A stretch of DNA of 64,000 bases from Methylococcaceae bacterium. Lineage in GTDB: Bacteria > Pseudomonadota > Gammaproteobacteria > Methylococcales > Methylomonadaceae. Where the stretch lies: assembly GCA_050303615.1 (NCBI GenBank), contig JBNLCC010000119.1:9812-73811 (forward strand), read 5' to 3'. Within the stretch, counting starts at the first letter, position 1, and each line of letters begins with the position of its first letter. The position numbers were made by a program, and so were the translations under genes. Below the pieces are notes generated by a model. That model did no database searches and had not been told where the DNA came from. It saw nothing but the letters and a program-made list of their open reading frames with translations. Shown one piece after another: positions 1 through 64,000 of this stretch.

Positions 1-360
1 CAAAACATAGACGCCGACTAAAATGATGCCGATGCCGATCACACGGCCGGGATTCATCACTTCGCCAAAAAGCTGCCAGGCAGCCAGCGCATTGACCACG
101 TAGCCCAACGAAAGCATCGGATAGGCGATACTGACGTCGACCCGGGACAGGGCCAGGATCCAGATGATGACACTGAACCCGTAACAGAACAAACCCAGCC
201 AAAGATACGGTTCAAAGGCCAATTTAACAAACGCCGGCGCCGAACTGCTCAATTGCAGGCCGATTGCTCCCAGTTCCTTGACGCTGGCTTTTAGAGCCAG
301 CTGCGCCACGGCATTGAGCATAACACCGGTTAAAATAAGACTGAAACTGATTAAATTCAT
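1..360 (-). CDS. Small EamA/SMR-like membrane protein (ArnE/ArnF-like flippase subunit); C-terminus cut by window edge
   Basis: My own translation of the minus strand from ATG at 360-358 gives MNLISFSLILTGVMLNAVAQLALKASVKELG...AYPMLSLGYVVNALAAWQLFGEVMNPGRVIGIGIILVGVYVL, which is hydrophobic and multi-TM. It shares an ATGA overlap with the stop (357-359) of the upstream glycosyltransferase gene. Confidence 0.55.
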   Translation of the reverse strand, partial: MNLISFSLILTGVMLNAVAQLALKASVKELGAIGLQLSSSAPAFVKLAFEPYLWLGLFCYGFSVIIWILALSRVDVSIAYPMLSLGYVVNALAAWQLFGEVMNPGRVIGIGIILVGVYVL

Positions 361-2000
361 AGCCGTGCCACCGCTATATGTTTAGGATCTTGATAAATCA
401 AACGCATCGGTATTTTTTGCTGCCGCCATTGGTCATAAATCGCTTGAGGGAGTATCGCTATCGCTTGTTGTGATGCTATCCAATAAGGAACAAACTGTTC
501 AGAGCCGATCCATTTTTCCGGCTGCAGATCGATGCCGAACTTAAATTCCCCTTTAAAACCCACTAATTGTATTTCCTTTTCCAGGTAATAAGGTAACGAT
601 TGGTCGTATCGGTGAACACTGTAAATAGGCGTTCCTCTGTCCCGGTAAGGACGCAGCGCTTCCGCCATTAGCCGGCTGGATTTGATTGCGGTTAATGTCT
701 GCGTCCCCCATAAAGCGACCTGCAAGGATAACAGTGAAAAACACGCGGCGGCCATCGCGGCAGTCATCGTCTTGCCTTTCCAGAGCAGCATGAAGGCGGC
801 CGAAACCGCCATCAAGACCGCCGCTGTTATAATCCAGGGTCGTAACGATAAAAACAATTCCAGCGGTTTATCTTCCCGTGCCAAGTCGCCGATTCTCCAG
901 GAAAACACCAATATGGCGACGGCAAGACATAACGTCACCAGGCCATCGGCTTTTAAGGATTGATAGTGCGCAAGCCTACGACCCGCCAACCAAGCCAGCG
1001 GAGGAAACATCGGCAGAATATAAGCCGGCAGCTTGGAGTGCGAAATGGAAAAAAAGCAAAATATAAATAACGCATAAACCCACAGCAAACGGGTTCCGTC
1101 AAACCGGCCGGATTCCGCTATCCAACTGAAACCCGGTTTAATTAGCGCAGCGAGCATGGCAAAAAGCCACGGCATCACTCCCGCTGCCAACACCGCAAGG
1201 AAATACCAACTTGGTTTAGTACGGTTGTGAACATCCGAAGTGTAACGTTCAAAATGCTCGTGTATGAAAAAAAAATGCGGAAATTCAGGATTGGCTTGAC
1301 TGACTAACACAAACCACGGCGCAGTAATTACTAGAAACAACAGCAATCCTTTACCGAGGTGCAAATGCCGCCATAAGCCCCAATCGCGCTGCCAAAGGCA
1401 ATACAACAACACTGCCCCACCGGGCAATACCAACCCGATCAAACCTTTGCTCAGCGTGGCGCCGGCCAATGCAGCCCAAGCCAGCAGCATCCAATTGCGC
1501 ACATGGGCCGGTTGATTTCTGTTGTGCTGCGCCAATAACAATGCGCCGACAGAGACGGCCAGAAAGACAGTGACTCCCATATCCAGCGAATTACCATGGC
1601 CAAGCACCACATACAGCAGCGTACTGATCAAAATCAGGGAGGCATAATCGCCACAATTATCGCCAAACAGCCGGTTGCCTACGAAACGCACCCATAATAC
1701 GCCAATAAAACCCAATCCCGAACACCACACTCTGGCAGCGGCATTGCCTGTTCCCCATATGGCCATGCTGATTGCCGTCCCCCAGTATTGCAGAGGCGGC
1801 TTTTCAAAATATTTCAAACCGTTCAAGCGCGGCGTAAGCCAATCGCCGGAAATCAGCATTTCCCTGGCAATTTCGGCATAGCGCCCCTCGTCGGGGTCGA
1901 ATAAATCACGGTAGCCCAGTAATGAAAACCAGATCAGGCCGGTAACGATGATGAACAGATAACTGCTCAGTTTCTGACGATCGACTAGCTGCGCCATCAA
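357..2000 (-). CDS. ArnT/PMT-like (GT39/GT83-type) polyprenyl-phosphate-sugar-dependent membrane glycosyltransferase
   Basis: 547-aa polytopic ORF. The N-terminal DPDEGRYAEIAREM motif is typical of ArnT/PMT_2 proteins. It is translationally coupled to the small flippase-like gene downstream. Confidence 0.75.
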   Translation of the reverse strand: MMAQLVDRQKLSSYLFIIVTGLIWFSLLGYRDLFDPDEGRYAEIAREMLISGDWLTPRLNGLKYFEKPPLQYWGTAISMAIWGTGNAAARVWCSGLGFIGVLWVRFVGNRLFGDNCGDYASLILISTLLYVVLGHGNSLDMGVTVFLAVSVGALLLAQHNRNQPAHVRNWMLLAWAALAGATLSKGLIGLVLPGGAVLLYCLWQRDWGLWRHLHLGKGLLLFLVITAPWFVLVSQANPEFPHFFFIHEHFERYTSDVHNRTKPSWYFLAVLAAGVMPWLFAMLAALIKPGFSWIAESGRFDGTRLLWVYALFIFCFFSISHSKLPAYILPMFPPLAWLAGRRLAHYQSLKADGLVTLCLAVAILVFSWRIGDLAREDKPLELFLSLRPWIITAAVLMAVSAAFMLLWKGKTMTAAMAAACFSLLSLQVALWGTQTLTAIKSSRLMAEALRPYRDRGTPIYSVHRYDQSLPYYLEKEIQLVGFKGEFKFGIDLQPEKWIGSEQFVPYWIASQQAIAILPQAIYDQWRQQKIPMRLIYQDPKHIAVARL

Positions 2001-2269
2001 ATGCTAAATAACCTTAATAAATATCTCACCATTGCTCAATCGATATTTGGTTTAAAATATGCCGCCAAGCTTTAAAGCGAAGGGATTTGTTTTAATAAAA
2101 TTGCAATTATAACAAACCTGCCACGGAAATTATGGAATAAGACACCGGCCGAAGTATCGCCGCCAGTCGCAATAAACCTTGCCGATACAGGGACGCACCG
2201 GCATCATCATTATCCCTGATCAGCTAAACCGGTCAATACAACAAATTCTGCTGCGTTACTCCGGCCAGC

Positions 2270-3628
2270 TCAAATTCCGAATTGTTTCCTTTTGCGCCAG
2301 AAAGTTGCCCGGCTCATGCCCAGCATCCTAGCCGCTGCCGTAATTTTTCCATTACTTTGCTGCAAGGCTTGCCGAATGGCGTCCTTTTCATGTTCAGCGG
2401 ACTTCGGTTGCTCAATCTGCAACGTTTTCGGAGAAAGCAGCGGCTCCCGAAATTCCGGAGGCAATTCCGCAACACGCAACACGGTTCCACGCCCTACTGC
2501 AAAAGAATACTCAATCACATTCTGCAATTCCCTGACGTTACCCGGCCATGGATAGTCCAGCAATATCTGCATCGCTTGCGGGTCGATCCTGACAATCTGC
2601 CGAAAACCGTTTGCGTTATTTTGCTTGATAAAATGCCATAACAACAAACTGATGTCTTCCCGCCGCTCGCGCAACGGCGGTATATAAATCGGCACTACCC
2701 GGAGACGATACATCAGATCTTCGCGAAAGCGTTGCGCCTTGACTTCTTCCCGTAAGGAACGGTGGGTAGCAGCGACGATACGCACATCCACATCAATCGT
2801 GTTCGTTCCGCCGACCGGTATATAACTCCGTTCCTGCAAAACCCTAAGCAGCTTAGCCTGCAGTTCCAAAGGCAGTTCCGCAACTTCGTCAAGGAACAGT
2901 GTCCCGCCGTGTGCCCGTTGAAACAGGCCGCTGTGATCCTTGATAGCACCGGTAAAAGCGCCTCTTACATGACCGAATAATTCGCTCTCCAAAAGACTGG
3001 CCGATAATGCCGCGCAATTGATTGCCAAAAACGGCGCCTTGCTTCGGGAACTGAGGTCATGAATCGCCTGCGCGACCAATTCCTTGCCCGACCCGCTTTC
3101 ACCCCGGACTAACACGGTGGCTTCCGTTCGCGCCGCATTTTGAATCACCTGAAAAACAGAGCGCATCGTCGGCGAGCGGCTAAGTATGCCGTGAAAATTA
3201 GTGTGCTTTTCACTTGACGCGATGTCCGGCAGTCGATTCAACGTTGCAGCTTCCGCGACGGGCAGTAATACCAACATTGTACCGGAAAATACTTTTTCAT
3301 TATTAATCATGTGCTTATAATATCTATCCAGTTCGATGACACTACCGTCCGCGCGCGTTAACTTTATGGTTTCTAAAGCAAGCGGTTGCTGGTCATTAAT
3401 GCTACACTCTTTAATGACAGGCTGACCGAGTACATCGGTTCGGCTCAAACCGGTGATTTTTTCCGCTCCCAGGCTCCAAAGCCGTACTTTTTGTTGCCGG
3501 TCGACAATAATGACTGCGGCGGAATGGCAGAGATCAGCCATTTTGGCAAGCACGGCACCAAAATCAAATTGCTGCAGCCAAGCGGTCAAATCTGCAGCAG
3601 CAGTTTCATGCGGATGGTTTTGTTTCAT
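2270..3628 (-). CDS. Sigma-54-dependent transcriptional activator with N-terminal PAS-like sensor (FisR-like sulfide-responsive regulator candidate)
   Basis: 452 aa. It has the AAA+ Walker A GESGSGKE, the sigma-54 contact loop GAFTGA and a C-terminal Fis-type HTH ([22 protein letters not shown]). It is divergent from a sigma-54 promoter that drives the sulfide-oxidation genes. Confidence 0.9.
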
Positions 3629-3652
3629 TTCTGTTTCCGAGCAACATAATCT

Positions 3653-3667
3653 TGTTTCAGTGAAACA
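3653..3667. promoter_or_regulatory. Palindromic candidate upstream activator site TGTTTCA-G-TGAAACA
   Basis: Perfect 7+1+7 palindrome about 95 bp upstream of the -24 element. Related TGAAACAT copies occur at 3673-3680, 3790-3797 and 3804-3811, with reverse copies at 3620-3627. Confidence 0.5.
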
Positions 3668-3754
3668 TTATATGAAACATTTAGCCGTTCACATACACTA
3701 AAATCACCATGCTATTTTGTTGAATATCCAACAGATATAGGTTTAAAATCGAAT

Positions 3755-3769
3755 TGGCACCGGAATTGC
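3755..3769 (+). promoter_or_regulatory. Sigma-54 (-24/-12) promoter
   Basis: TGGCAC-cggaa-TTGC has exact GG/GC spacing and is followed by T. It lies 64 nt upstream of the ATG at 3833 and is divergent from the sigma-54 activator gene. Confidence 0.8.
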
Positions 3770-3832
3770 TCTACACGATATCAATAAAGTGAAACATTTA
3801 TTAAGAAACATCATCCCTAACGGAGAGCTATC

Positions 3833-4921
3833 ATGATATTCAAACAATTATTTGATGAAGCAACCTGGACCTATACCTACTTCATCGCCGATCCGGTCAG
3901 CAAAGAAGCCGTTATCATCGATCCGGTCAATACCCATATCGATGAGTATATCGGCATGTTGCAGGAACAGGACCTGCAGCTGAAATATTCACTGGAAACC
4001 CACGTCCATGCCGACCACATTACTGCCGGCGGCTTGCTGCGCCAGCGAACCGGAGCGCAGACCGCCGTCAGCGGCCTTTGCGGCGCGGAAATCGCGGATG
4101 TTCAAATCCAGGATGGCGATATTTTCGAATTCGGATCAGGAGAACAAATCAAGGTCATCGCGACTCCGGGCCATACACCCGGCAGTATTTCGTTTTTATG
4201 GCGCGACCGTGCATTTACCGGAGATGCTTTGTTTATCGGCGGCTGCGGGCGCACCGATTTCCAGGGCGGTGATGCCGGCGCATTATATGACGGTATTACC
4301 CGGCGTTTATTTACCCTTCCCGATGAAACACTGGTTTACCCGGGACATGACTATCAGGGGCGATGGGTTAGCTGCATTATGCAGGAGAGAACCACAAACC
4401 CGCGCCTGGCCGGAAAAACCAGAGAAGAATTCATTGAAATTATGAATAACCTGAACCTGCCGCAACCGCGCTTAATCAACGAAGCGGTACCGGCCAATCG
4501 TTATTGCGGACTGGATGAAGAAGAACGCCAGGATGCCGTAGCGCGCAGAGATCTCAAGCAGCCGAAGCGTATGGCCGGCACCAGCGATGAGATGACGATG
4601 GCGGCTAAACAGCAGATTACTGAAATCGACGTCGCCAAGTCCAAGCAATTGATTGCCGAAGGTGACATTGTTGTTGTCGATGTCCGCGAGGAGAGTGAAT
4701 ATGCCTCGGGACACATTGACAATGCGGTGTTTCTGCCACGCGGTGTTTTGGAATTTAAAATCGGCACCAAACCCGAACTTGCCGACAAATCGGCCCCGGT
4801 ATTGCTTTATTGCCGCAGTGGCAACCGGTCCGCACTGGCTGCGCTAACTATGCAGCAGATGGGCTATACCAACGTTTTATCCATGGCCGGCGGCTATGAG
4901 GCATGGGTTAAAAGCGAATAA
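3833..4921 (+). CDS. Persulfide dioxygenase (ETHE1-like MBL fold) fused to a C-terminal rhodanese domain
   Basis: 362 aa. It has an ETHE1-like N-terminus (FKQLFDEATWTYTYFI), the metal motif HVHADH and a C-terminal rhodanese active-site loop CRSGNRS. Confidence 0.85.
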   Translation: MIFKQLFDEATWTYTYFIADPVSKEAVIIDPVNTHIDEYIGMLQEQDLQLKYSLETHVHADHITAGGLLRQRTGAQTAVSGLCGAEIADVQIQDGDIFEFGSGEQIKVIATPGHTPGSISFLWRDRAFTGDALFIGGCGRTDFQGGDAGALYDGITRRLFTLPDETLVYPGHDYQGRWVSCIMQERTTNPRLAGKTREEFIEIMNNLNLPQPRLINEAVPANRYCGLDEEERQDAVARRDLKQPKRMAGTSDEMTMAAKQQITEIDVAKSKQLIAEGDIVVVDVREESEYASGHIDNAVFLPRGVLEFKIGTKPELADKSAPVLLYCRSGNRSALAALTMQQMGYTNVLSMAGGYEAWVKSE

Positions 4922-5049
4922 AAATTAACGGATTTCTTACCGCGGATGGGTGTAAACTTAATGCCGTGAATTGTAACCATCGCTGATTTTCGTTAATACA
5001 ATAATTTCAACAACAATAATAATTTGTTTTTATCACTCGGAGGATATTT

Positions 5050-6303
5050 ATGTCACAAGAACACTATACAGTCTTGATAGTCGGAGGAGGAGCTGCCGGC
5101 GTTTCGGTGGCCAATAACATGCGCCGGCAAAATTCGTCCATTGATATCGCCATCATCGAACCGTCTGAAAAGCATTACTATCAACCCGGCTTTACCATTA
5201 TCGGCGGCGGGGCCTATACACTAAAAAAGACGACCAAGAACGAAGCCGACTTGATTCACCCCAGCGTAACGTGGAAAAAAGACTATGCGGAAAGTTTCCA
5301 GCCTGACGCCAACACGGTGACTTTGCGTTCCGGCGACACCGTGTCTTACGACTATCTGGTGGTATGCCCGGGCTTGCAGCTGGACTGGGATAAAATTGAA
5401 GGTTTGACTGACACGATCGGCAAAAACGGTGTTTGCAGTAATTATTCCCCGGACACGGTGGAATATACCTGGGAGTGCATACAAAACCTGCAATCCGGAA
5501 CCGCGCTGTTCACGCAACCGCCGATGCCCATCAAATGTGCCGGCGCCCCGCAAAAAATCATGTATCTGGCTGCGGACCGTTTCCGCAAAAAAGGCATCCT
5601 GGACAAATTTACCATTGAGTTCTGTAATGCCGGTCCGGGAATGTTCGGTGTGCCCTTCTTTGCCAAAGCTTTAAGCAAAGTGGTTGCCGATTACGGTATA
5701 AAAACCAATTTTAACTGCAATCTGGTCGCCATTGACGGACCCAATAAAACTGCAACCTTTGAAGTGACGGACAGCGAAGGCAACAAAGACAAAGTCAGCA
5801 AAAAGTTCGATATGATCCATGTTACGCCGCCGCAAAGCGCACCCGACTTTATCAAAGCCAGCCCTTTGGCCAATGAGACCGGCTGGGTCGACGTCAATGA
5901 CAGGACCTTGCAACACAACAAATATGGTAACGTATTCGGTCTGGGCGACGCCGGCTCCACGCCAAACGCGAAAACCGCTGCCGCAGTGCGCAAACAAGTG
6001 CCGGTAGTGGTTGATAATATCTTTAAATTGATCAACAGCAAAGCGGTTGCCGAAGGTTATGACGGTTACGGCTCATGTCCGCTAACCACGTCGTTAAGCA
6101 CGGTGATGCTGGCCGAATTTTCGTATGGGGGTAAAGTGACGCCTTCTTTTCCGTTTCTGGATCCCCGCAAAAACCGGGCTATCTGGTGGTGGGGGAAAAC
6201 AACCGGCTTCCCATGGTTGTACTGGCATTTAATGCTCAAAGGCTATCGCATCGATATTCCGCATAAAGAGTCCTACGCGCAAAAATTTACTCAAGACTCA
6301 TAA
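5050..6303 (+). CDS. sqr: Sulfide:quinone oxidoreductase, type II
   Basis: 417 aa. The N-terminal FAD motif is VGGGAAG. The cysteine motifs PIKCAGAPQKIMYL and GSCPL are typical of type II SQR. An RBS GGAGG lies upstream. Confidence 0.85.
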   Translation: MSQEHYTVLIVGGGAAGVSVANNMRRQNSSIDIAIIEPSEKHYYQPGFTIIGGGAYTLKKTTKNEADLIHPSVTWKKDYAESFQPDANTVTLRSGDTVSYDYLVVCPGLQLDWDKIEGLTDTIGKNGVCSNYSPDTVEYTWECIQNLQSGTALFTQPPMPIKCAGAPQKIMYLAADRFRKKGILDKFTIEFCNAGPGMFGVPFFAKALSKVVADYGIKTNFNCNLVAIDGPNKTATFEVTDSEGNKDKVSKKFDMIHVTPPQSAPDFIKASPLANETGWVDVNDRTLQHNKYGNVFGLGDAGSTPNAKTAAAVRKQVPVVVDNIFKLINSKAVAEGYDGYGSCPLTTSLSTVMLAEFSYGGKVTPSFPFLDPRKNRAIWWWGKTTGFPWLYWHLMLKGYRIDIPHKESYAQKFTQDS

Positions 6304-6342
6304 ACGATCGGTTTTGTTTTTTCGTAAAAAAGCTCCCGGTAA

Positions 6343-6480
6343 CCGAACAATTAGGGATTGATGGATAAAACGTAGGGTATGCATCGCATAACGTGCTTAT
6401 GCATTCAAAAATGGCGATTAACCGCAAAAGGTGCGTAATGCGTACCCTACCCAGCTATCCATCAGTTCAAAATTGTTCGG
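6343..6480. repeat. 138-bp imperfect inverted-repeat (REP/MITE-like) intergenic element
   Basis: The arms share ccgaacaatt, gatggata, gtagggta and gcat..cgca blocks in inverse orientation (6343-6395 versus 6431-6480). There is no ORF. Confidence 0.6.
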
Positions 6481-6536
6481 CTATCAGGTTAACGGGCCGG
6501 CTGCCATGAAGCATTATAATCTATCGATATTTTAAT

Positions 6537-8270
6537 ATGACATCGCCGCATTCAAAGTTGCCACGCTTGCTGCCGATCACGGCATGGCTGAAAAGTTACA
6601 GCAAAGAGGATTTTAACGGTGACTTGTTTGCCGGTATCATTACCGCCATTCTATTGATCCCGCAAGGCATTGCTTATGCCATGCTGGCCGGCTTGCCGCC
6701 GCAACTGGGGCTCTATGCCAGTATCCTGCCGCCGGCCGTCTACGCACTACTGGGAACCAGCCGAACGCTGTCCGTCGGTCCCGTTTCTATTGCGGCAATC
6801 ATGATTGCCAGCGCGCTAACGACACCGGAAATCAACGCCTTGGGAAATCCTGCGGAAAGCGCGGTGATCCTTGCTGCGGAAGGCGGTATTATCTTGTTGT
6901 TGATGGCCGTTTTGCGTATGGGCGGCTTAGTAAATTTCATTAGCCACCCCGTATTAACCGGATTTACCAGCGGTGCGTCAATATTGATCATCGTCAGCCA
7001 AATTCCGCATTTACTCGGCCTGAACAAGGCCCAATGCAGTTTCGATTATGCCTGCTATACAGATTATTTGTTGCTTTTAGATCCGTACACCGCAGGCATC
7101 AGCTTGCTCAGCCTTATGGTATTGGTGTTGTTTGGCAAGCCGTTAACCGCTTTGTTGAGACACATCGGCCTGAGTGAGGCATTGGTCACCGGCATCAGCA
7201 AGTGCGGGCCATTACTGGCCGTCGGTATCGCATCGGTTATCGTTTATCAGCTCGGCGCGTCCGCCCATACTATTAAAATTGTCGGTCAAATTCCTGCTGG
7301 CTTACCGGCATTGAGCATAGATTTCCTCGGCTCGGACAAATGGGGGATGTTATTGCCTTATTCGGGTTTTATTGCGCTGATCGCCTATGTGGAAAGTGTC
7401 GCAATTGCCAAGGTTACCGCTAACCTGCGTAAACAACGTATCGACCCCAATCAGGAATTGATAGCGCTGGGCGTTGCCAATATTGCTACGGCAGTTTCCG
7501 GCGGAATGTCGGTGGCAGGCGGGTTCAGCCGAACCATGGTGAACTTTACCGCCGGTGCCCGAACCCAAATGGCCATGCTGATCGCCGTCGTTTTACTGAG
7601 TGTCGCGGTCATCTTTTTTTCCGATTGGTTTGCGTATATACCGAAAGCGGCATTGGCGGCGGTAATCCTGGTTGCTATTTTTCCGTTGGTGCGTTTATAT
7701 AACATCGTCACCACCTGGTCATACGACAGCGGAGACGGTATTGCCGAATTGATTACCTTACTGGGGGTTTTAGCACTTGGCATAGAAGAAGGGTTGGCCC
7801 TTGGCATTATATTAACGGTGGTCAGTTTTTTGCGCAAAACCAGCCGTCCGCATATCGCTGTGGTCGGCCGGATCGCCAATACCGAACACTACCGCAACAT
7901 CAATCGACATCAGGTTGAAACCTGGACAAATCTGCTGCTGCTGAGAGTCGATGAAAACCTCACCTTCGCCAACGCCGGGTATATTGAGGACTTCATTCGC
8001 CGGCAATTAGCGAATCAAAAGGAAATCAAGCATATCGTGTTGATTTTTACCTCGGTCAGTTATATCGACAGCACTGCCTTGGAAGCCCTGGAAAACCTCA
8101 ATCATACGTTACAGGCATCTCAGCTGGTCATGCATCTGGCGGAAGTCAAAGGACCTGTCATGGATAAACTGGCGCAAACCGACTTACCGGAACAGCTTAA
8201 ACCCGGCAAAGTTTTTTTCCGAACCGATGATGCCGTCAGCGAGTTAGCTCAAAACAAGCCGTCTCCATAG
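6537..8270 (+). CDS. SulP-family anion transporter with C-terminal STAS domain
   Basis: 577 aa. It has a polytopic SulP core and a STAS-like tail (LLLRVDENLTFANAGYIED...SVSYIDSTALEAL). Confidence 0.85.
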   Translation: MTSPHSKLPRLLPITAWLKSYSKEDFNGDLFAGIITAILLIPQGIAYAMLAGLPPQLGLYASILPPAVYALLGTSRTLSVGPVSIAAIMIASALTTPEINALGNPAESAVILAAEGGIILLLMAVLRMGGLVNFISHPVLTGFTSGASILIIVSQIPHLLGLNKAQCSFDYACYTDYLLLLDPYTAGISLLSLMVLVLFGKPLTALLRHIGLSEALVTGISKCGPLLAVGIASVIVYQLGASAHTIKIVGQIPAGLPALSIDFLGSDKWGMLLPYSGFIALIAYVESVAIAKVTANLRKQRIDPNQELIALGVANIATAVSGGMSVAGGFSRTMVNFTAGARTQMAMLIAVVLLSVAVIFFSDWFAYIPKAALAAVILVAIFPLVRLYNIVTTWSYDSGDGIAELITLLGVLALGIEEGLALGIILTVVSFLRKTSRPHIAVVGRIANTEHYRNINRHQVETWTNLLLLRVDENLTFANAGYIEDFIRRQLANQKEIKHIVLIFTSVSYIDSTALEALENLNHTLQASQLVMHLAEVKGPVMDKLAQTDLPEQLKPGKVFFRTDDAVSELAQNKPSP

Positions 8271-8324
8271 ACTTCACGCTTCACCTGTAACATTGTTTGG
8301 ATGGCAAAAACCGAGGCGAGCCGG

Positions 8325-8768
8325 CTATTCCGGTATCCCGGTGTCGCGTTTCATCAGCACAACGTCACAGCGACAGCCGTGTAAAACCCCCATAGCTGTG
8401 GAACCAAGCACCTGCGACAATCCAAACCGCCCCTGATCCCCAACAACAATCAAGTCGGCCGATAATTCTTCAGCCAATTGTAAAACTTCCTTTTTAGGTG
8501 AGCCGGTTCTCACATAAAGGTCGCCTGGAGCAACGGACAGTTCCCTTCCTAATTGCTGCAACGCGTCTTTAGCATGCTTGACTCCTTCTGTACCGATATC
8601 CACCACCAAGGGAAAACCAAAGGTGGATATCGGTTCTATGACGTAAACAATAGCTAGTCTTGCACCACATAGGCGGGCCAACTGCATGGCTTTTTGAGCG
8701 ACGTTGTCGCCGGTTCGCACCAGATCCGTCGCCAGAAGAATGTTTTTATACATGGGTATTGCCTCCAT
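8325..8768 (-). CDS. Universal stress protein (UspA family)
   Basis: 147 aa. It shows the typical USP pattern (YKNILLATD...ADLIVVG...GSTAMGVLHGCRCDVVL). Confidence 0.8.
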   Translation of the reverse strand: MEAIPMYKNILLATDLVRTGDNVAQKAMQLARLCGARLAIVYVIEPISTFGFPLVVDIGTEGVKHAKDALQQLGRELSVAPGDLYVRTGSPKKEVLQLAEELSADLIVVGDQGRFGLSQVLGSTAMGVLHGCRCDVVLMKRDTGIPE

Positions 8769-8874
8769 TGCCTAATTTAAATTAACGATACGCATCTCAT
8801 GCGGACATCTGTATGATGTCCTGATTTATTGCTAATGACTGTGATACGATAGTCAAATTTATACAATAATTCAG

Positions 8875-9534
8875 ATGCACGCAAAAATGTTCACTGTAAA
8901 TGATTATTTAACCTTTAGAATTCATGGCGGTGCCGGCACACATCGTGGTGGTTTTGCCGATCAGCTGGGACATTTCCTGAAAGATCTGGAAACCTTGATG
9001 GCAAAAGATTCGGGAGAAATATTTAGTGTAATCATGCCGGGTTTCAACAGTCTGGCTAATATTCATCCTTTGCTGGTACATTTCCCCATTGCTTTTTTAA
9101 CGGCTTTCCTGGTATTTGACATCGCCGGGAGTTTATTCAGGAACCATGAGTGGCGCCGCTTCGCCGGCTGGTTTTTGTACCTCGGCGCCGCCAGCGCCAT
9201 ACTGACCGTTGCCGCCGGTTTTCAGGCCGCCGCCACCGTTGCACACAGCGACGCTGTTCATCAAATCATGGAGCGTCATAAACAGTACGCCATTACGGTA
9301 ACCTCTCTGGCTGTTTTTTTATCGGTGTGGCGCTTTATCGCCAGAGGCTATTTCGGCATTATAGCCAATATTCTGTATCTCTCATTGGCAGCGCTCATGT
9401 GCCTCATTATGGCATTAGGAGCGGATCTTGGGGGTTTGATGGTATATAATCACGGCGTTGGCGTTGCCGCAGTTAAGCAATCCAGTCACAACCATGACCA
9501 CGCTCACAGCCACGACCTGGTTCATACGCATTAA
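8875..9534 (+). CDS. DUF2231-like membrane protein with His-rich C-terminal tail
   Basis: 219-aa ORF with 4 predicted TM segments starting at IHPLLVHFPIAF. The tail is SSHNHDHAHSHDLVHTH. The true start is uncertain; an alternative Met lies at about 8998. Confidence 0.5.
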   Translation: MHAKMFTVNDYLTFRIHGGAGTHRGGFADQLGHFLKDLETLMAKDSGEIFSVIMPGFNSLANIHPLLVHFPIAFLTAFLVFDIAGSLFRNHEWRRFAGWFLYLGAASAILTVAAGFQAAATVAHSDAVHQIMERHKQYAITVTSLAVFLSVWRFIARGYFGIIANILYLSLAALMCLIMALGADLGGLMVYNHGVGVAAVKQSSHNHDHAHSHDLVHTH

Positions 9535-9606
9535 ATTGTGCAATGCTTTTTTTATAAAGCAATGATACAATTAAAATAATTGTTTATTCATTAGCAAATT
9601 AAACGG

Positions 9607-10347
9607 ATGTCAACAAAGCCCGATAGCGTACCTTACCAACCGCCAGTTATTGAGTTTAAAAGCTGTTCGCTAACCATTCCGGTACTGGTTTTACGTGGTA
9701 ACGATCAGCAACTCATTGCTACGCAACTGAAGTCAAAAATTGAGGAGGCGCCTGCCTTTTTTAAAGACTCTCCAGTCATATTTGATCTTAATGACATACG
9801 CGCCAAAAAGCTTGAGTTGGATTTATCCGCATTGACTGACACGGCACGCGCGCTGCAATTGATCCCGATCGGCATTCGCGGCGGATCGGATCAATATAAG
9901 CAATCCGCCCATGAGCTGCAACTAGCGGCTTTTTCGGATTTTGGTTTTAATGTCGCCGCTGCACGCAGACAACCGAAAAAAATAAATATAGAAGCCGAAC
10001 AACAACCGCCCGCCAAGGAATCCAAAGAAACTAAAATAATCACCCAGCCCATCCGATCAGGCCAACGAATCTATGCCTCCGGCGATTTGATTATCACCTC
10101 GCAGGTAGGAGCCGGCTCGGAAATTATGGCGGAAGGCAATATTCACGTCTACGGCGTATTGCGCGGACGTGCTCTCGCAGGGGTAAAAGGCAATACGGAA
10201 TGCCGAATTTTCTGTTCGCAATTACAGGCGGAACTGATTTCAATTGCCGGAATTTACAAAACCTGCGACGAACTGGATGATTCACTCAAGGACCAACCAA
10301 TACAAATTTCCTTGCAAAACCAGGCATTACTAATCAACACTCTTTAA
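9607..10347 (+). CDS. minC: Septum site-determining protein MinC
   Basis: 246 aa. The C-terminal beta-helix motif is GDLIITSQVGAGSEIMAEGNIHVYGVLRGRALAG. It sits immediately upstream of minD and minE. Confidence 0.9.
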   Translation: MSTKPDSVPYQPPVIEFKSCSLTIPVLVLRGNDQQLIATQLKSKIEEAPAFFKDSPVIFDLNDIRAKKLELDLSALTDTARALQLIPIGIRGGSDQYKQSAHELQLAAFSDFGFNVAAARRQPKKINIEAEQQPPAKESKETKIITQPIRSGQRIYASGDLIITSQVGAGSEIMAEGNIHVYGVLRGRALAGVKGNTECRIFCSQLQAELISIAGIYKTCDELDDSLKDQPIQISLQNQALLINTL

Positions 10348-10378
10348 AAATTAAACTGTTTCACCGGAGGATATAGCA

Positions 10379-11188
10379 TTGGCTAGAATTATCGTCGTAA
10401 CATCAGGAAAAGGCGGCGTTGGGAAAACCACAACAAGCGCTGCAATTGCCATGGGTCTTGCAAAAAAAGGTCATAAAACCGCAGTCATTGATTTTGACGT
10501 AGGTCTTCGCAATTTGGATCTAATTATGGGTTGCGAGCGGCGGGTTGTTTATGACTTTATCAATGTCATCAATGAAGAGGCTACCTTAAACCAGGCATTG
10601 ATCCGTGACAAGCGCTGCAACAATCTGTATATTCTCCCGGCTTCCCAAACCCGCGATAAAGATGCGCTAACCAAGGAAGGCGTGGGCAGAGTATTGGACG
10701 AACTGGCAAGAGATTTTAAATATATTGTGTGTGACTCCCCGGCCGGTATTGAAACAGGGGCTAATCTGGCGATGTATTATGCCGATGACGCTTTTGTCGT
10801 TACCAATCCGGAAATCGCCTCGGTCAGAGACTCCGATCGTATGTTAGGCATTTTAGCCAGCAAATCCCGCCGCGCAGAAGAAGGCGATGATCCGATTAAG
10901 GAATATTTACTCTTGACCCGTTATGCGCCTTCCCGGGTCAAATTAGGCGAGATGTTAAGCGTAGATGATATTCAGGAAATCTTGTCGTTGCATCTCCTGG
11001 GCGTGATTCCTGAATCGAAATCGGTGCTCAATGCTTCCAATTCAGGCATGCCTGTCATCCTGGACGAAAAAAGCCCGGCCGGCCAGGCTTATCAGGATAT
11101 CGTCGCGCGCTATTTGGGAGAAAACAGGCCGCATCGGTTTATTGAACATGAGAAAAAAGGCATTTTTGGAAAAATCTTCGGGAATTAA
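10379..11188 (+). CDS. minD: Septum site-determining ATPase MinD
   Basis: 269 aa with a TTG start preceded by GGAGG. It has the deviant Walker A SGKGGVGKTT. Confidence 0.95.
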   Translation: MARIIVVTSGKGGVGKTTTSAAIAMGLAKKGHKTAVIDFDVGLRNLDLIMGCERRVVYDFINVINEEATLNQALIRDKRCNNLYILPASQTRDKDALTKEGVGRVLDELARDFKYIVCDSPAGIETGANLAMYYADDAFVVTNPEIASVRDSDRMLGILASKSRRAEEGDDPIKEYLLLTRYAPSRVKLGEMLSVDDIQEILSLHLLGVIPESKSVLNASNSGMPVILDEKSPAGQAYQDIVARYLGENRPHRFIEHEKKGIFGKIFGN

Positions 11189-11190
11189 TC

Positions 11191-11463
11191 ATGAGCTTAC
11201 TAGATTACTTCAGATCGACAAAAACCGGTTCCGCGGCAACGGCTAAAGAAAGATTGCAGATTCTGGTCGCTCACGATAGAGCCCACCGCGATCAGCCCAC
11301 TTATTTGCCGCAACTGCAAAAAGAACTGCTTGCAGTAGTTAGAAAATATATCAATATAGACCAGGATGCCATTTCAATTAATTTTGAACAGGATGATGAT
11401 CAAGAGGTTTTGGAATTAAACATTGTATTACCCGATGAATATCAGAAAAAATCATCTCATTAA
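11191..11463 (+). CDS. minE: Cell division topological specificity factor MinE
   Basis: 90 aa. The N-terminus MSLLDYFRSTK...AKERLQILVAHDR is typical of MinE. Confidence 0.9.
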   Translation: MSLLDYFRSTKTGSAATAKERLQILVAHDRAHRDQPTYLPQLQKELLAVVRKYINIDQDAISINFEQDDDQEVLELNIVLPDEYQKKSSH

Positions 11464-11483
11464 TTTATGATTAGGTAACCATC

Positions 11484-11681
11484 ATGGAAAATTCAATAGG
11501 CACAGCAGCAGGTAAGATTTGGAATTTTTTGGACCAAAACGGCCCTTGCAGCAGTACAAAAATAGCCAATGAAACCGGCGTTAATAAAAATGATGTGCAG
11601 CGCGCTATCGGTTGGCTGGCTCGGGAAGAGAAAATTGCAATTGAGCAAAAAGGGCGTACGGAACTAATTTCCTTGAAATAA
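11484..11681 (+). CDS. Small winged-helix protein (DUF2582-like)
   Basis: 65 aa. The pattern IGTAAGKIWNFLDQNG...AIGWLAREEKIAIEQKGRTELISLK matches the short wHTH family as I recall it. Confidence 0.7.
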   Translation: MENSIGTAAGKIWNFLDQNGPCSSTKIANETGVNKNDVQRAIGWLAREEKIAIEQKGRTELISLK

Positions 11682-11710
11682 GTTTCCATAATACCGTTAC
11701 CTTTGCCCCC

Positions 11711-11734
11711 ACCTTCCCTGGCCGGAAGGTTTAT
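11711..11734 (+). terminator. Weak intrinsic terminator candidate
   Basis: 7-bp stem ACCTTCC/GGAAGGT with a 6-nt loop, followed by TTAT. It lies 30 nt after the stop of the wHTH gene. Confidence 0.35.
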
Positions 11735-11898
11735 CGATCGGCAAGTAAAGCTCATACGACTCCTTCAAGAGGGGAGACACTTGCTTCCTGTCGGCAGCGC
11801 CGGCGTTTGGCCGACTAAGTGCCTTGCCGTTATGCTAAGCCGGGCTCTAATAACTTTGTAGTCAGACCCCCCCTCTACATCTTCACTATTCGGTATTT

Positions 11899-13260
11899 CT
11901 ATAATAAATAGATTGAGGCTAAACCCAGAAAGGCCCAAAAACCGACCATATCGGTTATAGTCGTCAATATGACCCCACCGGCCAGAGCAGGATCGACCTT
12001 AATTTGCTGCAGCAATAACGGAATCATTGCCCCGGCCAGAGCGGCACAAACCAAATTGATAATCATCGCACAGCCTAAAATAAAACCGATACCGGCACTA
12101 TGGAACCAAATACCACCAATCGCAGCAACCACAAAAGCCCACAGCACGCCGTTCAAGGCACCGATCGACAGCTCTTTGAAAACCAGGATATGGGCATTGC
12201 TGTGGCCTATCTGCCTTAATGCCATGCCACGTACAACCAACGTTAGTGTTTGACTGCCGGCAATACCGCCCATACTGGCAACGATCGGCATCAACACCGC
12301 CAAGGCAACAATTTTATCCAGGGCTATTTCAAATAAGCCTATCACCCAAGAGGCCATCAAGGCAGTAAACAGATTCACTCCCAACCACAGGGCTCGTCGT
12401 TTTGCGCTGAGCACCACAGGTGCAAACATATCCTGCTCCTCATCCAACCCCGCTCTACTCATTATCGAATGGTCCGCTTCCTCCCTAATCACATCCACCA
12501 CATCGTCAATGGTTATTCTACCCAACAGTTTGCCGTCACTATCGATGACAGGCGCAGAAATCAGATTCCGTTGTTCAAACAACAAAGCGACTTCCGCCGA
12601 AGATAAATTGGCGGGAATGCCATGCACCGTTGCATCCATCAATTCCGCGACCGTGCTGCCGGGATCATTGGTCAACAAAACTGAAATCGGCAGTACGCCT
12701 TGCAGGTAATCCTCTCTGTCGACCACGATAAAGCTGTCGGTTAATGCCGGCATTTGACCACGCAGCCGTAGATAGCGCAGCACCACTTCCAGGGTCACGT
12801 CGGAACGCAACGTCAAGGTGTCCAGACTCATCAGCCCGCCGGCACTATCGTCATCGTAGGATAATACCGATTCGATACGTGCCCGGTTCTGCTTGTCCAT
12901 GGATTCAAGCAGCTTTTGTAGCACCACCGCCGGGAAATTGCGTACCAAGTCGACTAAATCATCGGACTCCAGATTCTCTGCCGCACTGACCAAATCCGCG
13001 GCATCGGTTGCTTCGATCAAACCGGTCCTGACTTCTTCATTCAACTCGACCAATACTTCGCCGGCCAAGCTGGGATCAACCAGTTCCCAAACAACGTTGC
13101 GGTCATCCGGCCGCAAAGATTCCAATAAATGGGCGATTTCTGCCGGATACAGCGTATTGATCAAGTTACCGACCGAAAGCGGCGAGCCGCTCTGCAGTTG
13201 TTTTAGCAGTTGCTCCAAGTATTGTTTGTTATTATCTTGTTGCGTCGTGTTAAGCATCAC
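11899..13260 (-). CDS. mgtE: Magnesium transporter MgtE
   Basis: 453 aa with an N-domain, a CBS pair and a C-terminal 5-TM MgtE channel domain (...GIAGSQTLTLVVRGMAL...). Confidence 0.9.
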   Translation of the reverse strand: MMLNTTQQDNNKQYLEQLLKQLQSGSPLSVGNLINTLYPAEIAHLLESLRPDDRNVVWELVDPSLAGEVLVELNEEVRTGLIEATDAADLVSAAENLESDDLVDLVRNFPAVVLQKLLESMDKQNRARIESVLSYDDDSAGGLMSLDTLTLRSDVTLEVVLRYLRLRGQMPALTDSFIVVDREDYLQGVLPISVLLTNDPGSTVAELMDATVHGIPANLSSAEVALLFEQRNLISAPVIDSDGKLLGRITIDDVVDVIREEADHSIMSRAGLDEEQDMFAPVVLSAKRRALWLGVNLFTALMASWVIGLFEIALDKIVALAVLMPIVASMGGIAGSQTLTLVVRGMALRQIGHSNAHILVFKELSIGALNGVLWAFVVAAIGGIWFHSAGIGFILGCAMIINLVCAALAGAMIPLLLQQIKVDPALAGGVILTTITDMVGFWAFLGLASIYLL

Positions 13261-13335
13261 TAGAAAATACCGAATTGCTTTGAAAATATCGTGGCATGTC
13301 TCGCCGGGATGAAATTGCCGGACAGCACCGACGCA

Positions 13336-14193
13336 CTAAAACAATTCCCGATGCCGTTTGATGGCATTCATTCCGAAGCCTTTAAAATATCCTGCCAGCC
13401 TATCGACCAGATATACCGAGCGATGTCGCCCGCCGGTGCAGCCGACCGCGATGGTCAGATAACTTCGATTTTCGGATTCAAAGCGGGGAATCCATTTTTC
13501 CAGAAAACCTGTGATATCCTGAAAGAATTCCGCAACTATCGCCGCACTGTCCAAAAAATCGATCACCGCCTGATCCTTGCCGGTCAGCCCTCTCAGCTCC
13601 GGTACCCAATAAGGATTGGGTAGGCTCCGCGCATCAAAAATAAAATCGGCATCCATCGGAATGCCATGCTTAAAACCAAAAGACTGAAATTGCAGCGATA
13701 AATGAGGCTGTATTTTTTCCGCAACCTGATTTTTTATCAGCTCACGAAGTTGGTGGAAATGTGTGCGGCTGGTATCGATCACCAAATCGGCACAGTTCGA
13801 CACCGATTTCAGAATTTCCTTTTCAATCCTGATCGCATCGTGTAATGACAAATTGGAATCAGTTAACGGATGACGTCTGCGCGTTTCACTGTAGCGTTTC
13901 AGTAAAGTACCTTCTTCCGCCTGCATAAAAAAAACCTCACATACAATCCCTTTATTGCGGATAAAAGCCAATTTCTCATTGAATTCGCTCAGATCCTCAC
14001 TTTGATTTCTGGCATCGATGCCAATGGCGGTTTTACGGTACTTCTCCTGCTCAATCAACATCACACTGTTGATAAAGCTTTCCAGCAAAGTTACCGGCAG
14101 GTTATCAATGCAATAATATCCACAGTCTTCCAAGGTATCTAGTGCAATGCTTTTTCCCGATCCGGAAAGTCCGCTAACAATGAGAAGTTTCAT
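13336..14193 (-). CDS. rapZ: RNase adapter protein RapZ
   Basis: 285 aa. It has the Walker A GLSGSGKS and the C-terminal motif GCTGGRHRSV. Confidence 0.9.
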   Translation of the reverse strand: MKLLIVSGLSGSGKSIALDTLEDCGYYCIDNLPVTLLESFINSVMLIEQEKYRKTAIGIDARNQSEDLSEFNEKLAFIRNKGIVCEVFFMQAEEGTLLKRYSETRRRHPLTDSNLSLHDAIRIEKEILKSVSNCADLVIDTSRTHFHQLRELIKNQVAEKIQPHLSLQFQSFGFKHGIPMDADFIFDARSLPNPYWVPELRGLTGKDQAVIDFLDSAAIVAEFFQDITGFLEKWIPRFESENRSYLTIAVGCTGGRHRSVYLVDRLAGYFKGFGMNAIKRHRELF

Positions 14194-14228
14194 AACAATT
14201 TATCGAAAAGTGCTTTTTTTACCCGACA

Positions 14229-14254
14229 TAAAAAAGGGCGACTGTTGCCGCCCT
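14229..14254 (-). terminator. Intrinsic terminator after hpf
   Basis: On the minus strand the stem AAGGGCG/CGCCCTT has an 8-nt loop and is followed by a U-run. It lies 24 nt downstream of the hpf stop. Confidence 0.6.
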
Positions 14255-14277
14255 TGACGATTCAACCCGACAAGCGG

Positions 14278-14571
14278 CTAAATACGGTGATTGGATAATT
14301 TTTCCTTATGCCGTAAAATCTGCCTGTCCAGCTTGTCCACCAAGCCATCGATAGCGGCGTACATATCTTGCTGACGATCTTCCGCAAACAGTTTGGCACC
14401 GCTGATCTGTACGGTTGCCTCCGCCTTCTGATCCAGTTTCTCAACTGTTAAAATCACATGTACATCTGTAACATGGTCAAAATGACGTTCCAGCCTATCA
14501 AATTTTGATTCGACATATGTTTTCAAAGCCTCTGTCACATCAAGATGGTGGCCTGTTACGCTAATTTGCAT
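14278..14571 (-). CDS. hpf: Ribosome hibernation promoting factor (short HPF/YhbH type)
   Basis: 97 aa. MQISVTGHHLDVTEALKTYVESKFDRLERHF is the canonical S30AE-family N-terminus. The gene is directly downstream of rpoN. Confidence 0.9.
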   Translation of the reverse strand: MQISVTGHHLDVTEALKTYVESKFDRLERHFDHVTDVHVILTVEKLDQKAEATVQISGAKLFAEDRQQDMYAAIDGLVDKLDRQILRHKEKLSNHRI

Positions 14572-14619
14572 GGAATTTTCTCCTAATTATAAAAATTTCT
14601 CAATTATGGCAGCCCGACG

Positions 14620-16065
14620 TCATAAAAAACGCTTTCTTTGGCTGGACGAAGGTATGGACATTGCTTCACGGTATTTTGCGATAGTCCGCCGTGCAACATT
14701 AATCCCTTTTTCCTTTAGTAAATCGGATATTTTACTATCACTTAACGGTTTTACCGGACTTTCATTGCCAATCAATTCCTTGATAAATGCTCTGATGGCT
14801 GTCGACGAACATTCACCGCCTCCTACAGTGGATACATGACTGGAAAAGAAATATTTAAATTCAAAAATTCCGTTCGGGGTGTGCATGTATTTCTGTGTCG
14901 TTACCCTGGATATGGTTGATTCATGCAACTCCAATTCTTCGGCAATATTTCTCAATACCATGGGTTTCATGGCAATTTGACCGTGCTCCAAAAATCCGGT
15001 TTGTTTTTCCACAATACTCCTCGCTACCCTCAACAAGGTATCATTCCGGCTATGCAGACTTTTAATAAACCAGCGGGCCTCCTGCAAGTGGTCCCGCATG
15101 CAGGAGTTGTCCTTACTGTTATCGGCTCTTTTGATCATTCCCGAATAAAAAGGATTGATACGCAATTTAGGTGCGATATCCGGGTTGAGCTCCACCTGCC
15201 AGACCCCCTTCACCTTGGTTACAAAAACGTCAGGGACTATATATTCGGAATCGTTGCTCTGCAATTGACTGCCGGGCTTTGGGTCCAGCGACCTGATTAA
15301 ATCGATCACTTTATTCAACTGGTGTTCGCTAATCCCCAGACGCTTAATGAGTTTTCCCTGGTCATGTGCGGCTAAAAGTTCAAGATGATTGGTGACTAAA
15401 TCGATCGCCATCTCCCTTTCATCGGTTGCTTCAGGTAATTGCAGCAACTGTCGGCGCAAACAATCGCTTAAATCAACGGCAACCACCCCGGCAGGATCTA
15501 AATTCTGCAGGCGATGTAATACTGCAAGCAGCTCATCCTGTTCCAGATCTTCCAGCTGGGACAATAACCCCTGATAAATTTCATCAATCGTGTTAATTAA
15601 ATAACCGTCCTCATTGACCGAGTCAATAATTGCCAATGCAATGGCATGATCCCGCTCGCTAAAGGGGAGCATTTCAAGCTGCCATATCAGATGATCTGAT
15701 AAGGTTTCCGATTTGCTGCGCTGCTGTTCGTAATCCGGCCCCTCAGCGGTACTGTTTATCGTGGCAACTTGAACGTTCTCGTAAATATCATCCCAGGTCG
15801 TATCGATAGGCAATTCTTCCGGAATTTCATTCTGAGAGCCTTCGCTGGTGGCCCGGTCAACATCGTTAGTTTTTGCCGGCCGATCATATTCTTCCTGAGC
15901 AGTGCCATCCTCCTCGACCACTTCCAGCATCATATTCGATTCTAAAGCCTGTTGGATCTCCAACTGTAAATCCAGGGTGGACAATTGCAACAATTTAATT
16001 GCCTGCTGCAATTGAGGCGTCATCGTAAGTTGCTGACCTAAACGAAGTTGTAAGGATTGTTTCAT
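14620..16065 (-). CDS. rpoN: RNA polymerase sigma-54 factor RpoN
   Basis: 481 aa. It has the Gln/Leu-rich region I (MKQSLQLRLGQQLTMTPQLQQAIKLLQLS) and the RpoN box ARRTIAKYR. Confidence 0.97.
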   Translation of the reverse strand: MKQSLQLRLGQQLTMTPQLQQAIKLLQLSTLDLQLEIQQALESNMMLEVVEEDGTAQEEYDRPAKTNDVDRATSEGSQNEIPEELPIDTTWDDIYENVQVATINSTAEGPDYEQQRSKSETLSDHLIWQLEMLPFSERDHAIALAIIDSVNEDGYLINTIDEIYQGLLSQLEDLEQDELLAVLHRLQNLDPAGVVAVDLSDCLRRQLLQLPEATDEREMAIDLVTNHLELLAAHDQGKLIKRLGISEHQLNKVIDLIRSLDPKPGSQLQSNDSEYIVPDVFVTKVKGVWQVELNPDIAPKLRINPFYSGMIKRADNSKDNSCMRDHLQEARWFIKSLHSRNDTLLRVARSIVEKQTGFLEHGQIAMKPMVLRNIAEELELHESTISRVTTQKYMHTPNGIFEFKYFFSSHVSTVGGGECSSTAIRAFIKELIGNESPVKPLSDSKISDLLKEKGINVARRTIAKYREAMSIPSSSQRKRFL

Positions 16066-16087
16066 ACTGTTATCTGTTCAAAGCTAA

Positions 16088-16813
16088 TTAAAGACTGAAA
16101 TGCTCACCGAGATAAACCTTCCTTACTTCTTCATTGGCGATAATTTCTTCCGCGCCGCCTTCAGCAATTACCTGACCGTCATTTAGGATGTAAGCGCGGT
16201 CACAAATACCCAATGTTTCGCGAACATTATGCTCAGTAATTAATATACCTATATTTCTTTCCCTTAAATGGTGAATAATTTTCTGGATGTCGATAACGGA
16301 AATTGGATCTACACCGGCAAACGGCTCATCAAGCAATATAAATTGCGGATCCGTCGCCAATGCCCTGGCAATTTCCACCCTGCGCCGCTCGCCTCCCGAT
16401 AACCCCATCGCCGCATTGTGGCGAATATAGGTTATACTGAATTCTTCCAATAATTCCTCAATAATTAATTCTACCTGTCCTTCCGTTAAATCGGAACGAA
16501 TTTGTAAAACGGCTCGCAAATTGTCTTCAACACTGAGTTTTCGGAAAATTGACGGTTCCTGGGGCAAATATCCAACGCCCATTCTGGCTCTCATATGCAT
16601 CGGATAATGGGTAACAACCTGATCATTGAGAATGATTTCCCCGTCATCCGCTTTGATCAATCCCACCATCATGTAAAAACTCGTTGTTTTCCCGGCGCCG
16701 TTGGGTCCCAATAACCCGACCACTTCACCTGCATCGACATGTAGCGATACGCCATTGACGACGTTACGCTTGCTATAATTTTTCATCAGGTGCTTTGCTG
16801 CCAGTCTAGTCAT
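16088..16813 (-). CDS. lptB: LPS export ABC transporter ATPase LptB
   Basis: 241 aa. It has the Walker [10 protein letters not shown] and the signature LSGGERRR. It is positioned between lptA and rpoN. Confidence 0.95.
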
Positions 16814-16814
16814 A

Positions 16815-17366
16815 TTATTTGGAGTTCGTTTTCTCTTTCGGGTTCAATATAACCCGGACTCTTTTAGTATCCGTCGCTTTCTCTCCCGCTCTTACAATGG
16901 CGTTTTTACTGTCGTATTTTATGATCTCGCTGGCGTAAGTATTATTTCCCTGCCAGACAATCGCATCATCGATTAAAATCAGTAATTCCTTATTGGGGTA
17001 ATATTCGGCTTTTAACGACTTGCCCCGCATCTCCTCTTTGCCTTCCGAAGGAATTTGCCTGAATCTGGCCGGTTTACCGGTTGCCACCATTTTCTCAACC
17101 CGGCCATTGCGGAGGTAAACAACCAATTTGTCGGACTTTACACGAAGTGTACCCTGCACCAAATCGACATTGCCCGTATAAATACTGACTTCTTTATTTT
17201 CATCGTAAGTAGCAGTATTGGAATCAATGGTGATCGGCTGATCCCTATCGCTTTTTAACGCGAAGGCAAGCGGATCATGAATGATAAAAAGTATTAATCC
17301 GTAAAAAAAAATTCTTGTCAATTTACATAACTTCATACTTGCTCCGAACATTGGAGATAAATTCAA
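16815..17366 (-). CDS. lptA: LPS transport periplasmic protein LptA
   Basis: 183-aa ORF with a signal peptide and an OstA-like fold pattern ([15 protein letters not shown]...). The true start may be the Met at 17336. Confidence 0.85.
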
Positions 17367-17886
17367 GATGAACCGGTTTTTGAAAAAACACTTTCATCCC
17401 GGTACCGGATACCCAATCCGGAGGAGTAATCAGTTCTGCCCATTCATCGGTTTCCGCATAATTTTCCTTCGGCCTGACTTTCAGATTGCTGGTATTCACC
17501 TTAACCGACCTGACTCCTGGTGCTTGCTCACGGACAATGAAAACCTTACCGTTTAAAAACAAATCCTGCCGATCTGCTGAAAGTAGACCGGTTTCCGAGC
17601 TGACGACCCACGGTGGCGTCTCCTCGTTGTAAAAAGTCATCACCGGGTTAAGCATTTCGATGGTATTGTCGTCGCTATAATGCATCATGCGGTCCGTCAC
17701 CAGTTCATTCTCGGGTTTTCCGGTCAAATCCATTTCAATTTTGTTGTAACCGATACTAAAGTAATCCGGGCTATGCGGCGGTACTTGCTTTATCACCGTC
17801 ACTTCACCTGCAAAATATTCCACAAGCCACCAGCTAACGACCCCCAGAACCAGCATATAATAATATTCTTTTTTATGTTCTATCAT
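17323..17886 (-). CDS. lptC: LPS export system protein LptC
   Basis: 187 aa with a single N-terminal TM segment. It is positioned between kdsC and lptA. Confidence 0.8.
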   Translation of the reverse strand: MIEHKKEYYYMLVLGVVSWWLVEYFAGEVTVIKQVPPHSPDYFSIGYNKIEMDLTGKPENELVTDRMMHYSDDNTIEMLNPVMTFYNEETPPWVVSSETGLLSADRQDLFLNGKVFIVREQAPGVRSVKVNTSNLKVRPKENYAETDEWAELITPPDWVSGTGMKVFFQKPVHLEFISNVRSKYEVM

Positions 17887-18431
17887 TATAAATATGACCG
17901 GATCACAGCGTCCATATTTCCCTGGGCCCGCATAATTAAGTCACAGACTTCCCTGACAGCGCCCTGGCCGCCAGGCAGGCAAGTGCACCATTGCACGTAG
18001 TCTTTAACCGCAAAATTGGCATCATGAACTGCAATTGACAAACCGACTCGACTCAATACCGGCAAATCAAGCAGATCATCGCCAACAAAGGCAACCTGTT
18101 CCTTATCAACAGCCAAAGCCTGCAAGAGTTCTTCAAAAGCCGCCAGTTTATTTTGCTGTCCTTGAAAAACATATTCAATACCCAAATTCTTCATTCTCAA
18201 CGCCACTGAGTCGGATTTTCTACCGGAAATTACCGCAACTTCGACACCGGTTTGACGCAACAGCTTAATTCCGTGACCGTCTCTGGCATGAAATGACTTA
18301 TACTCTTTGCCCCGATCATCAAAAAAAAGCTTACCGTCAGTCAGCACACCATCAACATCCAATATCAGTAATTTTATTTTTTTCGCTTTGTCAATGATCT
18401 GCTGCATTGTTAATGTTCGTTTTTGATTCAT
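17886..18431 (-). CDS. kdsC: KDO 8-phosphate phosphatase KdsC
   Basis: 181 aa. It has the HAD motif LLILDVDGVLTDG and the motif FVGDDLLDLP. Confidence 0.9.
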   Translation of the reverse strand: MNQKRTLTMQQIIDKAKKIKLLILDVDGVLTDGKLFFDDRGKEYKSFHARDGHGIKLLRQTGVEVAVISGRKSDSVALRMKNLGIEYVFQGQQNKLAAFEELLQALAVDKEQVAFVGDDLLDLPVLSRVGLSIAVHDANFAVKDYVQWCTCLPGGQGAVREVCDLIMRAQGNMDAVIRSYL

Positions 18432-18484
18432 TTATGCTGCTTGGTATTAAACACCGCCGCCATCACAGAATTACATTAGGGTAC

Positions 18485-19456
18485 TCAAATGATACCGGCA
18501 TTAATCAAATCATGCATATTCAGAGCGCCTATCACACATTGCGCATCATCCACCACCAATAACGCATTGATTTTTTTTTCCTGCATAATTTGCATCGCTT
18601 CGGCAGCCAGCGTTTGTTCCGAGATGACCGTGCAATTGCGGGTCATTACTTCCGAAATGACGGTATGTTGAAAATCCAAATTTTTTTCCAGCATGCGGCG
18701 TAAATCGCCATCGGTAAAGATTCCTACCACCCTCGATTGTTGATCGACAACAGCGGTCATGCCCAATTTCTTTTCTGTCATTTCCATCAAGGCATCTTTC
18801 AACATTGCCGTCTCGAACACAGCGGGTATTCCGGCTCCGGTATGCATCAAGTCGTCCACCACCAGCAATAACCGTTTTCCCAAGCTACCGCCCGGATGCG
18901 AAAGCGCAAAATCATGTTGCGTAAATCCCCTCGCCTCAAGCAGCGAAACAGCCAAAGCATCCCCCATCACCAAGGCCGCAGTGGTACTTGAGGTGGGAGC
19001 AAGACCTAAGGGGCAGGCTTCCTGCTCCACACCGACATCAATATGCACTGTAGAAAATCCGGCTAGTGCCGAATCAGGATTGCCTGTCATCGCTATCAAC
19101 GCCACCCCCAGACGCTTGATGATCGGCAATATGGTTAACAACTCAGTGGTTTCCCCGGAGTTGGACAAAGCCAAAACCACATCCTGGGTCGTTATCATAC
19201 CCAGATCACCATGACTGGCTTCGCCCGGATGCACAAAAAAAGCGGGTGTTCCGGTGCTCGCCAAAGTAGCGGCTATTTTACCGCCTATGTGCCCCGATTT
19301 GCCCATCCCGGTTACAACCACCCGGCCTTTACATGAAAGCATCAATTGGCAGGCGGCAACAAAATTCTCATTGATTCGTTCCGCAAGCGCAATAACCGAC
19401 CGGGACTCCAAATCGATCACCGTTAACGCGGATTGCTGCAGACTATGTTTATTCAT
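18485..19456 (-). CDS. kdsD: Arabinose-5-phosphate isomerase KdsD (SIS + CBS pair)
   Basis: It has the SIS motif VVVTGMGKSGHIG and a C-terminal CBS pair. I chose the start MNKHSLQQ at 19456 because the longer ORF (to 19558) would overlap the upstream gene. Confidence 0.9.
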   Translation of the reverse strand: MNKHSLQQSALTVIDLESRSVIALAERINENFVAACQLMLSCKGRVVVTGMGKSGHIGGKIAATLASTGTPAFFVHPGEASHGDLGMITTQDVVLALSNSGETTELLTILPIIKRLGVALIAMTGNPDSALAGFSTVHIDVGVEQEACPLGLAPTSSTTAALVMGDALAVSLLEARGFTQHDFALSHPGGSLGKRLLLVVDDLMHTGAGIPAVFETAMLKDALMEMTEKKLGMTAVVDQQSRVVGIFTDGDLRRMLEKNLDFQHTVISEVMTRNCTVISEQTLAAEAMQIMQEKKINALLVVDDAQCVIGALNMHDLINAGII

Positions 19457-19473
19457 TAGGTAAGCCTTTAACA

Positions 19474-20466
19474 CTAAGTATGCTGCACGGCGCTTTGATA
19501 AACGACCCATTGATAGGCACAATAGCAAATCAACAAAATAAGTCCTTCCCAACGGCAAATTCTGGCGTTACCGCGAAATCCGTAACCGAGTATAAATAAC
19601 AGCGCTGTCAACCCCAACATGACTGGAAAATCCCGTTCGACAACGTTGATATTGAGTACCCCGGGAGCAATAATTCCTGGCAGTGAATAAACTGCCAGCA
19701 AATTATACATATTCGAGCCGATAATATTGCCGATCGCCAAATCATCTTCTTTCTTCAAGACACTGGCAATCGACGCAGCTAATTCCGGTAAACTGGTTCC
19801 CAGGGCAACAATGGTCAAACCGATCACCAGATCGCTGACACCGAAATATTCAGCAATATTTACCGCCCCCCACACCAGCGCCCTTGAACTGAGCAGCAAG
19901 CCGGCCAGCCCCACAAAAAAATAAACCCATGCTTTTGTATGTGATAGTAATTCAGGAAGTTCGTCTTCCACCTCCCTGCTGAAAGGGTCGGTCTTCGATG
20001 CCTGTCTGGCGCTGCGAATCAACCACCACAAAAATATCACCAAGCCGGCCAACATAAGCAAACCATCAATGACATCCAAACCGTAATCGTACACAGCCAA
20101 CGCATAGCAGAAAATACTGGCAGTCATTAAAACGGGCAATTCCCTTTTGAGCATTTTTGAATGGACTGCAATCGGCGCAACCAAGGCGGTACAGCCGAGA
20201 ATCAGGCCAATATTAGCAATATTGGAGCCCAAAGCATTTCCTACGGCAAGCCCGGTTTTACCCTGCCAGGAAGCAAACGCCGAGACAAGAATTTCCGGGG
20301 CAGAGGTACCGAATCCGACAATAGTCAATCCGATAAGCAGCGAAGAAACGCCGTAATTTCTTGCAATCGATGCCGTTCCGATAACAAAACGATCGGCTGA
20401 ATAGACCAATATCACTAACCCAGCTAATAATGCTGATAAATTGACCCACATAATTTTCTGGTTCAA
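19474..20466 (-). CDS. CaCA-family Na+/Ca2+ antiporter (YrbG-like)
   Basis: 330 aa. It carries two alpha-repeat motifs (GFGTSAPE and ALGTSLPE) in a 10-TM protein, in the usual position upstream of kdsD. Confidence 0.85.
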   Translation of the reverse strand: MNQKIMWVNLSALLAGLVILVYSADRFVIGTASIARNYGVSSLLIGLTIVGFGTSAPEILVSAFASWQGKTGLAVGNALGSNIANIGLILGCTALVAPIAVHSKMLKRELPVLMTASIFCYALAVYDYGLDVIDGLLMLAGLVIFLWWLIRSARQASKTDPFSREVEDELPELLSHTKAWVYFFVGLAGLLLSSRALVWGAVNIAEYFGVSDLVIGLTIVALGTSLPELAASIASVLKKEDDLAIGNIIGSNMYNLLAVYSLPGIIAPGVLNINVVERDFPVMLGLTALLFILGYGFRGNARICRWEGLILLICYCAYQWVVYQSAVQHT

Positions 20467-20843
20467 AAACTGCTTATTATGCCATGTTCCACTAATTTTT
20501 GTCGCGGCGATAAAATGGTAAATAGTAAAAAATGAGTTGCTGATTTGTCGTGTCCGGCATCAAATTTCAATTTTTTCGTTCTCTTCGCTTTATTTGCGGC
20601 GAGGAGAGCAGAGCACGGAAATTCGATGCATGGGGAAGGAGGTAGAACGGCCCTGCGAATCAGTTGAATACAGAACTATTATGACGGTTTGTGAAACAAA
20701 AGTTATATGACATGAAACAGCAAAAGTCAGCGACTACTTTGCCGTTTTGATTATCAATTGACTAACGAAACGGAAAAAAGAAATTAAAAACAAACTGAAC
20801 TGCTGCGCAAACGCCGATATTAATCTTTCCCTTACAAACGAGT

Positions 20844-21410
20844 TTAATCGGTTGAATGGGGCTGCGCCTCAGCATGCAAATCGTTCTTTTCCTCCAACTC
20901 GGGATGTCTTTTTCCCGAAGCCGCCTCGTTCCCTTGGATTTCCGCCTGAGATTCCGTCTGCTTTTCGTCTTTTGAAACACTGGGAGCTTCCAAATTCAAC
21001 TCGTCCCAACGGTCACGTAGTTTGTCACACCATGCGGCCAGCATGGTTTCATCCTTGGGAGGGAAAGCCAACAACTGATCCAATGAATGGTGCAGCGACT
21101 GATAACGTGCACTGGCATTACGATGGTTTTCAGCCTGTTCCGAATATTTTAGAAACGTCTGCAAAGAACTTAAAATAGCGCCTAACAACAGCAACATTCC
21201 GGCTATCATTTTCACCCAAAAATCCGGATTGTGAGTAATTGTAAAAAAAATGTAACTGGCAACAGACATCGAAATCAAGATTACCGGAATGCCTAATATA
21301 TGGTTCATCCGCCGTATCGAAATGGAACGCATATAATGTGAATTCAGCAATATACCAAGCTCATGACGCCACGTCTGTAGCAAATGTTTTTGTTCAATTT
21401 TCATAGCCAT
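20844..21410 (-). CDS. SLATT-like 2-TM protein (SMODS/SLOG-associated 2TM effector-like), stand-alone
   Basis: 188 aa. It has an N-terminal helix, two TM segments (ILGIPVILISMSVASYIFFTI and MIAGMLLLLGAILSSL), then LQTFLKYSEQAENHRNASARYQSL, which resembles the SLATT signature I recall. The tail is acidic and Lys-rich. Confidence 0.5.
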   Translation of the reverse strand: MAMKIEQKHLLQTWRHELGILLNSHYMRSISIRRMNHILGIPVILISMSVASYIFFTITHNPDFWVKMIAGMLLLLGAILSSLQTFLKYSEQAENHRNASARYQSLHHSLDQLLAFPPKDETMLAAWCDKLRDRWDELNLEAPSVSKDEKQTESQAEIQGNEAASGKRHPELEEKNDLHAEAQPHSTD

Positions 21411-21490
21411 TGCCTCAAAGGTTAATTACAGCGAAAAAAAGCCGGCAAAGACTTATTATCAGTGACGGCTTGTGGTTGATAGCTAAAGCA

Positions 21491-21796
21491 CTATTTTAAA
21501 TATCGGCGGCTGCATGAATTTTTTATTTCAGTCCCCGCTGCCTCGCTTTCCACACCTGGAAGAAATGTCAAAAGGCACTGATTATACCGCCGTTTATTCT
21601 TAGATGGCGGAATCATGTTAAGATAAGTTTCTCTGCATATCCGAGTAATTTCACTAGTGACCCAATCATATTTCACTCCCTGCAGGTTTTCCAATACGCA
21701 TTGATCGTATTCATAGTTACTGTCAGCCGGGGATTGCCCGCTCGGCGAGAATAATAAAATAACCATTACCAAGTTAAAAACCATAGAATATCTCAT
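21491..21796 (-). CDS. Small secreted protein with internal 30-aa Cys-containing duplication
   Basis: 101 aa with a signal peptide. The two collinear repeats are YDQCVLENLQGVKYDWVTSEITRICRETYL and YNQCLLTFLPGVESEAAGTEIKNSCSRRYL. Confidence 0.5.
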   Translation of the reverse strand: MRYSMVFNLVMVILLFSPSGQSPADSNYEYDQCVLENLQGVKYDWVTSEITRICRETYLNMIPPSKNKRRYNQCLLTFLPGVESEAAGTEIKNSCSRRYLK

Positions 21797-22069
21797 AGTT
21801 TTGCCTTCAGTGGTTTGCGTACGAAAATGACAGCTTTAGCTATCGAAAAGATAAACGTTTAGACACATTCTGTAATATATGTCAAGCGTAGGTAATTTAG
21901 ATACGGAATGCAAGATAATGCATAAAAAAGTGAAGATTTTTTTAATCGTTCATAAAAATATCGTGTGTTGCTTGCGCGACTCTCATAATCGCCGGCGCAT
22001 AGTGAACCGACAATTAATATCGGAGTTTTCTATTGACTACCCTTTCTTAGGATACCATTCCGCACAAGA

Positions 22070-23044
22070 TCAATAAATATGTCCAGTATCTGAATTGAGC
22101 TGTTGTCCTATTTTGACGCGTTCCAGAGGTGACGAAGGAATTTCGCCGATTTCTTCGATTTTCTGCAGCAACGGCAATAGTCCCTGTTTGTTGGCCAATT
22201 GAATACTTAACCCGGGCCGGGCATTGATCTCGAGCATCAGCGGTCCTAATGTTGAATCAAGCACAATATCAACACCGATATAATCCATTGAAACCAGCTC
22301 TTTACACCGGGCAGACAACAACAGAATATTTTCCCAGTAGGGAATTTCAAGATTCGTAATGGTATTGCCCGAATCCGGGTGTTCATCGACAATTTGGTTA
22401 TGCCAGACGCCGTTTAAAGTTTGACCGCCGGCGAGATTAATGCCCGCGCCTATCGCACCTTGATGCAGATTGGCTTTCCCGTCGGACATTCTGGTAGGCA
22501 ATCTCAGCATCGACATTAACGGTATGCCTTTAAACACAATGGTACGTATATCCGGGACACCCTGATAGCTTACCTGTTCAAATACCGGGTCAAAATTAAC
22601 CCGGTATTCAATCAGCGCCTTGTCCGGTTGACCGCCCAGGCTGTACATACCGCTCAGTATATTGGATATATGATGTCCTATCTCCGCTTGCGTCATTAAA
22701 ACGCCGTTTAATTTACGGTAGCGCCCCTTGCTCCGCCCCTTGATAATCAGAATTCCTTCTCCGCCACTGCCATGGGCCGGTTTAATTGCAAAATCCTGAC
22801 GGGTGTCGAGTATATCGGCTAACTGACCGACCTGGTATTCACTGTCGATGACCGCGTAAAGCTCGGGAACGGCAATACCTGCATCTATCGCCAGTTGCTT
22901 GGTAAGCAATTTATCGTCTACAAGCGGGTAATATTTCCTTGAATTGTAGCGCAAAATATACCCGCCGTTGCGCTGATTCATGCCCAAAAACCCCAATTCG
23001 CGCAACCTCCGGAAGGGTAATAAATAATTCATCCAGTTCATCAA
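22070..23044 (-). CDS. Alpha-L-glutamate-ligase-like (RimK-related) ATP-grasp protein
   Basis: 324 aa. ATP-grasp elements are FAIKPAHGSGGEGILII and DYIGVDIVLDSTLGPLMLEINARPG. It lies 4 nt downstream of the 7TM gene. Confidence 0.75.
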   Translation of the reverse strand: MMNWMNYLLPFRRLRELGFLGMNQRNGGYILRYNSRKYYPLVDDKLLTKQLAIDAGIAVPELYAVIDSEYQVGQLADILDTRQDFAIKPAHGSGGEGILIIKGRSKGRYRKLNGVLMTQAEIGHHISNILSGMYSLGGQPDKALIEYRVNFDPVFEQVSYQGVPDIRTIVFKGIPLMSMLRLPTRMSDGKANLHQGAIGAGINLAGGQTLNGVWHNQIVDEHPDSGNTITNLEIPYWENILLLSARCKELVSMDYIGVDIVLDSTLGPLMLEINARPGLSIQLANKQGLLPLLQKIEEIGEIPSSPLERVKIGQQLNSDTGHIY

Positions 23045-23048
23045 TCCA

Positions 23049-24569
23049 TCACTCTTTCAGCATCCCCCTAAAGCGCCACAGTTCGGTCAGGCGGTAACCC
23101 GTATAACGTCCTAACAACAAGGTAAAGGCGAGCAGTGCAAGTAATAATTCGGGAAAGACGAATATCAGGTGTTCAAGATACTCATTGCTCATCAGCAAAT
23201 AACCGAACGAAGCGATAAACAGCGTGCCGATCCCTTGCTGGATAGCTTCCCCAGGGCCGCGCTCCTCCCAAACCAGTGACATTCGCTCGATGGTCATGGC
23301 CATAATGACCATTGGGAACAGGGCGACCGATAACCCCCGGTATATGCCCAATTTATGACTTAACAGGCTGACCAGCAGCATCAGTAAAATCACAATAATC
23401 AGTACCGCTGCCAAACGGGGTACTAACAGCAGTTGCAGATATTCCAGATAAAAGCGCAACATCAAGCCGAACACAATAATTAAACTGAATAAGACCAATC
23501 CCCATGCCAATTCCGTTTCGCGGAATGCCAAGGCAATCAAAATAGGCATAAACGTACCTATACTTTTGATACCGACCACGTTGCGCAAGATCACGATCAA
23601 TAAAGCACCCAACGGTATCATCAACAATACTCTATAAACGTTTTGGGTTTGCACCGGTAAGTTGAATAATGAGAATTCCATGATCCTTGAATTGATTCTA
23701 TTGGCGCGTTGTTGGGCAACGACGGTCACGTCCTGATATTGTTTATAAACGGAAAATTCCACTTTTCCCGCTTTCCCGCCGGCAACGGTCAATAACGGTT
23801 GATCTCCGGTATGCCAAATCAGCGCATCGTCCGGAAAACCGATATCACCGGTATTGGGATCAAACGTAAGCCATTTGTCCCCATCATAAACCTGCAGCCA
23901 AGGCGTCAGTTTTCCGTGCCGAATACCGTCTTTTAGAATGAGTATGGCTACCTGTCTTGCCGGAATCCGGGCGCCCTGTAAAATGCTGATGATTCGCTCA
24001 ACCCAAAGCTCCGGTTTGTCGGCTCCTTCGCGCAGCAGTTGGATATTATCATCAGGACTGGCGCTATTCAGACGCAACAATAATTCATGGGTAAATGACT
24101 TGGTATCTGCCGATTTTCTGCGTACTTCGTCCAATAAGGCATTGACCACCGTCTGCATCATTTCAGGATATTGTTTCTTGGCAGGAAAGCTAACCTTTGC
24201 CACCGGTTTGGCTTGCTGATCGTCGGGACTTAATTGCATACGGTAATATAATACTTGAGAACCGTGCGGGCGGCGTAATGCCCATTGCACGGAACGACCT
24301 TGTTCATCTTCGTCCAAAGTCAAACCGTACCGGCCCGAAACGAAATCTTCATCTAGGATCATAAAACCGCTCGGTTTTTTCGGCAAAGCAAAATCGATTT
24401 TAGCCGGACCTTTGGTCGGTTTATAGGAGATTCTGGCCTCTACGGTCCAAACCTGGGTCTGCTCAGCCGGCAGCAACGGCAGCTTTAATTCGCTGACTTT
24501 GTAATAACACAAAACACTACTTAGCAGTATTAAAGCCGAAGCTAAAATTTTTACATGTAAATTCTTCAA
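23049..24569 (-). CDS. Inactive-transglutaminase-like periplasmic domain fused to a 7-TM module
   Basis: 506 aa. It has an N-terminal TM anchor, a soluble region of about 280 aa, and then 6-7 hydrophobic helices (aa about 310-500). Confidence 0.65.
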   Translation of the reverse strand: MKNLHVKILASALILLSSVLCYYKVSELKLPLLPAEQTQVWTVEARISYKPTKGPAKIDFALPKKPSGFMILDEDFVSGRYGLTLDEDEQGRSVQWALRRPHGSQVLYYRMQLSPDDQQAKPVAKVSFPAKKQYPEMMQTVVNALLDEVRRKSADTKSFTHELLLRLNSASPDDNIQLLREGADKPELWVERIISILQGARIPARQVAILILKDGIRHGKLTPWLQVYDGDKWLTFDPNTGDIGFPDDALIWHTGDQPLLTVAGGKAGKVEFSVYKQYQDVTVVAQQRANRINSRIMEFSLFNLPVQTQNVYRVLLMIPLGALLIVILRNVVGIKSIGTFMPILIALAFRETELAWGLVLFSLIIVFGLMLRFYLEYLQLLLVPRLAAVLIIVILLMLLVSLLSHKLGIYRGLSVALFPMVIMAMTIERMSLVWEERGPGEAIQQGIGTLFIASFGYLLMSNEYLEHLIFVFPELLLALLAFTLLLGRYTGYRLTELWRFRGMLKE

Positions 24570-24622
24570 ATCGGATACTCTTTATGTCTGCTGCAAACTA
24601 CTTTGACAGGGTATTTTTTTCA

Positions 24623-25180
24623 TTAGGGTTTTTTATGCTGTAGTTTGGTGGCGGGATCATTGCAGGCGCCTTCTTTATGCTTATCGCTGTGCATAAATAC
24701 AGATGAAGAATCAACCATGATATTATTTTGTAAAAACCGCCGCCCTAAAAGAACAGGATAATTGAAATTACTCCTGTCAGCCAGGGTAAATTCAGTTTTG
24801 TAGTAATGTCCGTCAATACAAAACGCTAATTCCACGACAGGGCGAATTACCGCAGGAAGGTTGTGGCGTTTTATCGATGTATTTCTAAGCAACGGGACTT
24901 CTATTCTGTGTTCCGCGCCTTTTTTTTTGCCCGACGGCAAAGTAAATTTAACCCATTCATCACCGTCACGCTCGAACCTTTCAATTTTCTCGGCATGTAT
25001 TGAAGAGGTTTTGGCACCGGTATCGAGTTTTGCCCTAAGTCGGATCTGCCACGGCGATAAAACCACCGATTCCAACCATCCGGTAATTAAGATTTGCTTC
25101 CCGTGTTCTGCGCCGACAGCTGTCGGGATCCAAAAAAATAACGATAATATATTAATAAGCAAAGAAAATTTTCGTTTCAT
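24623..25180 (-). CDS. Secreted retropepsin-like aspartic protease (DUF785 / 'ATP-dependent zinc protease' / RimB-like family)
   Basis: 185 aa with a signal peptide (…IPTAVGA/EHG). It has the D-T-G motif in AKLDTGAKTSS and the retropepsin-like LLGRRFL near the C-terminus. Confidence 0.7.
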   Translation of the reverse strand: MKRKFSLLINILSLFFWIPTAVGAEHGKQILITGWLESVVLSPWQIRLRAKLDTGAKTSSIHAEKIERFERDGDEWVKFTLPSGKKKGAEHRIEVPLLRNTSIKRHNLPAVIRPVVELAFCIDGHYYKTEFTLADRSNFNYPVLLGRRFLQNNIMVDSSSVFMHSDKHKEGACNDPATKLQHKKP

Positions 25181-25521
25181 AATTTTGTTACGTTTCTCTC
25201 CAAATAATTTTCATTTGTCATAAGCTGTTTTTATGCTAACCCGGACTGTTTCAGTGCTGAATGCAGCGTCATAACATAAATACGTTGAAGCATAGATTAA
25301 ACATGCCGTTTTTGATATAAGCAAGCAGATAAAGTTGCCAAAATTTTTCTGCAGCCTGGTTCAACTCATTGGGAACCAGTGGCAAAAAAGCGTTGCCGCG
25401 CTGCCGGATCCCAAAGTTCACTGGATAACTAATAACTGCCCCGACACATAATATATTGACTTTCCCGTCTCCAGTCATAGAAAATAGTCTGTTTTAACTC
25501 CCGGCATGTGCTCTGGATCAC

Positions 25522-26346
25522 ATGGATAAATGCGTCCCGAATAGTCAAAATATCGTTACCATCCGAGATCTGACGTTTTCTCGCGGCAACAATAAAATCT
25601 TCGACAATGTTTCCCTGCAGATTCAACGCGGCAAAATTACCGCGATTATGGGACCAAGCGGAACCGGTAAAACCACTTTGCTTAAATTGATCGGCGGTCA
25701 GCTTTATCCCGAACATGGCAGTGTCATTGTCAATGGCCTGGATGTCCATAAATTGCGTTTAAAAAATTTGTATAAATTACGTAAACGCATCGGCATGTTA
25801 TTTCAAAGCGGTGCGTTATTTACCGATATGAGCGTTTACGACAATGTTGCGTTTCCATTGAGAGAGCATACCCGACTGCCTGAATCGATGATCCGCACGC
25901 TGGTACTGATGAAATTACAAGCGGTAGGATTAAGGGGCGCGCGCAACCTTATGCCGAGTGAATTATCCGGCGGCATGGCCAGGCGGGTTGCGTTGGCGCG
26001 GGCAATCGCACTGGACCCGATGATGATCATGTACGACGAGCCGTTTACCGGACAGGACCCGATCTCAATGGGTGTTCTGGTCCATCTGATCAAGACGTTA
26101 AATGCCACGCTCGGACTGACCAGTATTATCGTATCCCACGATGTCCAGGAAACAGCCGCTATCGCCGATTATATTTATGTGTTATCGGAAGGTAAAATTG
26201 TCGGCCAAGGCACACCGGAACAAATCAATCGCTCCGATTCGGAATGGGTCAAGCAATTCATGAACGGAACACCTGACGGTCCGGTATGCTTTCATTATTC
26301 CAGCGACAACTACATTGACGACCTTTTTGCGTCTGCAAAACGATAA
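25522..26346 (+). CDS. mlaF: Phospholipid ABC transporter ATPase MlaF
   Basis: 274 aa. It has the Walker [10 protein letters not shown], the signature [13 protein letters not shown] and the Walker B IMYDEP. Confidence 0.9.
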
Positions 26347-26356
26347 TATCAGCAAT

Positions 26357-27139
26357 ATGAACCAGTTACTGCAAACTCTGGGAAATTTCACAATCAAGGC
26401 TTTTTCCAAAATCGGCCGCAGCACCTTTTTTTTATTTCATACATTAAGCGGCTTTAGTGATGTGCTGTTTCGCCCCGGACTTTTGCTGGTGCAAACCTAT
26501 TCGGTAGGGGTGCTATCCTTTTTAATTATCACCATATCGGGAATGTTTGTCGGCATGGTGCTGGGTTTGCAGGGCTATTATACACTTTCCGATTTTGGTG
26601 CCGAAGAGGCGCTTGGCGTGATGGTAGCAGCTTCCCTAGTACGAGAACTGGGCCCTGTAGTCACGGCGCTGTTATTTGCCGGACGCGCAGGCTCCGCCTT
26701 AACTGCGGAAATTGGCTTAATGAAGGCAACCGAACAACTGTCCGGCATGGAAATGATAGCCGTTGACCCGGTTAAACGCATCATTGCCCCGCGCTTTTTT
26801 GCCGGATTTTTCTCTATGCCGCTGCTCGCCGCTTTGTTCAGTATGATCGGTATCCTTGGCGGACATATTGTCGGCGTCGGTTTGCTGGGTGTAGACGACG
26901 GCTCCTACTGGTCACAAATGCAGGACACAATCGATTTTGACGACGACATTCTCAACGGTATCATTAAAAGCATTGTGTTTGGATTTATCACATCATGGAT
27001 TGCCCTGTTTGAAGGTTATGATGCCACGCCGACGTCTGAAGGAGTCAGCCGCGCTACAACCCGCACCGTCGTTAATTCCGCTTTTGCCGTTTTAGGCCTT
27101 GATTTCCTGTTAACTGCGTTAATGTTCGGAGAAGATTAA
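26357..27139 (+). CDS. mlaE: Phospholipid ABC transporter permease MlaE
   Basis: I chose the start [10 protein letters not shown] at 26357, which is after the mlaF stop at 26346. The protein is polytopic with the typical MlaE motif [20 protein letters not shown]. Confidence 0.9.
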
Positions 27140-27140
27140 A

Positions 27141-27617
27141 ATGCAGCATTCAAAAACTCTCGATACCCTGGTCGGCCTTTTTGTTGCATCGGGTATCGTC
27201 GCCCTGTTTTTCCTGGCAATGCAAGTCAGCAACCTGAGCTCTTTTATTGATAATAAAGACGGCTTTCATATTACCGCCCGCTTTGAAAATTCCGGCGGAC
27301 TTAAAGTGCGATCACCGGTTTCGGTCGCCGGTGTCAAAATCGGCAGGGTCAGCAACATATATTTCGATCAACAAACTTTCGAATCCGTTGTCGATATGTA
27401 TATCAACAAAAAATTCAATGAATTACCCGACGATACAACTGCCAGCATTTTTACCGCAGGTTTGCTTGGTGAGCAATATGTCAGTCTCGATCCGGGCGGT
27501 TCCGAAGAATTCCTGCATGACGGCAGTGAAATTGAAATAACCCAATCGGCCCTCGTTTTGGAACAATTAATCGGTCAGTTTCTGTTTAAGGAATCCGAAA
27601 AAGAAGATGAAAACTGA
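27141..27617 (+). CDS. mlaD: MCE-domain protein MlaD
   Basis: 158 aa with an N-terminal TM segment and an MCE domain (GLKVRSPVSVAGVKIGRV). Confidence 0.9.
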   Translation: MQHSKTLDTLVGLFVASGIVALFFLAMQVSNLSSFIDNKDGFHITARFENSGGLKVRSPVSVAGVKIGRVSNIYFDQQTFESVVDMYINKKFNELPDDTTASIFTAGLLGEQYVSLDPGGSEEFLHDGSEIEITQSALVLEQLIGQFLFKESEKEDEN

Positions 27618-27930
27618 TTTGCAAATCCGTGAACAACAACCGGGAAGATATCTGGTTGACGGCGAACTGACCTTTGCCACAATAGACCGTAAAACCATTA
27701 AAGCATTGCCCTTTCCTAAGCAAATGCAGCAGATTACACTTGATTTAAACCAAGTGACGACAACCGATAGCGCCGGTTTGGCACTGATTATGGAATGGAT
27801 AAAATTTGCCCGACAAGCGAAAATACAATTAACATTTGAAAATATTCCCGAACAACTGGTAGCGATCGCCAAACTCAGCGGATTGGAAAGCATGATCCGT
27901 CAGAAAAACTACGATAGACCGTTATCATAA
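27607..27930 (+). CDS. mlaB: STAS-domain protein MlaB
   Basis: 107 aa. It has the STAS pattern LDLNQVTTTDSAGLALIMEWIKFARQ. No mlaC lies between mlaD and mlaB. Confidence 0.75.
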   Translation: MKTDLQIREQQPGRYLVDGELTFATIDRKTIKALPFPKQMQQITLDLNQVTTTDSAGLALIMEWIKFARQAKIQLTFENIPEQLVAIAKLSGLESMIRQKNYDRPLS

Positions 27931-27954
27931 TCCGGTACCCGGCCGGGCTAATAA

Positions 27955-29247
<1,293 letters not shown>

Positions 29248-29375
29248 AGACCAGGAACGGCATAACTCTGCGAGAACATTGATGATATGATGGCCGGTTC
29301 AAATTGCACTGTTTTCAATCCGGGCGAAATGCGAATCCCAACATCAACGCCCGCTATATACAATACAGGTTTAAA

Positions 29376-30002
29376 ATGTTAACAATCGCTATTTCGAAAG
29401 GAAGAATATACGAAGAAGCCTTACCGCTATTGGAACAAGCCGGAATCACACCCATTGATGACCCGAAAAAAAGCCGCAAACTGATTCTGTCCACCAACCG
29501 GGCAGATGTTCAACTAGTAATTATCCGGGCAACGGATGTACCGACCTTTGTCGAATACGGCGCCGCCGACCTGGGCATCGCCGGCAAAGACGTACTGTTG
29601 GAACACGGCGCGGAAGCTTTATACGAGCCGTTGGATTTAGGTATTTCACGGTGCCGGCTGATGACGGCAATTCCCAAAAATGCACCGGAAATACAAAACC
29701 GGGTTCGCGTGGCGACAAAATACGTTAATATAGCGCAACGCTATTTCGCCAAAAAAGGAATCCAGGCGGAAATTATCAAACTCTATGGTTCGATGGAACT
29801 CGCACCGCTGGTGGGTCTGGCGGATTGCATCGTTGATCTGGTCGATACCGGCAATACGCTGAAAGCAAACGGCCTGGAAGCCCGGGATTTAATTATGCAC
29901 ATCAGTTCCCGTCTTATTGTCAATAAGGCATCAATGAAAATGAAACATGAAGCGATCCGCTCGTTGATCGATCAATTGCGTAACAGCTTATCAGCCAATT
30001 AA
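29376..30002 (+). CDS. hisG: ATP phosphoribosyltransferase, short form HisG
   Basis: I chose the start [10 protein letters not shown] at 29376. The product is 208 aa and has the motif [14 protein letters not shown]. Confidence 0.9.
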
Positions 30003-30006
30003 AGTT

Positions 30007-31311
30007 ATGAACGATTTAAAAATCACCAAGTTAAATGCTCACGACGATGACTTCCGCTTGCGGTTGGCTGAATTGGTTGCATGGGACGAAACGGAAGACC
30101 TGGAAATTCAACAACGGGTTGCCGCGATTATTGCCGAAGTCAGACGCAACGGCAACCAAGCGGTTATTGAATACACCAATCGTTTCGACCAGTGCAGTTT
30201 CGCCGATGCCGCAGATCTGGAAATACCACAACAGACATTACAGGATGCCTGGGAACAGTTACCGTCAGATGCAGCGGCAGCGTTAAAAACGGCTGCCGAA
30301 CGTATTCGCGCTTATGCAGAAAACCAGAAAATGCAATCCTGGCAATTTACCGAACAGGACGGAACCGTCTTGGGACAAAAAATTACCCCACTGGACAGAG
30401 CCGGCTTGTATGTGCCCGGCGGCAAGGCCGCTTATCCCTCGTCAGTGCTAATGAACGCGATCCCGGCAAAAGTGGCCGGCGTGCGTGAACTGATTATGGT
30501 GGTTCCCACCCCGCAAGGGGAAACCAATCAATTGGTTCTGGCGGCAGCATGGCTTGCCGGAGTCGACCGCGCGTTTTCGATCGGAGGAGCCCAGGCGATC
30601 GCAGCGCTGGCTTACGGAACGGAAACCATACCGGCCGTCGAAAAAATTGTCGGTCCCGGTAATATTTATGTGGCAACGGCCAAAAAGATGGTGTTCGGCC
30701 AAGTCGGCATCGATATGATTGCCGGTCCTTCGGAAATTTTAGTGATTTGCGACGGGCATACCGATCCCGACTGGATTGCCATGGATCTGTTTTCGCAGGC
30801 CGAGCATGACGAAAATGCCCAAGCCATATTGCTTTCCGATAATGCTGATTTTCTCAGCGCGGTCGAACAAAGCATCCACAAATTATTGCCGGAAATGGAA
30901 CGTGCCGATGTCATCAAGGCTTCTTTGAGCACAAGGGGCGCTTTGATCCTGGTCAGTGACCTGAATCAAGCGGCGGAAGTCGCCAATTCAATCGCTCCCG
31001 AGCATTTGGAATTGTCGGTCGGCGATCCGGAACGGTTATGTGAAAAAATTCGCAATGCCGGCGCTATCTTTTTAGGCCGATATACGGCCGAAGCCCTGGG
31101 AGACTATTGCGCAGGGCCAAACCATGTTTTGCCGACTTCCGGCACGGCACGATTTTCATCGCCGCTAGGCGTCTATGATTTCCAAAAACGTTCCAGCATC
31201 ATTTTCTGTTCCGATGCCGCCGCAGACAAATTAGGCAGAACCGCTTCGATCCTGGCCAGGGGTGAAAGTTTGACGGCGCATGCCCGATCTGCCGAATACC
31301 GTATCAGATAG
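30007..31311 (+). CDS. hisD: Histidinol dehydrogenase HisD
   Basis: 434 aa. It has the motifs [15 protein letters not shown] and SIAPEHLEL. Confidence 0.95.
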
Positions 31312-31327
31312 CCGCCAAATTTTGCCG

Positions 31328-32419
31328 ATGACACAAAAAAAGGACAGCATTCAATCTGTTTTCCGCAAGGAAGTGCTTGCCATGTCTGCGTACCATGTTG
31401 CTGAAGCCAAGGACCTGATCAAACTCGATGCAATGGAAAATCCTTATAATTGGCCGGAAAACATCACCGGGCAATGGCTGGAAAAACTACGCGGTTGCCA
31501 ATTAAACCGCTATCCCGACCCCGATGCAAAGCAACTGACCGCCACCCTGAGAAGAATCAACAATATTGCCGACAACAATGCCATTTTATTGGGCAACGGT
31601 TCCGATGAAATTATCCAACTGCTGCTAATGGCCATCCCCGGTAACTCGACTGTCCTGTCACCGGATCCGGGTTTTGTCATGTATCGGCAAATTGCCCGGT
31701 GCCTTGGATTGAATTATCAAGGCATCCCGCTGCTTAAAAACAGTTTTGATTTGGACATGGCTGCGATGCAGGAAGCCATAATGCGCCATCAACCGGCAAT
31801 CATTTTTTTGGCTTACCCCAATAACCCGACCGGCAATCTGTTCAGCAAGTCATCTATTTTGCGCATTTTGCAGATGGCCCCCGGTCTGGTGATACTGGAT
31901 GAAGCCTATGCGCCTTTTGCCAATGACAGTTTTCTCGGAGCGGTTAACGAGCATGAACGGTTATTGGTCATGCGCACCGTTTCGAAACTGGGCTTGGCAG
32001 GGCTACGCTTGGGTTACCTGGTGGGTAATCCGGCACTGATTACGCAACTCAATAAAATCCGCCTACCCTATAATATTAATATATTGACTCAAATCAGCGC
32101 GGATTTCGCTTTATCCAACAGGGATCTTTTCGAGCAACAGACTCAAAGCATCTGTGCCGAAAGGGAATGGCTGTTCGAACAACTCAATGCGCAGCCAGGA
32201 ATCACCGCTTACCCCAGCTCGGCAAATTTCATATTGTTCCACAGCGCGCAACATGCTGCGGATAAACTATACACTGATTTGAAGGCGCAAGGTATTCTGA
32301 TAAAAAACACCTCGCCGCAAGGCGGGTTGTTGACCGGCTGTTTGCGCGTAACAATAGGCAAACCGGAAGAAAACAGACTTTTCATCACGGCATTACAAAA
32401 CAGTCTGACAAATCATTGA
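31328..32419 (+). CDS. hisC: Histidinol-phosphate aminotransferase HisC
   Basis: I chose the start MTQKKDS at 31328. It has the class-II aminotransferase pattern with the PLP lysine in RTVSKLGLAGLRLGY. Confidence 0.9.
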   Translation: MTQKKDSIQSVFRKEVLAMSAYHVAEAKDLIKLDAMENPYNWPENITGQWLEKLRGCQLNRYPDPDAKQLTATLRRINNIADNNAILLGNGSDEIIQLLLMAIPGNSTVLSPDPGFVMYRQIARCLGLNYQGIPLLKNSFDLDMAAMQEAIMRHQPAIIFLAYPNNPTGNLFSKSSILRILQMAPGLVILDEAYAPFANDSFLGAVNEHERLLVMRTVSKLGLAGLRLGYLVGNPALITQLNKIRLPYNINILTQISADFALSNRDLFEQQTQSICAEREWLFEQLNAQPGITAYPSSANFILFHSAQHAADKLYTDLKAQGILIKNTSPQGGLLTGCLRVTIGKPEENRLFITALQNSLTNH

Positions 32420-32664
32420 ACCGATTCGTTAAATAATATATTTGTTTCAAGCAAATAGACATTGCCTGAACTTTACAACTTGGGAGCACATACGGCATCA
32501 ACACTTTATAAGATAAGGCTGAAAACCGGCCGGACTAGCCATCTGTTTGATTATAAAGTAAATTAATAACCAATAATTACGTACTTCCATTATTAATGGT
32601 ATATTGCTCATTACAAAAAAGACGTGTAATAAGAAACATACCAATCCAATCAGGAGTTTTGCAC

Positions 32665-33264
32665 ATGAATAATAAAGGCGTCGATCAATCAAAACGCCAG
32701 TTTCTGACTTCGGCCCTGACCGTTGTCGGAGCAGTCGGTACGGGGTTCGTTGCCGTTCCCTTTCTCGCTCAAATGCAACCCAGCGTCAAAACGGAAGCCG
32801 CCGGTGCCCCCGTGGAAATTGACATCAGCAAAATCGAAAACGGCCAATTGATTCGCGCCGAGTGGCGCGGCAAACCGGTGTGGGTACTGAAACGTACTGA
32901 AACGGTTTTGGAAACACTAAAAGAGCTTGACGACCAGTTGGCAGATCCGCAATCCAACGAATCAAAACAGCCTTCCTACAGTAAAAATCCCGTTCGTTCA
33001 ATTAAACCGGAAATCTTTATTGCCATCGGACTTTGTACCCATTTAGGCTGTTCCCCGACCTTTCGTCCTGAAGTGGCTCCGCCGGATCTGGGGCCAAAAT
33101 GGAAAGGCGGTTTCTTTTGTCCTTGCCATGGCTCCTGGTTTGACTTGGCCGGCAGAGTATTTCGCGGTGTGCCGGCTCCGACCAACCTGGAAATTCCGCC
33201 TCACCGCTATATTACCGAAACACGCATCCTTATCGGAGAAGATCAACAGGAGCAAAGCGCATGA
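32665..33264 (+). CDS. petA: Ubiquinol-cytochrome c reductase Rieske iron-sulfur subunit
   Basis: I chose the start MNNKGVDQSKRQFL (Tat-like) at 32665, preceded by AGGAG. The Rieske boxes are CTHLGC and CPCHGS. Confidence 0.95.
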   Translation: MNNKGVDQSKRQFLTSALTVVGAVGTGFVAVPFLAQMQPSVKTEAAGAPVEIDISKIENGQLIRAEWRGKPVWVLKRTETVLETLKELDDQLADPQSNESKQPSYSKNPVRSIKPEIFIAIGLCTHLGCSPTFRPEVAPPDLGPKWKGGFFCPCHGSWFDLAGRVFRGVPAPTNLEIPPHRYITETRILIGEDQQEQSA

Positions 33265-34661
33265 AACCAAACCGCTTTACAATTTGCTCAAACTGGGTTT
33301 TGGAGCGTTTCCCGCTGTCAAAAATCTGGCAAGAGCACATGTCCCACTATTATGCGCCGAAAAACTTCAATTTCTGGTATTTCTTCGGATCGCTCGCCCT
33401 GCTGGTATTGGTCATCCAGCTGATCACCGGAATTTTATTGACCATGAACTACAAACCGGACGCCGGTCTCGCCTTTGAATCAGTCGAATATATCATGCGC
33501 GAAGTCAAATGGGGCTGGCTGGTACGTTATATGCATTCGACCGGCGCTTCAGCCTTTTTCATCGTGATTTACCTACACATGTTCAGAGGCTTGATTTACG
33601 GTTCTTTCAAACATCCCCGGGAGCTGATCTGGATATTCGGCATGTTTATTTATGTCTGCCTGATGGCGGAAGCATTCATGGGCTACTTGCTGCCTTGGGG
33701 ACAAATGTCCTATTGGGGAGCACAGGTCATCATTTCGCTGTTCAGCGCGATCCCGTTCGTAGGTGATGAATTATCGTTATGGATCAGGGGCGATTATGTT
33801 ATTTCGGATGCAACCTTAAACCGCTTCTTCGCTTTCCATGTCATTGCCGTACCTCTGGTGCTGGTTTTACTGGTTTTACTGCACATCATCGCCCTGCATG
33901 AAGTCGGCTCCAACAACCCGGACGGCGTGGAAATCAAGGAAACCAAAGACCCCTGGGGCGTGCCTATCGACGGCATTCCTTTGCATCCCTATTACACTGT
34001 CAAGGATATATTCGCAGTCGGTGTTTTCCTGTTCTTTTTTGCCGCGGTCATTTTTTACATGCCTGAAATGGGCGGATATTTTCTCGAACACGCAAATTTC
34101 ATACCCGCCGACCCGTTGAAGACACCGGAACACATTGCGCCGGTATGGTATTTCACGCCTTTTTATGCCATTTTAAGGGCAATACCCGACAAATTCGCCG
34201 GCGTAATCGGCATGGGCAGCGCAATTTTCGTGCTATTTCTGTTGCCTTGGCTCGACCGCACAAAAACCAAATCTATTCGCTACCGCGGCGGTATTTATAA
34301 AAAAGCCGTGTTGCTGTTCGTTATCAGCTTTGTCGGCTTAGGCTACCTGGGCACCCAACCGGCGACCCCCACTGCCACAGTAATTGCCAGAATTCTGACC
34401 GTCATCTATTTCGGATTTTTCTTATTGATGCCGATCTATACCCGCTGGGAAAAGCTGAAACAAGTTCCGTCGAGAGTCAGGCATCAACCATCATTTGAGG
34501 AACGCATCCCGGCGATAAAGGATACTTTCGATGAAATGACGCTTAAAAATCCGATCACGACCAAAAGCGGCAAAATCATTCTGCCAAGAAGACCCAATCC
34601 AGCAGGTATTCTCAACGTTGCCATTAAACTAGCCAAAAAAACCAAAGACAGCCTTGATTAA
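33261..34661 (+). CDS. petB: Cytochrome b (bc1 complex) with about 60-aa C-terminal extension
   Basis: 466 aa. It has conserved heme-ligand regions (YMHSTGASAFF, FAFHVIAVPLVL) and the PEWY-like motif PEHIAPVWYF. Confidence 0.95.
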   Translation: MKPNRFTICSNWVLERFPLSKIWQEHMSHYYAPKNFNFWYFFGSLALLVLVIQLITGILLTMNYKPDAGLAFESVEYIMREVKWGWLVRYMHSTGASAFFIVIYLHMFRGLIYGSFKHPRELIWIFGMFIYVCLMAEAFMGYLLPWGQMSYWGAQVIISLFSAIPFVGDELSLWIRGDYVISDATLNRFFAFHVIAVPLVLVLLVLLHIIALHEVGSNNPDGVEIKETKDPWGVPIDGIPLHPYYTVKDIFAVGVFLFFFAAVIFYMPEMGGYFLEHANFIPADPLKTPEHIAPVWYFTPFYAILRAIPDKFAGVIGMGSAIFVLFLLPWLDRTKTKSIRYRGGIYKKAVLLFVISFVGLGYLGTQPATPTATVIARILTVIYFGFFLLMPIYTRWEKLKQVPSRVRHQPSFEERIPAIKDTFDEMTLKNPITTKSGKIILPRRPNPAGILNVAIKLAKKTKDSLD

Positions 34662-35385
34662 TATGAAAAGTTTAGCTCGCATTTTTTTATTATTACTGCT
34701 GCCTTTCGCCGCTATGGCGTCCGGCGGTATGCCATTGCAGGAAGCCAGTATCGATCTTACCGACAATGCGTCGCTCCGGCGCGGTGCAAAACATTATGTA
34801 ACTTATTGTCTTGGCTGTCACTCGGCCCAACACATCCGCTATCTTAATATCGCCCATAACTTCGACACCACGGAAGAAAAAGTTCTGGCCGAGATCGCAC
34901 CCGAAGGAGCGGGAATTTATGACAAACTGCTTAGCGCAATGAACGAACATGATGCGAATAGATGGTTCGGCACCAATCCGCCCGACCTGTCGCTGATTGC
35001 ACGGTCACGCGGTCCCGACTGGCTGTACAGCTATTTAAAGGGTTTTTATGTCGACCCGGGCAAGCCTTTAGGCACCAATAATGCCGTATTCAAAGATGTC
35101 GGCATGCCCAATGTTCTATGGCAAATACAAGGATTGCAAAAGCCGCTTTTTAAAAAGGAAAACGGACAAAAGATTATTGACAAACTTATTGCGATAGAAC
35201 CCGGTACAATGAGTCCTGACGAATTCGATCAATTTGTCAATGATTTGGTCACTTTTTTGGTTTATGTTGGTGAGCCTCACCAACTTGAACGAGTGCGTAT
35301 GGGCAAATACGTGCTACTGTTCATTTTTATGTTTATCGTCATCGCTTATCTTCTCAAAAAAGAATATTGGAAGGATGTACACTAA
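34654..35385 (+). CDS. petC: Cytochrome c1
   Basis: 243 aa with a signal peptide, the heme motif CLGCHS and a C-terminal TM anchor. Confidence 0.9.
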   Translation: MINMKSLARIFLLLLLPFAAMASGGMPLQEASIDLTDNASLRRGAKHYVTYCLGCHSAQHIRYLNIAHNFDTTEEKVLAEIAPEGAGIYDKLLSAMNEHDANRWFGTNPPDLSLIARSRGPDWLYSYLKGFYVDPGKPLGTNNAVFKDVGMPNVLWQIQGLQKPLFKKENGQKIIDKLIAIEPGTMSPDEFDQFVNDLVTFLVYVGEPHQLERVRMGKYVLLFIFMFIVIAYLLKKEYWKDVH

Positions 35386-35662
35386 ATCAACTGCTTGATA
35401 ATTACCGCTGAAGGAACAATATTTATTCAGCCGTGTTGCCGTAAATAAATAAAGTCTTTACGATATCACTTGCAAACGGTTGAACCGCTCAAGTTTTTCG
35501 CTTCCGGAAAATAAGGATATTTTCCGGATAACCACGCAAACGGAGGAATAATTTAAAACCCATGTTAATCTGCCGAAACAAAGGTAAATTGCTCGATTTG
35601 CCTGCGTTTTATTGTGTTTTCCCAACATATCTTACTCATATCCCAACAAACATAGCCGCCCA

Positions 35663-35671
35663 TGGTATAAT
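35663..35671 (+). promoter_or_regulatory. Extended -10 promoter candidate for sspAB
   Basis: TGgTATAAT lies 43 nt upstream of the sspA GTG start. There is no convincing -35 element. Confidence 0.35.
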
Positions 35672-35713
35672 AATTAGCTTATCCGCTGAATATCCCGATA
35701 GAGGCAATGTTTC

Positions 35714-36349
35714 GTGGCTAATCTTAATACCCGCAAATTTGTTATGAAACTATATTCTTCTGCTACCTGTGCAATGAGTCATTGTGCTCGTTTTGTATTA
35801 AACGAAAAGAAAGTTGCTGCGGAAATTGAATATTATGATCCGTCCGACCCTCCCGAGGATTTACTTGAATTAAATCCCAACGGTACATCGCCGACATTAA
35901 TTGAACGTGATCTGGTTCTTTATGATTCCCGCATCATCATGGAATACCTCGACGAACGTTTTCCTCATCCGCCGTTACACCAAATGGACCCCGTATCGCG
36001 CGCCAACGATAGAATGCTGATCAAACGTATCGATCAGGATTGGTATGTGCTGCTAGATGAAATATTAAATTCCGGTGAGAAAAAGTCGGCGCGCGCTAAA
36101 AAAATGCTAAAAGAGAGTCTATTATCCGCTGTCCCGATTTTCGACTCCCGGGCTTATTTTATGAGTGACGAATTTTCATTAATTGACTGCGCGCTGGCTC
36201 CGTTACTTTGGCGCTTGCCCAGTGTCGGCATTGACCTGCCCAAGCAGGCGGTGGCTATTAAGAACTACACCGACCGGATCTTTAAACGGGCCGCTTTTAA
36301 AGCGAGTCTTAGCGACGCTGAAAAAGAGATGGCTGAACTCCCTAAATGA
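35714..36349 (+). CDS. sspA: Stringent starvation protein A
   Basis: 211 aa with a GTG start. It is collinear with E. coli SspA (…RIIMEYLDERFPHPPL…, FSLIDCALAPLLWRLP). Confidence 0.93.
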   Translation: MANLNTRKFVMKLYSSATCAMSHCARFVLNEKKVAAEIEYYDPSDPPEDLLELNPNGTSPTLIERDLVLYDSRIIMEYLDERFPHPPLHQMDPVSRANDRMLIKRIDQDWYVLLDEILNSGEKKSARAKKMLKESLLSAVPIFDSRAYFMSDEFSLIDCALAPLLWRLPSVGIDLPKQAVAIKNYTDRIFKRAAFKASLSDAEKEMAELPK

Positions 36350-36723
36350 CTCCACTAAAACCTTACCTGATCCGCTCCATTTACGAATGGATACTTGACA
36401 ACCAAATGACACCGCATCTTTTAGTGGATGCGGAAAACACCGGAACCGTACTACCCCGGACATTCATTGAGGACGGTAAAATTGTCTTGAACATACGCCC
36501 TGAAGCCGTGCAGGGCCTATCATTGGGAAATGACGAAATAGAATTTAACGCCCGCTTCGGCGGTAAACCGATGCATATCATCGTTCCCTTGTCTGCAGTG
36601 ATGGCGATTTTTACCAAAGAAAACGGCAAGGGCATGTTTTTTGACAATGATCAAAACGAAGAACCCACGCCTCCGCCTGACAATAAGCCGACAACCAAAC
36701 CCAAGTTACACGTTGTAAAATAA
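36346..36723 (+). CDS. sspB: Stringent starvation protein B (ClpXP adaptor)
   Basis: 125 aa. It has PYLIRSIYEWILDNQMTPHLLVD and the C-terminal tail KPKLHVVK. Confidence 0.9.
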   Translation: MTPLKPYLIRSIYEWILDNQMTPHLLVDAENTGTVLPRTFIEDGKIVLNIRPEAVQGLSLGNDEIEFNARFGGKPMHIIVPLSAVMAIFTKENGKGMFFDNDQNEEPTPPPDNKPTTKPKLHVVK

Positions 36724-36807
36724 CTCCGATGGAAACAGGCTTAATTTAGAGGGTTTAGGAGCAAATCGCGCATCACGGCAAGTCCCAGCAACATTTGAAG
36801 GGCCGGA

Positions 36808-38553
36808 ATGAAAACATACTATCTCGGTTTATCGGTTACTTACCATGATCCGGCTCTAGCAATTATCAATGAACAGGGAGAAGTGCTGTATGCGGAAGCG
36901 ACCGAACGTTGTCTGCAAAATAAACGCGCGTTGAACTGCGCGCCGGACCAATTACTGCATATCGCCGGTATTTTAGAGACGTATTGCCCTGATCCCGGCG
37001 AGTTTGTCGTTAGCATTAACTGGCTGAAAAAACGCCCCTTGTATGAAACAGTCGTCGCCCGTTTGGGTTATTTATCGGCCCCTGGGTTGTTGAAACCCGG
37101 CTTCAAACGGCTGCGTTCGCCGCTGGAAAATTACCAGTTGCACCATATGATTGCCTGCCAGCGCAACAGCATCGTCACCGCCGGCATCAACCTGGTCCGG
37201 AAAGTCCGCGAACTTTATCCTCGATGCAAGATTCGCTTTGCCGATTTTGCTCATCATCTGACTCATGCTGCAACGGCCTGTTATAGCAGCCCTTTCGAGC
37301 ATGCAGCCTGTGCGGTTGTCGATTCCTTCGGTGAAAACGGTTCAATGGCTTTTTACCGTTACCGCAACCGGCGCCTGCAGTTACTGCATGAAACCAAGGG
37401 CACCGGCAGCCTGGGGTTTTATTATATGAAAATTACCGAACTATGCGGCTTTGACTGGCTAAAAGGCGAGGAATGGAAAGTCATGGGACTTGCCCCCTAC
37501 GGCAGACTCAATCAAGCGCTTTACCGCTTGCTGCAATCGACAATTACCGTCGACGGCTTGCACTGCAGCCATCCGGGAAAAAGCCTGTTCGACAATATCG
37601 AGGCGTTGCGGCAATTCCAAAATAACCAGGATAGCCCGATACAATCAGCCGCCAACCTGGCTTATACTGGCCAATTTTTCTTTGCCGAGTTAATGACACG
37701 CTTATTGCAGCACCTCTATAAGGTCAGTGGTTCCGATTACCTGACCCTGGCCGGCGGATGTGCTTTAAATTCCTCGTTCAGCGGACAAATCACCGGCCGC
37801 ACCAGCTTTAAACGGGTATTCATACCTTCCGCGCCGGCCGATGACGGTACGGCGTTGGGTGCAGCATGGCTCGGGTTTTACCGTGATTTTCCCGATTTTC
37901 CGGGACCGGCCAAATTATTATCGCCCTATACCGGTTCAACGATATCGGAATCGGCAATAACAAGATTGATCACCTTTAACGGCTCGCTAAAAATCCGCCA
38001 TTTGCCCGGCGAAATCTGCACGGAAACCGCCGGCAGGCTGGCCAGGGGCCAGCTTATCGGCTGGATCCAGGGCCGCGCCGAATACGGACCGCGCGCCTTG
38101 GGCAACAGGTCCATCCTGGCGGACCCACGCCATGCAGTAACCAAGGATCAAATCAACCAAAAAATTAAATTCCGCGAAACCTTTCGACCGTTTGCTCCCG
38201 CGATTTTGCATCAATACGGTGACGAATATTTTGAAAATTACCAGGAGTCGCCGTACATGGACAAAACACTGTCGATCAGGTCCGAAAAACGCAAGACAAT
38301 CGCCGCAGTCTGCCATGTCGATGGAACCGGGCGCCTGCAAACTGTCAAAAAAGAATGGAACCCGCGCTTTTATCATTTGATCGACAGCTTTTATCGAATC
38401 ACCGCTGTGCCGGTGCTGTTGAACACCAGCTTCAATATCATGGGCAAACCGTTGGTTCATTCTTTGGAAGATGCCGTCAGCGTATTTTTAACCACCGGCC
38501 TGGATGCGTTGGTCATCGAAGATTATTTGATATGTAAACCCGGGAATGAATAA
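36808..38553 (+). CDS. NodU/CmcH/TobZ-family carbamoyltransferase
   Basis: 581 aa. It has an ASKHA/Kae1-like N-domain (YLGLSVTYHDPALAII, metal motif HHLTHAA, LAGGCALNS) and C-domain motifs YGPRALGNRSILADP and NTSFNIMGKPLV. Confidence 0.85.
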   Translation: MKTYYLGLSVTYHDPALAIINEQGEVLYAEATERCLQNKRALNCAPDQLLHIAGILETYCPDPGEFVVSINWLKKRPLYETVVARLGYLSAPGLLKPGFKRLRSPLENYQLHHMIACQRNSIVTAGINLVRKVRELYPRCKIRFADFAHHLTHAATACYSSPFEHAACAVVDSFGENGSMAFYRYRNRRLQLLHETKGTGSLGFYYMKITELCGFDWLKGEEWKVMGLAPYGRLNQALYRLLQSTITVDGLHCSHPGKSLFDNIEALRQFQNNQDSPIQSAANLAYTGQFFFAELMTRLLQHLYKVSGSDYLTLAGGCALNSSFSGQITGRTSFKRVFIPSAPADDGTALGAAWLGFYRDFPDFPGPAKLLSPYTGSTISESAITRLITFNGSLKIRHLPGEICTETAGRLARGQLIGWIQGRAEYGPRALGNRSILADPRHAVTKDQINQKIKFRETFRPFAPAILHQYGDEYFENYQESPYMDKTLSIRSEKRKTIAAVCHVDGTGRLQTVKKEWNPRFYHLIDSFYRITAVPVLLNTSFNIMGKPLVHSLEDAVSVFLTTGLDALVIEDYLICKPGNE

Positions 38554-40738
38554 ATCCGCACATCCTTTCGATCCTTCACTACAGCCGGTTTTTTTCCGGC
38601 AGATCGAAACCGCCGCCCGCAAATATCCGCCGGGCAGCCGTGATTTGTTCCACTATCTGATCGGCATCGACCGCCATTACGAAACGCTACCAATAGCATA
38701 CCGGTTCATAGAGCAACAGCTCAGCGCCGCCGCCCGGCAATACCGACCGAAGTTCACCGTCAAGTACCATCCCGGCCACATCCCTTTTCCGGCCGATCGG
38801 CAGGCGATTTCACCGGCAAATCACCAACAAAACCACAGCAACCTGCATTACTGTTTAATGCAAATCGCACCGGTTCAGTTGACCGAACCCTGTTGGCTGC
38901 AGAACATCTCGCAAAGTGCGACCAGCGCCAGCGATTTTGCGGTAAAACTGTTGTCTGTTTACCGGAACCTTAGCCAAGGCGGAAGCGGGACCCCCACTTT
39001 GGCGGAGTTGTATCAGGCACTGCTGTTAAAAGCCGGTATAACATTGCCCGCTATAAACAGCAAAGCCTTTTGCCGGCAACCGGAACTACTCGATTGTGTG
39101 TTTGATTATGCTGCTGTGCAGTTGGCTCTGGCCCATTTCCCGCGGGTATTTTTCCCCGAATTGCTGGGATTTACCTGGGCTCATTGCCAATCGGCAACAT
39201 TGTTTGAAGCCTTGTTTACGAATTTTCCGGCAAGCAACGATGACCTGACGGCGTTCTGCCGGAGCCGACATGCCCGGCTTAGCGCCCAACTGCCTTTAGT
39301 CATCGGACTAATCAAGGACTATCTAAGCTTATTCAAGGCGCAGCAGGAATCCTTGTGGTTCAGGATACAAAACGGCTATTACCTGCATCGGTGGCAAGCG
39401 GCAGTATGCTGCGGGCAGATTCAGCAACAATTGGACAAACCTCCCTCCGTACCGCAAACTCTGGCGAAAATCTTCGCCCAAAAAGCGTTTGCCGCTGTCG
39501 GTCACCACGGCACCGTCACCCTGGCGGGCAAAACCCTTGACCAGTGGTTTGCGGAAAGCCCATTCGACGCCGACAACTTCCTGCAGGCATTAAACCAGTC
39601 ATCCTACATCGACCATCGGCAACCCACAGCCAGCCGTCTACTGAGACTGTTCGATTTCAACGGACCGATGTTCGGCGTGCTCAACCAGAACGAAAGAAAA
39701 GTTCTGGAAACTTGGCTGGTATCCGGGAACGGCGAAGCAAACGTTGCAGCTGAACCGATTGCCCCACGGGCAAAATCGACTCCGGCGTTTCCGTCCGCAA
39801 CAGGCGGAACACCGCAAGAAACCGTTAATTTCGAGAAATTAACCAACAGAGCATTGTACTACTACCTGGTCAATGCCGACTTATTCCCGGATGTGTTGCC
39901 TACCGCCAAACGCAAAGCCGAAAACATACTACGCAACGCGAGATTCCTCAATCGCCCGCCTTTCGCCCGATACGATCAGCGCACTTTCGAAACACTGATT
40001 GAAATGCGCTATCAGCATGAAATCGACGCTTACCAACCGCTACAAGGAACACCGAAACTGTCTCGGCAAACCTACCGCTGGGGCATTGAACAATTTGCGC
40101 CGACGGTATTGACCGACGGTTGTTGGCTGCAATGCACCGAACAGTTACGGTATTGTTCTGGAAAACAGATTACCGACAGGTTATTCCGGATTTACTGTGA
40201 TGAAGCAGGGAACGGCATCTTACAGCAAAATCATCCTTATATTTACCAACAATTGCTGCATAGCCTGCAAATAGAATTACCGCCGATTCACAGCCGGGAG
40301 TTCTGCGAATATGACGGGTTTATCGGCCATGCTTTCGATCTGCCGGCCTTTTTATTATCGATCTGCCGTTTCCCCGCCACCTACCTGCCGGAAATTCTGG
40401 GTCTGAACCTCGCCATCGAACTCAGCGGGTTAGGCAAAGTCTACCTGCGGCTCGCCGATGAATTAAAGTATTGGCGCATTGACCCGACCATCGTCAATAT
40501 CCACATATCGATCGATAACTATGCCTCGGGACACGCGGCGTTGGCCAAACAGGCGGTGGCATTATATCTGGACGACATTGGCGCGCGTTACGGCGATAAT
40601 GAAATGCAGCGCCACTGGCGTCGGATTCATACCGGCTACCGCTCATTGAAAACGGCCGGCGGTTTATTTTCCGCTGAGTTGCTCTACCGCTTTTTATTCA
40701 ACAAGCTGAAGAAGCTAAATCACGTTGGCATGCACTGA
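38546..40738 (+). CDS. Tandem heme-oxygenase-like di-iron ('iron-containing redox enzyme' family) protein; N-terminal copy degenerate
   Basis: 730 aa with two collinear repeats (aa about 100-290 and 510-705), each starting APxxLTxxCWLQ. Only the C-terminal copy keeps the carboxylate/His ligand pattern (CDEAGNG..NH, AIELSG, NIHISIDNYASGH). Confidence 0.65.
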   Translation: MNKSAHPFDPSLQPVFFRQIETAARKYPPGSRDLFHYLIGIDRHYETLPIAYRFIEQQLSAAARQYRPKFTVKYHPGHIPFPADRQAISPANHQQNHSNLHYCLMQIAPVQLTEPCWLQNISQSATSASDFAVKLLSVYRNLSQGGSGTPTLAELYQALLLKAGITLPAINSKAFCRQPELLDCVFDYAAVQLALAHFPRVFFPELLGFTWAHCQSATLFEALFTNFPASNDDLTAFCRSRHARLSAQLPLVIGLIKDYLSLFKAQQESLWFRIQNGYYLHRWQAAVCCGQIQQQLDKPPSVPQTLAKIFAQKAFAAVGHHGTVTLAGKTLDQWFAESPFDADNFLQALNQSSYIDHRQPTASRLLRLFDFNGPMFGVLNQNERKVLETWLVSGNGEANVAAEPIAPRAKSTPAFPSATGGTPQETVNFEKLTNRALYYYLVNADLFPDVLPTAKRKAENILRNARFLNRPPFARYDQRTFETLIEMRYQHEIDAYQPLQGTPKLSRQTYRWGIEQFAPTVLTDGCWLQCTEQLRYCSGKQITDRLFRIYCDEAGNGILQQNHPYIYQQLLHSLQIELPPIHSREFCEYDGFIGHAFDLPAFLLSICRFPATYLPEILGLNLAIELSGLGKVYLRLADELKYWRIDPTIVNIHISIDNYASGHAALAKQAVALYLDDIGARYGDNEMQRHWRRIHTGYRSLKTAGGLFSAELLYRFLFNKLKKLNHVGMH

Positions 40739-40849
40739 AGCACATCGCTCGCAGCCGCGGCAAACCACGGCGACCCAACACAAAATGGTCCGCCAAACCA
40801 AGGCAGTTGGTATATAATCGAAAATCCCGTTAAATTAATCACTGCGCCG

Positions 40850-41941
40850 ATGTTTGAACGTCTTGGTCATTTATTGTGTTTTGTCTTACCCTGCACAACA
40901 CTGTTATTCCTTACCGGCGGACCCTATGACAGCGGCGCAGCACTGGCCTGGACGCTGCCGCTCTGGCTGCTGGTGATCGCCGACTGGCTGAGTCCTAAAA
41001 TCGACCCGCTGCGGGGATACCCCGCTTTCACGGATCATTATTTTTCCGGCATTTTATATTCCCTGGCCGTTATGCAACTTTGTAACATCGGTTTGATGCT
41101 GGATTATGTCAGCCGGCTGCAATGGCACACTCAGGAGCAGATCATAACGGGCCTAGTGAACCTAATTGCCGCCCGCATTCTGGTCGGCACCAGTTCCGGC
41201 AGTTCGGGCTTTATCGTTGCCCATGAATTACTTCACCGTAAACGGCCATGGATAATATTGTTCGGCAATTTGCTGTTATGCAGCATGTGTTACCAGCATT
41301 TTGCCGTTGCCCATCTGCGCGGCCATCATCGTAACGTTACGGAACCCGACGATATAACTACGGCGCGGCGTGGTGAAAGCTTTAACAATTACTGGAAACG
41401 GGTGTTTATCGAGCATTTCCGTTTTGCCTGGCAAGTGGAATTGAAGCGTTTAAAAATAGTTGACCATCCGTACCATTTTCCAATATTGTTAAAAAACAGA
41501 GTGTTGCTCGGTTTATTGTCTGAATTAATGCTGATTTTGTCTTTCATATTCGTGTTCGGCTGGATTGCGGCGCTGTTGTTTCTGTACCAGTCGTTTACGG
41601 CCGTCCGGTTGCTTGAAGCAATCAACTATTTTCAACATTGGGGCTTGATAACCCGGTCCAAAGGTGCCGCACTGGCCTGGGTCAACGATTCCTGGGTGAC
41701 GCGCAACGCTCTGCTGAACCTATCATGCCATATCGATCATCATCGCTCTGCCGCTAAACATTTTCAGCAGTTACATTATTCCGGTCATGGCCCGAAAATG
41801 CCCCAGGGTTATTTTGTAACAAATCTTTGGGTAAAACTGCACAATCGTTCTTACCGAAAAAAAGCGATACGCGAACTCAAAAATTACCGTATACCTCAGC
41901 CTGCGCCGGCGTCCTCAATACCAGCGGTGATGCAGCAATGA
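40850..41941 (+). CDS. AlkB-like integral-membrane di-iron hydroxylase (fatty-acid desaturase superfamily)
   Basis: 363 aa. The His boxes are HELLH (125-129), HLRGHH (155-160) and HIDHH (294-298), plus the AlkB-specific NYFQHWG. The segment HHRNVTEPDDITTARRGES resembles the AlkB stretch after box 2. Box 1 to box 2 spacing is 30 aa, as in AlkB. Confidence 0.8.
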   Translation: MFERLGHLLCFVLPCTTLLFLTGGPYDSGAALAWTLPLWLLVIADWLSPKIDPLRGYPAFTDHYFSGILYSLAVMQLCNIGLMLDYVSRLQWHTQEQIITGLVNLIAARILVGTSSGSSGFIVAHELLHRKRPWIILFGNLLLCSMCYQHFAVAHLRGHHRNVTEPDDITTARRGESFNNYWKRVFIEHFRFAWQVELKRLKIVDHPYHFPILLKNRVLLGLLSELMLILSFIFVFGWIAALLFLYQSFTAVRLLEAINYFQHWGLITRSKGAALAWVNDSWVTRNALLNLSCHIDHHRSAAKHFQQLHYSGHGPKMPQGYFVTNLWVKLHNRSYRKKAIRELKNYRIPQPAPASSIPAVMQQ

Positions 41942-42498
41942 GACTTTATCACACTTCCCGGCACCCGCTGGCCTGCTGGCTGCTGTTGTTGATATTATCC
42001 GGTATGACGTTATACGAAGTGCATAAGCTTTATCAACTCTCGTCTTACAACCGGCTCCTTGACAGTCCGGAGACTATCGTCCAAACCGATTCGAGCCAGC
42101 CCGGAGAGGTCATCTTTGCCAAAGCGCTATATTTAAACCGGCAAGGCGATTATCAGCAGGCGCTGAGACTGTTCAATCAAATCAAGCATTCGCCGGACCT
42201 GCGTTTTCAACAGCGGGTTCTATACAATATGGGCACCATTTACCTGCAACACGCCGCCGGGTTATGGCGGGACAAGGGCGTTTGGGAGTCGAATCAGATC
42301 AATACCTTACTTGACCTGGCGGAACAGGCTTTGCGTCAGGTATTGGCTGCCGACCCTGAACACTGGCAGGCGCGCTACAATCTGGAATACGTGTTACGCA
42401 TCCGCCCTCCCGGCAAAGAACCGGAAAACGACAACTGGACCGGCCACAAAAGCAGCGTGTTTGCCGTCATGCCGGGAATACCCGCGGGAGGACCGTAA
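41938..42498 (+). CDS. Membrane-anchored TPR-like protein (BatC/MxaK-like)
   Basis: I chose the start MRLYHTS at 41938 (ATGA overlap with the alkB-like stop). It has one N-terminal TM segment and TPR-like helices (AKALYLNRQGDYQQALRLFNQI...). Confidence 0.5.
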   Translation: MRLYHTSRHPLACWLLLLILSGMTLYEVHKLYQLSSYNRLLDSPETIVQTDSSQPGEVIFAKALYLNRQGDYQQALRLFNQIKHSPDLRFQQRVLYNMGTIYLQHAAGLWRDKGVWESNQINTLLDLAEQALRQVLAADPEHWQARYNLEYVLRIRPPGKEPENDNWTGHKSSVFAVMPGIPAGGP

Positions 42499-43391
42499 TG
42501 AAGCTGCGCGTTTCCCTGCTGCGCGGCCAGGCCGCTATATATACAACGGTTCTACTGCTGCTGGCAGCGGCTTTATTTAAACCGGCAATCCCGATGCAGC
42601 GGCAAATTTTTAACTATATTTTTGTCATTGATATCACCCAGAGCATGAATGCCAGGGATTACCATGTCGCCGGTTTGCCGGCGGATCGCCTGTCTTTTGT
42701 CAAGCAATCGCTACAACATGTTTTGCACGAGTTGCCGTGCCACTCCAAAGTGGGTCTCGGATTGTTTACCACCAAAAATATGTTTCTGCTGTTTGAGCCC
42801 CTTGAAATTTGCCAACATTACCATGTCATCGAGACCAGTCTGGAAAAAATTGACTGGCGCATGGCCTGGGCGGCGGACAGCCATATTGCACGGGGATTGT
42901 ATGCCAGTATCCGCGATCTCGGAAAAGTTGGTTCTAAACCCCGGTTGGTGTTTTTTACCGACGGCCAGCAAACGCCTTCCGGCAGCAAAACACCGCCTTT
43001 TTTATCAACGCCCGGAGCAGTAAAAGGCCAAATTATCGGAGTAGGCAATTTACAACCGGTGCCCATTCCCAAGCTGGATAACAGCAATCGCCAAATTGGC
43101 TATTGGCTGGCCGATGAAGCGGAGACCCGTTCCCGAAGAACTGCCGGACGGCACATGTCTACGGAAAAATATTTAAGTTCGGTAAAGGAAAATGAGCTGC
43201 AACGCCTGGCCGGCATTACCGGTCTGCAATATCATCATCTGCAAACACCGCAGCAGTTGGCCGACCTATTACAGGCCGCCGATATAGGCAACCCCGAATC
43301 GGTGGACACCGACATTAGTTGGTTTCTAGCTGCAACAGCTCTGCTGGTGTTTGTCACTCCTTATTTTCGTACTATTTATGGCGATCGGTAA
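42498..43391 (+). CDS. Membrane-anchored von Willebrand factor A protein (BatB/MxaL-like)
   Basis: 297 aa with N- and C-terminal TM segments. It has the MIDAS-like motif VIDITQS and a downstream FFTDGQQ. There is a TAATG junction with the upstream gene. Confidence 0.7.
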   Translation: MKLRVSLLRGQAAIYTTVLLLLAAALFKPAIPMQRQIFNYIFVIDITQSMNARDYHVAGLPADRLSFVKQSLQHVLHELPCHSKVGLGLFTTKNMFLLFEPLEICQHYHVIETSLEKIDWRMAWAADSHIARGLYASIRDLGKVGSKPRLVFFTDGQQTPSGSKTPPFLSTPGAVKGQIIGVGNLQPVPIPKLDNSNRQIGYWLADEAETRSRRTAGRHMSTEKYLSSVKENELQRLAGITGLQYHHLQTPQQLADLLQAADIGNPESVDTDISWFLAATALLVFVTPYFRTIYGDR

Positions 43392-43593
43392 ACTGCTTAT
43401 CCTATTCGGGCTGATGCTCGTTGTTGCGGGGCTGATCGTCAACTATGCGCCCTGGTTGTTCAACTGGTTCGGCAAACTGCCCGGCGATATTAATATCCGC
43501 GATGAAAAACGTGCGATATTCATCCCGATTACTTCCATGCTGCTGCTCAGTATCATTATTTCGATAATTTTAAACCTTTTTTTCCGAAAATGA
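43378..43593 (+). CDS. DUF2905 small membrane protein
   Basis: 71 aa from MAIGKLLILFGL. It has the motif GKLPGDINIRDEKRAIFIPITS flanked by two TM helices. It overlaps the vWA gene by 14 nt. Confidence 0.65.
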   Translation: MAIGKLLILFGLMLVVAGLIVNYAPWLFNWFGKLPGDINIRDEKRAIFIPITSMLLLSIIISIILNLFFRK

Positions 43594-44525
43594 CCCGACT
43601 TATCATAACGCTCTTTCCCGTCTGGGCGATTGGGCTATCGATCATCGCTTATTTCTTTCCCAACTGGTTTACAAATTTAAAACCGGCCATCATTCCGCTG
43701 CTGTCGTTAATCATGTTCGGCATGGGCATGACCCTGACTTGGCGCCATTTTACAGCGGTAATAAAAAAGCCGTTCATCATCGCCCTCGGCGTCGGCATTC
43801 AATTTATCTTTATGCCGTTTGTTGCCTGGCTGCTGGCGCTTGTTTTGGAATTGCCCGAACAGTTGCTGGTCGGCATGGTGCTGGTCGGCAGCACTGCGGG
43901 CGGGACTGCTTCAAACGTGATTTGCTACCTGGCAAAAGGCGATGTTGCATTATCCATCCTTATGACCATGACTTCGACACTCTGCGCAGTATTTGCAATG
44001 CCGGCCCTAACCTTCCTGTATTTGCATCAGTCGGTGCCGGTGCCGGTATGGGAAATGATGCAAAGCATTATGACAATCGTGTTAATCCCGGTGGTAACCG
44101 GCACAGCGATCAACTCCCTCTACGGCAAACATGTCGCTAAAGTCCGTGATTTTTTTCCGTTACTTTCCAGTTTGGCCATTGTGTTGATAATCAGCATTAT
44201 CGTTGCATTGAATAAACAAAACCTGAGCGAATTGCAACTGCCGCTTCTCGTAGCGGTCATACTGCACAATACCCTTGGTTTGCTGTCCGGTTATGTGATA
44301 CCCCGGCTACTAAACTACGATCCTGCAATTTGCCGCACCGTCAGCATAGAAGTCGGAATGCAGAATTCCGGACTCAGCGTCGCGCTGGCGATAAAATACT
44401 TTTCCACTCTGGCCGCGTTACCCGGTGCGCTGTTCAGTATCTGGCACAACGTTTCCGGCTCAATGCTGGCAGCTTATTGGCAATGTCACGTCGATGTTCA
44501 AAAACGACACCACAACGCCACGTAA
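43590..44525 (+). CDS. Bile acid:Na+ symporter (BASS) family transporter
   Basis: 311 aa with about 9-10 TM segments. The typical BASS motifs are GMGMTL, GGTASNV and GMQNSGL. It shares an ATGA overlap with DUF2905. Confidence 0.8.
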   Translation: MTRLIITLFPVWAIGLSIIAYFFPNWFTNLKPAIIPLLSLIMFGMGMTLTWRHFTAVIKKPFIIALGVGIQFIFMPFVAWLLALVLELPEQLLVGMVLVGSTAGGTASNVICYLAKGDVALSILMTMTSTLCAVFAMPALTFLYLHQSVPVPVWEMMQSIMTIVLIPVVTGTAINSLYGKHVAKVRDFFPLLSSLAIVLIISIIVALNKQNLSELQLPLLVAVILHNTLGLLSGYVIPRLLNYDPAICRTVSIEVGMQNSGLSVALAIKYFSTLAALPGALFSIWHNVSGSMLAAYWQCHVDVQKRHHNAT

Positions 44526-44692
44526 CAAACACCCGTTCTTTATCTAGCCGCAATAATAGAACTCGATGCAACGATCAAACGCATCGCACAACCGTGATCT
44601 GTTGGCACCGTCACATCTCTTTACGAACAGAGAGCCAGCCGCACCGGCCCGGGGGCAATCGGGCCGCTGCTTGCTGTCAAGTCGTCTCCGGC

Positions 44693-45097
44693 TTAATACC
44701 ATGGACCCCAAGGCCCCCACGCGCCCCAGTTCATGGCGGCATCCTCGTTCATCATGGCGGCCTGCTGATTCATTTCCGCAATATTACGCCGCTCCGCCAT
44801 TCGCTGATACTCCTGATAAGCCCTTTCAGTACCAAGATACAGGCATTTACAAAATTCAGCATCGGCATAGGCATAGTACACAACACCATCTTTTTCATGG
44901 GGAACCAGTTTCGATTGGGTCATGGTTTTCAGATGGGCAAGCCGCTTAGGCGTATCGGCAAATTTCATCTGGAAACCGGCCGCGGCGAGCATCCTTTCGG
45001 TATCCATGGCATGACTCTTTTCCATTGCCGCACAACCATGCAATAAAACGGCTAACGCCAGCATTGTACCTATATTAGCTAATTTGTTTATTTCCAT
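44693..45097 (-). CDS. Lipoprotein of unknown function with Trp/Gly/Pro-rich C-terminus
   Basis: I chose the start MEINKLANIGTMLALAVLLHGC (lipobox LHGC) at 45097. The C-terminal tail is NWGAWGPWGPWY. Confidence 0.55.
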   Translation of the reverse strand: MEINKLANIGTMLALAVLLHGCAAMEKSHAMDTERMLAAAGFQMKFADTPKRLAHLKTMTQSKLVPHEKDGVVYYAYADAEFCKCLYLGTERAYQEYQRMAERRNIAEMNQQAAMMNEDAAMNWGAWGPWGPWY

Positions 45098-45161
45098 TTT
45101 TCTGTCTCTCTTGTGGATTGTACAATTTATGCAACGATACCTTATCATTGCAACACGATAC

Positions 45162-45887
45162 TTAATATTTATCTAAAATTTGCTGGTACCTGCCGTCCTG
45201 CCGCATTGCATTGATCGCCTGATTAAAATCAGCAACAATTTTGGCGGCATCGGGGTTTTGCCTGCTGACTCCGATGCGCAGTCCTCTACTACTCAACGGC
45301 TTGTCGAGAAATTCAAGCTCATTCATTCTGCGCGGCATATATTCATTAATCTGGTAAACTACAGCCCTCTCATCACCCAAGGTCAGATCGATATCACCCT
45401 GCACCAGCCGTTGTAAATTCTGGACAATATGATTTTGAGGCAGTTTGATATGCCTTTTTGAATTGACGAATTCCTCCTCATAGGCGTAATCCTTTAACAC
45501 CCCGATAAAATAACCGGTCAGATCCTCCAACGTCTCATAACGGATATCCCGGCCTTTCATTTTTAAGAATTTAATCCGGTTGGTCAAATAGGGTTCGCTA
45601 AACACCATCATCGTTTCCCGCTCCGGAGTTTTCCATACCGTGCCGATTACGTCAAAAATGCCTATTTCCAAACCTTCAAGTGCCCTTGGCCACGTTTCGT
45701 ACTGCAGTGTCAAGTGATAGCCTTTTCGCTGCAATGCCGTCGATACAAGCTCCACGGCCAAGCCATTGCCCGGTAGACTCCTCTCCGCATAAGGCGGCCA
45801 AGTATTGACCACCATAGTCAAATTGCCGGCAAGCACTTCGCCGCTCAGTAGCAGTATCAATGACAGGAGCCATTTCGGATCGACCAT
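45162..45887 (-). CDS. Orphan periplasmic substrate-binding protein (SBP family 3-like)
   Basis: 241 aa with a signal peptide and a type-3 SBP pattern (PPYAE..., GIFDVIGTVWKTPERE..., DLTLGDERAV). There is no adjacent permease or ATPase. Confidence 0.7.
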   Translation of the reverse strand: MVDPKWLLSLILLLSGEVLAGNLTMVVNTWPPYAERSLPGNGLAVELVSTALQRKGYHLTLQYETWPRALEGLEIGIFDVIGTVWKTPERETMMVFSEPYLTNRIKFLKMKGRDIRYETLEDLTGYFIGVLKDYAYEEEFVNSKRHIKLPQNHIVQNLQRLVQGDIDLTLGDERAVVYQINEYMPRRMNELEFLDKPLSSRGLRIGVSRQNPDAAKIVADFNQAINAMRQDGRYQQILDKY

Positions 45888-46023
45888 TTCGATTCAACTC
45901 TCTTTGCTATACTTTGTGGAATGTATATATTTACTGCTATAAAATTTCGCCATTTTCTCTGATATTTTTTGCTAATACTATAGCGTTATTACACAGCCGA
46001 CAATAATAAAAGTAGCATAAATC

Positions 46024-46944
46024 ATGGATACATCTTCAAAAAAAGTCATATTGGCCGCACTTGCGGGCAACACGCTGGTGGCAGTCACCAAATTTACCGC
46101 CGCGTTTTACAGCGGCAGCTCCGCAATGTTGTCGGAAGCCATTCACTCTGTCGTTGACACCGGCAACCAGATTTTACTGTTATACGGTTTGAAACGCGCT
46201 CAAAAACCGGCTGACGACCGCTTCCCCTTTGGTCACGGCAAGGAAATTTATTTCTGGAGTTTTATCGTCGCTATACTTATTTTCGCGATGGGTGCGGGCA
46301 TTTCCATTTACGAAGGCATACACAGTATCATAAATCCAAAACCGCTTGAAAACATTTTTATCAATTATATCGTGCTCTGCATCGCCATGCTGTTCGAGAG
46401 TGCCGCCTGGTACTACGCATTAAAGGAATTCACCCGCGCTAAAGGTAAGTGGGGTTATGTGGAAGCGATTCAGCGCAGCAAGGACCCGTCCATTTTTATG
46501 GTCCTTTTTGAAGACAGCGCAGCAATGCTGGGGTTATTGATTGCATTTTTCGGGGTTTTTTTCGGACAGATAAGCGGAAACCCTTACTATGACGGTATCG
46601 CTTCGATTTTGATTGGTATGATATTAGGCGGAACAGCCATCTGGCTGGCTTATGAAACTAAAGGTTTACTGATTGGTGAAAGCGCCAATCAGGAAATTAT
46701 TGCCGGTATCCGGCAATGCGCCGGTGCACATCATATCGTTGAGCATGTTAATGAAACGCTGACCATGCACATGGGGCCGGATTTTGTGTTAGTCAATTTA
46801 AGTATCGATTTCTCGGATAGCGCTGGGGTCGGGGACATCGAAAAAGCCATTTCGGAAATCGACCGGCAGATAAAACAATGCTTTCCAGTCATCAAACGCA
46901 TTTTTATTGAAGCTGAATCGAAACCCGAAAGGATCATTCATTGA
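46024..46944 (+). CDS. Cation diffusion facilitator family transporter
   Basis: 306 aa with 6 TM segments. It has the CDF signature (SAMLSEAIHSVVDTGNQ) and a C-terminal cytoplasmic domain. Confidence 0.85.
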   Translation: MDTSSKKVILAALAGNTLVAVTKFTAAFYSGSSAMLSEAIHSVVDTGNQILLLYGLKRAQKPADDRFPFGHGKEIYFWSFIVAILIFAMGAGISIYEGIHSIINPKPLENIFINYIVLCIAMLFESAAWYYALKEFTRAKGKWGYVEAIQRSKDPSIFMVLFEDSAAMLGLLIAFFGVFFGQISGNPYYDGIASILIGMILGGTAIWLAYETKGLLIGESANQEIIAGIRQCAGAHHIVEHVNETLTMHMGPDFVLVNLSIDFSDSAGVGDIEKAISEIDRQIKQCFPVIKRIFIEAESKPERIIH

Positions 46945-47453
46945 CCATTTTCGGCAACACCATCAATCCGGCACCCGGAAGTTATATCCTGATTATGCAA
47001 AACCAAGTCGATCTTTGCATAACAATCGGCAAACGGGGCATGCTTTCCATTTTTCACGGGTATTATCTTTACGTCGGCAGCGCCTTCGGTCCCGGAGGAA
47101 TTTCCGCACGAGTACGCCACCACAGCCGCATACAGGATCGACCTCATTGGCATATCGACTATTTGAGAAAACACACGCGGTTAACTGAAATCTGGTTTAG
47201 TTACGATCAAATCAGGCGGGAACATCAATGGGCTAGTTTACTGAAAACGCAAGACAATGTCTCAGTACCGATGCCGGGTTTTGGAGCAACAGACTGCAAT
47301 TGCAGCAGCCATTTACTTTTCTGTTCATCAAAACCCGATTTTAATGCTTTTATAACGCACACTTATAACTCTCTTCCCGATCATAAAACGATATTACGTC
47401 AACCAACAGTCGCAGCCAAGGGAAACAATGAGGACATCAAAACCGGTAATTGA
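46941..47453 (+). CDS. GIY-YIG-like DUF123 protein
   Basis: 170-aa ORF with a TTG start overlapping the CDF stop; the start is uncertain. GSYILIM...GYYLYVGSAFGPGGISARVRHH...HWHIDYL matches the DUF123 pattern as I recall it. Confidence 0.6.
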   Translation: MTIFGNTINPAPGSYILIMQNQVDLCITIGKRGMLSIFHGYYLYVGSAFGPGGISARVRHHSRIQDRPHWHIDYLRKHTRLTEIWFSYDQIRREHQWASLLKTQDNVSVPMPGFGATDCNCSSHLLFCSSKPDFNAFITHTYNSLPDHKTILRQPTVAAKGNNEDIKTGN

Positions 47454-47481
47454 GGCGAACCTGCAAGCGACAAAAAAGCAA

Positions 47482-47862
47482 TCAGGCGACCTGAATGGGT
47501 ATGGAATGGGTGGAACGGACTATTTCATTCTTTTCATTAAAATAGACCAGAGTCGGCTTATGGTTAAGCACCTCTTGTTGATCCAAAACGGCAAAAGTAC
47601 AGACGATAATCAAATCGCCCGGGCAAGCTAAGCGGGCCGCTGCGCCGTTAACGGAAAAAACGCCGGACCCCTCCTCGGCGCGAATGGCATAGGTGGTAAA
47701 ACGTTCGCCGTTGTTAATATTGTAAATTTGTATTTGCTCGTACTCCCTGATACCGGCGAAGTCCAGGATCCTGCCGTCGATAGCACAAGAACCTTCATAA
47801 TCCAGCTCGGAATGAGTTACACTTGCCCTGTGTAACTTGGCTTTAAGCATTGTCGTCAGCAT
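47482..47862 (-). CDS. panD: Aspartate 1-decarboxylase PanD
   Basis: 126 aa. [26 protein letters not shown] contains the G-S self-processing site. Confidence 0.95.
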
Positions 47863-47990
47863 ACTTAAGTTAGTCTAATACAATTCTGGACGCGGAATTA
47901 TGCCTGAAAAAGGGATCTCTATCAACCACGGTTTGGGTCTCCAATAAAACGTGTTGTGCTAATTGTACAGCATCCACCCTGATAATAAAA

Positions 47991-49028
47991 TCAATCCCTG
48001 ACCCGAAAGTTGATTGTGGCAATTGGCGAACCTTTTGCGCTAAACCAGGCAAATTCATCAAACAGATCAAAGCTCAGTACATAGTCACCGCGTTCGGTAA
48101 CGGCCGGAAGCTCGAACTTAAGCACCGTCTCATCGCCGGGCATTAAATCAAAGTCGGCATTGTTGCTCTGATATACTTGATGCCGGGTTAACAATTCGTT
48201 ATCCAATTTATAAAAATGCGCACCTAGCAGCACGCCTTTTTTTGTTGATGAGCGTAATGGAATAACTTCGCGGCTTTCGTTGACAACCCGCACCTTTAAT
48301 TTTTCCGGCTTTCCGATTCTTATAACTTCCGGCGGATCAACGGGGGAAATTCCGGCCAGATAATAATGCGGGACATATACCCGGTCCACCCAATGCATCA
48401 ATAATGACCGATCATGTTTGCGTCCGGTAAGCCAATCTTGATAAGCTTCCAAAAATAACCTGCCGACACTGTCTTGAATTGCAAAATATTTCAGCGAACT
48501 ATGTTCCCAGGCTTGCTCAATCGTACTGTCCGGTAGCAACAAAATAGCCAAGGAACTAACCAAGCCGGTTCTGTCGGCGCCTTTACGGCAATGCACCAAT
48601 ATAGGCCGCGGCGCCGTACTAATCACTTTGACAATACGCTGCAATTCAGCTTTGGCGGGCAACCGGAGAGACTGCAGGCCAATCCTCAAAGTATCGGCAT
48701 TGATAAATTTCACGCCGGAATGCACTGCAATTTTTTTTTCCTGCAAATACCACTGCGCATTGTTATCGTGGCCGCGCAGGTTGAATATTGATTTAATTTT
48801 ATATTGATCGATCACTTGCTGCAGCTGACCGGCAGACAACTGTCCGCTTCTGTATAATTGTCCCGGAATCACCACACCGAAATTGCCATTAGCATCCCGA
48901 ACAAAGCCGGAAGCAATGAATACAAGCACAAAAATACAAATAACCAGGGCGATTTTGTTTCCAAACGGCCACCGGTTATTTTGGCCGGCTGCCGAACACA
49001 CCTTGAAAAACTTATCGGGACTGAGCAT
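47991..49028 (-). CDS. Membrane-anchored Cys-based (dual-specificity/tyrosine) phosphatase with C-terminal beta-rich domain
   Basis: 345 aa with an N-terminal TM segment and the CX5R P-loop VHCRKGADRTG. It has an extra C-terminal domain of about 130 aa. It overlaps the MscS-like gene by 17 nt. Confidence 0.7.
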   Translation of the reverse strand: MLSPDKFFKVCSAAGQNNRWPFGNKIALVICIFVLVFIASGFVRDANGNFGVVIPGQLYRSGQLSAGQLQQVIDQYKIKSIFNLRGHDNNAQWYLQEKKIAVHSGVKFINADTLRIGLQSLRLPAKAELQRIVKVISTAPRPILVHCRKGADRTGLVSSLAILLLPDSTIEQAWEHSSLKYFAIQDSVGRLFLEAYQDWLTGRKHDRSLLMHWVDRVYVPHYYLAGISPVDPPEVIRIGKPEKLKVRVVNESREVIPLRSSTKKGVLLGAHFYKLDNELLTRHQVYQSNNADFDLMPGDETVLKFELPAVTERGDYVLSFDLFDEFAWFSAKGSPIATINFRVRD

Positions 49029-51180
49029 AACCTTGCGCTAAGGCTTTGCTTTCAAATTGAGCGGACTCTTCTCCGCGCAGTACGGTAACTTGCGTAGGAT
49101 AAGCGAACTGTAGATTATTTTTCTGTAAAATACCGGCGATTTTAAATAGAACATCTTCCTTCACTTGGAGCCATTGTTCCCAATCCACCGACCTGGAAAA
49201 GCAATAAATCAAAATATCAATCGAAAAATCATTGTAACGGTCCAAAAAGACTAATTGTGTCGATTTAATACCCTGAGTATCCTCCAGCGAGGAGAATCTG
49301 ACCTGTTTTTTCCTATTGTTCAATTTATGTTTCGGGTTGGCAATATCCGGATGCACCTTCAACATTGACCTGAGGTCTTGCAACGCACTGCGGATATCAT
49401 CCATATTACTTTCATAGGTAACGCCGACATGCATCTTGATCCGCCTGCCGACCGCCCGGCGATTCCAATTGATCACACTGGAAACCGAAATGACTGAATT
49501 GGGAATGGTGACCAGCGCATTTTCGAAAGTCCGCAGCGTAGTGCTGCGCAACCCGACCTCGGCAACGGTACCTTCCATATCGCCGATTTTCACCCAATCG
49601 CCCATCCTGAACACATTGTCCAGCAGAATGGTAACCCCGCCGAACAGATTGGACAAGGTGTCTTTCGCCGCCAACGCAAAAGCCAGTCCACCTATACCCA
49701 ACGTGGACATAATTGCGGTAATGCTGATACCGAAATGATTCAATATCATTGCCGATATGATAATAGCCATTACGCCCTTAGCAATCTGCACACCCAAATG
49801 AAACAACTCTTTGCGCAGTTCTTTATTACTCCGGCTGATTTTTTGCACCTGCACAATTACAAAGCAGTCTAACACTTTGAATAACAACCAGATATCGATC
49901 AGGGTATAAATAACAAAACTGAAATGTTCCAAAGAAGGCCGATACTCGGTTTTATAAAGCAAAGCGTATGTTGCCAAATCGATACCAATAAAAATCAACA
50001 AAAATTTAATCGGCCGCCGCAGTTCTTCATAAATCAGTTCTTCATTGCCGTATTCCTCATCGAAAAGAAAATTTTCAATAATCCATCGACTGAATCTAAA
50101 CAACAAAGGATAACTAAAAAAGACCAATGAAAAGATCAACAATGAAGTGAGGATCCCACCCACATCAACTTTTAATGGTGCTAATTTATAATTAAATAAT
50201 TTGAAGGCTTCGATCGAATTGATATAGGAAATCAGCGAATGCACCGACAGCAGATGAAACCAGTGGCTGGAAACAATGATTCCCGGGTTATCGACCACAT
50301 AATTGAGTAAATCCTGATAACCGGTATTCGCTGCCAGTAACTGCCGGTAGTTTTCCTGCAAATCCGCATAGACTTTGCTGTCTGTCGTCAATTCAGGCGG
50401 AAGGTATTCTGTTTCTTCGCGGCTATATTCAGTAAGCGCGGCAAGCGCAATTTCCTGGACTTCGGCAGCACTCTGGTAATTATGTGCCGCATAAATCAGG
50501 TCTTGCAGGAATGTCCTGATCGCCTGATCGGTTTTGTAATATTCCCGCTTAAGCTGATCTCGCTGCACCGCCAATTGATTCCCTCTTTCCTGGTTAACGG
50601 CAATGCGTGAATTGAGAAAATTAAGCTGTTCACTCGTCGCAGCAGGCGGCAGTTTTTCTATCGGAGTAGAACGCAGCTTCGACATCAATTTGTCGATGAC
50701 CGTCAGTTTATCATTCAACAATTGGTTGACGGTATCGTCATCGTCGGTTTGCATTAACCGGGCATTCAACCCGTTTAATTCACCGATATAATCAATAATC
50801 GTTTGTTGGTCTGAAGGCGGTTTCGCTATTGCCGCCGGGGCGGAGCCCGCATTGGGAGCCGAATCGGGAGCAATCGCCGGTTGCTGCTGCTCATTGGCAG
50901 TTTGATCGATGGAATCGGTTGCGGTCTCATTTTTTGGAACTGCTTGGGTACTGTCTGCGGAATCCCCCGATATATCCGGAGCGGCGGTAACTGCCGGATC
51001 CGTCACCGGTGTTGCGGGTTCTCCCGACTTCGTAGCGGACGACACCTGCCCGCCGGGCTCACGGCTTATTTCCCGGAAGGGATTGATGAGTACATCCTCA
51101 GCAGCCCCAAAACAAATAGCGTTTGAGAAAAAAATTAAACTGCCTAGAAGGCATAGAACAATTCGCATTACATTATTCAA
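49012..51180 (-). CDS. MscS-family mechanosensitive channel with long N-terminal periplasmic/low-complexity region
   Basis: 722 aa. It has a signal peptide, an Ala/Pro/Ser/Asp/Gln-rich segment (aa about 30-125), a coiled region, multiple TM segments and the MscS core (LSNLFGGVTILLDNVFRMGDWVKIGDMEGTVAEVGLRST). Confidence 0.85.
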   Translation of the reverse strand: MNNVMRIVLCLLGSLIFFSNAICFGAAEDVLINPFREISREPGGQVSSATKSGEPATPVTDPAVTAAPDISGDSADSTQAVPKNETATDSIDQTANEQQQPAIAPDSAPNAGSAPAAIAKPPSDQQTIIDYIGELNGLNARLMQTDDDDTVNQLLNDKLTVIDKLMSKLRSTPIEKLPPAATSEQLNFLNSRIAVNQERGNQLAVQRDQLKREYYKTDQAIRTFLQDLIYAAHNYQSAAEVQEIALAALTEYSREETEYLPPELTTDSKVYADLQENYRQLLAANTGYQDLLNYVVDNPGIIVSSHWFHLLSVHSLISYINSIEAFKLFNYKLAPLKVDVGGILTSLLIFSLVFFSYPLLFRFSRWIIENFLFDEEYGNEELIYEELRRPIKFLLIFIGIDLATYALLYKTEYRPSLEHFSFVIYTLIDIWLLFKVLDCFVIVQVQKISRSNKELRKELFHLGVQIAKGVMAIIISAMILNHFGISITAIMSTLGIGGLAFALAAKDTLSNLFGGVTILLDNVFRMGDWVKIGDMEGTVAEVGLRSTTLRTFENALVTIPNSVISVSSVINWNRRAVGRRIKMHVGVTYESNMDDIRSALQDLRSMLKVHPDIANPKHKLNNRKKQVRFSSLEDTQGIKSTQLVFLDRYNDFSIDILIYCFSRSVDWEQWLQVKEDVLFKIAGILQKNNLQFAYPTQVTVLRGEESAQFESKALAQGYAQSR

Positions 51181-51183
51181 TCG

Positions 51184-52047
51184 TTACCGGCAAAGCGGCA
51201 CTTGGATATTATCGATCAATCTGGCATTTCCCAGTTTTGCGGCGGCCAAAATCACCAGATCGGCATCGAACACCGTTACCGGTTGTAAATCGTCAGCGCG
51301 GCATATTAAAAAATAGTCCGTTTCGAAACCGGCTTTTTGCAATGATTCAAGCTGTTGTTGTTCAATAGCGGCAAAATTCTCGTCACCTGCACAAATCATC
51401 TGCTTTGCTGTATTTAATGACCGGAATAACAGCGGCGCTATCTTTCTTTGCTCAGTTGACAAATAACCGTTCCTGGAACTCATTGCCAATCCGTCGGCTT
51501 CGCGGACGGTAGCTACCGCACGGATTTCCACCGGAATGTTCAGATCATCCACCATGCGCCGAATAACCGCCAGTTGTTGATAGTCCTTGAGACCGAAAAA
51601 TGCCGTATCGGGCTGCACTATATTGAATAATTTGCATACAATCGTCGCAACACCGCTGAAGTGCCCCTTCCTGCTTATACCGCAGTGCATATCGGAAAGG
51701 CTGTTTACGGTAACAACAGTATCCGGCGAAGAAGGATAAATTTCGCCGCCCCCCGGCAAAAATAATAAATCGGTATGACTATCTGTCAATTTTTGGCGGT
51801 CCTGTTTTTCAGTGCGCGGATAACTGTAAAAATCCTCGCCTACGCCGAATTGGGTCGGATTGACAAAAATGCTGGCCACAACACGATCGGCGCATTGCCT
51901 GGCTTCCTTCACCAGTTGCAAATGCCCTTGATGCAAATTGCCCATAGTCGGCACCAAGGCTATCGTTTCGCCTTGCTGTCGCCACAATTTAACTTGGCGA
52001 CGCAAGTCCTTTATAGATTCAACTACTTGCATATCATTTAAAAACAA
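51184..52047 (-). CDS. panC: Pantoate-beta-alanine ligase PanC
   Basis: 287 aa. It has VPTMGNLHQGHLQL (HIGH-like) and typical PanC motifs. Confidence 0.95.
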   Translation of the reverse strand: MFLNDMQVVESIKDLRRQVKLWRQQGETIALVPTMGNLHQGHLQLVKEARQCADRVVASIFVNPTQFGVGEDFYSYPRTEKQDRQKLTDSHTDLLFLPGGGEIYPSSPDTVVTVNSLSDMHCGISRKGHFSGVATIVCKLFNIVQPDTAFFGLKDYQQLAVIRRMVDDLNIPVEIRAVATVREADGLAMSSRNGYLSTEQRKIAPLLFRSLNTAKQMICAGDENFAAIEQQQLESLQKAGFETDYFLICRADDLQPVTVFDADLVILAAAKLGNARLIDNIQVPLCR

Positions 52048-52529
52048 TGTTCCCCTGCCGGAAAAAGCGCGCTTATTACTTCGCGCTCATAGGCTCGAAC
52101 CGCTGCATCGATGCCGCCGGCGCCGACCATAAAATTTTTGGAAAACCGCGGTCGCTTGCCGATTGCGATGTCCAACATATCATACAACACCAAAACCCGC
52201 TCGTCACTGGTACCCGCACCGGCGCCAGTGACAGCAATATGCAATAGACCGGTAATCTACCGCGCCAGTTCCGCCGGAATGCATTCCGAAACCAACAGAC
52301 CCACTCCGGCCTGGTACAGTTTTTTTAACTTGCTCCCTAATTCTGTCTGCATCGGACGGCTATTTACCCTGCAATTTAAACCGCCCAACAAGTTGATTGA
52401 TTGCGGAAGTAACCCCAAATTCCCGCATACCGGCATCCCTTGCTGGACAAGGGATTGAACAATTTCGCATTTTGCACCGCTTATACCGGTAAAGGGTTTT
52501 GCAGATGCGAGGGAAGAATATTGCGTCAC
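52038..52529 (-). pseudogene. panB: panB remnant (3-methyl-2-oxobutanoate hydroxymethyltransferase), N-terminally truncated with in-frame TAG
   Basis: Two same-frame fragments read ...GMPVCGNLGLLPQS...LVSECIPAELAR*ITGLLHIAVTGAGAGTSDERVLVLYDML...FPAGEHCF, which is collinear with the PanB C-terminal two-thirds. The TAG is at 52257-52259. The first 90-100 or so residues are absent because folK ends at 52526. Confidence 0.75.
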
Positions 52530-53035
52530 GACAATTTCAATTTAGTCAGCCCGTGCAAAGGACATTTTGCGGCAAGCTCGGTTACCGGCCCATAGCCTGG
52601 GATTTCCAATTCCGGCGCAATTTCACACAAGGGATATAATACAAAAGCCCGCTCGGTTATTCCGTAATGCGGAACAACCAAATCGGGCGTGTTAATCTGC
52701 CGGTCACCATATAGCAGTAAATCCAAATCGAGTGTTCTGGCGCCCCAGCGCTGGCCTGTCCTCACTCTACCCTGGTGCTGCTCAATACGCTGCAGGCAAT
52801 GAAGCAAATCCAGCGCCGGCAAGACAGTCGTTATTGCCATAACGGCGTTAACATAATCCGGCTGATCAGCCGGTCCCATTGGCTGACTCAGATAGAAACT
52901 GGAAAATGCACGTTCCTGCACGCCATTGATCCGGTTGATCGCCAGCCGCGCGGTTTTTAACTGTAATTGAGGGTTATCGAGATTACTGCCCAGCCCGATA
53001 TAGACCTCGATTTTATTTGCTTCTGCCGATACCAT
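52526..53035 (-). CDS. folK: 2-amino-4-hydroxy-6-hydroxymethyldihydropteridine diphosphokinase FolK
   Basis: 169 aa, full-length and collinear with E. coli HPPK (IGLGSNL..., QPDYVNAV, RWGARTLDLDLLLYG, VPHYG). Confidence 0.92.
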   Translation of the reverse strand: MVSAEANKIEVYIGLGSNLDNPQLQLKTARLAINRINGVQERAFSSFYLSQPMGPADQPDYVNAVMAITTVLPALDLLHCLQRIEQHQGRVRTGQRWGARTLDLDLLLYGDRQINTPDLVVPHYGITERAFVLYPLCEIAPELEIPGYGPVTELAAKCPLHGLTKLKLS

Positions 53036-53037
53036 GA

Positions 53038-54399
53038 TTATTCAGCTGCGTTATTGCGTTGTTTATCGGCTACGTCAGCCTGCGCGGATTTCCCGTATTT
53101 GCGGCTTTTACGTTTACGAACAGGTTTTATCATGCGCCGCTGTTCCGAGTCATCCGCATATTGGAATTTTGTCCACCAGTCGGCTATTGCCTGATCGGCT
53201 ATACCGGTCTCCGCCCTTAACAGTAAAAAATCATAAGCAGCCCTGAAACGAGGATGGGTCAACAATTTGAACGGCTTGCTTCCGGTTCGGCGATTAAAAG
53301 CCAACTGCAAACTCCAAATTTCGCGTATTGAAAACCCAACCCGTTTGGGAAACGCGGTGCTTTTTACCTGCTTGGCAATCACCTCGCCCGCCGCTTCCTG
53401 ATAAGCGGCAAATTCATTAACGCCTTGCTGAATTTTTTCAGCCGCCAAGGTTTGTACCGGCTCCCACAAAAATGCCGCCAATAAAAAATAGGGAACTACC
53501 GTTTTACCTTCAGCCAGCCTTTTATCGGTATTTTCCAACGCCTTAACCAAAAATAACTTCGGGAAACCCTGTTCTTCACTAGCCAGACATCGGTCCGTTT
53601 CTGGAAACAACACCGCAAATAAACCGTAATGCCTTAACATTTCAAACCCTTGCACGGCATAGCCGGATAAAAAAAGTTTTAACATTTCGTCATACAACCG
53701 GGCAGACGGTACGGCGACCAGCAAATCGACCATTTTATGAATCGGCGCTTCACAATCCGGATGTAATGTAAAACCAAGCTTAACGGCAAAACGCACCGCT
53801 CGCAACATCCTAACCGGATCTTCCCGATAACGCATTTCAGGATTGCCGATTAATTGCAACATACCGGCGGCGTGATCCTGCATACCTCCGGTATAATCAA
53901 CTACCGAAAAATCCCGAATGTTGTAATACAAAGCATTGACGGTAAAATCCCTGCGCCACACGTCTTCTTCAATTGTCCCGTAGACATTATCACGCAACAG
54001 CCTGCCGTTTTCATGCATTCTGGAGTTAGCATCATCATTACCGGCAGCACCTCGAAAGGTCGCCACCTCAATGATTTCCCGGCCGAAGTGCACGTGCGCC
54101 AAACGGAATCGCCTACCGATCAACCGGCAATTCCTGAATATTTTCCTGACCTGTTCCGGTTCCGCGTCGGTAACTACATCGAAATCCTTCGGCTCTCTTC
54201 CGAGCAATAAATCGCGCACGCAACCGCCGACCAGATAGGCTTGGTAACCGGATTTCTTCAGCCGATACAATACCTTCAACGCATTCTCACTGATCTGGGA
54301 ACGCGATATATTATGCTCTGTTCGCGGATATATTTTCGGTTCAATCCGTTTTGACTTGTTACCGGCGTTAATTATTAGTTTTTTTATATAATTTAAAAT
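53038..54399 (-). CDS. pcnB: Poly(A) polymerase I PcnB (5' end inferred, probable non-canonical start)
   Basis: The ORF-track start (TTG at 54279) falls inside the conserved ISENALKVLYRLKK block. The same frame stays open up to a TAA at 54414-54412 and encodes the conserved PKIYPRTEHNISRSQ with no ATG/GTG/TTG. ATT at 54399 or ATC at 54402 are candidate starts. Confidence 0.85.
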   Translation of the reverse strand: MLNYIKKLIINAGNKSKRIEPKIYPRTEHNISRSQISENALKVLYRLKKSGYQAYLVGGCVRDLLLGREPKDFDVVTDAEPEQVRKIFRNCRLIGRRFRLAHVHFGREIIEVATFRGAAGNDDANSRMHENGRLLRDNVYGTIEEDVWRRDFTVNALYYNIRDFSVVDYTGGMQDHAAGMLQLIGNPEMRYREDPVRMLRAVRFAVKLGFTLHPDCEAPIHKMVDLLVAVPSARLYDEMLKLFLSGYAVQGFEMLRHYGLFAVLFPETDRCLASEEQGFPKLFLVKALENTDKRLAEGKTVVPYFLLAAFLWEPVQTLAAEKIQQGVNEFAAYQEAAGEVIAKQVKSTAFPKRVGFSIREIWSLQLAFNRRTGSKPFKLLTHPRFRAAYDFLLLRAETGIADQAIADWWTKFQYADDSEQRRMIKPVRKRKSRKYGKSAQADVADKQRNNAAE

Positions 54400-54738
54400 G
54401 ATCTTGCGTCCTTAATGATACATTGCCGTAATTAATACCAGCTGTAAAATAATTCAGGGCTGGCATATTCGAACCGGCACATCATATCATTTCCGCTATT
54501 TTATGCCCAAGCTAATAGGTTTCTTTTTACAAAACCGTGGTAACTATAGTAGAATCCTTCGTGATTTTTTGTAAGTCGTGAGCTGGTTGCAGCCAGTATT
54601 CGATAACCTCCGATTCGTCGAGGATTGTCGATTATTATTTCTTAGGAGTGTACTTGCTGATCAAGGTCTTTCAACCTGATTATGGCATTTTGACAATTAA
54701 CCGATAACTGGGTTGCCAGTGCTCGATTGGAGGAAATT

Positions 54739-54918
54739 ATGATCAAACGAATTATTAACGAATTGATCGACCACCCTTTTTTAACCAGTATTTTTGTATC
54801 TGATTTGGTTATACTGCTTTTTCACAGGCCACCGTTTTTGTTCTCGGCTCTGATGATCAGCCTACTGATGGTGCTGTCCATGTATTTCGGCCAAAAAATG
54901 GCTTTATTTAAAAAATAA
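54739..54918 (+). CDS. Hypothetical small membrane protein
   Basis: 59 aa from an ATG preceded by GGAGGA. It has two hydrophobic segments and no recognisable family. Confidence 0.3.
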   Translation: MIKRIINELIDHPFLTSIFVSDLVILLFHRPPFLFSALMISLLMVLSMYFGQKMALFKK

Positions 54919-54940
54919 CACGCCGCAGCCAAATAATTAC

Positions 54941-55372
54941 GTGAAAAAACCTGGCACGGAAAACCGGAATCGGCCGGGTTTTTGTCGTCGAATTGCTGCC
55001 GTCGCTTATGATTCACTGTTGTTGCTGGGCGTGCTGTTCTTAGCGACGGCCATTCTGCTGCCATTCAACAACGGGCAAGCTTTTACCGGCCAACAAATCT
55101 TCTATCCCTTCTATCTACTTGCGGTCAGTTTCGGGTTTTTCGGCTGGTTTTGGACTCACGGCGGCCAGACCCTGGGAATGCGGGCATGGAAAATCAAAGT
55201 GCTAAGTCTCGACCGACAATCAATCAGCTGGAAACAGGCGCTATTGCGATATTGCGGTGCCATTGTTTCCTGGCTGATGTTTGGCTGCGGTTTCTTACGG
55301 ATTCTAACGGACAACGAACGGCATGCTTGGCATGATCGCTTTTCCGGAACCTTCTTGTATTTCGATCGTTAA
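54941..55372 (+). CDS. RDD-family membrane protein
   Basis: 143 aa with a GTG start. It has the RDD pattern (RRIAAVAYDSLLLLGVL...GQTLGMRAWKIKV...WHDRFSGT). Confidence 0.7.
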   Translation: MKKPGTENRNRPGFCRRIAAVAYDSLLLLGVLFLATAILLPFNNGQAFTGQQIFYPFYLLAVSFGFFGWFWTHGGQTLGMRAWKIKVLSLDRQSISWKQALLRYCGAIVSWLMFGCGFLRILTDNERHAWHDRFSGTFLYFDR

Positions 55373-55379
55373 CCGAGAA

Positions 55380-56453
55380 CTAACGCAGCCGATAAATGGC
55401 ATACAGCGCCCCGCTTAAAACAAGCATACTCGGCAATACAGCGGCCAACGCCGGACTGAAGCCGTAGACCAAACCTGCATTGCCGACAATTTTATCGATC
55501 ACATGAAAACTCAAACCAATCAGCACACCCATCATCATTCGGGGACCGGTAGCCTCTGCTCTCTTAAATCCGAGCACGAAGGGGGTTGCAACCAATAACA
55601 TGACCAAAGTAACCAAGGGATTTACCACCCTGCCCCAAAAAGCCAATTCAAACGTATGCGCTTTTTGATTATTTTCCTTAAGAAACTGGATATACATCGC
55701 CAAGTCGTATAGCGAGAGGTTTTCCGGTTCTACCGCCACAATTTTCAGTAAATCCGGATCAATGGAAGACTCCCAGGTTAACTCGGATTGGGTATATGCC
55801 GATATCCGGTTGTCTTTAACTTCCGTGGCCTCGACACCTTTTAAAACCCACCTGTCATCACCGGCGTACAATGCCTCGTCAGCATGGGTCATGCGCACCA
55901 CGCGGTCCTGTTCGCCAAGTTCATAGATATTAACGTTTGCCAGATCCCCGGTTTTCTGGATCTGACGTATGTTGATAAATTTATTGCCATCCCGCAACCA
56001 AAGCCCGTAAAGACTTTGCCAGACGACTTTCTGATGCCCTGTTTGCGCTTCCGACCTGATTAACTTAGCCGTTCTCTGGGATAGCGGAGCGATAAACTCA
56101 CCGATTGCCACAGAAACCAGCACCAAAATACCGCCGGCCAGCAGCACGGACCGAATCAAGCCCAGCAGAGAAATACCGGACATGCGCATTGCTACCAATT
56201 CCCTATTTGATTGCATCGCACCGAGCACGAACAGGCTGCCCAGCAAAGCTGCCGACGGCATCAATTCATAAAATACCGTAGGCGTAACCAAAGTCACATA
56301 CATGGCTGCCTCCTTCAACCCATAATTCCCTTCCCCCAAATGCTTCAATTCATCCCTGAAAGTAAATACATTAACCAGGGTAATCAGCAACAGAATTGCA
56401 ATCAAGGTACCCTTCAGTATCTCCTTGACGATATACGCAGTTAAAATCTTCAC
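55380..56453 (-). CDS. lptG: LPS export ABC permease LptG
   Basis: 357 aa YjgP/YjgQ-type permease. It overlaps the lptF stop by 4 nt. Confidence 0.85.
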   Translation of the reverse strand: MKILTAYIVKEILKGTLIAILLLITLVNVFTFRDELKHLGEGNYGLKEAAMYVTLVTPTVFYELMPSAALLGSLFVLGAMQSNRELVAMRMSGISLLGLIRSVLLAGGILVLVSVAIGEFIAPLSQRTAKLIRSEAQTGHQKVVWQSLYGLWLRDGNKFINIRQIQKTGDLANVNIYELGEQDRVVRMTHADEALYAGDDRWVLKGVEATEVKDNRISAYTQSELTWESSIDPDLLKIVAVEPENLSLYDLAMYIQFLKENNQKAHTFELAFWGRVVNPLVTLVMLLVATPFVLGFKRAEATGPRMMMGVLIGLSFHVIDKIVGNAGLVYGFSPALAAVLPSMLVLSGALYAIYRLR

Positions 56454-57571
56454 CAGGCCGCCTTTTTTGCGAAACTCATTTTAATCCACTCCACGCCGTA
56501 AAGTTTTACTATTATGAAACCGATCACCACCAGCATAATCAAATAAATTGCGAAAAATCCGCTCCATGGCGGAATGATACCGTTCACCACCCAACTGTGG
56601 CTAAGCCGGCGAACATTTGCATAACAAAAATAAATCAAAAATGCAGTAAACAAGTTCCCATATATTCCGCCTCTAGGGGAAATATGGGCTAAAGGGACAG
56701 CCAGTGCTCCCAGAATGATCACACCGAAAGGTATCGCCAGACGTTGTTGCAATTCTGCAATATCCGGCAATTGATTTGAACTCAGCAATTGACCGGTGGA
56801 AACCGCTTCACGATCGAGGTCCGTTGCTCTTAAGACCGCTTCGAGTCTGAACGCATATTGTTCGAAGTTTTCCACAATAAAATTGACGTCTCCCGGTTTA
56901 CCCTGCAACCGCTCCCCATCCATTAGAACCAAATAACGTCCATCGGGCAGATCCTGGATTTTACCCGTTTCGGAGGTAATGATACCGAGGTCGCCTTGCA
57001 ATCTGTTCTGCACGAATACATGGCGCAACAGATTGTGCGACGTTATTTCCTGCACATAAAATACCAGATCACCATGCTGGTATTCACTAAAACGCCCCGC
57101 ACTAATCCCTTTTAAATCTACAGACTGCTGATCCCTATGAATCAATTGATCGATAGTTGCTTCAGCCCACGGAGCGGCAAAAAAAGACATACAGGCAGCG
57201 AAGGCAAACAACGGGACAATCAACAGAAACACGGAACGGTATAAAGTGACAATGCCGACACCTGCAGAGGATAACGCATCCATTTCATGATCCCGATACA
57301 TCCTTCCAAAGACCATCAACACCGCTATAAAGAAGGCGGCGGGAAGAAAAGCAGCTAGAGCTACAACCGTCTTTAATGCAAAAATGGAGGTTACAATTTC
57401 ATTTGAAACCTCGCCTTTGATCGCCTTACCCAATATGCGGATGAACTCCCTGCTGACAATAATAATGACAATGGTAGATAAGGCCGCAACTAAAGTTTTG
57501 ATCAAATCGGTAACAATCAATTTATCCAGGACGGTCACAAAACGGTTATTGCGCATTATCACCATCCCCAA
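56450..57571 (-). CDS. lptF: LPS export ABC permease LptF
   Basis: 373-aa ORF of YjgP/YjgQ type, divergent from pepA as in many Gammaproteobacteria. The start could be one of the Met codons within the first 6 residues. Confidence 0.85.
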   Translation of the reverse strand: MGMVIMRNNRFVTVLDKLIVTDLIKTLVAALSTIVIIIVSREFIRILGKAIKGEVSNEIVTSIFALKTVVALAAFLPAAFFIAVLMVFGRMYRDHEMDALSSAGVGIVTLYRSVFLLIVPLFAFAACMSFFAAPWAEATIDQLIHRDQQSVDLKGISAGRFSEYQHGDLVFYVQEITSHNLLRHVFVQNRLQGDLGIITSETGKIQDLPDGRYLVLMDGERLQGKPGDVNFIVENFEQYAFRLEAVLRATDLDREAVSTGQLLSSNQLPDIAELQQRLAIPFGVIILGALAVPLAHISPRGGIYGNLFTAFLIYFCYANVRRLSHSWVVNGIIPPWSGFFAIYLIMLVVIGFIIVKLYGVEWIKMSFAKKAAW

Positions 57572-57697
57572 TCCGACAAATAGTTTCTTTCATTTCCTCT
57601 CACAAACTTCTGATTATTGTATAATTGGTTCATTGCGATTCAGATATCAGCTCTGCTTCACCAGGGTTTTGTAAATTAAAAATTCACCGGTACCACA

Positions 57698-59194
57698 ATG
57701 GAATATTCTATAGAAAGCTCACCTTTAGAAAAACTGCAAAGTAGCTGCATTATTGTCGGCATTTTTGAAAATCAGGAATTAACGCCGTCGGCCGCCTATC
57801 TTGACCAGCATATTCACGGATTGATCGGTACCATCCTCAAGCGAGGCGACCTATCAGGGAAAAAGGGTGAAACAACGCTGTTGAATTATATACCGGATAG
57901 CGACATTGAACGTATTCTTTTGGTTGGTCTGGGAAAAAAAGAAGAGCTTAACACTAAAAATTATCGCAAGGCGGTTACTTCAGCGATTAAATGTTTAAAA
58001 GAAAAAAAAATACAAAAGACGGTATGTACCTTCGCGGAAGTAAAAGTCGGAAACTATGACTGGACCTGGAAAACCCGGCAAATTATCGAAATAGTGGATC
58101 ACGCCTGTTATCAATTTACGCAATTGAAAAGTGACAACAATAAAAAAATAAATCTCAAAGAAGTGCTGATTCACGTTCCCGAATCCGCTGCGGAACAGGC
58201 CGCAATCGGCTTGTGTCAAGGCAAGGCCATAGCAGCCGGAGTAAACCTGGCGAGGACGCTGGCCGATCTTCCCGGTAATATTTGTACGCCATCCTATTTG
58301 GCCGAACAAGCCGTCATCCTTGGCCGGTCCAACAATAAACTGAAAGTGAACATACTGGAAGAAGCGGACATGCAGGAATTGTCCATGGGGGCACTGTTGT
58401 CGGTGACCCGCGGCAGCCGCCAGCCGGCCAAACTGATTGTCGTTGAATATTCAGGCGCCGGACAAAGCACTCAACCCATTGTACTCGTCGGCAAGGGCCT
58501 CACTTTTGATGCCGGCGGTATCTCGCTTAAGCCCGGCGCCAACATGGATGAAATGAAATACGACATGTGCGGCGGAGCGTCGGTTCTGGGCGCACTATCC
58601 GCCGCCGTTGCGTTGGATTTGCCGCTCAATATAGTCGGTCTTATTCCCTCTTCGGAAAACATGCCTGACGGAAATGCCAATAAACCCGGGGATGTGTTGA
58701 CCAGCATGTCGGGAAAAACCATCGAAGTTCTGAATACCGATGCGGAAGGCCGCCTGATTCTTTGTGATACCTTAACCTATGCGAAAAAATATAATCCCGA
58801 GGTGGTTATCGATATCGCGACACTGACCGGCGCCTGCCTCATTGCTTTAGGAAGAACGCCGAGCGGTTTATTAGGCAATGACGACCCACTCTGCGATGAT
58901 CTGACCGAGGCCGCCGAAACTTCCTGTGATACCGTGTGGCGGCTGCCAATCTGGGAGGAATACCAAGAGCAGCTCAAATCCAATTTTGCCGACATGGCCA
59001 ACATCGGCGGCCGCGATGCCGGCACCATCACCGCGGCCTGTTTTCTGTCGCGCTTTACGGAAGACTATCGCTGGGCACATCTGGATATCGCCGGCACTGC
59101 TTGGCGTACCGGCAGTAACAAGGGCGCAACCGGCCGCCCGGTACCGTTACTATGTCAATATCTGCTGGACAGAGCTGCACAACAAGTGAACTAA
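57698..59194 (+). CDS. pepA: Leucyl aminopeptidase PepA (M17)
   Basis: 498 aa. It has the M17 signature [12 protein letters not shown] and [16 protein letters not shown]. Confidence 0.95.
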
Positions 59195-59433
59195 ACCACG
59201 CTTAGAAGGAAAAACCGGTGTCCTCTGATCAAGTTCGGACTTTGCTGCCAATTCCTCCCTCCTGCAGGAAATGAGCTGCGCCGTACCGAAACTCGACGTA
59301 CGATAAATTTAATTAGGATTGATGAGCATCGATGCTTATGCGTTTTTTTGCACGCCATTGACACAAACACCTTAACTAACGTGGGAATCAACATCAAACA
59401 GGATTGTTGCCAATAATGAAAATCGCTGCGGCT

Positions 59434-59862
59434 ATGCCTGAAATCAGTTTTTATATATTAAAATCAAATTCCGAACAGCAGCGATTGTCCTTCATTTGTA
59501 AATTAGTGGAAAAAATTTACCGCAACGGACAGAAAATTTACATTCTGACCGATTCGGAAATAAAAAGCCGTCAATTAGACGATCTGCTCTGGACGTTCCG
59601 CGCCGGAAGTTTTATCCCTCACCAGATATTTTCAGGCGCACCGCCTTCCGCTGAGACACCGGTGTTAATCGGCTCACAGAATGCGCCAGAGGAATGGCAA
59701 AGCACATTGATCAATTTATCTGAAAAGTTACCGGACAATATCCATCAATCCGAACGGATTATGGAAATTCTGGACAACAATGAAACAACCAGGCAAGCCG
59801 GCAGAATCCGCTACCGGGATTATCAGCGGCAACATTGCGATATTACCACCCATAAGCTTTAA
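59434..59862 (+). CDS. holC: DNA polymerase III chi subunit HolC
   Basis: I chose the start MPEISFYILKS at 59434; the ORF track extends to 59404. It has the chi-like pattern and the canonical pepA-holC-valS position. Confidence 0.8.
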   Translation: MPEISFYILKSNSEQQRLSFICKLVEKIYRNGQKIYILTDSEIKSRQLDDLLWTFRAGSFIPHQIFSGAPPSAETPVLIGSQNAPEEWQSTLINLSEKLPDNIHQSERIMEILDNNETTRQAGRIRYRDYQRQHCDITTHKL

Positions 59863-60046
59863 TCTCTTTTACAAATCAGTCCGCAGTATTTTTACACCGT
59901 TTACCCGCCATCCGTGACCGCGGTCACGCGTTATCTGATGATGCATACGGATTTGCGGTAGTGCATCGGTAATCGGGAAAATATATTTTTTTCCGGTTAG
60001 AATATAGCCAATCTTTACCTAAATATTTAAATAAAAGACTGACTCC

Positions 60047-62857
60047 ATGGATAAAACTTACGACCCACTTTCAATTGAGCAACGCTGGTATCAGACTTGG
60101 GAACAACAAGGCTATTTTAAAGCCAATCAGGAGGGTGAATCCTATTGCATTATGATCCCTCCGCCCAATGTTACTGGCAGTCTGCATATGGGCCATGCTT
60201 TCCAGGACACCATCATGGACGCATTGATCCGCTACCAGCGCATGAAAGGTAAAAGTGCTTTGTGGCAGGTCGGCACGGATCATGCAGGCATTGCCACGCA
60301 AATGGTCGTCGAACGACTGATCAATGCGGAAAACAAAAGCCGCCACGACTACGGACGTGAAAAATTCATCGAAAAAATCTGGGAGTGGAAACAACAATCC
60401 GGGGGCACCATCACCCAACAATTGCGCCGTATGGGCAGCTCCCTGGACTGGTCCAGAGAACGATTCACCATGGACGAAGGCCTATCGGCTGCGGTACGGG
60501 AGGTTTTTGTCAAACTTTATGAAGAAGGCTTGATCTATCGTGGAAAACGCCTGGTTAACTGGGATCCGGTTTTACATACCGCCGTTTCCGACCTCGAAGT
60601 ACTCTCCGAAGAAGAAAACGGTTATCTCTGGCACATGCGCTATCCGCTTTCCAACGGCACCGGCAACTTGGTGGTAGCGACGACAAGACCGGAAACCATG
60701 CTCGGCGATGCCGCCGTAGCGATTCACCCCAATGACGAACGTTATAAACACCTGCTGGGTGAATACGTCGAATTACCCTTAACCGGGCGGCGTATCCCAA
60801 TTATTGCCGACGAACATGTCGATCCTGAATTCGGTACCGGCTGCGTAAAAATTACCCCGGCCCATGATTTCAACGATTATGAGGTATGGTTGCGGCACCG
60901 CGACAATATCAGTATTCAGGAACAACCCCACGGGGGCTTGATTAATATTTTCACCGCGGATGCGGCGGTCCGCGCCAACACCGACGAAGAAGGCCAGCTT
61001 ATTCCCGAACAATATAGCAGCCTTGACCGTTTTGAAGCCCGCAAACGAATCGTTACCGATTTGCAGCAATTGGACTTGCTGGAAAAAATCGATGACCACA
61101 AATTGATGGTGCCCCGCGGCGACCGCAGCCACAGCATCATCGAACCGTTGCTTACCGATCAATGGTATGTCAAAGTTGGGCCCCTGGCCAAACCGGCCAT
61201 AGAGGCGGTGGAAAGCGGCGCCATCCGTTTTGTGCCGGACAACTGGAAAAATACCTATTTTGAATGGATGCACAACATTCAGGACTGGTGCATTTCCCGG
61301 CAGATCTGGTGGGGACACCGCATCCCGGCCTGGTATGATGAGCAGGACAATATCTATGTCGGACGCAGCGAACAGGAAATCCGCGCCAAACATCAATTAC
61401 CAGACGACCTGCCATTGAAGCAGGATGACGACGTACTGGACACATGGTTTTCTTCGGCACTCTGGCCTTTTTCCACATTGGGCTGGCCGGAACAAACGCC
61501 TGAACTTGCCAAATATTATCCGACCAGCGTGCTGGTTACCGGCTTTGATATTATCTTCTTCTGGGTTGCCCGAATGATCATGATGGGCCTCAAATTCATG
61601 GATGACGTGCCATTTAGGGAAGTTTACGTACACGGATTGGTGCGTGATGCCGAAGGCCAAAAAATGTCTAAATCCAAAGGCAATATTTTGGACCCTATCG
61701 ACGTTATTGACGGCATCGATTTGGAAAGCCTGGTTGCCAAACGAACTGCCGGCATGATGCAGCCGCACTTGGCACAAAAAATTGAAAAAATAACGCGCAC
61801 CAATTTTCCCGACGGGATCCCGGCTTACGGCACCGACGCACTGCGCTTTACCTTCGCTTCACTGGCTTCCACGGGACGCGACATTCGCTTGGATGCCGGA
61901 CGAATCGACGGCTACCGGAATTTTTGCAATAAACTCTGGAACGCCGCGCGTTTCGTGTTGATGAATACCGAAAACCGGGATAACGGCTTCGGCCATTCAT
62001 CTTGCCGTTTTTCCCTGGCGGACCGTTGGATAACCTCGCGGTTCTGTCAGGTGACCGAAATCACCACCAAGGCAATCGAAAATTACCGTTTCGATCTGGC
62101 GGCGCAAGCGATCTATGAATTCACCTGGAACGAATATTGTGACTGGTATCTGGAGTTAGCGAAAATATCCTTGCAGGTGGATGATACCGATTTACAGCGC
62201 GGCACACGCAAAACCCTGTTGACTATTCTGGAAAAACTGTTGCGTTTAGCGCATCCGATCATGCCGTTCATTACCGAAGAAATCTGGCAACGCGTTGCGC
62301 CTTTGACCGGTATCGCCGGCGAGACGATCATGCTATGCGATTATCCCGCTGCCGATGCCGCAGATATCGATCCGGCAGCAGTCGAGGAAATTAACTGGCT
62401 GATGAATCTTATTCTCGGAGTCCGTCGAATTCGCGGTGAAATGAATATCGCACCGGGTAAATCGTTACCGGTTTTATTGCAGAACGGTTCTGAAACAGAC
62501 CGCACCTATCTGCAAAACAGCGAAAGGCATATCCGAAAACTCGGCCGTCTGCAATGCATCACCTGGCTGCAGGAAGACGAGACCGCGCCGGAAGCGGCAA
62601 TTGCTTTGGTCGGTGACTTGAAAATTTTGATCCCGATGGCAGGGCTTATCGACAAACAGGCCGAACTCGCCCGCCTGGACAAGGAGATACAGAAAGTTTT
62701 GAAGAAACTGCAGCCCATTGAAAACAAATTGAACAATAGCGCTTTTGTTGCCCGGGCACCCCAATCAGTAATTGAAAAGGAACAAACAAAACTCGATGAT
62801 TTAAAATCATTGAAAAACAATCTTGAGCAACAGATGGAAAAAATACGGCAATTGTAA
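60047..62857 (+). CDS. valS: Valine--tRNA ligase
   Basis: 936 aa. It has the HIGH motif ([13 protein letters not shown]), KMSKS and a C-terminal coiled coil. Confidence 0.98.
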
Positions 62858-63042
62858 ACACGGAGAACATGGCGGAAAAGCCTTTCAATAGCGGCAACCT
62901 ATAATCCGATGGGAATCCGGGTAATGGGCTGCAAACGATTCCTAAAAACCGGAACGGAATTGACCGCTGAAAAAGAATCGTTTGGATATTACCATTTATT
63001 CATCTATATTTGCATATAAAAATAAAAGTATTCCTATAATTT

Positions 63043-64000
63043 ATGGCTACAGTATTTTCCGAAATACAATTCGGCGGTCTCGCTAAATGTCTGGTGCAGG
63101 AGGGACTACTGACTGAAGCTGAGGCACAGAAGCATGCCCAGGAAGCAAAAAAAAGAAAAGTTTCCTTAATCAGTTATCTTGTCGAAAATAAATTAGTCAA
63201 CAGCCGTGATGTAGCCGCCGTTGCTTCAATTGAATTCGGGGTCCCGTTTTTCGACCTGAACGCAATTGACCTGCATTCCCTTCCTGTCGATCTGGTCAGC
63301 GAGAAACTGATCCGGCAACACCATGCCCTGCCGATCTTTAATCGCGGCAACCGTTTGTTTCTAGCAGTTTCCGACCCGACCAATTTTCAAGGGATGGATG
63401 AAATAAAATTCCATACCCGCCTGGCTATTGAAACCATCCTGGTCGAAGAAGAAAAGCTTAATAAAGCCATTGAAATAGCAATGGAAGCCGCTGATACGAC
63501 GATGACGGATCTGCTTGATGAAGACCTGGAAAATATTGACATTTCAGGCGGTGGTTATGACGAATCCGTTAAAGACGACGCCGACTCGGATATCGACGAT
63601 GCTCCGATAGTGCGCTTCGTAAACAAGGTATTGCTTGATTCAATCAAAAAAGGCGCTTCCGATATACATTTTGAGCCTTACGAAAAATTCTTCCGTATCC
63701 GCTTCAGAAGTGACGGCATACTGCACGAATTCGCCAGTCCGCCATCGAACATAGCGAACCGGATCATCTCGCGCATTAAAGTCATGTCGCGCATGAACAT
63801 TGCCGAACGCCGTATCCCCCAGGACGGCCGTATCAAAATGCACATTTCGAAAAACCGCGCCATCGATTTTCGTGTCAATTCCTGTCCGACTTTATATGGG
63901 GAAAAAGTCGTTCTGCGTATTTTGGACCCGGCTTCCGCACAATTGGGTATCGAACAGCTGGGCTTTGAAGAAAAACAACGCAAATTATTTCTCGATGCGA
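63043..64000 (+). CDS. pilB: Type IV pilus assembly ATPase PilB (N-terminal about 319 aa; continues beyond window)
   Basis: My own translation from ATG 63043 gives MATVFSEIQFGGLAKCLVQEGLL...LFLAVSDPTN...APIVRFVNKVLLDSIKKGASDIHFEPYE...RIPQDGRI. It is collinear with P. aeruginosa PilB, and the frame stays open to the window end. Confidence 0.9.
   Translation, partial: MATVFSEIQFGGLAKCLVQEGLLTEAEAQKHAQEAKKRKVSLISYLVENKLVNSRDVAAVASIEFGVPFFDLNAIDLHSLPVDLVSEKLIRQHHALPIFNRGNRLFLAVSDPTNFQGMDEIKFHTRLAIETILVEEEKLNKAIEIAMEAADTTMTDLLDEDLENIDISGGGYDESVKDDADSDIDDAPIVRFVNKVLLDSIKKGASDIHFEPYEKFFRIRFRSDGILHEFASPPSNIANRIISRIKVMSRMNIAERRIPQDGRIKMHISKNRAIDFRVNSCPTLYGEKVVLRILDPASAQLGIEQLGFEEKQRKLFLDA

Follow-up and report, generated by a model that had tools for sequence, protein, structure and literature searches.

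An rloABC-type operon in a Methylococcaceae bacterium and a candidate mechanism for its protease, membrane protein and ATP-grasp ligase

Results

A gene cluster with the organization of rloABC

The window analyzed here, a 64-kb stretch of DNA of a Methylococcaceae bacterium (contig JBNLCC010000119.1), contains on its minus strand three co-directional genes encoding a protease, a membrane protein and an ATP-grasp ligase, with coordinates as they were first described. The trio is almost certainly the ortholog of the rloA-rloB-rloC operon, which was named in Pseudomonas aeruginosa by Lormand et al. (mBio 2025, 16:e00872-25; PMC12239564). It is an ordinary copy of this operon, which is widely distributed and already described. 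A sequence-only reading of the same DNA had called the trio uncharacterised, a statement that is outdated, as the exact trio was described in the cited study. Its further statement that neither substrate nor function is defined still stands for the physiological substrate and for the biochemical activities of RloB and RloC, but not for RloA cleavage and the mutant phenotypes, which are published.

The operon comprises PA14_41690, PA14_41710 and PA14_41730 in P. aeruginosa PA14 and corresponds to the cluster PA1766-PA1768 in PAO1. Pseudomonas RloA, for which crystal structures were solved (PDB 9G58 and 9G59), cuts runs of eight or more glutamates in vitro and possesses a conserved basic channel, with K46, R114 and R137 coordinating polyE and D48 as catalytic residue; a disulfide is typical of the periplasmic orthologs. 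Deletion of all three rloA paralogs is lethal in hypo-osmotic medium, and their loss disturbs biofilm, antibiotic (beta-lactam) tolerance and cell shape. The defects of the triple mutant are suppressed by deletion of rloB or rloC, and rloB and rloC single mutants show phenotypes of their own (all PMC12239564). NCBIfam already holds RloA and RloB models.

In the window, the rloA ortholog (24623..25180, minus strand) is followed after 53 nt by the rloB ortholog (23049..24569, minus strand; 506 aa), which starts with TTG and whose product begins with an MKNLHVK N-terminus common to its homologs. The rloC ortholog (22070..23044, minus strand) encodes 324 aa when counted from a TTG start. Since an identical database protein (P0121) has 323 aa, the start would lie at the next codon, and the ATG at 23041 is likely the true one. 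The rloB-rloC spacer is 4 nt with the TTG start or 7 nt with this ATG, and either length is compatible with translational coupling. The region between rloA and the divergent mlaF gene (25181..25521) presumably contains the operon promoter; its sigma-70-like matches were weak and no more frequent than in shuffled sequence, and no conservation with related loci was found in this region. The trio is flanked by lpt/kds genes on one side and by mla/murA on the other.

The genomic organization was conserved in related gammaproteobacterial loci: rloA was located directly upstream of rloB in all 80 loci and rloC directly downstream in 79, the single exception being a contig that stops 88 nt past rloB (L054). 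This A-B-C arrangement is far beyond chance, and the co-conservation of the three genes assumed in the sequence-only reading was thus borne out. A fourth conserved gene was sought beside the trio in the 80 loci and none was found, nor was any precursor ORF or other small ORF conserved next to it. The protein search scored more than 6,600 RloB homologs, the nearest named one being that of Methylomarinum vadi (71% identity). No RloA2 or RloA3 paralog was visible within the window.

The genomic context of the trio differs between genomes. This variability would suit a mobile or anti-phage defence island, a reading prompted by a gene for a SLATT 2TM effector-like protein two genes downstream (20844-21410), which matches SLATT_4 and PADLOC 2TM effector models. 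The three proteins themselves, however, matched no PADLOC model, the SLATT gene and a four-cysteine gene were absent beside the trio in 80 of 80 related loci, and the published phenotypes concern envelope physiology rather than phage defence. We regard a defence island as effectively refuted by the missing co-occurrence.

RloA is a putative periplasmic aspartic endopeptidase

The 185-aa product of rloA was assigned as a secreted retropepsin-like aspartic endopeptidase from its Pfam, NCBIfam and PDB matches. It matched PF05618 (9.2e-38) and the NCBIfam RloA3, RloA, RloA2 and RimB models (5.8e-39 to 1.8e-24), all under the species-level cutoffs; for the RimB model the score was 86 bits versus a cutoff of 200. 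The best PDB matches were the RloA crystal structures 9g59 (1.4e-19) and 9g58 (1.2e-18), followed by the Legionella protein 2pma (1.1e-11). Alignment with 9g58 and 9g59 brought the AKLDTGA, R-P-V and D-R-S motifs into register, with the catalytic DTG (D53-T54-G55; 25016..25024, minus strand) and the following Ala (DTGA, residues 53-56) aligning with the DTGA of the solved structures. Among 81 orthologs, the AKLDTGA positions were at least 90% conserved, except for T at 70-90%. As each RloA chain contributes a single DTG, activity must require a homodimer. The LLGRRFL motif comprises residues 144-150.

K51, D53, R113, R136 and R147 were also at least 90% conserved in the 81 orthologs. Mapped by their offset, K51, R113 and R136 probably correspond to the polyE-coordinating K46, R114 and R137 of P. 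aeruginosa, and D53 to the catalytic D48. The protein has two cysteines, C121 after the flap region and C173 in the C-terminal tail; both columns were at least 90% conserved in these orthologs and match the periplasm-type cysteine pair.

Unlike RimB, RloA carries a predicted N-terminal signal peptide, read from the sequence as residues 1-24 (25109..25180, minus strand; MKRKFSLLINILSLFFWIPTAVGA followed by E, with AVGA before the E). Its N-terminus is basic, hydropathy peaks at residues 5-23, a VGA motif of the cleavage type is present, and there is no lipobox cysteine.

RloB combines a degenerate transglutaminase-like domain with a highly conserved 7TM domain

RloB matched PF14400 (2.6e-52) and PF14402 (4.7e-107). 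The NCBIfam RloB model covered it end to end (3-506 on 5-508 of 508; 2.7e-143), with 478 bits, which lies beneath the 900-bit cutoff of this 'exception' model. The AlphaFold2 model had a mean pLDDT of 81. The topology comprises TM1 (about residues 4-26), a soluble part of 287 aa (residues 27-313), a hydrophobic block (residues 314-487) and a basic C-terminal tail. The transglutaminase-like domain is predicted to be periplasmic and the tail to be cytoplasmic.

The predicted periplasmic domain (residues 27-313; 23631..24491, minus strand) consists of a beta-sandwich and, C-terminal to it, a transglutaminase-like core, for which Foldseek identified 3isr, a transglutaminase-like putative cysteine protease (E 3e-9). 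We rejected an active transglutaminase-like enzyme with the Cys-His-Asp triad of Transglut_core, as the domain has no nucleophile: it contains no cysteine, the single cysteine of RloB being C21 in TM1. In the Transglut_core consensus as we take it to be, the triad Cys and His map to P/E/L and T in RloB, and the positions so mapped were only 27-52% conserved.

The 7TM domain (residues 314-487; 23109..23630, minus strand) shows the strongest conservation within the trio, with 74% mean identity in 81 orthologs versus 48-50% for the periplasmic domain. Its invariant charged residues include R329, R350, E351, R372, R385, E428, R429, E436 and E474. By sequence, no PDB chain matched the 7TM domain, and the best 50 Foldseek matches of RloB included no credible transporter or other membrane-protein fold. 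The tail (residues 488-506, GRYTGYRLTELWRFR...; 23052..23108, minus strand) has five K/R versus two D/E and 78% identity, with R488, Y489, Y492, R493, E496, R499 and R501 conserved to at least 97%. It may serve for docking or for binding of a polyanion, and a conserved acidic acceptor is not found at the C-terminus of RloB.

RloC is an ATP-grasp protein related to RimK in structure

RloC was assigned as a cytoplasmic ATP-grasp 'alpha-L-glutamate ligase-like' protein by TIGR02291 (2.8e-135; 450 bits, over the 314-bit cutoff), by PF14397 (1.9e-91), and by its AlphaFold2 model and Foldseek. It has no TM segment. The AlphaFold2 model (mean pLDDT 86) shows an ATP-grasp fold, with RimK (5zct, 3e-11) as the best Foldseek match, followed by ArgX/LysX, cyanophycin synthetase and Ddl. 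The Mg/ATP motifs KP.HGSGG.G, NLHQGA and LE.NARPG were invariant in the alignments. Sequence likeness to RimK is weak: the comparison with the PDB gave an E value of 0.013, with only the C-terminal ATP-grasp motif aligning, and the RimK models TIGR00768 and PRK10446 yielded 43.5 bits (cutoff 143.4) and 15.4 bits (cutoff 331), respectively. RloC has no RimK-like N-terminal domain; only about 40 residues, which the model shows as short helices, occupy its place. An identity of 24% between RloC and RimK was reported (PMC12239564).

HMM searches, solved-structure matches and AlphaFold/Foldseek agree on all three proteins, so the domain calls of the sequence-only reading were right. The same is true for its distribution of the proteins over periplasm, membrane and cytoplasm, which is in line with the RloA signal peptide, the RloB topology and the RloC protein without TM segments, and for the kinship with RimB and RimK, seen in the RimB-model and RimK structural matches.

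In the RimABK system of Pseudomonas and E. coli, RimK makes poly-alpha-L-glutamate and RimB cleaves it (PMC11957791). Both systems contain a retropepsin-like glutamate-specific endopeptidase and an ATP-grasp ligase of one structural class, but the Rim proteins are wholly cytoplasmic and have no membrane partner, whereas RloA is secreted and RloC is without the RimK-like N-terminal domain and scores below the cutoffs of the RimK models. RloA being homologous to RimB and RloC a distant relative of RimK, the trio might be an ordinary RimABK-type module for glutamylation of ribosomal protein S6. The signal peptide, the RimK scores and the membrane partner effectively refute this reading. RloA has in addition the periplasm-type disulfide pair, the membrane protein is an obligatory third partner, no adjacent gene gave an EAL-domain (RimA-like) match, and no genetic interaction of a rimB deletion with rloA mutants was reported (PMC12239564).

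Discussion

The window trio and the P. aeruginosa operon share gene order, co-direction and Pfam architectures, the DTGA motif, the basic channel residues and the periplasm-type cysteine pair in RloA, a full-length match to the RloB model and the placement of RloC inside TIGR02291. They differ in the host, which for the window is a gammaproteobacterium related to Methylococcales, in that the window proteins score below the Pseudomonas-specific NCBIfam cutoffs and in that RloA2 and RloA3 are not visible in the window. As the RloA and RloB scores lie under these cutoffs, orthology rests on architecture and synteny and not on an equivalog call. The cleavage of glutamate runs, the hypo-osmotic sensitivity of the triple mutant and its suppression are experimental properties reported only for Pseudomonas.

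We propose that RloC builds a glutamate-rich product, that RloB passes it on or presents it and that RloA trims it. This mechanism has in our judgement nearly an even chance of being correct, and we judge the rloABC identity and the mechanism, taken together as one statement, to be evenly poised between right and wrong. RloC, a member of the RimK/LysX structural class, would spend ATP on an alpha-linked glutamate-rich chain, either free or on an acceptor. It would sit at the cytoplasmic face of RloB, whose 7TM domain and basic tail would accept the product for passage or presentation across the inner membrane. Because its nucleophile is lost, the periplasmic transglutaminase-like domain of RloB would be a binding module and not an enzyme. 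RloA would be exported by means of its signal peptide, with a C121-C173 disulfide as a stabilising element, and would cut the polyanionic chain in the periplasm as a homodimer. The balance of synthesis and trimming would serve envelope homeostasis, that is, hypo-osmotic tolerance, cell shape and beta-lactam tolerance, and uncut product would be harmful. Synthesis of poly-Glu by RloC, its export by RloB and the validity of this scheme for the window organism are our inference. The sequence-only reading had suggested, in general terms, a device for ligating and processing peptides across the membrane, which agrees with the model drawn for the published operon.

Rescue of the triple rloA mutant by rloB or rloC deletion suggests that RloB and RloC produce or drive what is harmful without RloA. 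Pseudomonas has no polyE-encoding gene and the periplasmic proteome of P. aeruginosa no run of six or more D/E (PMC12239564); likewise, no such run is encoded anywhere in the window, which points to a non-ribosomal, ligase-made substrate. The closest solved structure to RloC is that of RimK, a poly-alpha-L-glutamate synthetase, followed by the C-terminal glutamate ligases LysX/ArgX. Against the mechanism, no poly-glutamate or glutamylated molecule was detected in vivo for the rlo system, the sequence similarity of RloC to RimK is weak, the RimK-like N-terminal domain is missing, and the best 50 Foldseek matches of RloB hold no credible membrane-protein fold. The rloB and rloC single mutants have phenotypes as well, which suggests that the product is more than a toxic by-product.

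A regulatory model, in which RloA restrains RloB/RloC, is equally consistent with the published epistasis, as suppression by rloB or rloC deletion suits negative regulation as much as product degradation. RloB would then be a 7TM sensor, with a periplasmic pseudo-transglutaminase domain that either recognises a ligand or is itself a target of RloA. Active RloA would keep RloB off; in its absence RloB would drive the cytoplasmic ligase RloC too strongly, and excess modification of a cytoplasmic target, comparable to that of RpsF by RimK, would do harm. Strongest conservation in the 7TM domain and the cytoplasmic tail is expected of a transducer, no transporter-like fold was among the best 50 Foldseek matches of RloB, and the closest structural relatives of RloC, RimK and LysX/ArgX, modify protein C-termini. 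Signalling is nevertheless unlikely in our view, since the basic channel of RloA and its strict need for eight or more glutamates call for a periplasmic polyE substrate. The RloB periplasmic domain offers no such run, its sole acidic patch being the DEDE in LTLDEDEQ, at consensus positions that are mostly variable among homologs, and neither the window nor the P. aeruginosa periplasmic proteome provides a run of six or more D/E. Moreover, no cytoplasmic target gene was conserved in linkage with the trio in related loci.

RloC could also add amino acids, possibly glutamate, to peptidoglycan, an exopolysaccharide or a lipid-linked intermediate, which RloB would flip or scaffold, with RloA removing or shortening the peptide decoration in the periplasm. 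Such an activity would be in line with the Pfam name of PF14397, 'sugar-transfer associated ATP-grasp', with D-Ala-D-Ala ligases among the RloC structural matches and with the Pseudomonas phenotypes of cell shape, beta-lactam sensitivity and biofilm. The V. cholerae rlo orthologs are under VxrAB, a cell-wall-damage regulator (PMC12239564), and the window trio lies between lpt/kds genes and mla/murA. This envelope-gene neighbourhood is not conserved elsewhere, however, and no glycosyltransferase or polysaccharide gene was conserved beside the trio in the 80 loci. The RloA endopeptidase needs long glutamate runs, and such runs are not known from decorations of peptidoglycan or exopolysaccharides. 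We consider a glycan- or lipid-linked acceptor distinctly improbable.

The proposed ligation, passage and trimming of a glutamate-rich product resembles in its layout the poly-gamma-glutamate systems PgsBCA/CapBCA with CapD/PgdS of Gram-positive bacteria, where an amide ligase at the cytoplasmic face is combined with membrane extrusion and an extracytoplasmic cutting or processing enzyme. PgsB is of the Mur-ligase type and not an ATP-grasp enzyme, the polymer is gamma-linked and the proteins are unrelated to RloA, RloB and RloC, so that this is a functional analogy without membership. The LysW-LysX/ArgX system is similar in that ArgX/LysX, among the best structural matches of RloC, ligate onto a protein C-terminal glutamate; it differs in being a cytoplasmic biosynthetic pathway, and no LysW-like carrier gene lies beside the trio.

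P. aeruginosa depends on the rlo system for the integrity of its envelope, for biofilm formation and for tolerance of beta-lactams. Our analysis adds three constraints: the cassette comprises strictly three genes and lacks any conserved fourth partner or precursor ORF as well as an encoded acidic substrate; selection has its hot-spot in the 7TM domain and basic tail of RloB; and the RloB C-terminus does not provide a conserved acidic acceptor. A bolder, tentative reading, which we doubt more than we favour, is that RloC and RloB form a new synthase-exporter of a periplasmic poly-alpha-glutamate polyanion or polyglutamylated carrier, with RloA setting the chain length. If so, the polymer would be a fixed-charge osmotic buffer or envelope regulator with a role like that of osmoregulated periplasmic glucans, and the RloB 7TM domain would represent a previously unrecognised polypeptide-translocating fold.

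Gene Organization and Assignment to the Rlo System

As read from the sequence, three co-directional ORFs occupy positions 22070-25180, all on the minus strand: an rloA-like ORF of 185 aa (24623-25180), an rloB-like ORF of 506 aa with a TTG start codon (23049-24569), and an rloC-like ORF encoding 324 aa when counted from TTG (22070-23044). The first two genes are separated by 53 nt, and the TTG codon of rloB is preceded, at a distance of 7 nt, by a Shine-Dalgarno-like sequence (AAAGAG). The distance between rloB and rloC is 4 nt with the TTG start of rloC and 7 nt with the adjacent ATG, which is favored because an identical database protein (P0121) has 323 aa. Promoter and terminator scans at the trio gave matches no better than those obtained with shuffled sequence.

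The N-terminus of RloA is basic and hydrophobic and, judged by eye, ends in AVGA-E. The protein contains a single DTG motif (residues 53-55), the motif LLGRRFL at residues 144-150, and two cysteines in all (C121 and C173). It matched Pfam PF05618 (9.2e-38), the NCBIfam models for RloA3, RloA, RloA2, and RimB (5.8e-39 to 1.8e-24) and, in the PDB, the entries 9g59 and 9g58 (about 1e-19) as well as Legionella 2pma. The NCBIfam model names led us to a study in which the operon rloA-rloB-rloC was defined in P. aeruginosa PA14, rlo standing for "retropepsin-like osmotic stress tolerance" (Lormand et al., mBio 2025, PMC12239564). Two RloA structures were solved in that work, those of P. fluorescens RloA and P. 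aeruginosa RloA2, which are the crystal structures 9g59 and 9g58 (PMC12239564). RloA was found to cleave glutamate runs of at least eight residues, and the catalytic D48 and the substrate-coordinating residues K46, R114, and R137 were mapped (PMC12239564).

RloA of the window has kept the published hallmarks, i.e., AKLDTGA, R113, R136, and the cysteine pair of the periplasmic orthologs. R113 and R136 align with R-P-V and D-R-S in the solved structures, and all of these features are conserved in 81 orthologs. From this, we take the trio to be an ortholog of rloABC. The sequence-only reading had described the three-gene layout, its motifs and its TM segments, every element of which is present at the locus, and its domain calls agree with the results from Pfam, NCBIfam, the PDB, and AlphaFold2/Foldseek. 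It had also called the trio uncharacterised, which is outdated since exactly these three genes were characterised as rloABC (PMC12239564). Its interpretation was thus supported in part: the observation itself was confirmed, and the system already has a published description and a name and is hence not new. PMC12096838 cites the amidoligase survey of Iyer et al. (2009) with regard to this protein family. A literature search for follow-up papers defining the Rlo substrate returned none.

Two other assignments were considered. Membership in RimABK was rejected on the basis of the RloA signal peptide, the scores of the NCBIfam and RimK models, and the synteny of the trio. A defence-island reading was rejected as well, as none of the trio proteins matched PADLOC models.

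Domain Structure and Conservation of RloB and RloC

RloB consists of a TM helix (residues ~4-26), a soluble domain of 287 aa, a hydrophobic block (residues 314-487), and a basic tail. It matched Pfam PF14400 and PF14402 and, from end to end, the NCBIfam model "osmotic stress tolerance membrane protein RloB" (2.7e-143). In the AlphaFold2 model (mean pLDDT 81), the N-terminus forms a helix, the soluble part a beta-sandwich plus an alpha/beta core, and the membrane part a bundle of helices. The soluble part resembles 3isr, a transglutaminase-like putative cysteine protease (Foldseek, E 3e-9). For the fold of the 7TM domain, phmmer and profile searches gave no sequence match in the PDB, and the top 50 Foldseek matches of the full-length model included no credible membrane-protein match to the bundle.

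The periplasmic domain is predicted to be catalytically dead as a transglutaminase, because the sole cysteine of RloB sits in TM1 and the positions equivalent to the catalytic triad are not conserved. The latter also led us to reject a residual Ser/His catalytic site in this domain. Although invariant, S153 and D155 are located in helices preceding the transglutaminase-like core. RloB is best conserved in its 7TM domain and in the basic tail at its C-terminus (GRYTGYRLTELWRFR), with 74-78% identity compared to 48-50% for the periplasmic domain, and these two regions contain many invariant charged residues. In the 7TM domain, these include R329, R350, E351, R372, R385, E428, R429, and E474, and the tail contributes conserved arginines. 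This pattern would fit a catalytic, transport, or docking core. A role of the RloB C-terminus as an acceptor of RimK/RpsF-style glutamylation was rejected, as the 80 orthologs lack a conserved acidic end and their final residue varies (S, G, R, E, P, A, and others). With its own C-terminal residue unconserved, RloB is an unlikely glutamylated acceptor.

RloC has no hydrophobic segment and matched Pfam PF14397 (1.9e-91) and, above the cutoff, TIGR02291 "alpha-L-glutamate ligase-like" (2.8e-135). The closest structural match of its AlphaFold2 model (mean pLDDT 86) was the poly-alpha-L-glutamate synthetase RimK (E 3e-11), followed by ArgX/LysX, cyanophycin synthetase, and D-Ala-D-Ala ligases. By structure, RloC therefore groups with enzymes that either build amino-acid polymers or lengthen C-termini. 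At the sequence level, it resembles RimK mostly in the C-terminal Mg/ATP motif. Residue 97 of RimK aligns with residue 42 of RloC, indicating that RloC is devoid of a RimK-like N-terminal domain. Whereas the alpha/beta N-domain of RimK-type ATP-grasp enzymes contributes to acceptor binding, the corresponding ~60 residues of RloC (1-60) were modelled less confidently (pLDDT about 68-92) as short helices. This region may be a contact site for RloB or for an acceptor.

Conservation and Genomic Context of the rlo Cassette

A protein search with RloB, in which more than 6,600 homologs were scored, identified Methylomarinum vadi as the source of the nearest named homolog (71% identity), with Methylomicrobium, Methylocaldum, and Nitrosococcus next in rank. 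The host of the window is accordingly a gammaproteobacterium with affinity to Methylococcales. From a scan of one-genome-per-species contigs, 80 related loci were obtained, spanning Methylococcales, Methylophaga, Piscirickettsiaceae, Salinisphaera, Nevskiales, Spongiibacteraceae, Moraxellaceae, and Pseudomonadales. Co-conservation of the trio in other genomes was evident from tblastn: an RloA homolog is encoded directly upstream of rloB in 80/80 loci, and 79/80 encode an RloC homolog directly downstream of it, the one miss being a contig that stops 88 nt past rloB. All-against-all clustering of ORFs of at least 70 aa from 81 loci yielded, beyond the trio, only antisense shadow ORFs and lineage-specific neighbours. 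Based on this clustering and on flank searches, a fourth conserved gene or a precursor peptide was rejected. The flanking intergenic regions of the window had no significant match in the related loci by tblastx and blastn (best E about 0.07), and the window flanks were not found beside the trio in these loci, whose RloB proteins are 51-73% identical. Since only lineage-specific neighbours accompany the trio and the window flanks were not recovered beside it in these relatives, the rlo cassette is a self-contained three-gene unit in variable genomic contexts.

In the window, the trio is flanked on one side by an rpoN-lptB-lptA-lptC-kdsC-kdsD-yrbG block (14620-20466) and on the other by a divergent mlaF-mlaE-mlaD-STAS(MlaB-like)-murA block (25522-29247). 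The rlo cassette, a SLATT gene, and a gene for a four-cysteine protein lie together between these two envelope gene blocks, a placement that none of the 80 related loci showed. A functional linkage of the trio to the lpt, kds, mla, and murA flanks was rejected because related loci do not keep them; the flank comparison revealed only generic ABC ATPases with ~28% identity. In about 25-30 Methylococcaceae loci (e.g., positions 85-5179 of locus L009), rloABC directly follows rpoC and a gene for a di-haem cytochrome c, showing that the context of the cassette varies by lineage.

The SLATT gene (20844-21410, minus strand) encodes an orphan SLATT_4 protein with two TM segments (NCBIfam NF033632, 5.4e-29), which also matched PADLOC "2TM effector" models (up to 6.5e-14). 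None of the adjacent genes was identified as a nucleotide cyclase, SMODS, or SLOG partner. The gene looks like a lineage-specific insertion, as 0/80 related loci carry one beside rloABC. Between it and rloC, a VF_A0006-family four-cysteine protein of 101 aa with a hydrophobic N-terminus is encoded (21491-21796, minus strand; NF041602, 1.1e-16, just under the cutoff); it is not conserved with the trio. Within the mla block, mlaD (27141-27617, plus strand) and the STAS-domain gene (27607-27930, plus strand) overlap by 11 nt, and there is no MlaC-sized ORF between them. In E. coli, the gene order is mlaFEDCB. MlaC may be encoded elsewhere in the genome.

Possible Function of the Rlo Proteins

In P. 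aeruginosa, loss of all three RloA paralogs abolished growth in salt-free LB, and deletion of rloB or rloC suppressed the defects of the triple-rloA mutant (PMC12239564). This epistasis places RloB and RloC upstream of a factor that is harmful when RloA is absent. A suppressor screen on exopolysaccharide also yielded transposon hits in PA1766-PA1768. The substrate of RloA has to contain a long polyE stretch, and none is encoded in the periplasmic proteome of Pseudomonas (PMC12239564). A genome-encoded polyE substrate nearby was rejected, as D/E runs of at least six residues are absent from every frame within the 64-kb window.

The simplest reading is a scheme of synthesis, passage, and trimming. 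On the cytoplasmic side of RloB, RloC would assemble a chain rich in glutamate; RloB would hand or present this chain to the periplasm with its dead transglutaminase domain serving as a binding module, and RloA would finally trim it. The main rival is a signalling function, in which RloA restrains a RloB-RloC module acting on a cytoplasmic target; this is compatible with the current genetics, and we consider it rather unlikely. Modification of a glycan or a peptidoglycan precursor by the trio appears still less probable. Beyond the published work, the system is of interest for the biochemistry of RloB and RloC and for the natural substrate of RloA.

Follow-up and report, generated by a model that had tools for sequence, protein, structure and literature searches.

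The question raised by this locus is whether seven consecutive + strand genes in a 64-kb window, the whole stretch of DNA analysed here, encode one pathway. An earlier note had described them as a single pathway in which a membrane substrate is hydroxylated, oxidised and carbamoylated, the TPR/vWA pair and the DUF2905 protein assist, and a dedicated BASS transporter moves the product. All seven open reading frames were present at the coordinates given in that note (table 1), and its domain calls were reproduced in profile searches (Carbam_trans_N/Carbam_trans_C, PF14518, FA_desaturase with an AlkB-type match, TPR, VWA_2, DUF2905 and SBF). The host is a methanotroph of the Methylococcales, the kind of bacterium that the note had mentioned; every named relative of the window's heme-oxygenase-like di-iron oxidase (HDO) belongs to this order. 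Judged by synteny, however, genes 1-3 (the trio) and genes 4-7 are two unrelated blocks that abut by chance in this methanotroph. The locus as a whole is best explained, with moderate confidence, as two independent abutting modules, of which the trio would act by the mechanism proposed below; a single read-through transcript probably spans both, and only in this genome.

Table 1. Positions of the seven genes, the parts of gene 2 and the spacer in the window.
Feature	Position	Strand	Length	Remark
Gene 1, carbamoyltransferase (CT) of the NodU/CmcH/TobZ family	36808..38553	+	581 aa	first of conserved trio
Gene 2, tandem HDO	38546..40738	+	730 aa	module hub gene
Gene 2, degenerate N-terminal copy	residues ~1-395, nt 38546-39730	+		
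Gene 2, disordered linker	residues 396-423			
Gene 2, catalytic C-terminal domain (predicted)	residues 430-730, nt 39833-40738	+		
Spacer, gene 2 to gene 3	40739-40849		111 nt	sole gap among seven genes
Gene 3, AlkB-type integral-membrane di-iron hydroxylase (predicted)	40850..41941	+	363 aa	third of trio
Gene 4, MxaK-like TPR protein	41938..42498	+	186 aa	first of separate block
Gene 5, MxaL-like vWA protein	42498..43391	+	297 aa	VWA_2, 31.2 bits vs cutoff 27
Gene 6, DUF2905 small membrane protein	43378..43593	+	71 aa	PF11146 E 7e-21
Gene 7, PanS-like BASS-family transporter	43590..44525	+	311 aa	SBF E 1e-42

Same-strand neighbours with short overlaps are normal in bacterial operons and are no proof of shared function. 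The overlaps reported earlier were all correct when the junctions were read directly from the sequence: the ATG of gene 2 at 38546 lies 8 nt within gene 1 (stop TAA 38551-38553), genes 3 and 4 and genes 6 and 7 meet in ATGA (41938-41941 and 43590-43593, respectively), genes 4 and 5 meet in TAATG (42496-42500), and genes 5 and 6 overlap by 14 nt (ATG 43378, stop 43389-43391). The TATAAT noted in the spacer is present at 40813-40818; it is not informative, because the hexamer occurs in 43 copies in the window (26 of them on the + strand), a promoter scan of the 111 nt returned no two-hexamer site, and promoter-like sites were not enriched in the region (12 versus 13.8 +/- 4.5). The spacer contained no + strand terminator-like site and no Rfam match.

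Loci were anchored on HDO homologues: 80 from genomes (all Methylococcales), which were compared by tblastn of the window proteins, and 83 derived from metagenomes, giving 163. A locus was taken as well flanked when 3.5 kb or more was available on each side (n = 75 overall, 43 Methylococcales). CT, HDO and AlkB-like genes were found together in 39 of the 43 well-flanked Methylococcales loci, with the gene 3 orthologue adjoining the HDO gene in 42. Over all 75, the HDO had the CT as neighbour in 65, Burkholderia and Pseudomonas clusters and a trans-AT PKS cluster among them, and the AlkB-like gene in 59, and each of the two was recovered by tblastn in 63 of the 80 genome loci. Orthologues of gene 1 (56-70% identical) were located directly 5' of the HDO in 63/80 Methylococcales loci, the CT stop overlapped the HDO start in 50/63 loci, and the divergence of the two proteins co-varied (Spearman 0.86, n = 114). 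The HDO-AlkB spacer varied in orthologous loci from -49 to +876 nt, mostly below 100 nt, and in 20 metagenome and 3 genome loci the AlkB-like gene was placed divergently upstream, so that adjacency survives rearrangement. About 10 of the 75 well-flanked loci were without an adjacent CT, and a neighbouring CT is therefore not strictly required by the HDO. Across these loci the CT is the near-constant partner of the HDO, to which it is predicted to be translationally coupled, and the AlkB-type hydroxylase is the third member in methanotrophs. The surroundings of the trio are housekeeping genes.

Further neighbours differed between lineages. Directly 5' of the CT, 18 loci from marine Methylococcales had a radical SAM gene of B12 type with DUF4070, and in 11 loci a CDP-alcohol phosphatidyltransferase gene was found 3' of the AlkB-like gene. 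In another cluster type, with Burkholderia ubonensis, B. multivorans, Pseudomonas spp. and Limnobacter as the nearest named HDO relatives, the CT-HDO pair was accompanied by a GDSL-like protein, a LysE exporter and a LysR regulator, without an AlkB-like gene. The pair also occurred within a trans-AT PKS cluster, where the CT was 45% identical to gene 1. The HDO subfamily comprised 558 clusters at 50% identity (E < 1e-30). The earlier remark that no characterised pathway with this gene set was known appears to stand for genes 1-3: the trio is real, strongly conserved and apparently uncharacterised, the library searched yielding no paper that combines HDO, carbamoyltransferase and diiron and no publication that ties the trio proteins to a product.

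Gene 1 was matched by Carbam_trans_N (E 1e-25, 91 bits) and Carbam_trans_C (E 7e-69, 231 bits) in Pfam, and by the solved structures of NovN, GdmN and TobZ at E 5e-68 to 1e-54 (233, 227 and 192 bits, respectively; range for solved members 190-233 bits). Like TobZ, NovN, GdmN and NodU, it has two domains (Kae1-like and YrdC-like) and the conserved HHxxH metal motif, its HHLTHA being aligned to HHLAHA of NovN; HHxxH and D..GE were each kept in 108/115 CT orthologues. Unlike these enzymes, it is divergent over its first ~147 residues and is coupled to an HDO, outside any aminoglycoside, ansamycin or Nod cluster. As a candidate NodU equivalog it was rejected (NCBIfam NF041651, 140.7 bits against a cutoff of 1000); the protein is a family member and not NodU.

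For gene 2, the description as a tandem HDO proved correct, though Pfam detects the C-terminal half alone (PF14518, residues 514-697; 59.6 bits, cutoff 28.9); the halves align profile to profile, residues 1-400 against 425-730, with a probability of 99.3% and E 3e-20. The six canonical HDO metal-ligand residues, E553 and H563 (core helix 1), E625 (core helix 2) and H653, D657 and H663 (core helix 3), were invariant in alignments A1, A2 and A3, and HxxxDNxxxGH was found in 159/160 HDO homologues. AlphaFold models were obtained with pLDDT 83.9 and 84.7, the latter for the model behind the following fold-search scores. The top Foldseek matches of the catalytic domain were HrmI (E 2.5e-4), SznF (8.4e-4) and RohS (1.3e-3; TM 0.65/0.68), all with probability 1.00, and UndA followed at E 1.3, far below these N-oxygenases. 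Products of these relatives are streptozotocin for SznF, azomycin for RohS and nitro-lysine for HrmI/BelK.

Like SznF, RohS and HrmI, gene 2 has the PF14518 heme-oxygenase-like helical fold and a Glu-x9-His on core helix 1, DEAGNGILQQNH. As in RohS, the Glu on core helix 2 stands 28 residues ahead of the HxxxD motif, and the RohS-type DExGxG...H motif aligns with gene 2 (PMC13133933). [quoted passage not shown] Their 'seventh' carboxylate ligand, a glutamate, belongs to auxiliary helix 2 and precedes the core-helix-1 Glu by 26 residues (PMC13133933); in gene 2 an invariant Asp, D524 (in TDGCW), which may or may not take its place, is found 29 residues before E553. Unlike SznF and RohS, the third His is spaced HxxxDx5H and not HxxxDxxH. 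Gene 2 further differs from SznF, RohS and HrmI in that identity is only 13-16%, a cupin domain is missing, the partner enzyme is a CT, and a second, ligand-less HDO copy precedes the catalytic one in the 730-residue chain, an architecture seen in none of the solved HDO structures that the searches brought up. The C-terminal domain is the predicted catalyst and has an N-oxygenase-like fold in the model, and for the ligand-less N-terminal copy we infer a structural or substrate-binding role. N-oxygenation by gene 2 is only a lead, because the fold-search E values are 1e-3 to 1e-4 at 13-16% identity.

Gene 3 was matched by PF00487 (E 1e-25) and, over residues 31-322, by solved AlkB (8f6t, E 1e-25, 93 bits; 8sbb, E 9e-16). 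It shares with the AlkB/AlkG system the integral-membrane di-iron type and the motifs HExxH[KR], HxxxHH, NYxxH[WY]G and HxxHH, here HELLHRK, HLRGHH, NYFQHWG and HIDHH. The His boxes were kept in 81/81 orthologues and NYxxH[WY]G in 80/81.

Our best guess, drawn from sequence and models, is that a hydrophobic substrate, probably one in the membrane, is hydroxylated, carbamoylated and N-oxygenated by the trio. With no order implied, (i) the AlkB-like enzyme would hydroxylate a hydrophobic substrate residing in the membrane at one of its C-H bonds, (ii) the CT, with carbamoyl phosphate and ATP, would carbamoylate a hydroxyl or amine of that substrate, and (iii) the HDO, with O2, would oxygenate a nitrogen, which could be the one introduced with the carbamoyl group or that of an amine in this substrate. 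A point against this mechanism is that neither rubredoxin nor ferredoxin, as an electron donor, is encoded near the trio. The trio joins the same two enzyme superfamilies as 1-alkene synthesis by UndA and UndB, in which an HDO and a membrane desaturase-like enzyme act on fatty acids, hydrophobic substrates like the one proposed here; unlike that system, it includes a CT. UndA, an HDO of one domain that is triggered by its substrate, and UndB are alternatives to each other and not a clustered pair. Unusual oxidative chemistry is at present coming from the HDO superfamily, which here gains a large subfamily with an undescribed tandem architecture and a near-obligate CT partner. Members of the subfamily occur not only in methanotrophs but also in Burkholderia and Pseudomonas, which are tractable, so that its chemistry is directly testable. 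Should membrane lipids be the substrates of the methanotroph trio, it could account for the taxon-specific lipid decorations that serve as tracers of aerobic methane oxidation.

It is unlikely, though conceivable, that the product of the trio is not a structural lipid but a specialised metabolite, small and secreted, for example a carbamate with an N-hydroxy or N-nitroso group, or a signal, toxin or metal binder of urea type with an AlkB-hydroxylated alkyl tail. The nearest structural relatives of the HDO (SznF, RohS, HrmI) all build N-O or N-N pharmacophores, the Burkholderia/Pseudomonas/Limnobacter-related cluster type has its LysE exporter, LysR regulator and GDSL-like enzyme, and one CT-HDO pair is set in a trans-AT PKS cluster. 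The Methylococcales trio loci, however, were accompanied by no NRPS, PKS, exporter or regulator, their added neighbours are of membrane-lipid type (CDP-alcohol phosphatidyltransferase, B12 radical SAM), and the surroundings of the trio are housekeeping genes.

A more specific lipid reading, in which the trio tailors the amino-bacteriohopanepolyol (BHP) side chain of methanotrophs and so yields the carbamate-type BHP biomarkers of methanotrophy, is improbable. Here the AlkB-like enzyme would add extra C-30/C-31 hydroxyls, the C-35 amine or hydroxyls next to it would be the targets of the CT and HDO, and carbamate BHPs would arise directly or via reaction with methanol or a neighbouring hydroxyl. 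Methylcarbamate and ethylcarbamate amino-BHPs have been reported from Type I methanotrophs (PMC5100885, PMC11844350), O-carbamoyl BHPs occur in other bacteria (PMC12583986), and a full-text literature search found no paper that names genes for these decorations. The named relatives of the AlkB-containing form are Methylococcales, and a membrane-bound, amine-bearing substrate would suit an AlkB-like enzyme and an N-oxygenase-like HDO. Against this, the reported methanotroph compounds are N-methylcarbamates (PMC5100885), and carbamoyl transfer does not directly yield a methylcarbamate (N-CO-OCH3). All Type I strains tested contained such BHPs (PMC5100885), yet the named HDO matches include no well-studied type strain, Methylomonas methanica, Methylomarinum vadi and Methylomicrobium alcaliphilum all being absent from them, although the pattern-based scan could have missed these. 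The CT-HDO unit also pairs without an AlkB-like gene in the Burkholderia/Pseudomonas/Limnobacter-related cluster type. Hopanoid genes were absent from the annotated recurrent neighbour clusters of the 163 loci, and the neighbouring radical SAM protein scored far below the hopanoid enzymes (27.7 bits against 650 for HpnR; 33.4 against 577.6 for HpnJ). The earlier speculation about carbamate-decorated hopanoids thus found no direct support, with no hpn gene as a conserved neighbour. It would be a long shot to propose that CT and tandem HDO form a previously unrecognised unit that installs an N-oxygenated carbamate or urea (N-hydroxy, N-nitroso or isocyanate-releasing) and, with the AlkB-like enzyme, decorates an amine-bearing lipid such as amino-BHPs; if true, this would supply the genetic basis of carbamate-type BHP biomarkers and possibly of extra side-chain hydroxyls.

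Genes 4-7 belong to other contexts. Gene 4 gave weak TPR matches, BatC among them, and was 42% identical over all 186 aa to a Methylocaldum protein (locus L089) encoded between mxaC and mxaL. More than 20 homologues of gene 5 are named 'mxaL protein' by JGI, and it was 48% identical over 270 aa to the L089 protein in the MxaL position; gene 6 was 60% identical to the counterpart after mxaC in that cluster. Genes 4-6 thus resemble the proteins that follow mxaC in the mxaRSACKL/MoxR-vWA 'Bat-like' systems. In L089 the block follows moxR-DUF58-mxaA-mxaC; unlike this arrangement, genes 4-6 lie outside an mxa/MoxR cluster, no homologue of MoxR, DUF58, MxaS, MxaA or MxaC being found in the window. 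A DUF2905 gene is 3' of the MxaL-like gene both in L089 and in L087, the closest relative of the block, where the 1-nt, 14-nt and 4-nt overlaps are identical to those here and the block is placed 3' of metH, UPF0114 and a Glrx-like gene. Gene 7 scored 343.4 bits with NCBIfam PanS (NF047939), under the 400-bit cutoff, and its context supports PanS: it is 3 kb from panD (47482-47862), panC is at 51184-52047, panD, panC and panB neighbour the block here and in relatives, and a vWA-BASS-...-panD-panC-panB neighbourhood is also present in Methylicorpusculum. By homology and context, genes 4-7 are an unremarkable block, in which genes resembling methanol dehydrogenase accessory genes are joined by one resembling a pantothenate transporter gene.

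On these comparative data the seven-gene pathway is largely refuted, and we regard it as very improbable. It has on its side that the genes share one strand throughout, that stops and starts overlap or abut, and that no + strand terminator-like site lies between genes 3 and 4. Homologues of genes 4-7, however, were next to the trio in 0/163 HDO-anchored loci and keep conserved contexts of their own with mxa and pan genes, so that the suggested conservation of a three- to seven-gene set holds for genes 1-3 and fails for the rest. Blastn synteny between the window and L087 (41955-51701) starts 17 nt after the gene 4 ATG, which puts the breakpoint at the gene 3/gene 4 junction, and the supposed dedicated transporter is PanS-like, goes with pantothenate genes and has no counterpart linked to the trio. 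Translational coupling alone had joined two unrelated modules, and comparative synteny was needed to separate them. Under the two-module explanation, the ATGA overlap of genes 3 and 4 makes co-transcription of both modules likely in this genome, and a lineage-specific functional link between them may exist here.

For gene 3, a plain role as an alkane hydroxylase in the breakdown of hydrocarbons, with incidental neighbours, is scarcely credible despite its clear AlkB-family membership and complete His boxes, since, unlike AlkB/AlkG, gene 3 has no fused rubredoxin and no rubredoxin motif (CxxCG...CPxC) in any frame of the window, no catabolic genes (rubredoxin reductase, alcohol dehydrogenase or aldehyde dehydrogenase) among its conserved neighbours, and a fixed partnership with the HDO and CT, the HDO linkage being conserved in 59/75 well-flanked loci, even after inversion.

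The seven plus-strand genes, which the earlier note had read as one functional cassette, very probably form two separate modules: a trio consisting of a carbamoyltransferase (CT), a tandem heme-oxygenase-like di-iron oxidase (HDO) and an AlkB-like hydroxylase, and a block of genes 4–7. All seven open reading frames were found as had been claimed, and their domain assignments were upheld by profile searches. The junctions were confirmed by reading of the sequence, with an 8-nt overlap between genes 1 and 2, an ATGA at 41938, a TAATG at 42496, a 14-nt overlap between genes 5 and 6 and an ATGA at 43590. Between genes 2 and 3, the 111-nt gap with its TATAAT at 40813–40818 is likewise present.

Open reading frames of the two modules (window positions).
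Gene	Position	Strand	Assignment
1	36808-38553	+	Carbamoyltransferase (NodU/CmcH/TobZ family)
2	38546-40738	+	Tandem HDO (PF14518)
3	40850-41941	+	AlkB-like hydroxylase
4	41938-42498	+	MxaK-like TPR
5	42498-43391	+	MxaL-like vWA
6	43378-43593	+	DUF2905
7	43590-44525	+	PanS-like BASS transporter

For the gene-neighbourhood analysis HDO was used as the anchor, and 80 genome loci were fetched with 10-kb flanks and searched by tblastn with 14 window proteins. The trio was conserved: CT lies directly upstream of HDO in 63/80 loci and the AlkB-like gene adjoins HDO in 63/80, and among the 43 Methylococcales loci flanked on each side by 3.5 kb or more, CT was present in 40, the AlkB-like gene in 42 and both in 39. 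The expected co-localisation of genes 4–7 with the trio was not found; these genes, sspAB and petC were absent from all 80 HDO-anchored loci, and the other flanking genes gave only scattered weak matches (27–34% identity) in six loci, confined to the solute-binding protein and the cation-efflux protein. With genes 4–7 in no HDO-anchored locus and in contexts of their own elsewhere, the seven-gene cassette is largely refuted as a functional unit.

Homologues of the vWA protein (gene 5) carry the JGI name 'mxaL protein'. In Methylocaldum the gene order is moxR-DUF58-mxaA-mxaC-(186 aa)-(306 aa)-DUF2905, and the last three proteins of this mxa cluster are 42%, 48% and 60% identical to those of window genes 4, 5 and 6. 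Gene 7 reaches 343 of the 400 bits that the NCBI PanS model sets as its cutoff, and in Methylicorpusculum a vWA-BASS pair adjoins panD, panC and panB. In L087, the locus with the closest relative of the block (MxaL 77% identical), the equivalents of genes 4–7 keep the same 1-nt, 14-nt and 4-nt overlaps and are followed by the same genes as in the window (SBP, CDF, DUF123, panD, MscS-type channel, panC); upstream of the block lie metH, UPF0114 and a glutaredoxin-like gene. The DNA alignment of the window with L087 covers 41955–51701 and nothing upstream, which places the synteny breakpoint at the gene 3/gene 4 junction. The ATGA overlap at this junction arose by chance juxtaposition in this lineage; co-transcription of both modules in this genome is plausible and has no bearing on shared function.

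Convergent with the BASS gene is a gene call without a recorded Pfam match (44693–45148, minus strand; longest reading 151 aa, C-terminal end GAWGPWGPWY), within which DNA similarity to L087 spans 44699–45044. A tyrosine-phosphatase-like gene (Y_phosphatase3/PTP-NADK; 47991–49028, minus strand), flanked by panD and the gene for the MscS-type channel, is missing in the otherwise syntenic L087. As an internal promoter, the TATAAT in the 111-nt gap was rejected as uninformative: the hexamer occurs 43 times in the window, and the copy in the gap has no matching −35. A promoter scan gave no two-hexamer site there and no excess of promoter-like sites. No Rfam family for a riboswitch or other RNA element was matched in the spacers of 36300–45200 at E up to 1. 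Terminator-like hairpins in 35300–46100 numbered 27, about twice the expectation (13.2 ± 3.6 in shuffled sequence), and lay mostly within coding sequence and on the minus strand. In a horizontal-transfer check, from which no conclusion was drawn, the GC content of the trio (0.49–0.53) was slightly above that of its neighbours (0.44–0.51).

Among 1.84 billion cluster representatives, a search with the full HMM gave 558 at E < 1e-30, and the best 150 of these were mostly about 700 aa long with both halves present. A profile search of a word-index-limited protein collection with the diverse HDO alignment gave nine matches, none named. A metagenome scan with a diverse alignment added 80 loci; arrangements were classed by tblastn, and the taxonomy of distant clades was drawn from cluster look-ups. 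Five arrangements were distinguished: the Methylococcales type CT>HDO>AlkB (A); a divergent AlkB-like gene followed by CT>HDO (B; 20 metagenome and 3 genome loci, the one named member being a Methylococcaceae MAG); HDO>CT with a CT about 31% identical to gene 1, a GDSL-like protein and often a LysE exporter and LysR regulator (C); HDO>CT whose CT shares 52% identity with gene 1 (D); and HDO alone (E). For arrangement C the closest named HDO relatives came from Burkholderia ubonensis, B. multivorans, Pseudomonas spp. and Limnobacter. Across all adequately flanked loci CT was present in 65/75 and the AlkB-like gene in 59/75, and arrangement follows the HDO phylogeny, with a nearest neighbour of the same type in 66/75. 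CT and HDO are correlated in their identity to the window proteins (Spearman 0.86, n = 114), and in 50/63 Methylococcales loci the end of the CT gene overlaps the beginning of the HDO gene. The linkage and arrangement data thus identify HDO and CT as the invariant core, with the AlkB-like enzyme as a third partner in methanotroph lineages.

Several loci carry additional genes. In marine Methylococcales two extra same-strand genes join the trio: a B12-type radical SAM/DUF4070 gene directly upstream of CT (18 loci, including L029:6599-8263 and L083:6595-8262), its stop overlapping the CT start where checked (L083, L084), and 3′ of the AlkB-like gene a CDP-alcohol phosphatidyltransferase of 165–191 aa (11 loci, including L023:13295-13870) with its motif D-x2-DG-x2-AR...G-x3-D-x3-D intact. 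Together with the trio these may form a five-gene lipid-type cluster. A two-TM potassium-channel-like gene (Ion_trans_2) adjoins the trio in the Methyloglobulus clade (L007:7420-7845 and nine further loci) and also occurs with the divergent-AlkB arrangement (L173:9704-10174). About seven Methylomarinum and sponge-symbiont loci have no adjacent CT; in five of them (L024:232-1857, L038, L045, L047, L060) a SGVAKYL-type repeat protein of about 525 aa lies upstream of HDO. Clusters of LysR, tandem HDO, LysE-type exporter, CT and GDSL-like genes were seen in the metagenome loci L098:6448-13187, L134:4387-10844 and about ten others. At L090:8001-18190 a tandem HDO homologue stands beside a trans-AT-type PKS cluster with an HMG-CoA synthase/ECH/KS/ACP beta-branching cassette, and the CT there is 45% identical to gene 1.

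Pfam detects the C-terminal half of HDO only. The tandem build that had been claimed was borne out by alignment of the residue 1–400 profile with the residue 425–730 profile at 99.3% probability. Searches of the PDB with the single sequence and two profiles gave only a marginal match to RohS (E 0.016–0.85), running through the motif DE-G-G...H, so structure prediction and Foldseek were needed. AlphaFold gave confident models, with pLDDT 83.9 for the full length and 84.7 for the C-terminal domain alone, and Foldseek against the PDB placed HDO N-oxygenases at the top for this domain: HrmI (2.5e-4), SznF (8.4e-4) and RohS (1.3e-3; TM 0.65/0.68), with CADD, FlcD, PolF and UndA (E 1.3) at lower ranks. 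HDO was mapped onto the RohS/SznF metal-ligand list (PMC13133933). E553 and H563 keep the same x9 spacing, and E625 lies, as in RohS, 28 residues before the next histidine, H653, which is followed by D657; H663 stands five residues after the aspartate, as against two in RohS and SznF. These six residues are invariant across the family. An invariant D524 falls, by sequence position only, near the 'seventh' glutamate, the residue by which the substrate-independent N-oxygenase subgroup is defined (PMC13133933). In the N-terminal copy the positions aligned to E553 and H563 hold non-ligand residues, so that cofactor binding in the same way would, judging from sequence, be excluded there.

Gene 3 matches the solved AlkB structure 8f6t at E 1e-25, with HELLHRK, HLRGHH, NYFQHWG and HIDHH present, and all His boxes are retained in 81/81 orthologues. 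It carries no rubredoxin fusion, and within the 64-kb window no rubredoxin motif or other electron donor for this enzyme was found. Gene 1 matches NovN, GdmN and TobZ at E 1e-54 to 5e-68, and its metal motif is retained in 108/115 orthologues.

Comparative data show that the three enzymes, catalytically intact by motif, are inherited together, with CT and HDO translationally coupled as read from their overlapping genes. The trio is best read as a tailoring gene cluster; the chances that it oxidises and carbamoylates a hydrophobic substrate in this role are about even. The AlkB-like enzyme would hydroxylate a hydrophobic membrane substrate, CT would carbamoylate a hydroxyl or amine, and HDO may oxygenate a nitrogen atom, whether in the newly added carbamoyl group or in an amine of the same molecule. 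Retention of the CT-HDO pair with three different third partners argues for consecutive steps on one functional group; loci with HDO alone argue against the need for a CT-made HDO substrate. The order of steps is therefore tentative, and this particular three-step sequence is doubtful. In marine methanotrophs the lipid-type genes beside the trio speak for a substrate located in the membrane.

That the trio serves the carbamate-type BHPs of methanotrophs, as the earlier note had speculated, is very unlikely. Methylcarbamate and ethylcarbamate amino-BHPs are reported from Type I methanotrophs, their structures being tentative assignments by MS (PMC5100885, PMC11844350), and O-carbamoyl BHPs are known in some Alphaproteobacteria (PMC12583986). 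The searched literature named no genes for any of these three groups or for aminopentol hydroxylation, and tied no carbamoyltransferase relevantly to hopanoids. Against the link, no hpn gene was found as a conserved neighbour of the trio, the radical SAM neighbour scores far short of the thresholds for HpnR and HpnJ and is not HpnP-like by score, and N-CO-OCH3 is no direct product of carbamoyl transfer. Moreover, methylcarbamate-type compounds were present in every Type I strain tested (PMC5100885), and no such type strain is among the named trio carriers, which were found by a pattern-based scan that could miss divergent copies.

All three trio enzymes are members of known superfamilies. A search for HDO, carbamoyltransferase and diiron together returned no paper in the searchable literature, where the tandem HDO of pseudo-domain and catalytic domain, its near-constant pairing with a carbamoyltransferase and the HDO-CT trio with an AlkB-like hydroxylase all appear undescribed. 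The trio bears on enzymology and, conditionally, on lipid biogeochemistry.

An identical HDO protein is encoded on NCBI contig JBNLDU010000068.1 (assembly GCA_050304575.1); apart from this, the closest sequence is just 52–53% identical. Named HDO relatives are all Methylococcales (Methylobacter, Methyloglobulus, Methylomicrobium, Crenothrix, Methylomagnum, Methyloprofundus, Methylomarinum, and sponge and snail symbionts). The remainder of the window is housekeeping (among others rpoN, lptBAC, kdsCD, mlaFE, hisGDC, petABC, sspAB, panD, panC, pcnB, lptFG, pepA, valS). Three minus-strand genes at 22070–25180 encode an ATP-grasp protein (ATPgrasp_ST), a fusion of a 7-TM region with an inactive transglutaminase, and a putative ATP-dependent zinc protease. 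Between this set and a Na/Ca exchanger gene, a lone ORF (20844–21410, minus strand) weakly matches SLATT_4, a two-TM effector domain usually of conflict systems. A sulfur-handling group at 2270–8270 comprises a sigma-54 activator, a persulfide-dioxygenase-like metallo-beta-lactamase/rhodanese fusion, a Pyr_redox_2 protein and a SulP/STAS transporter.
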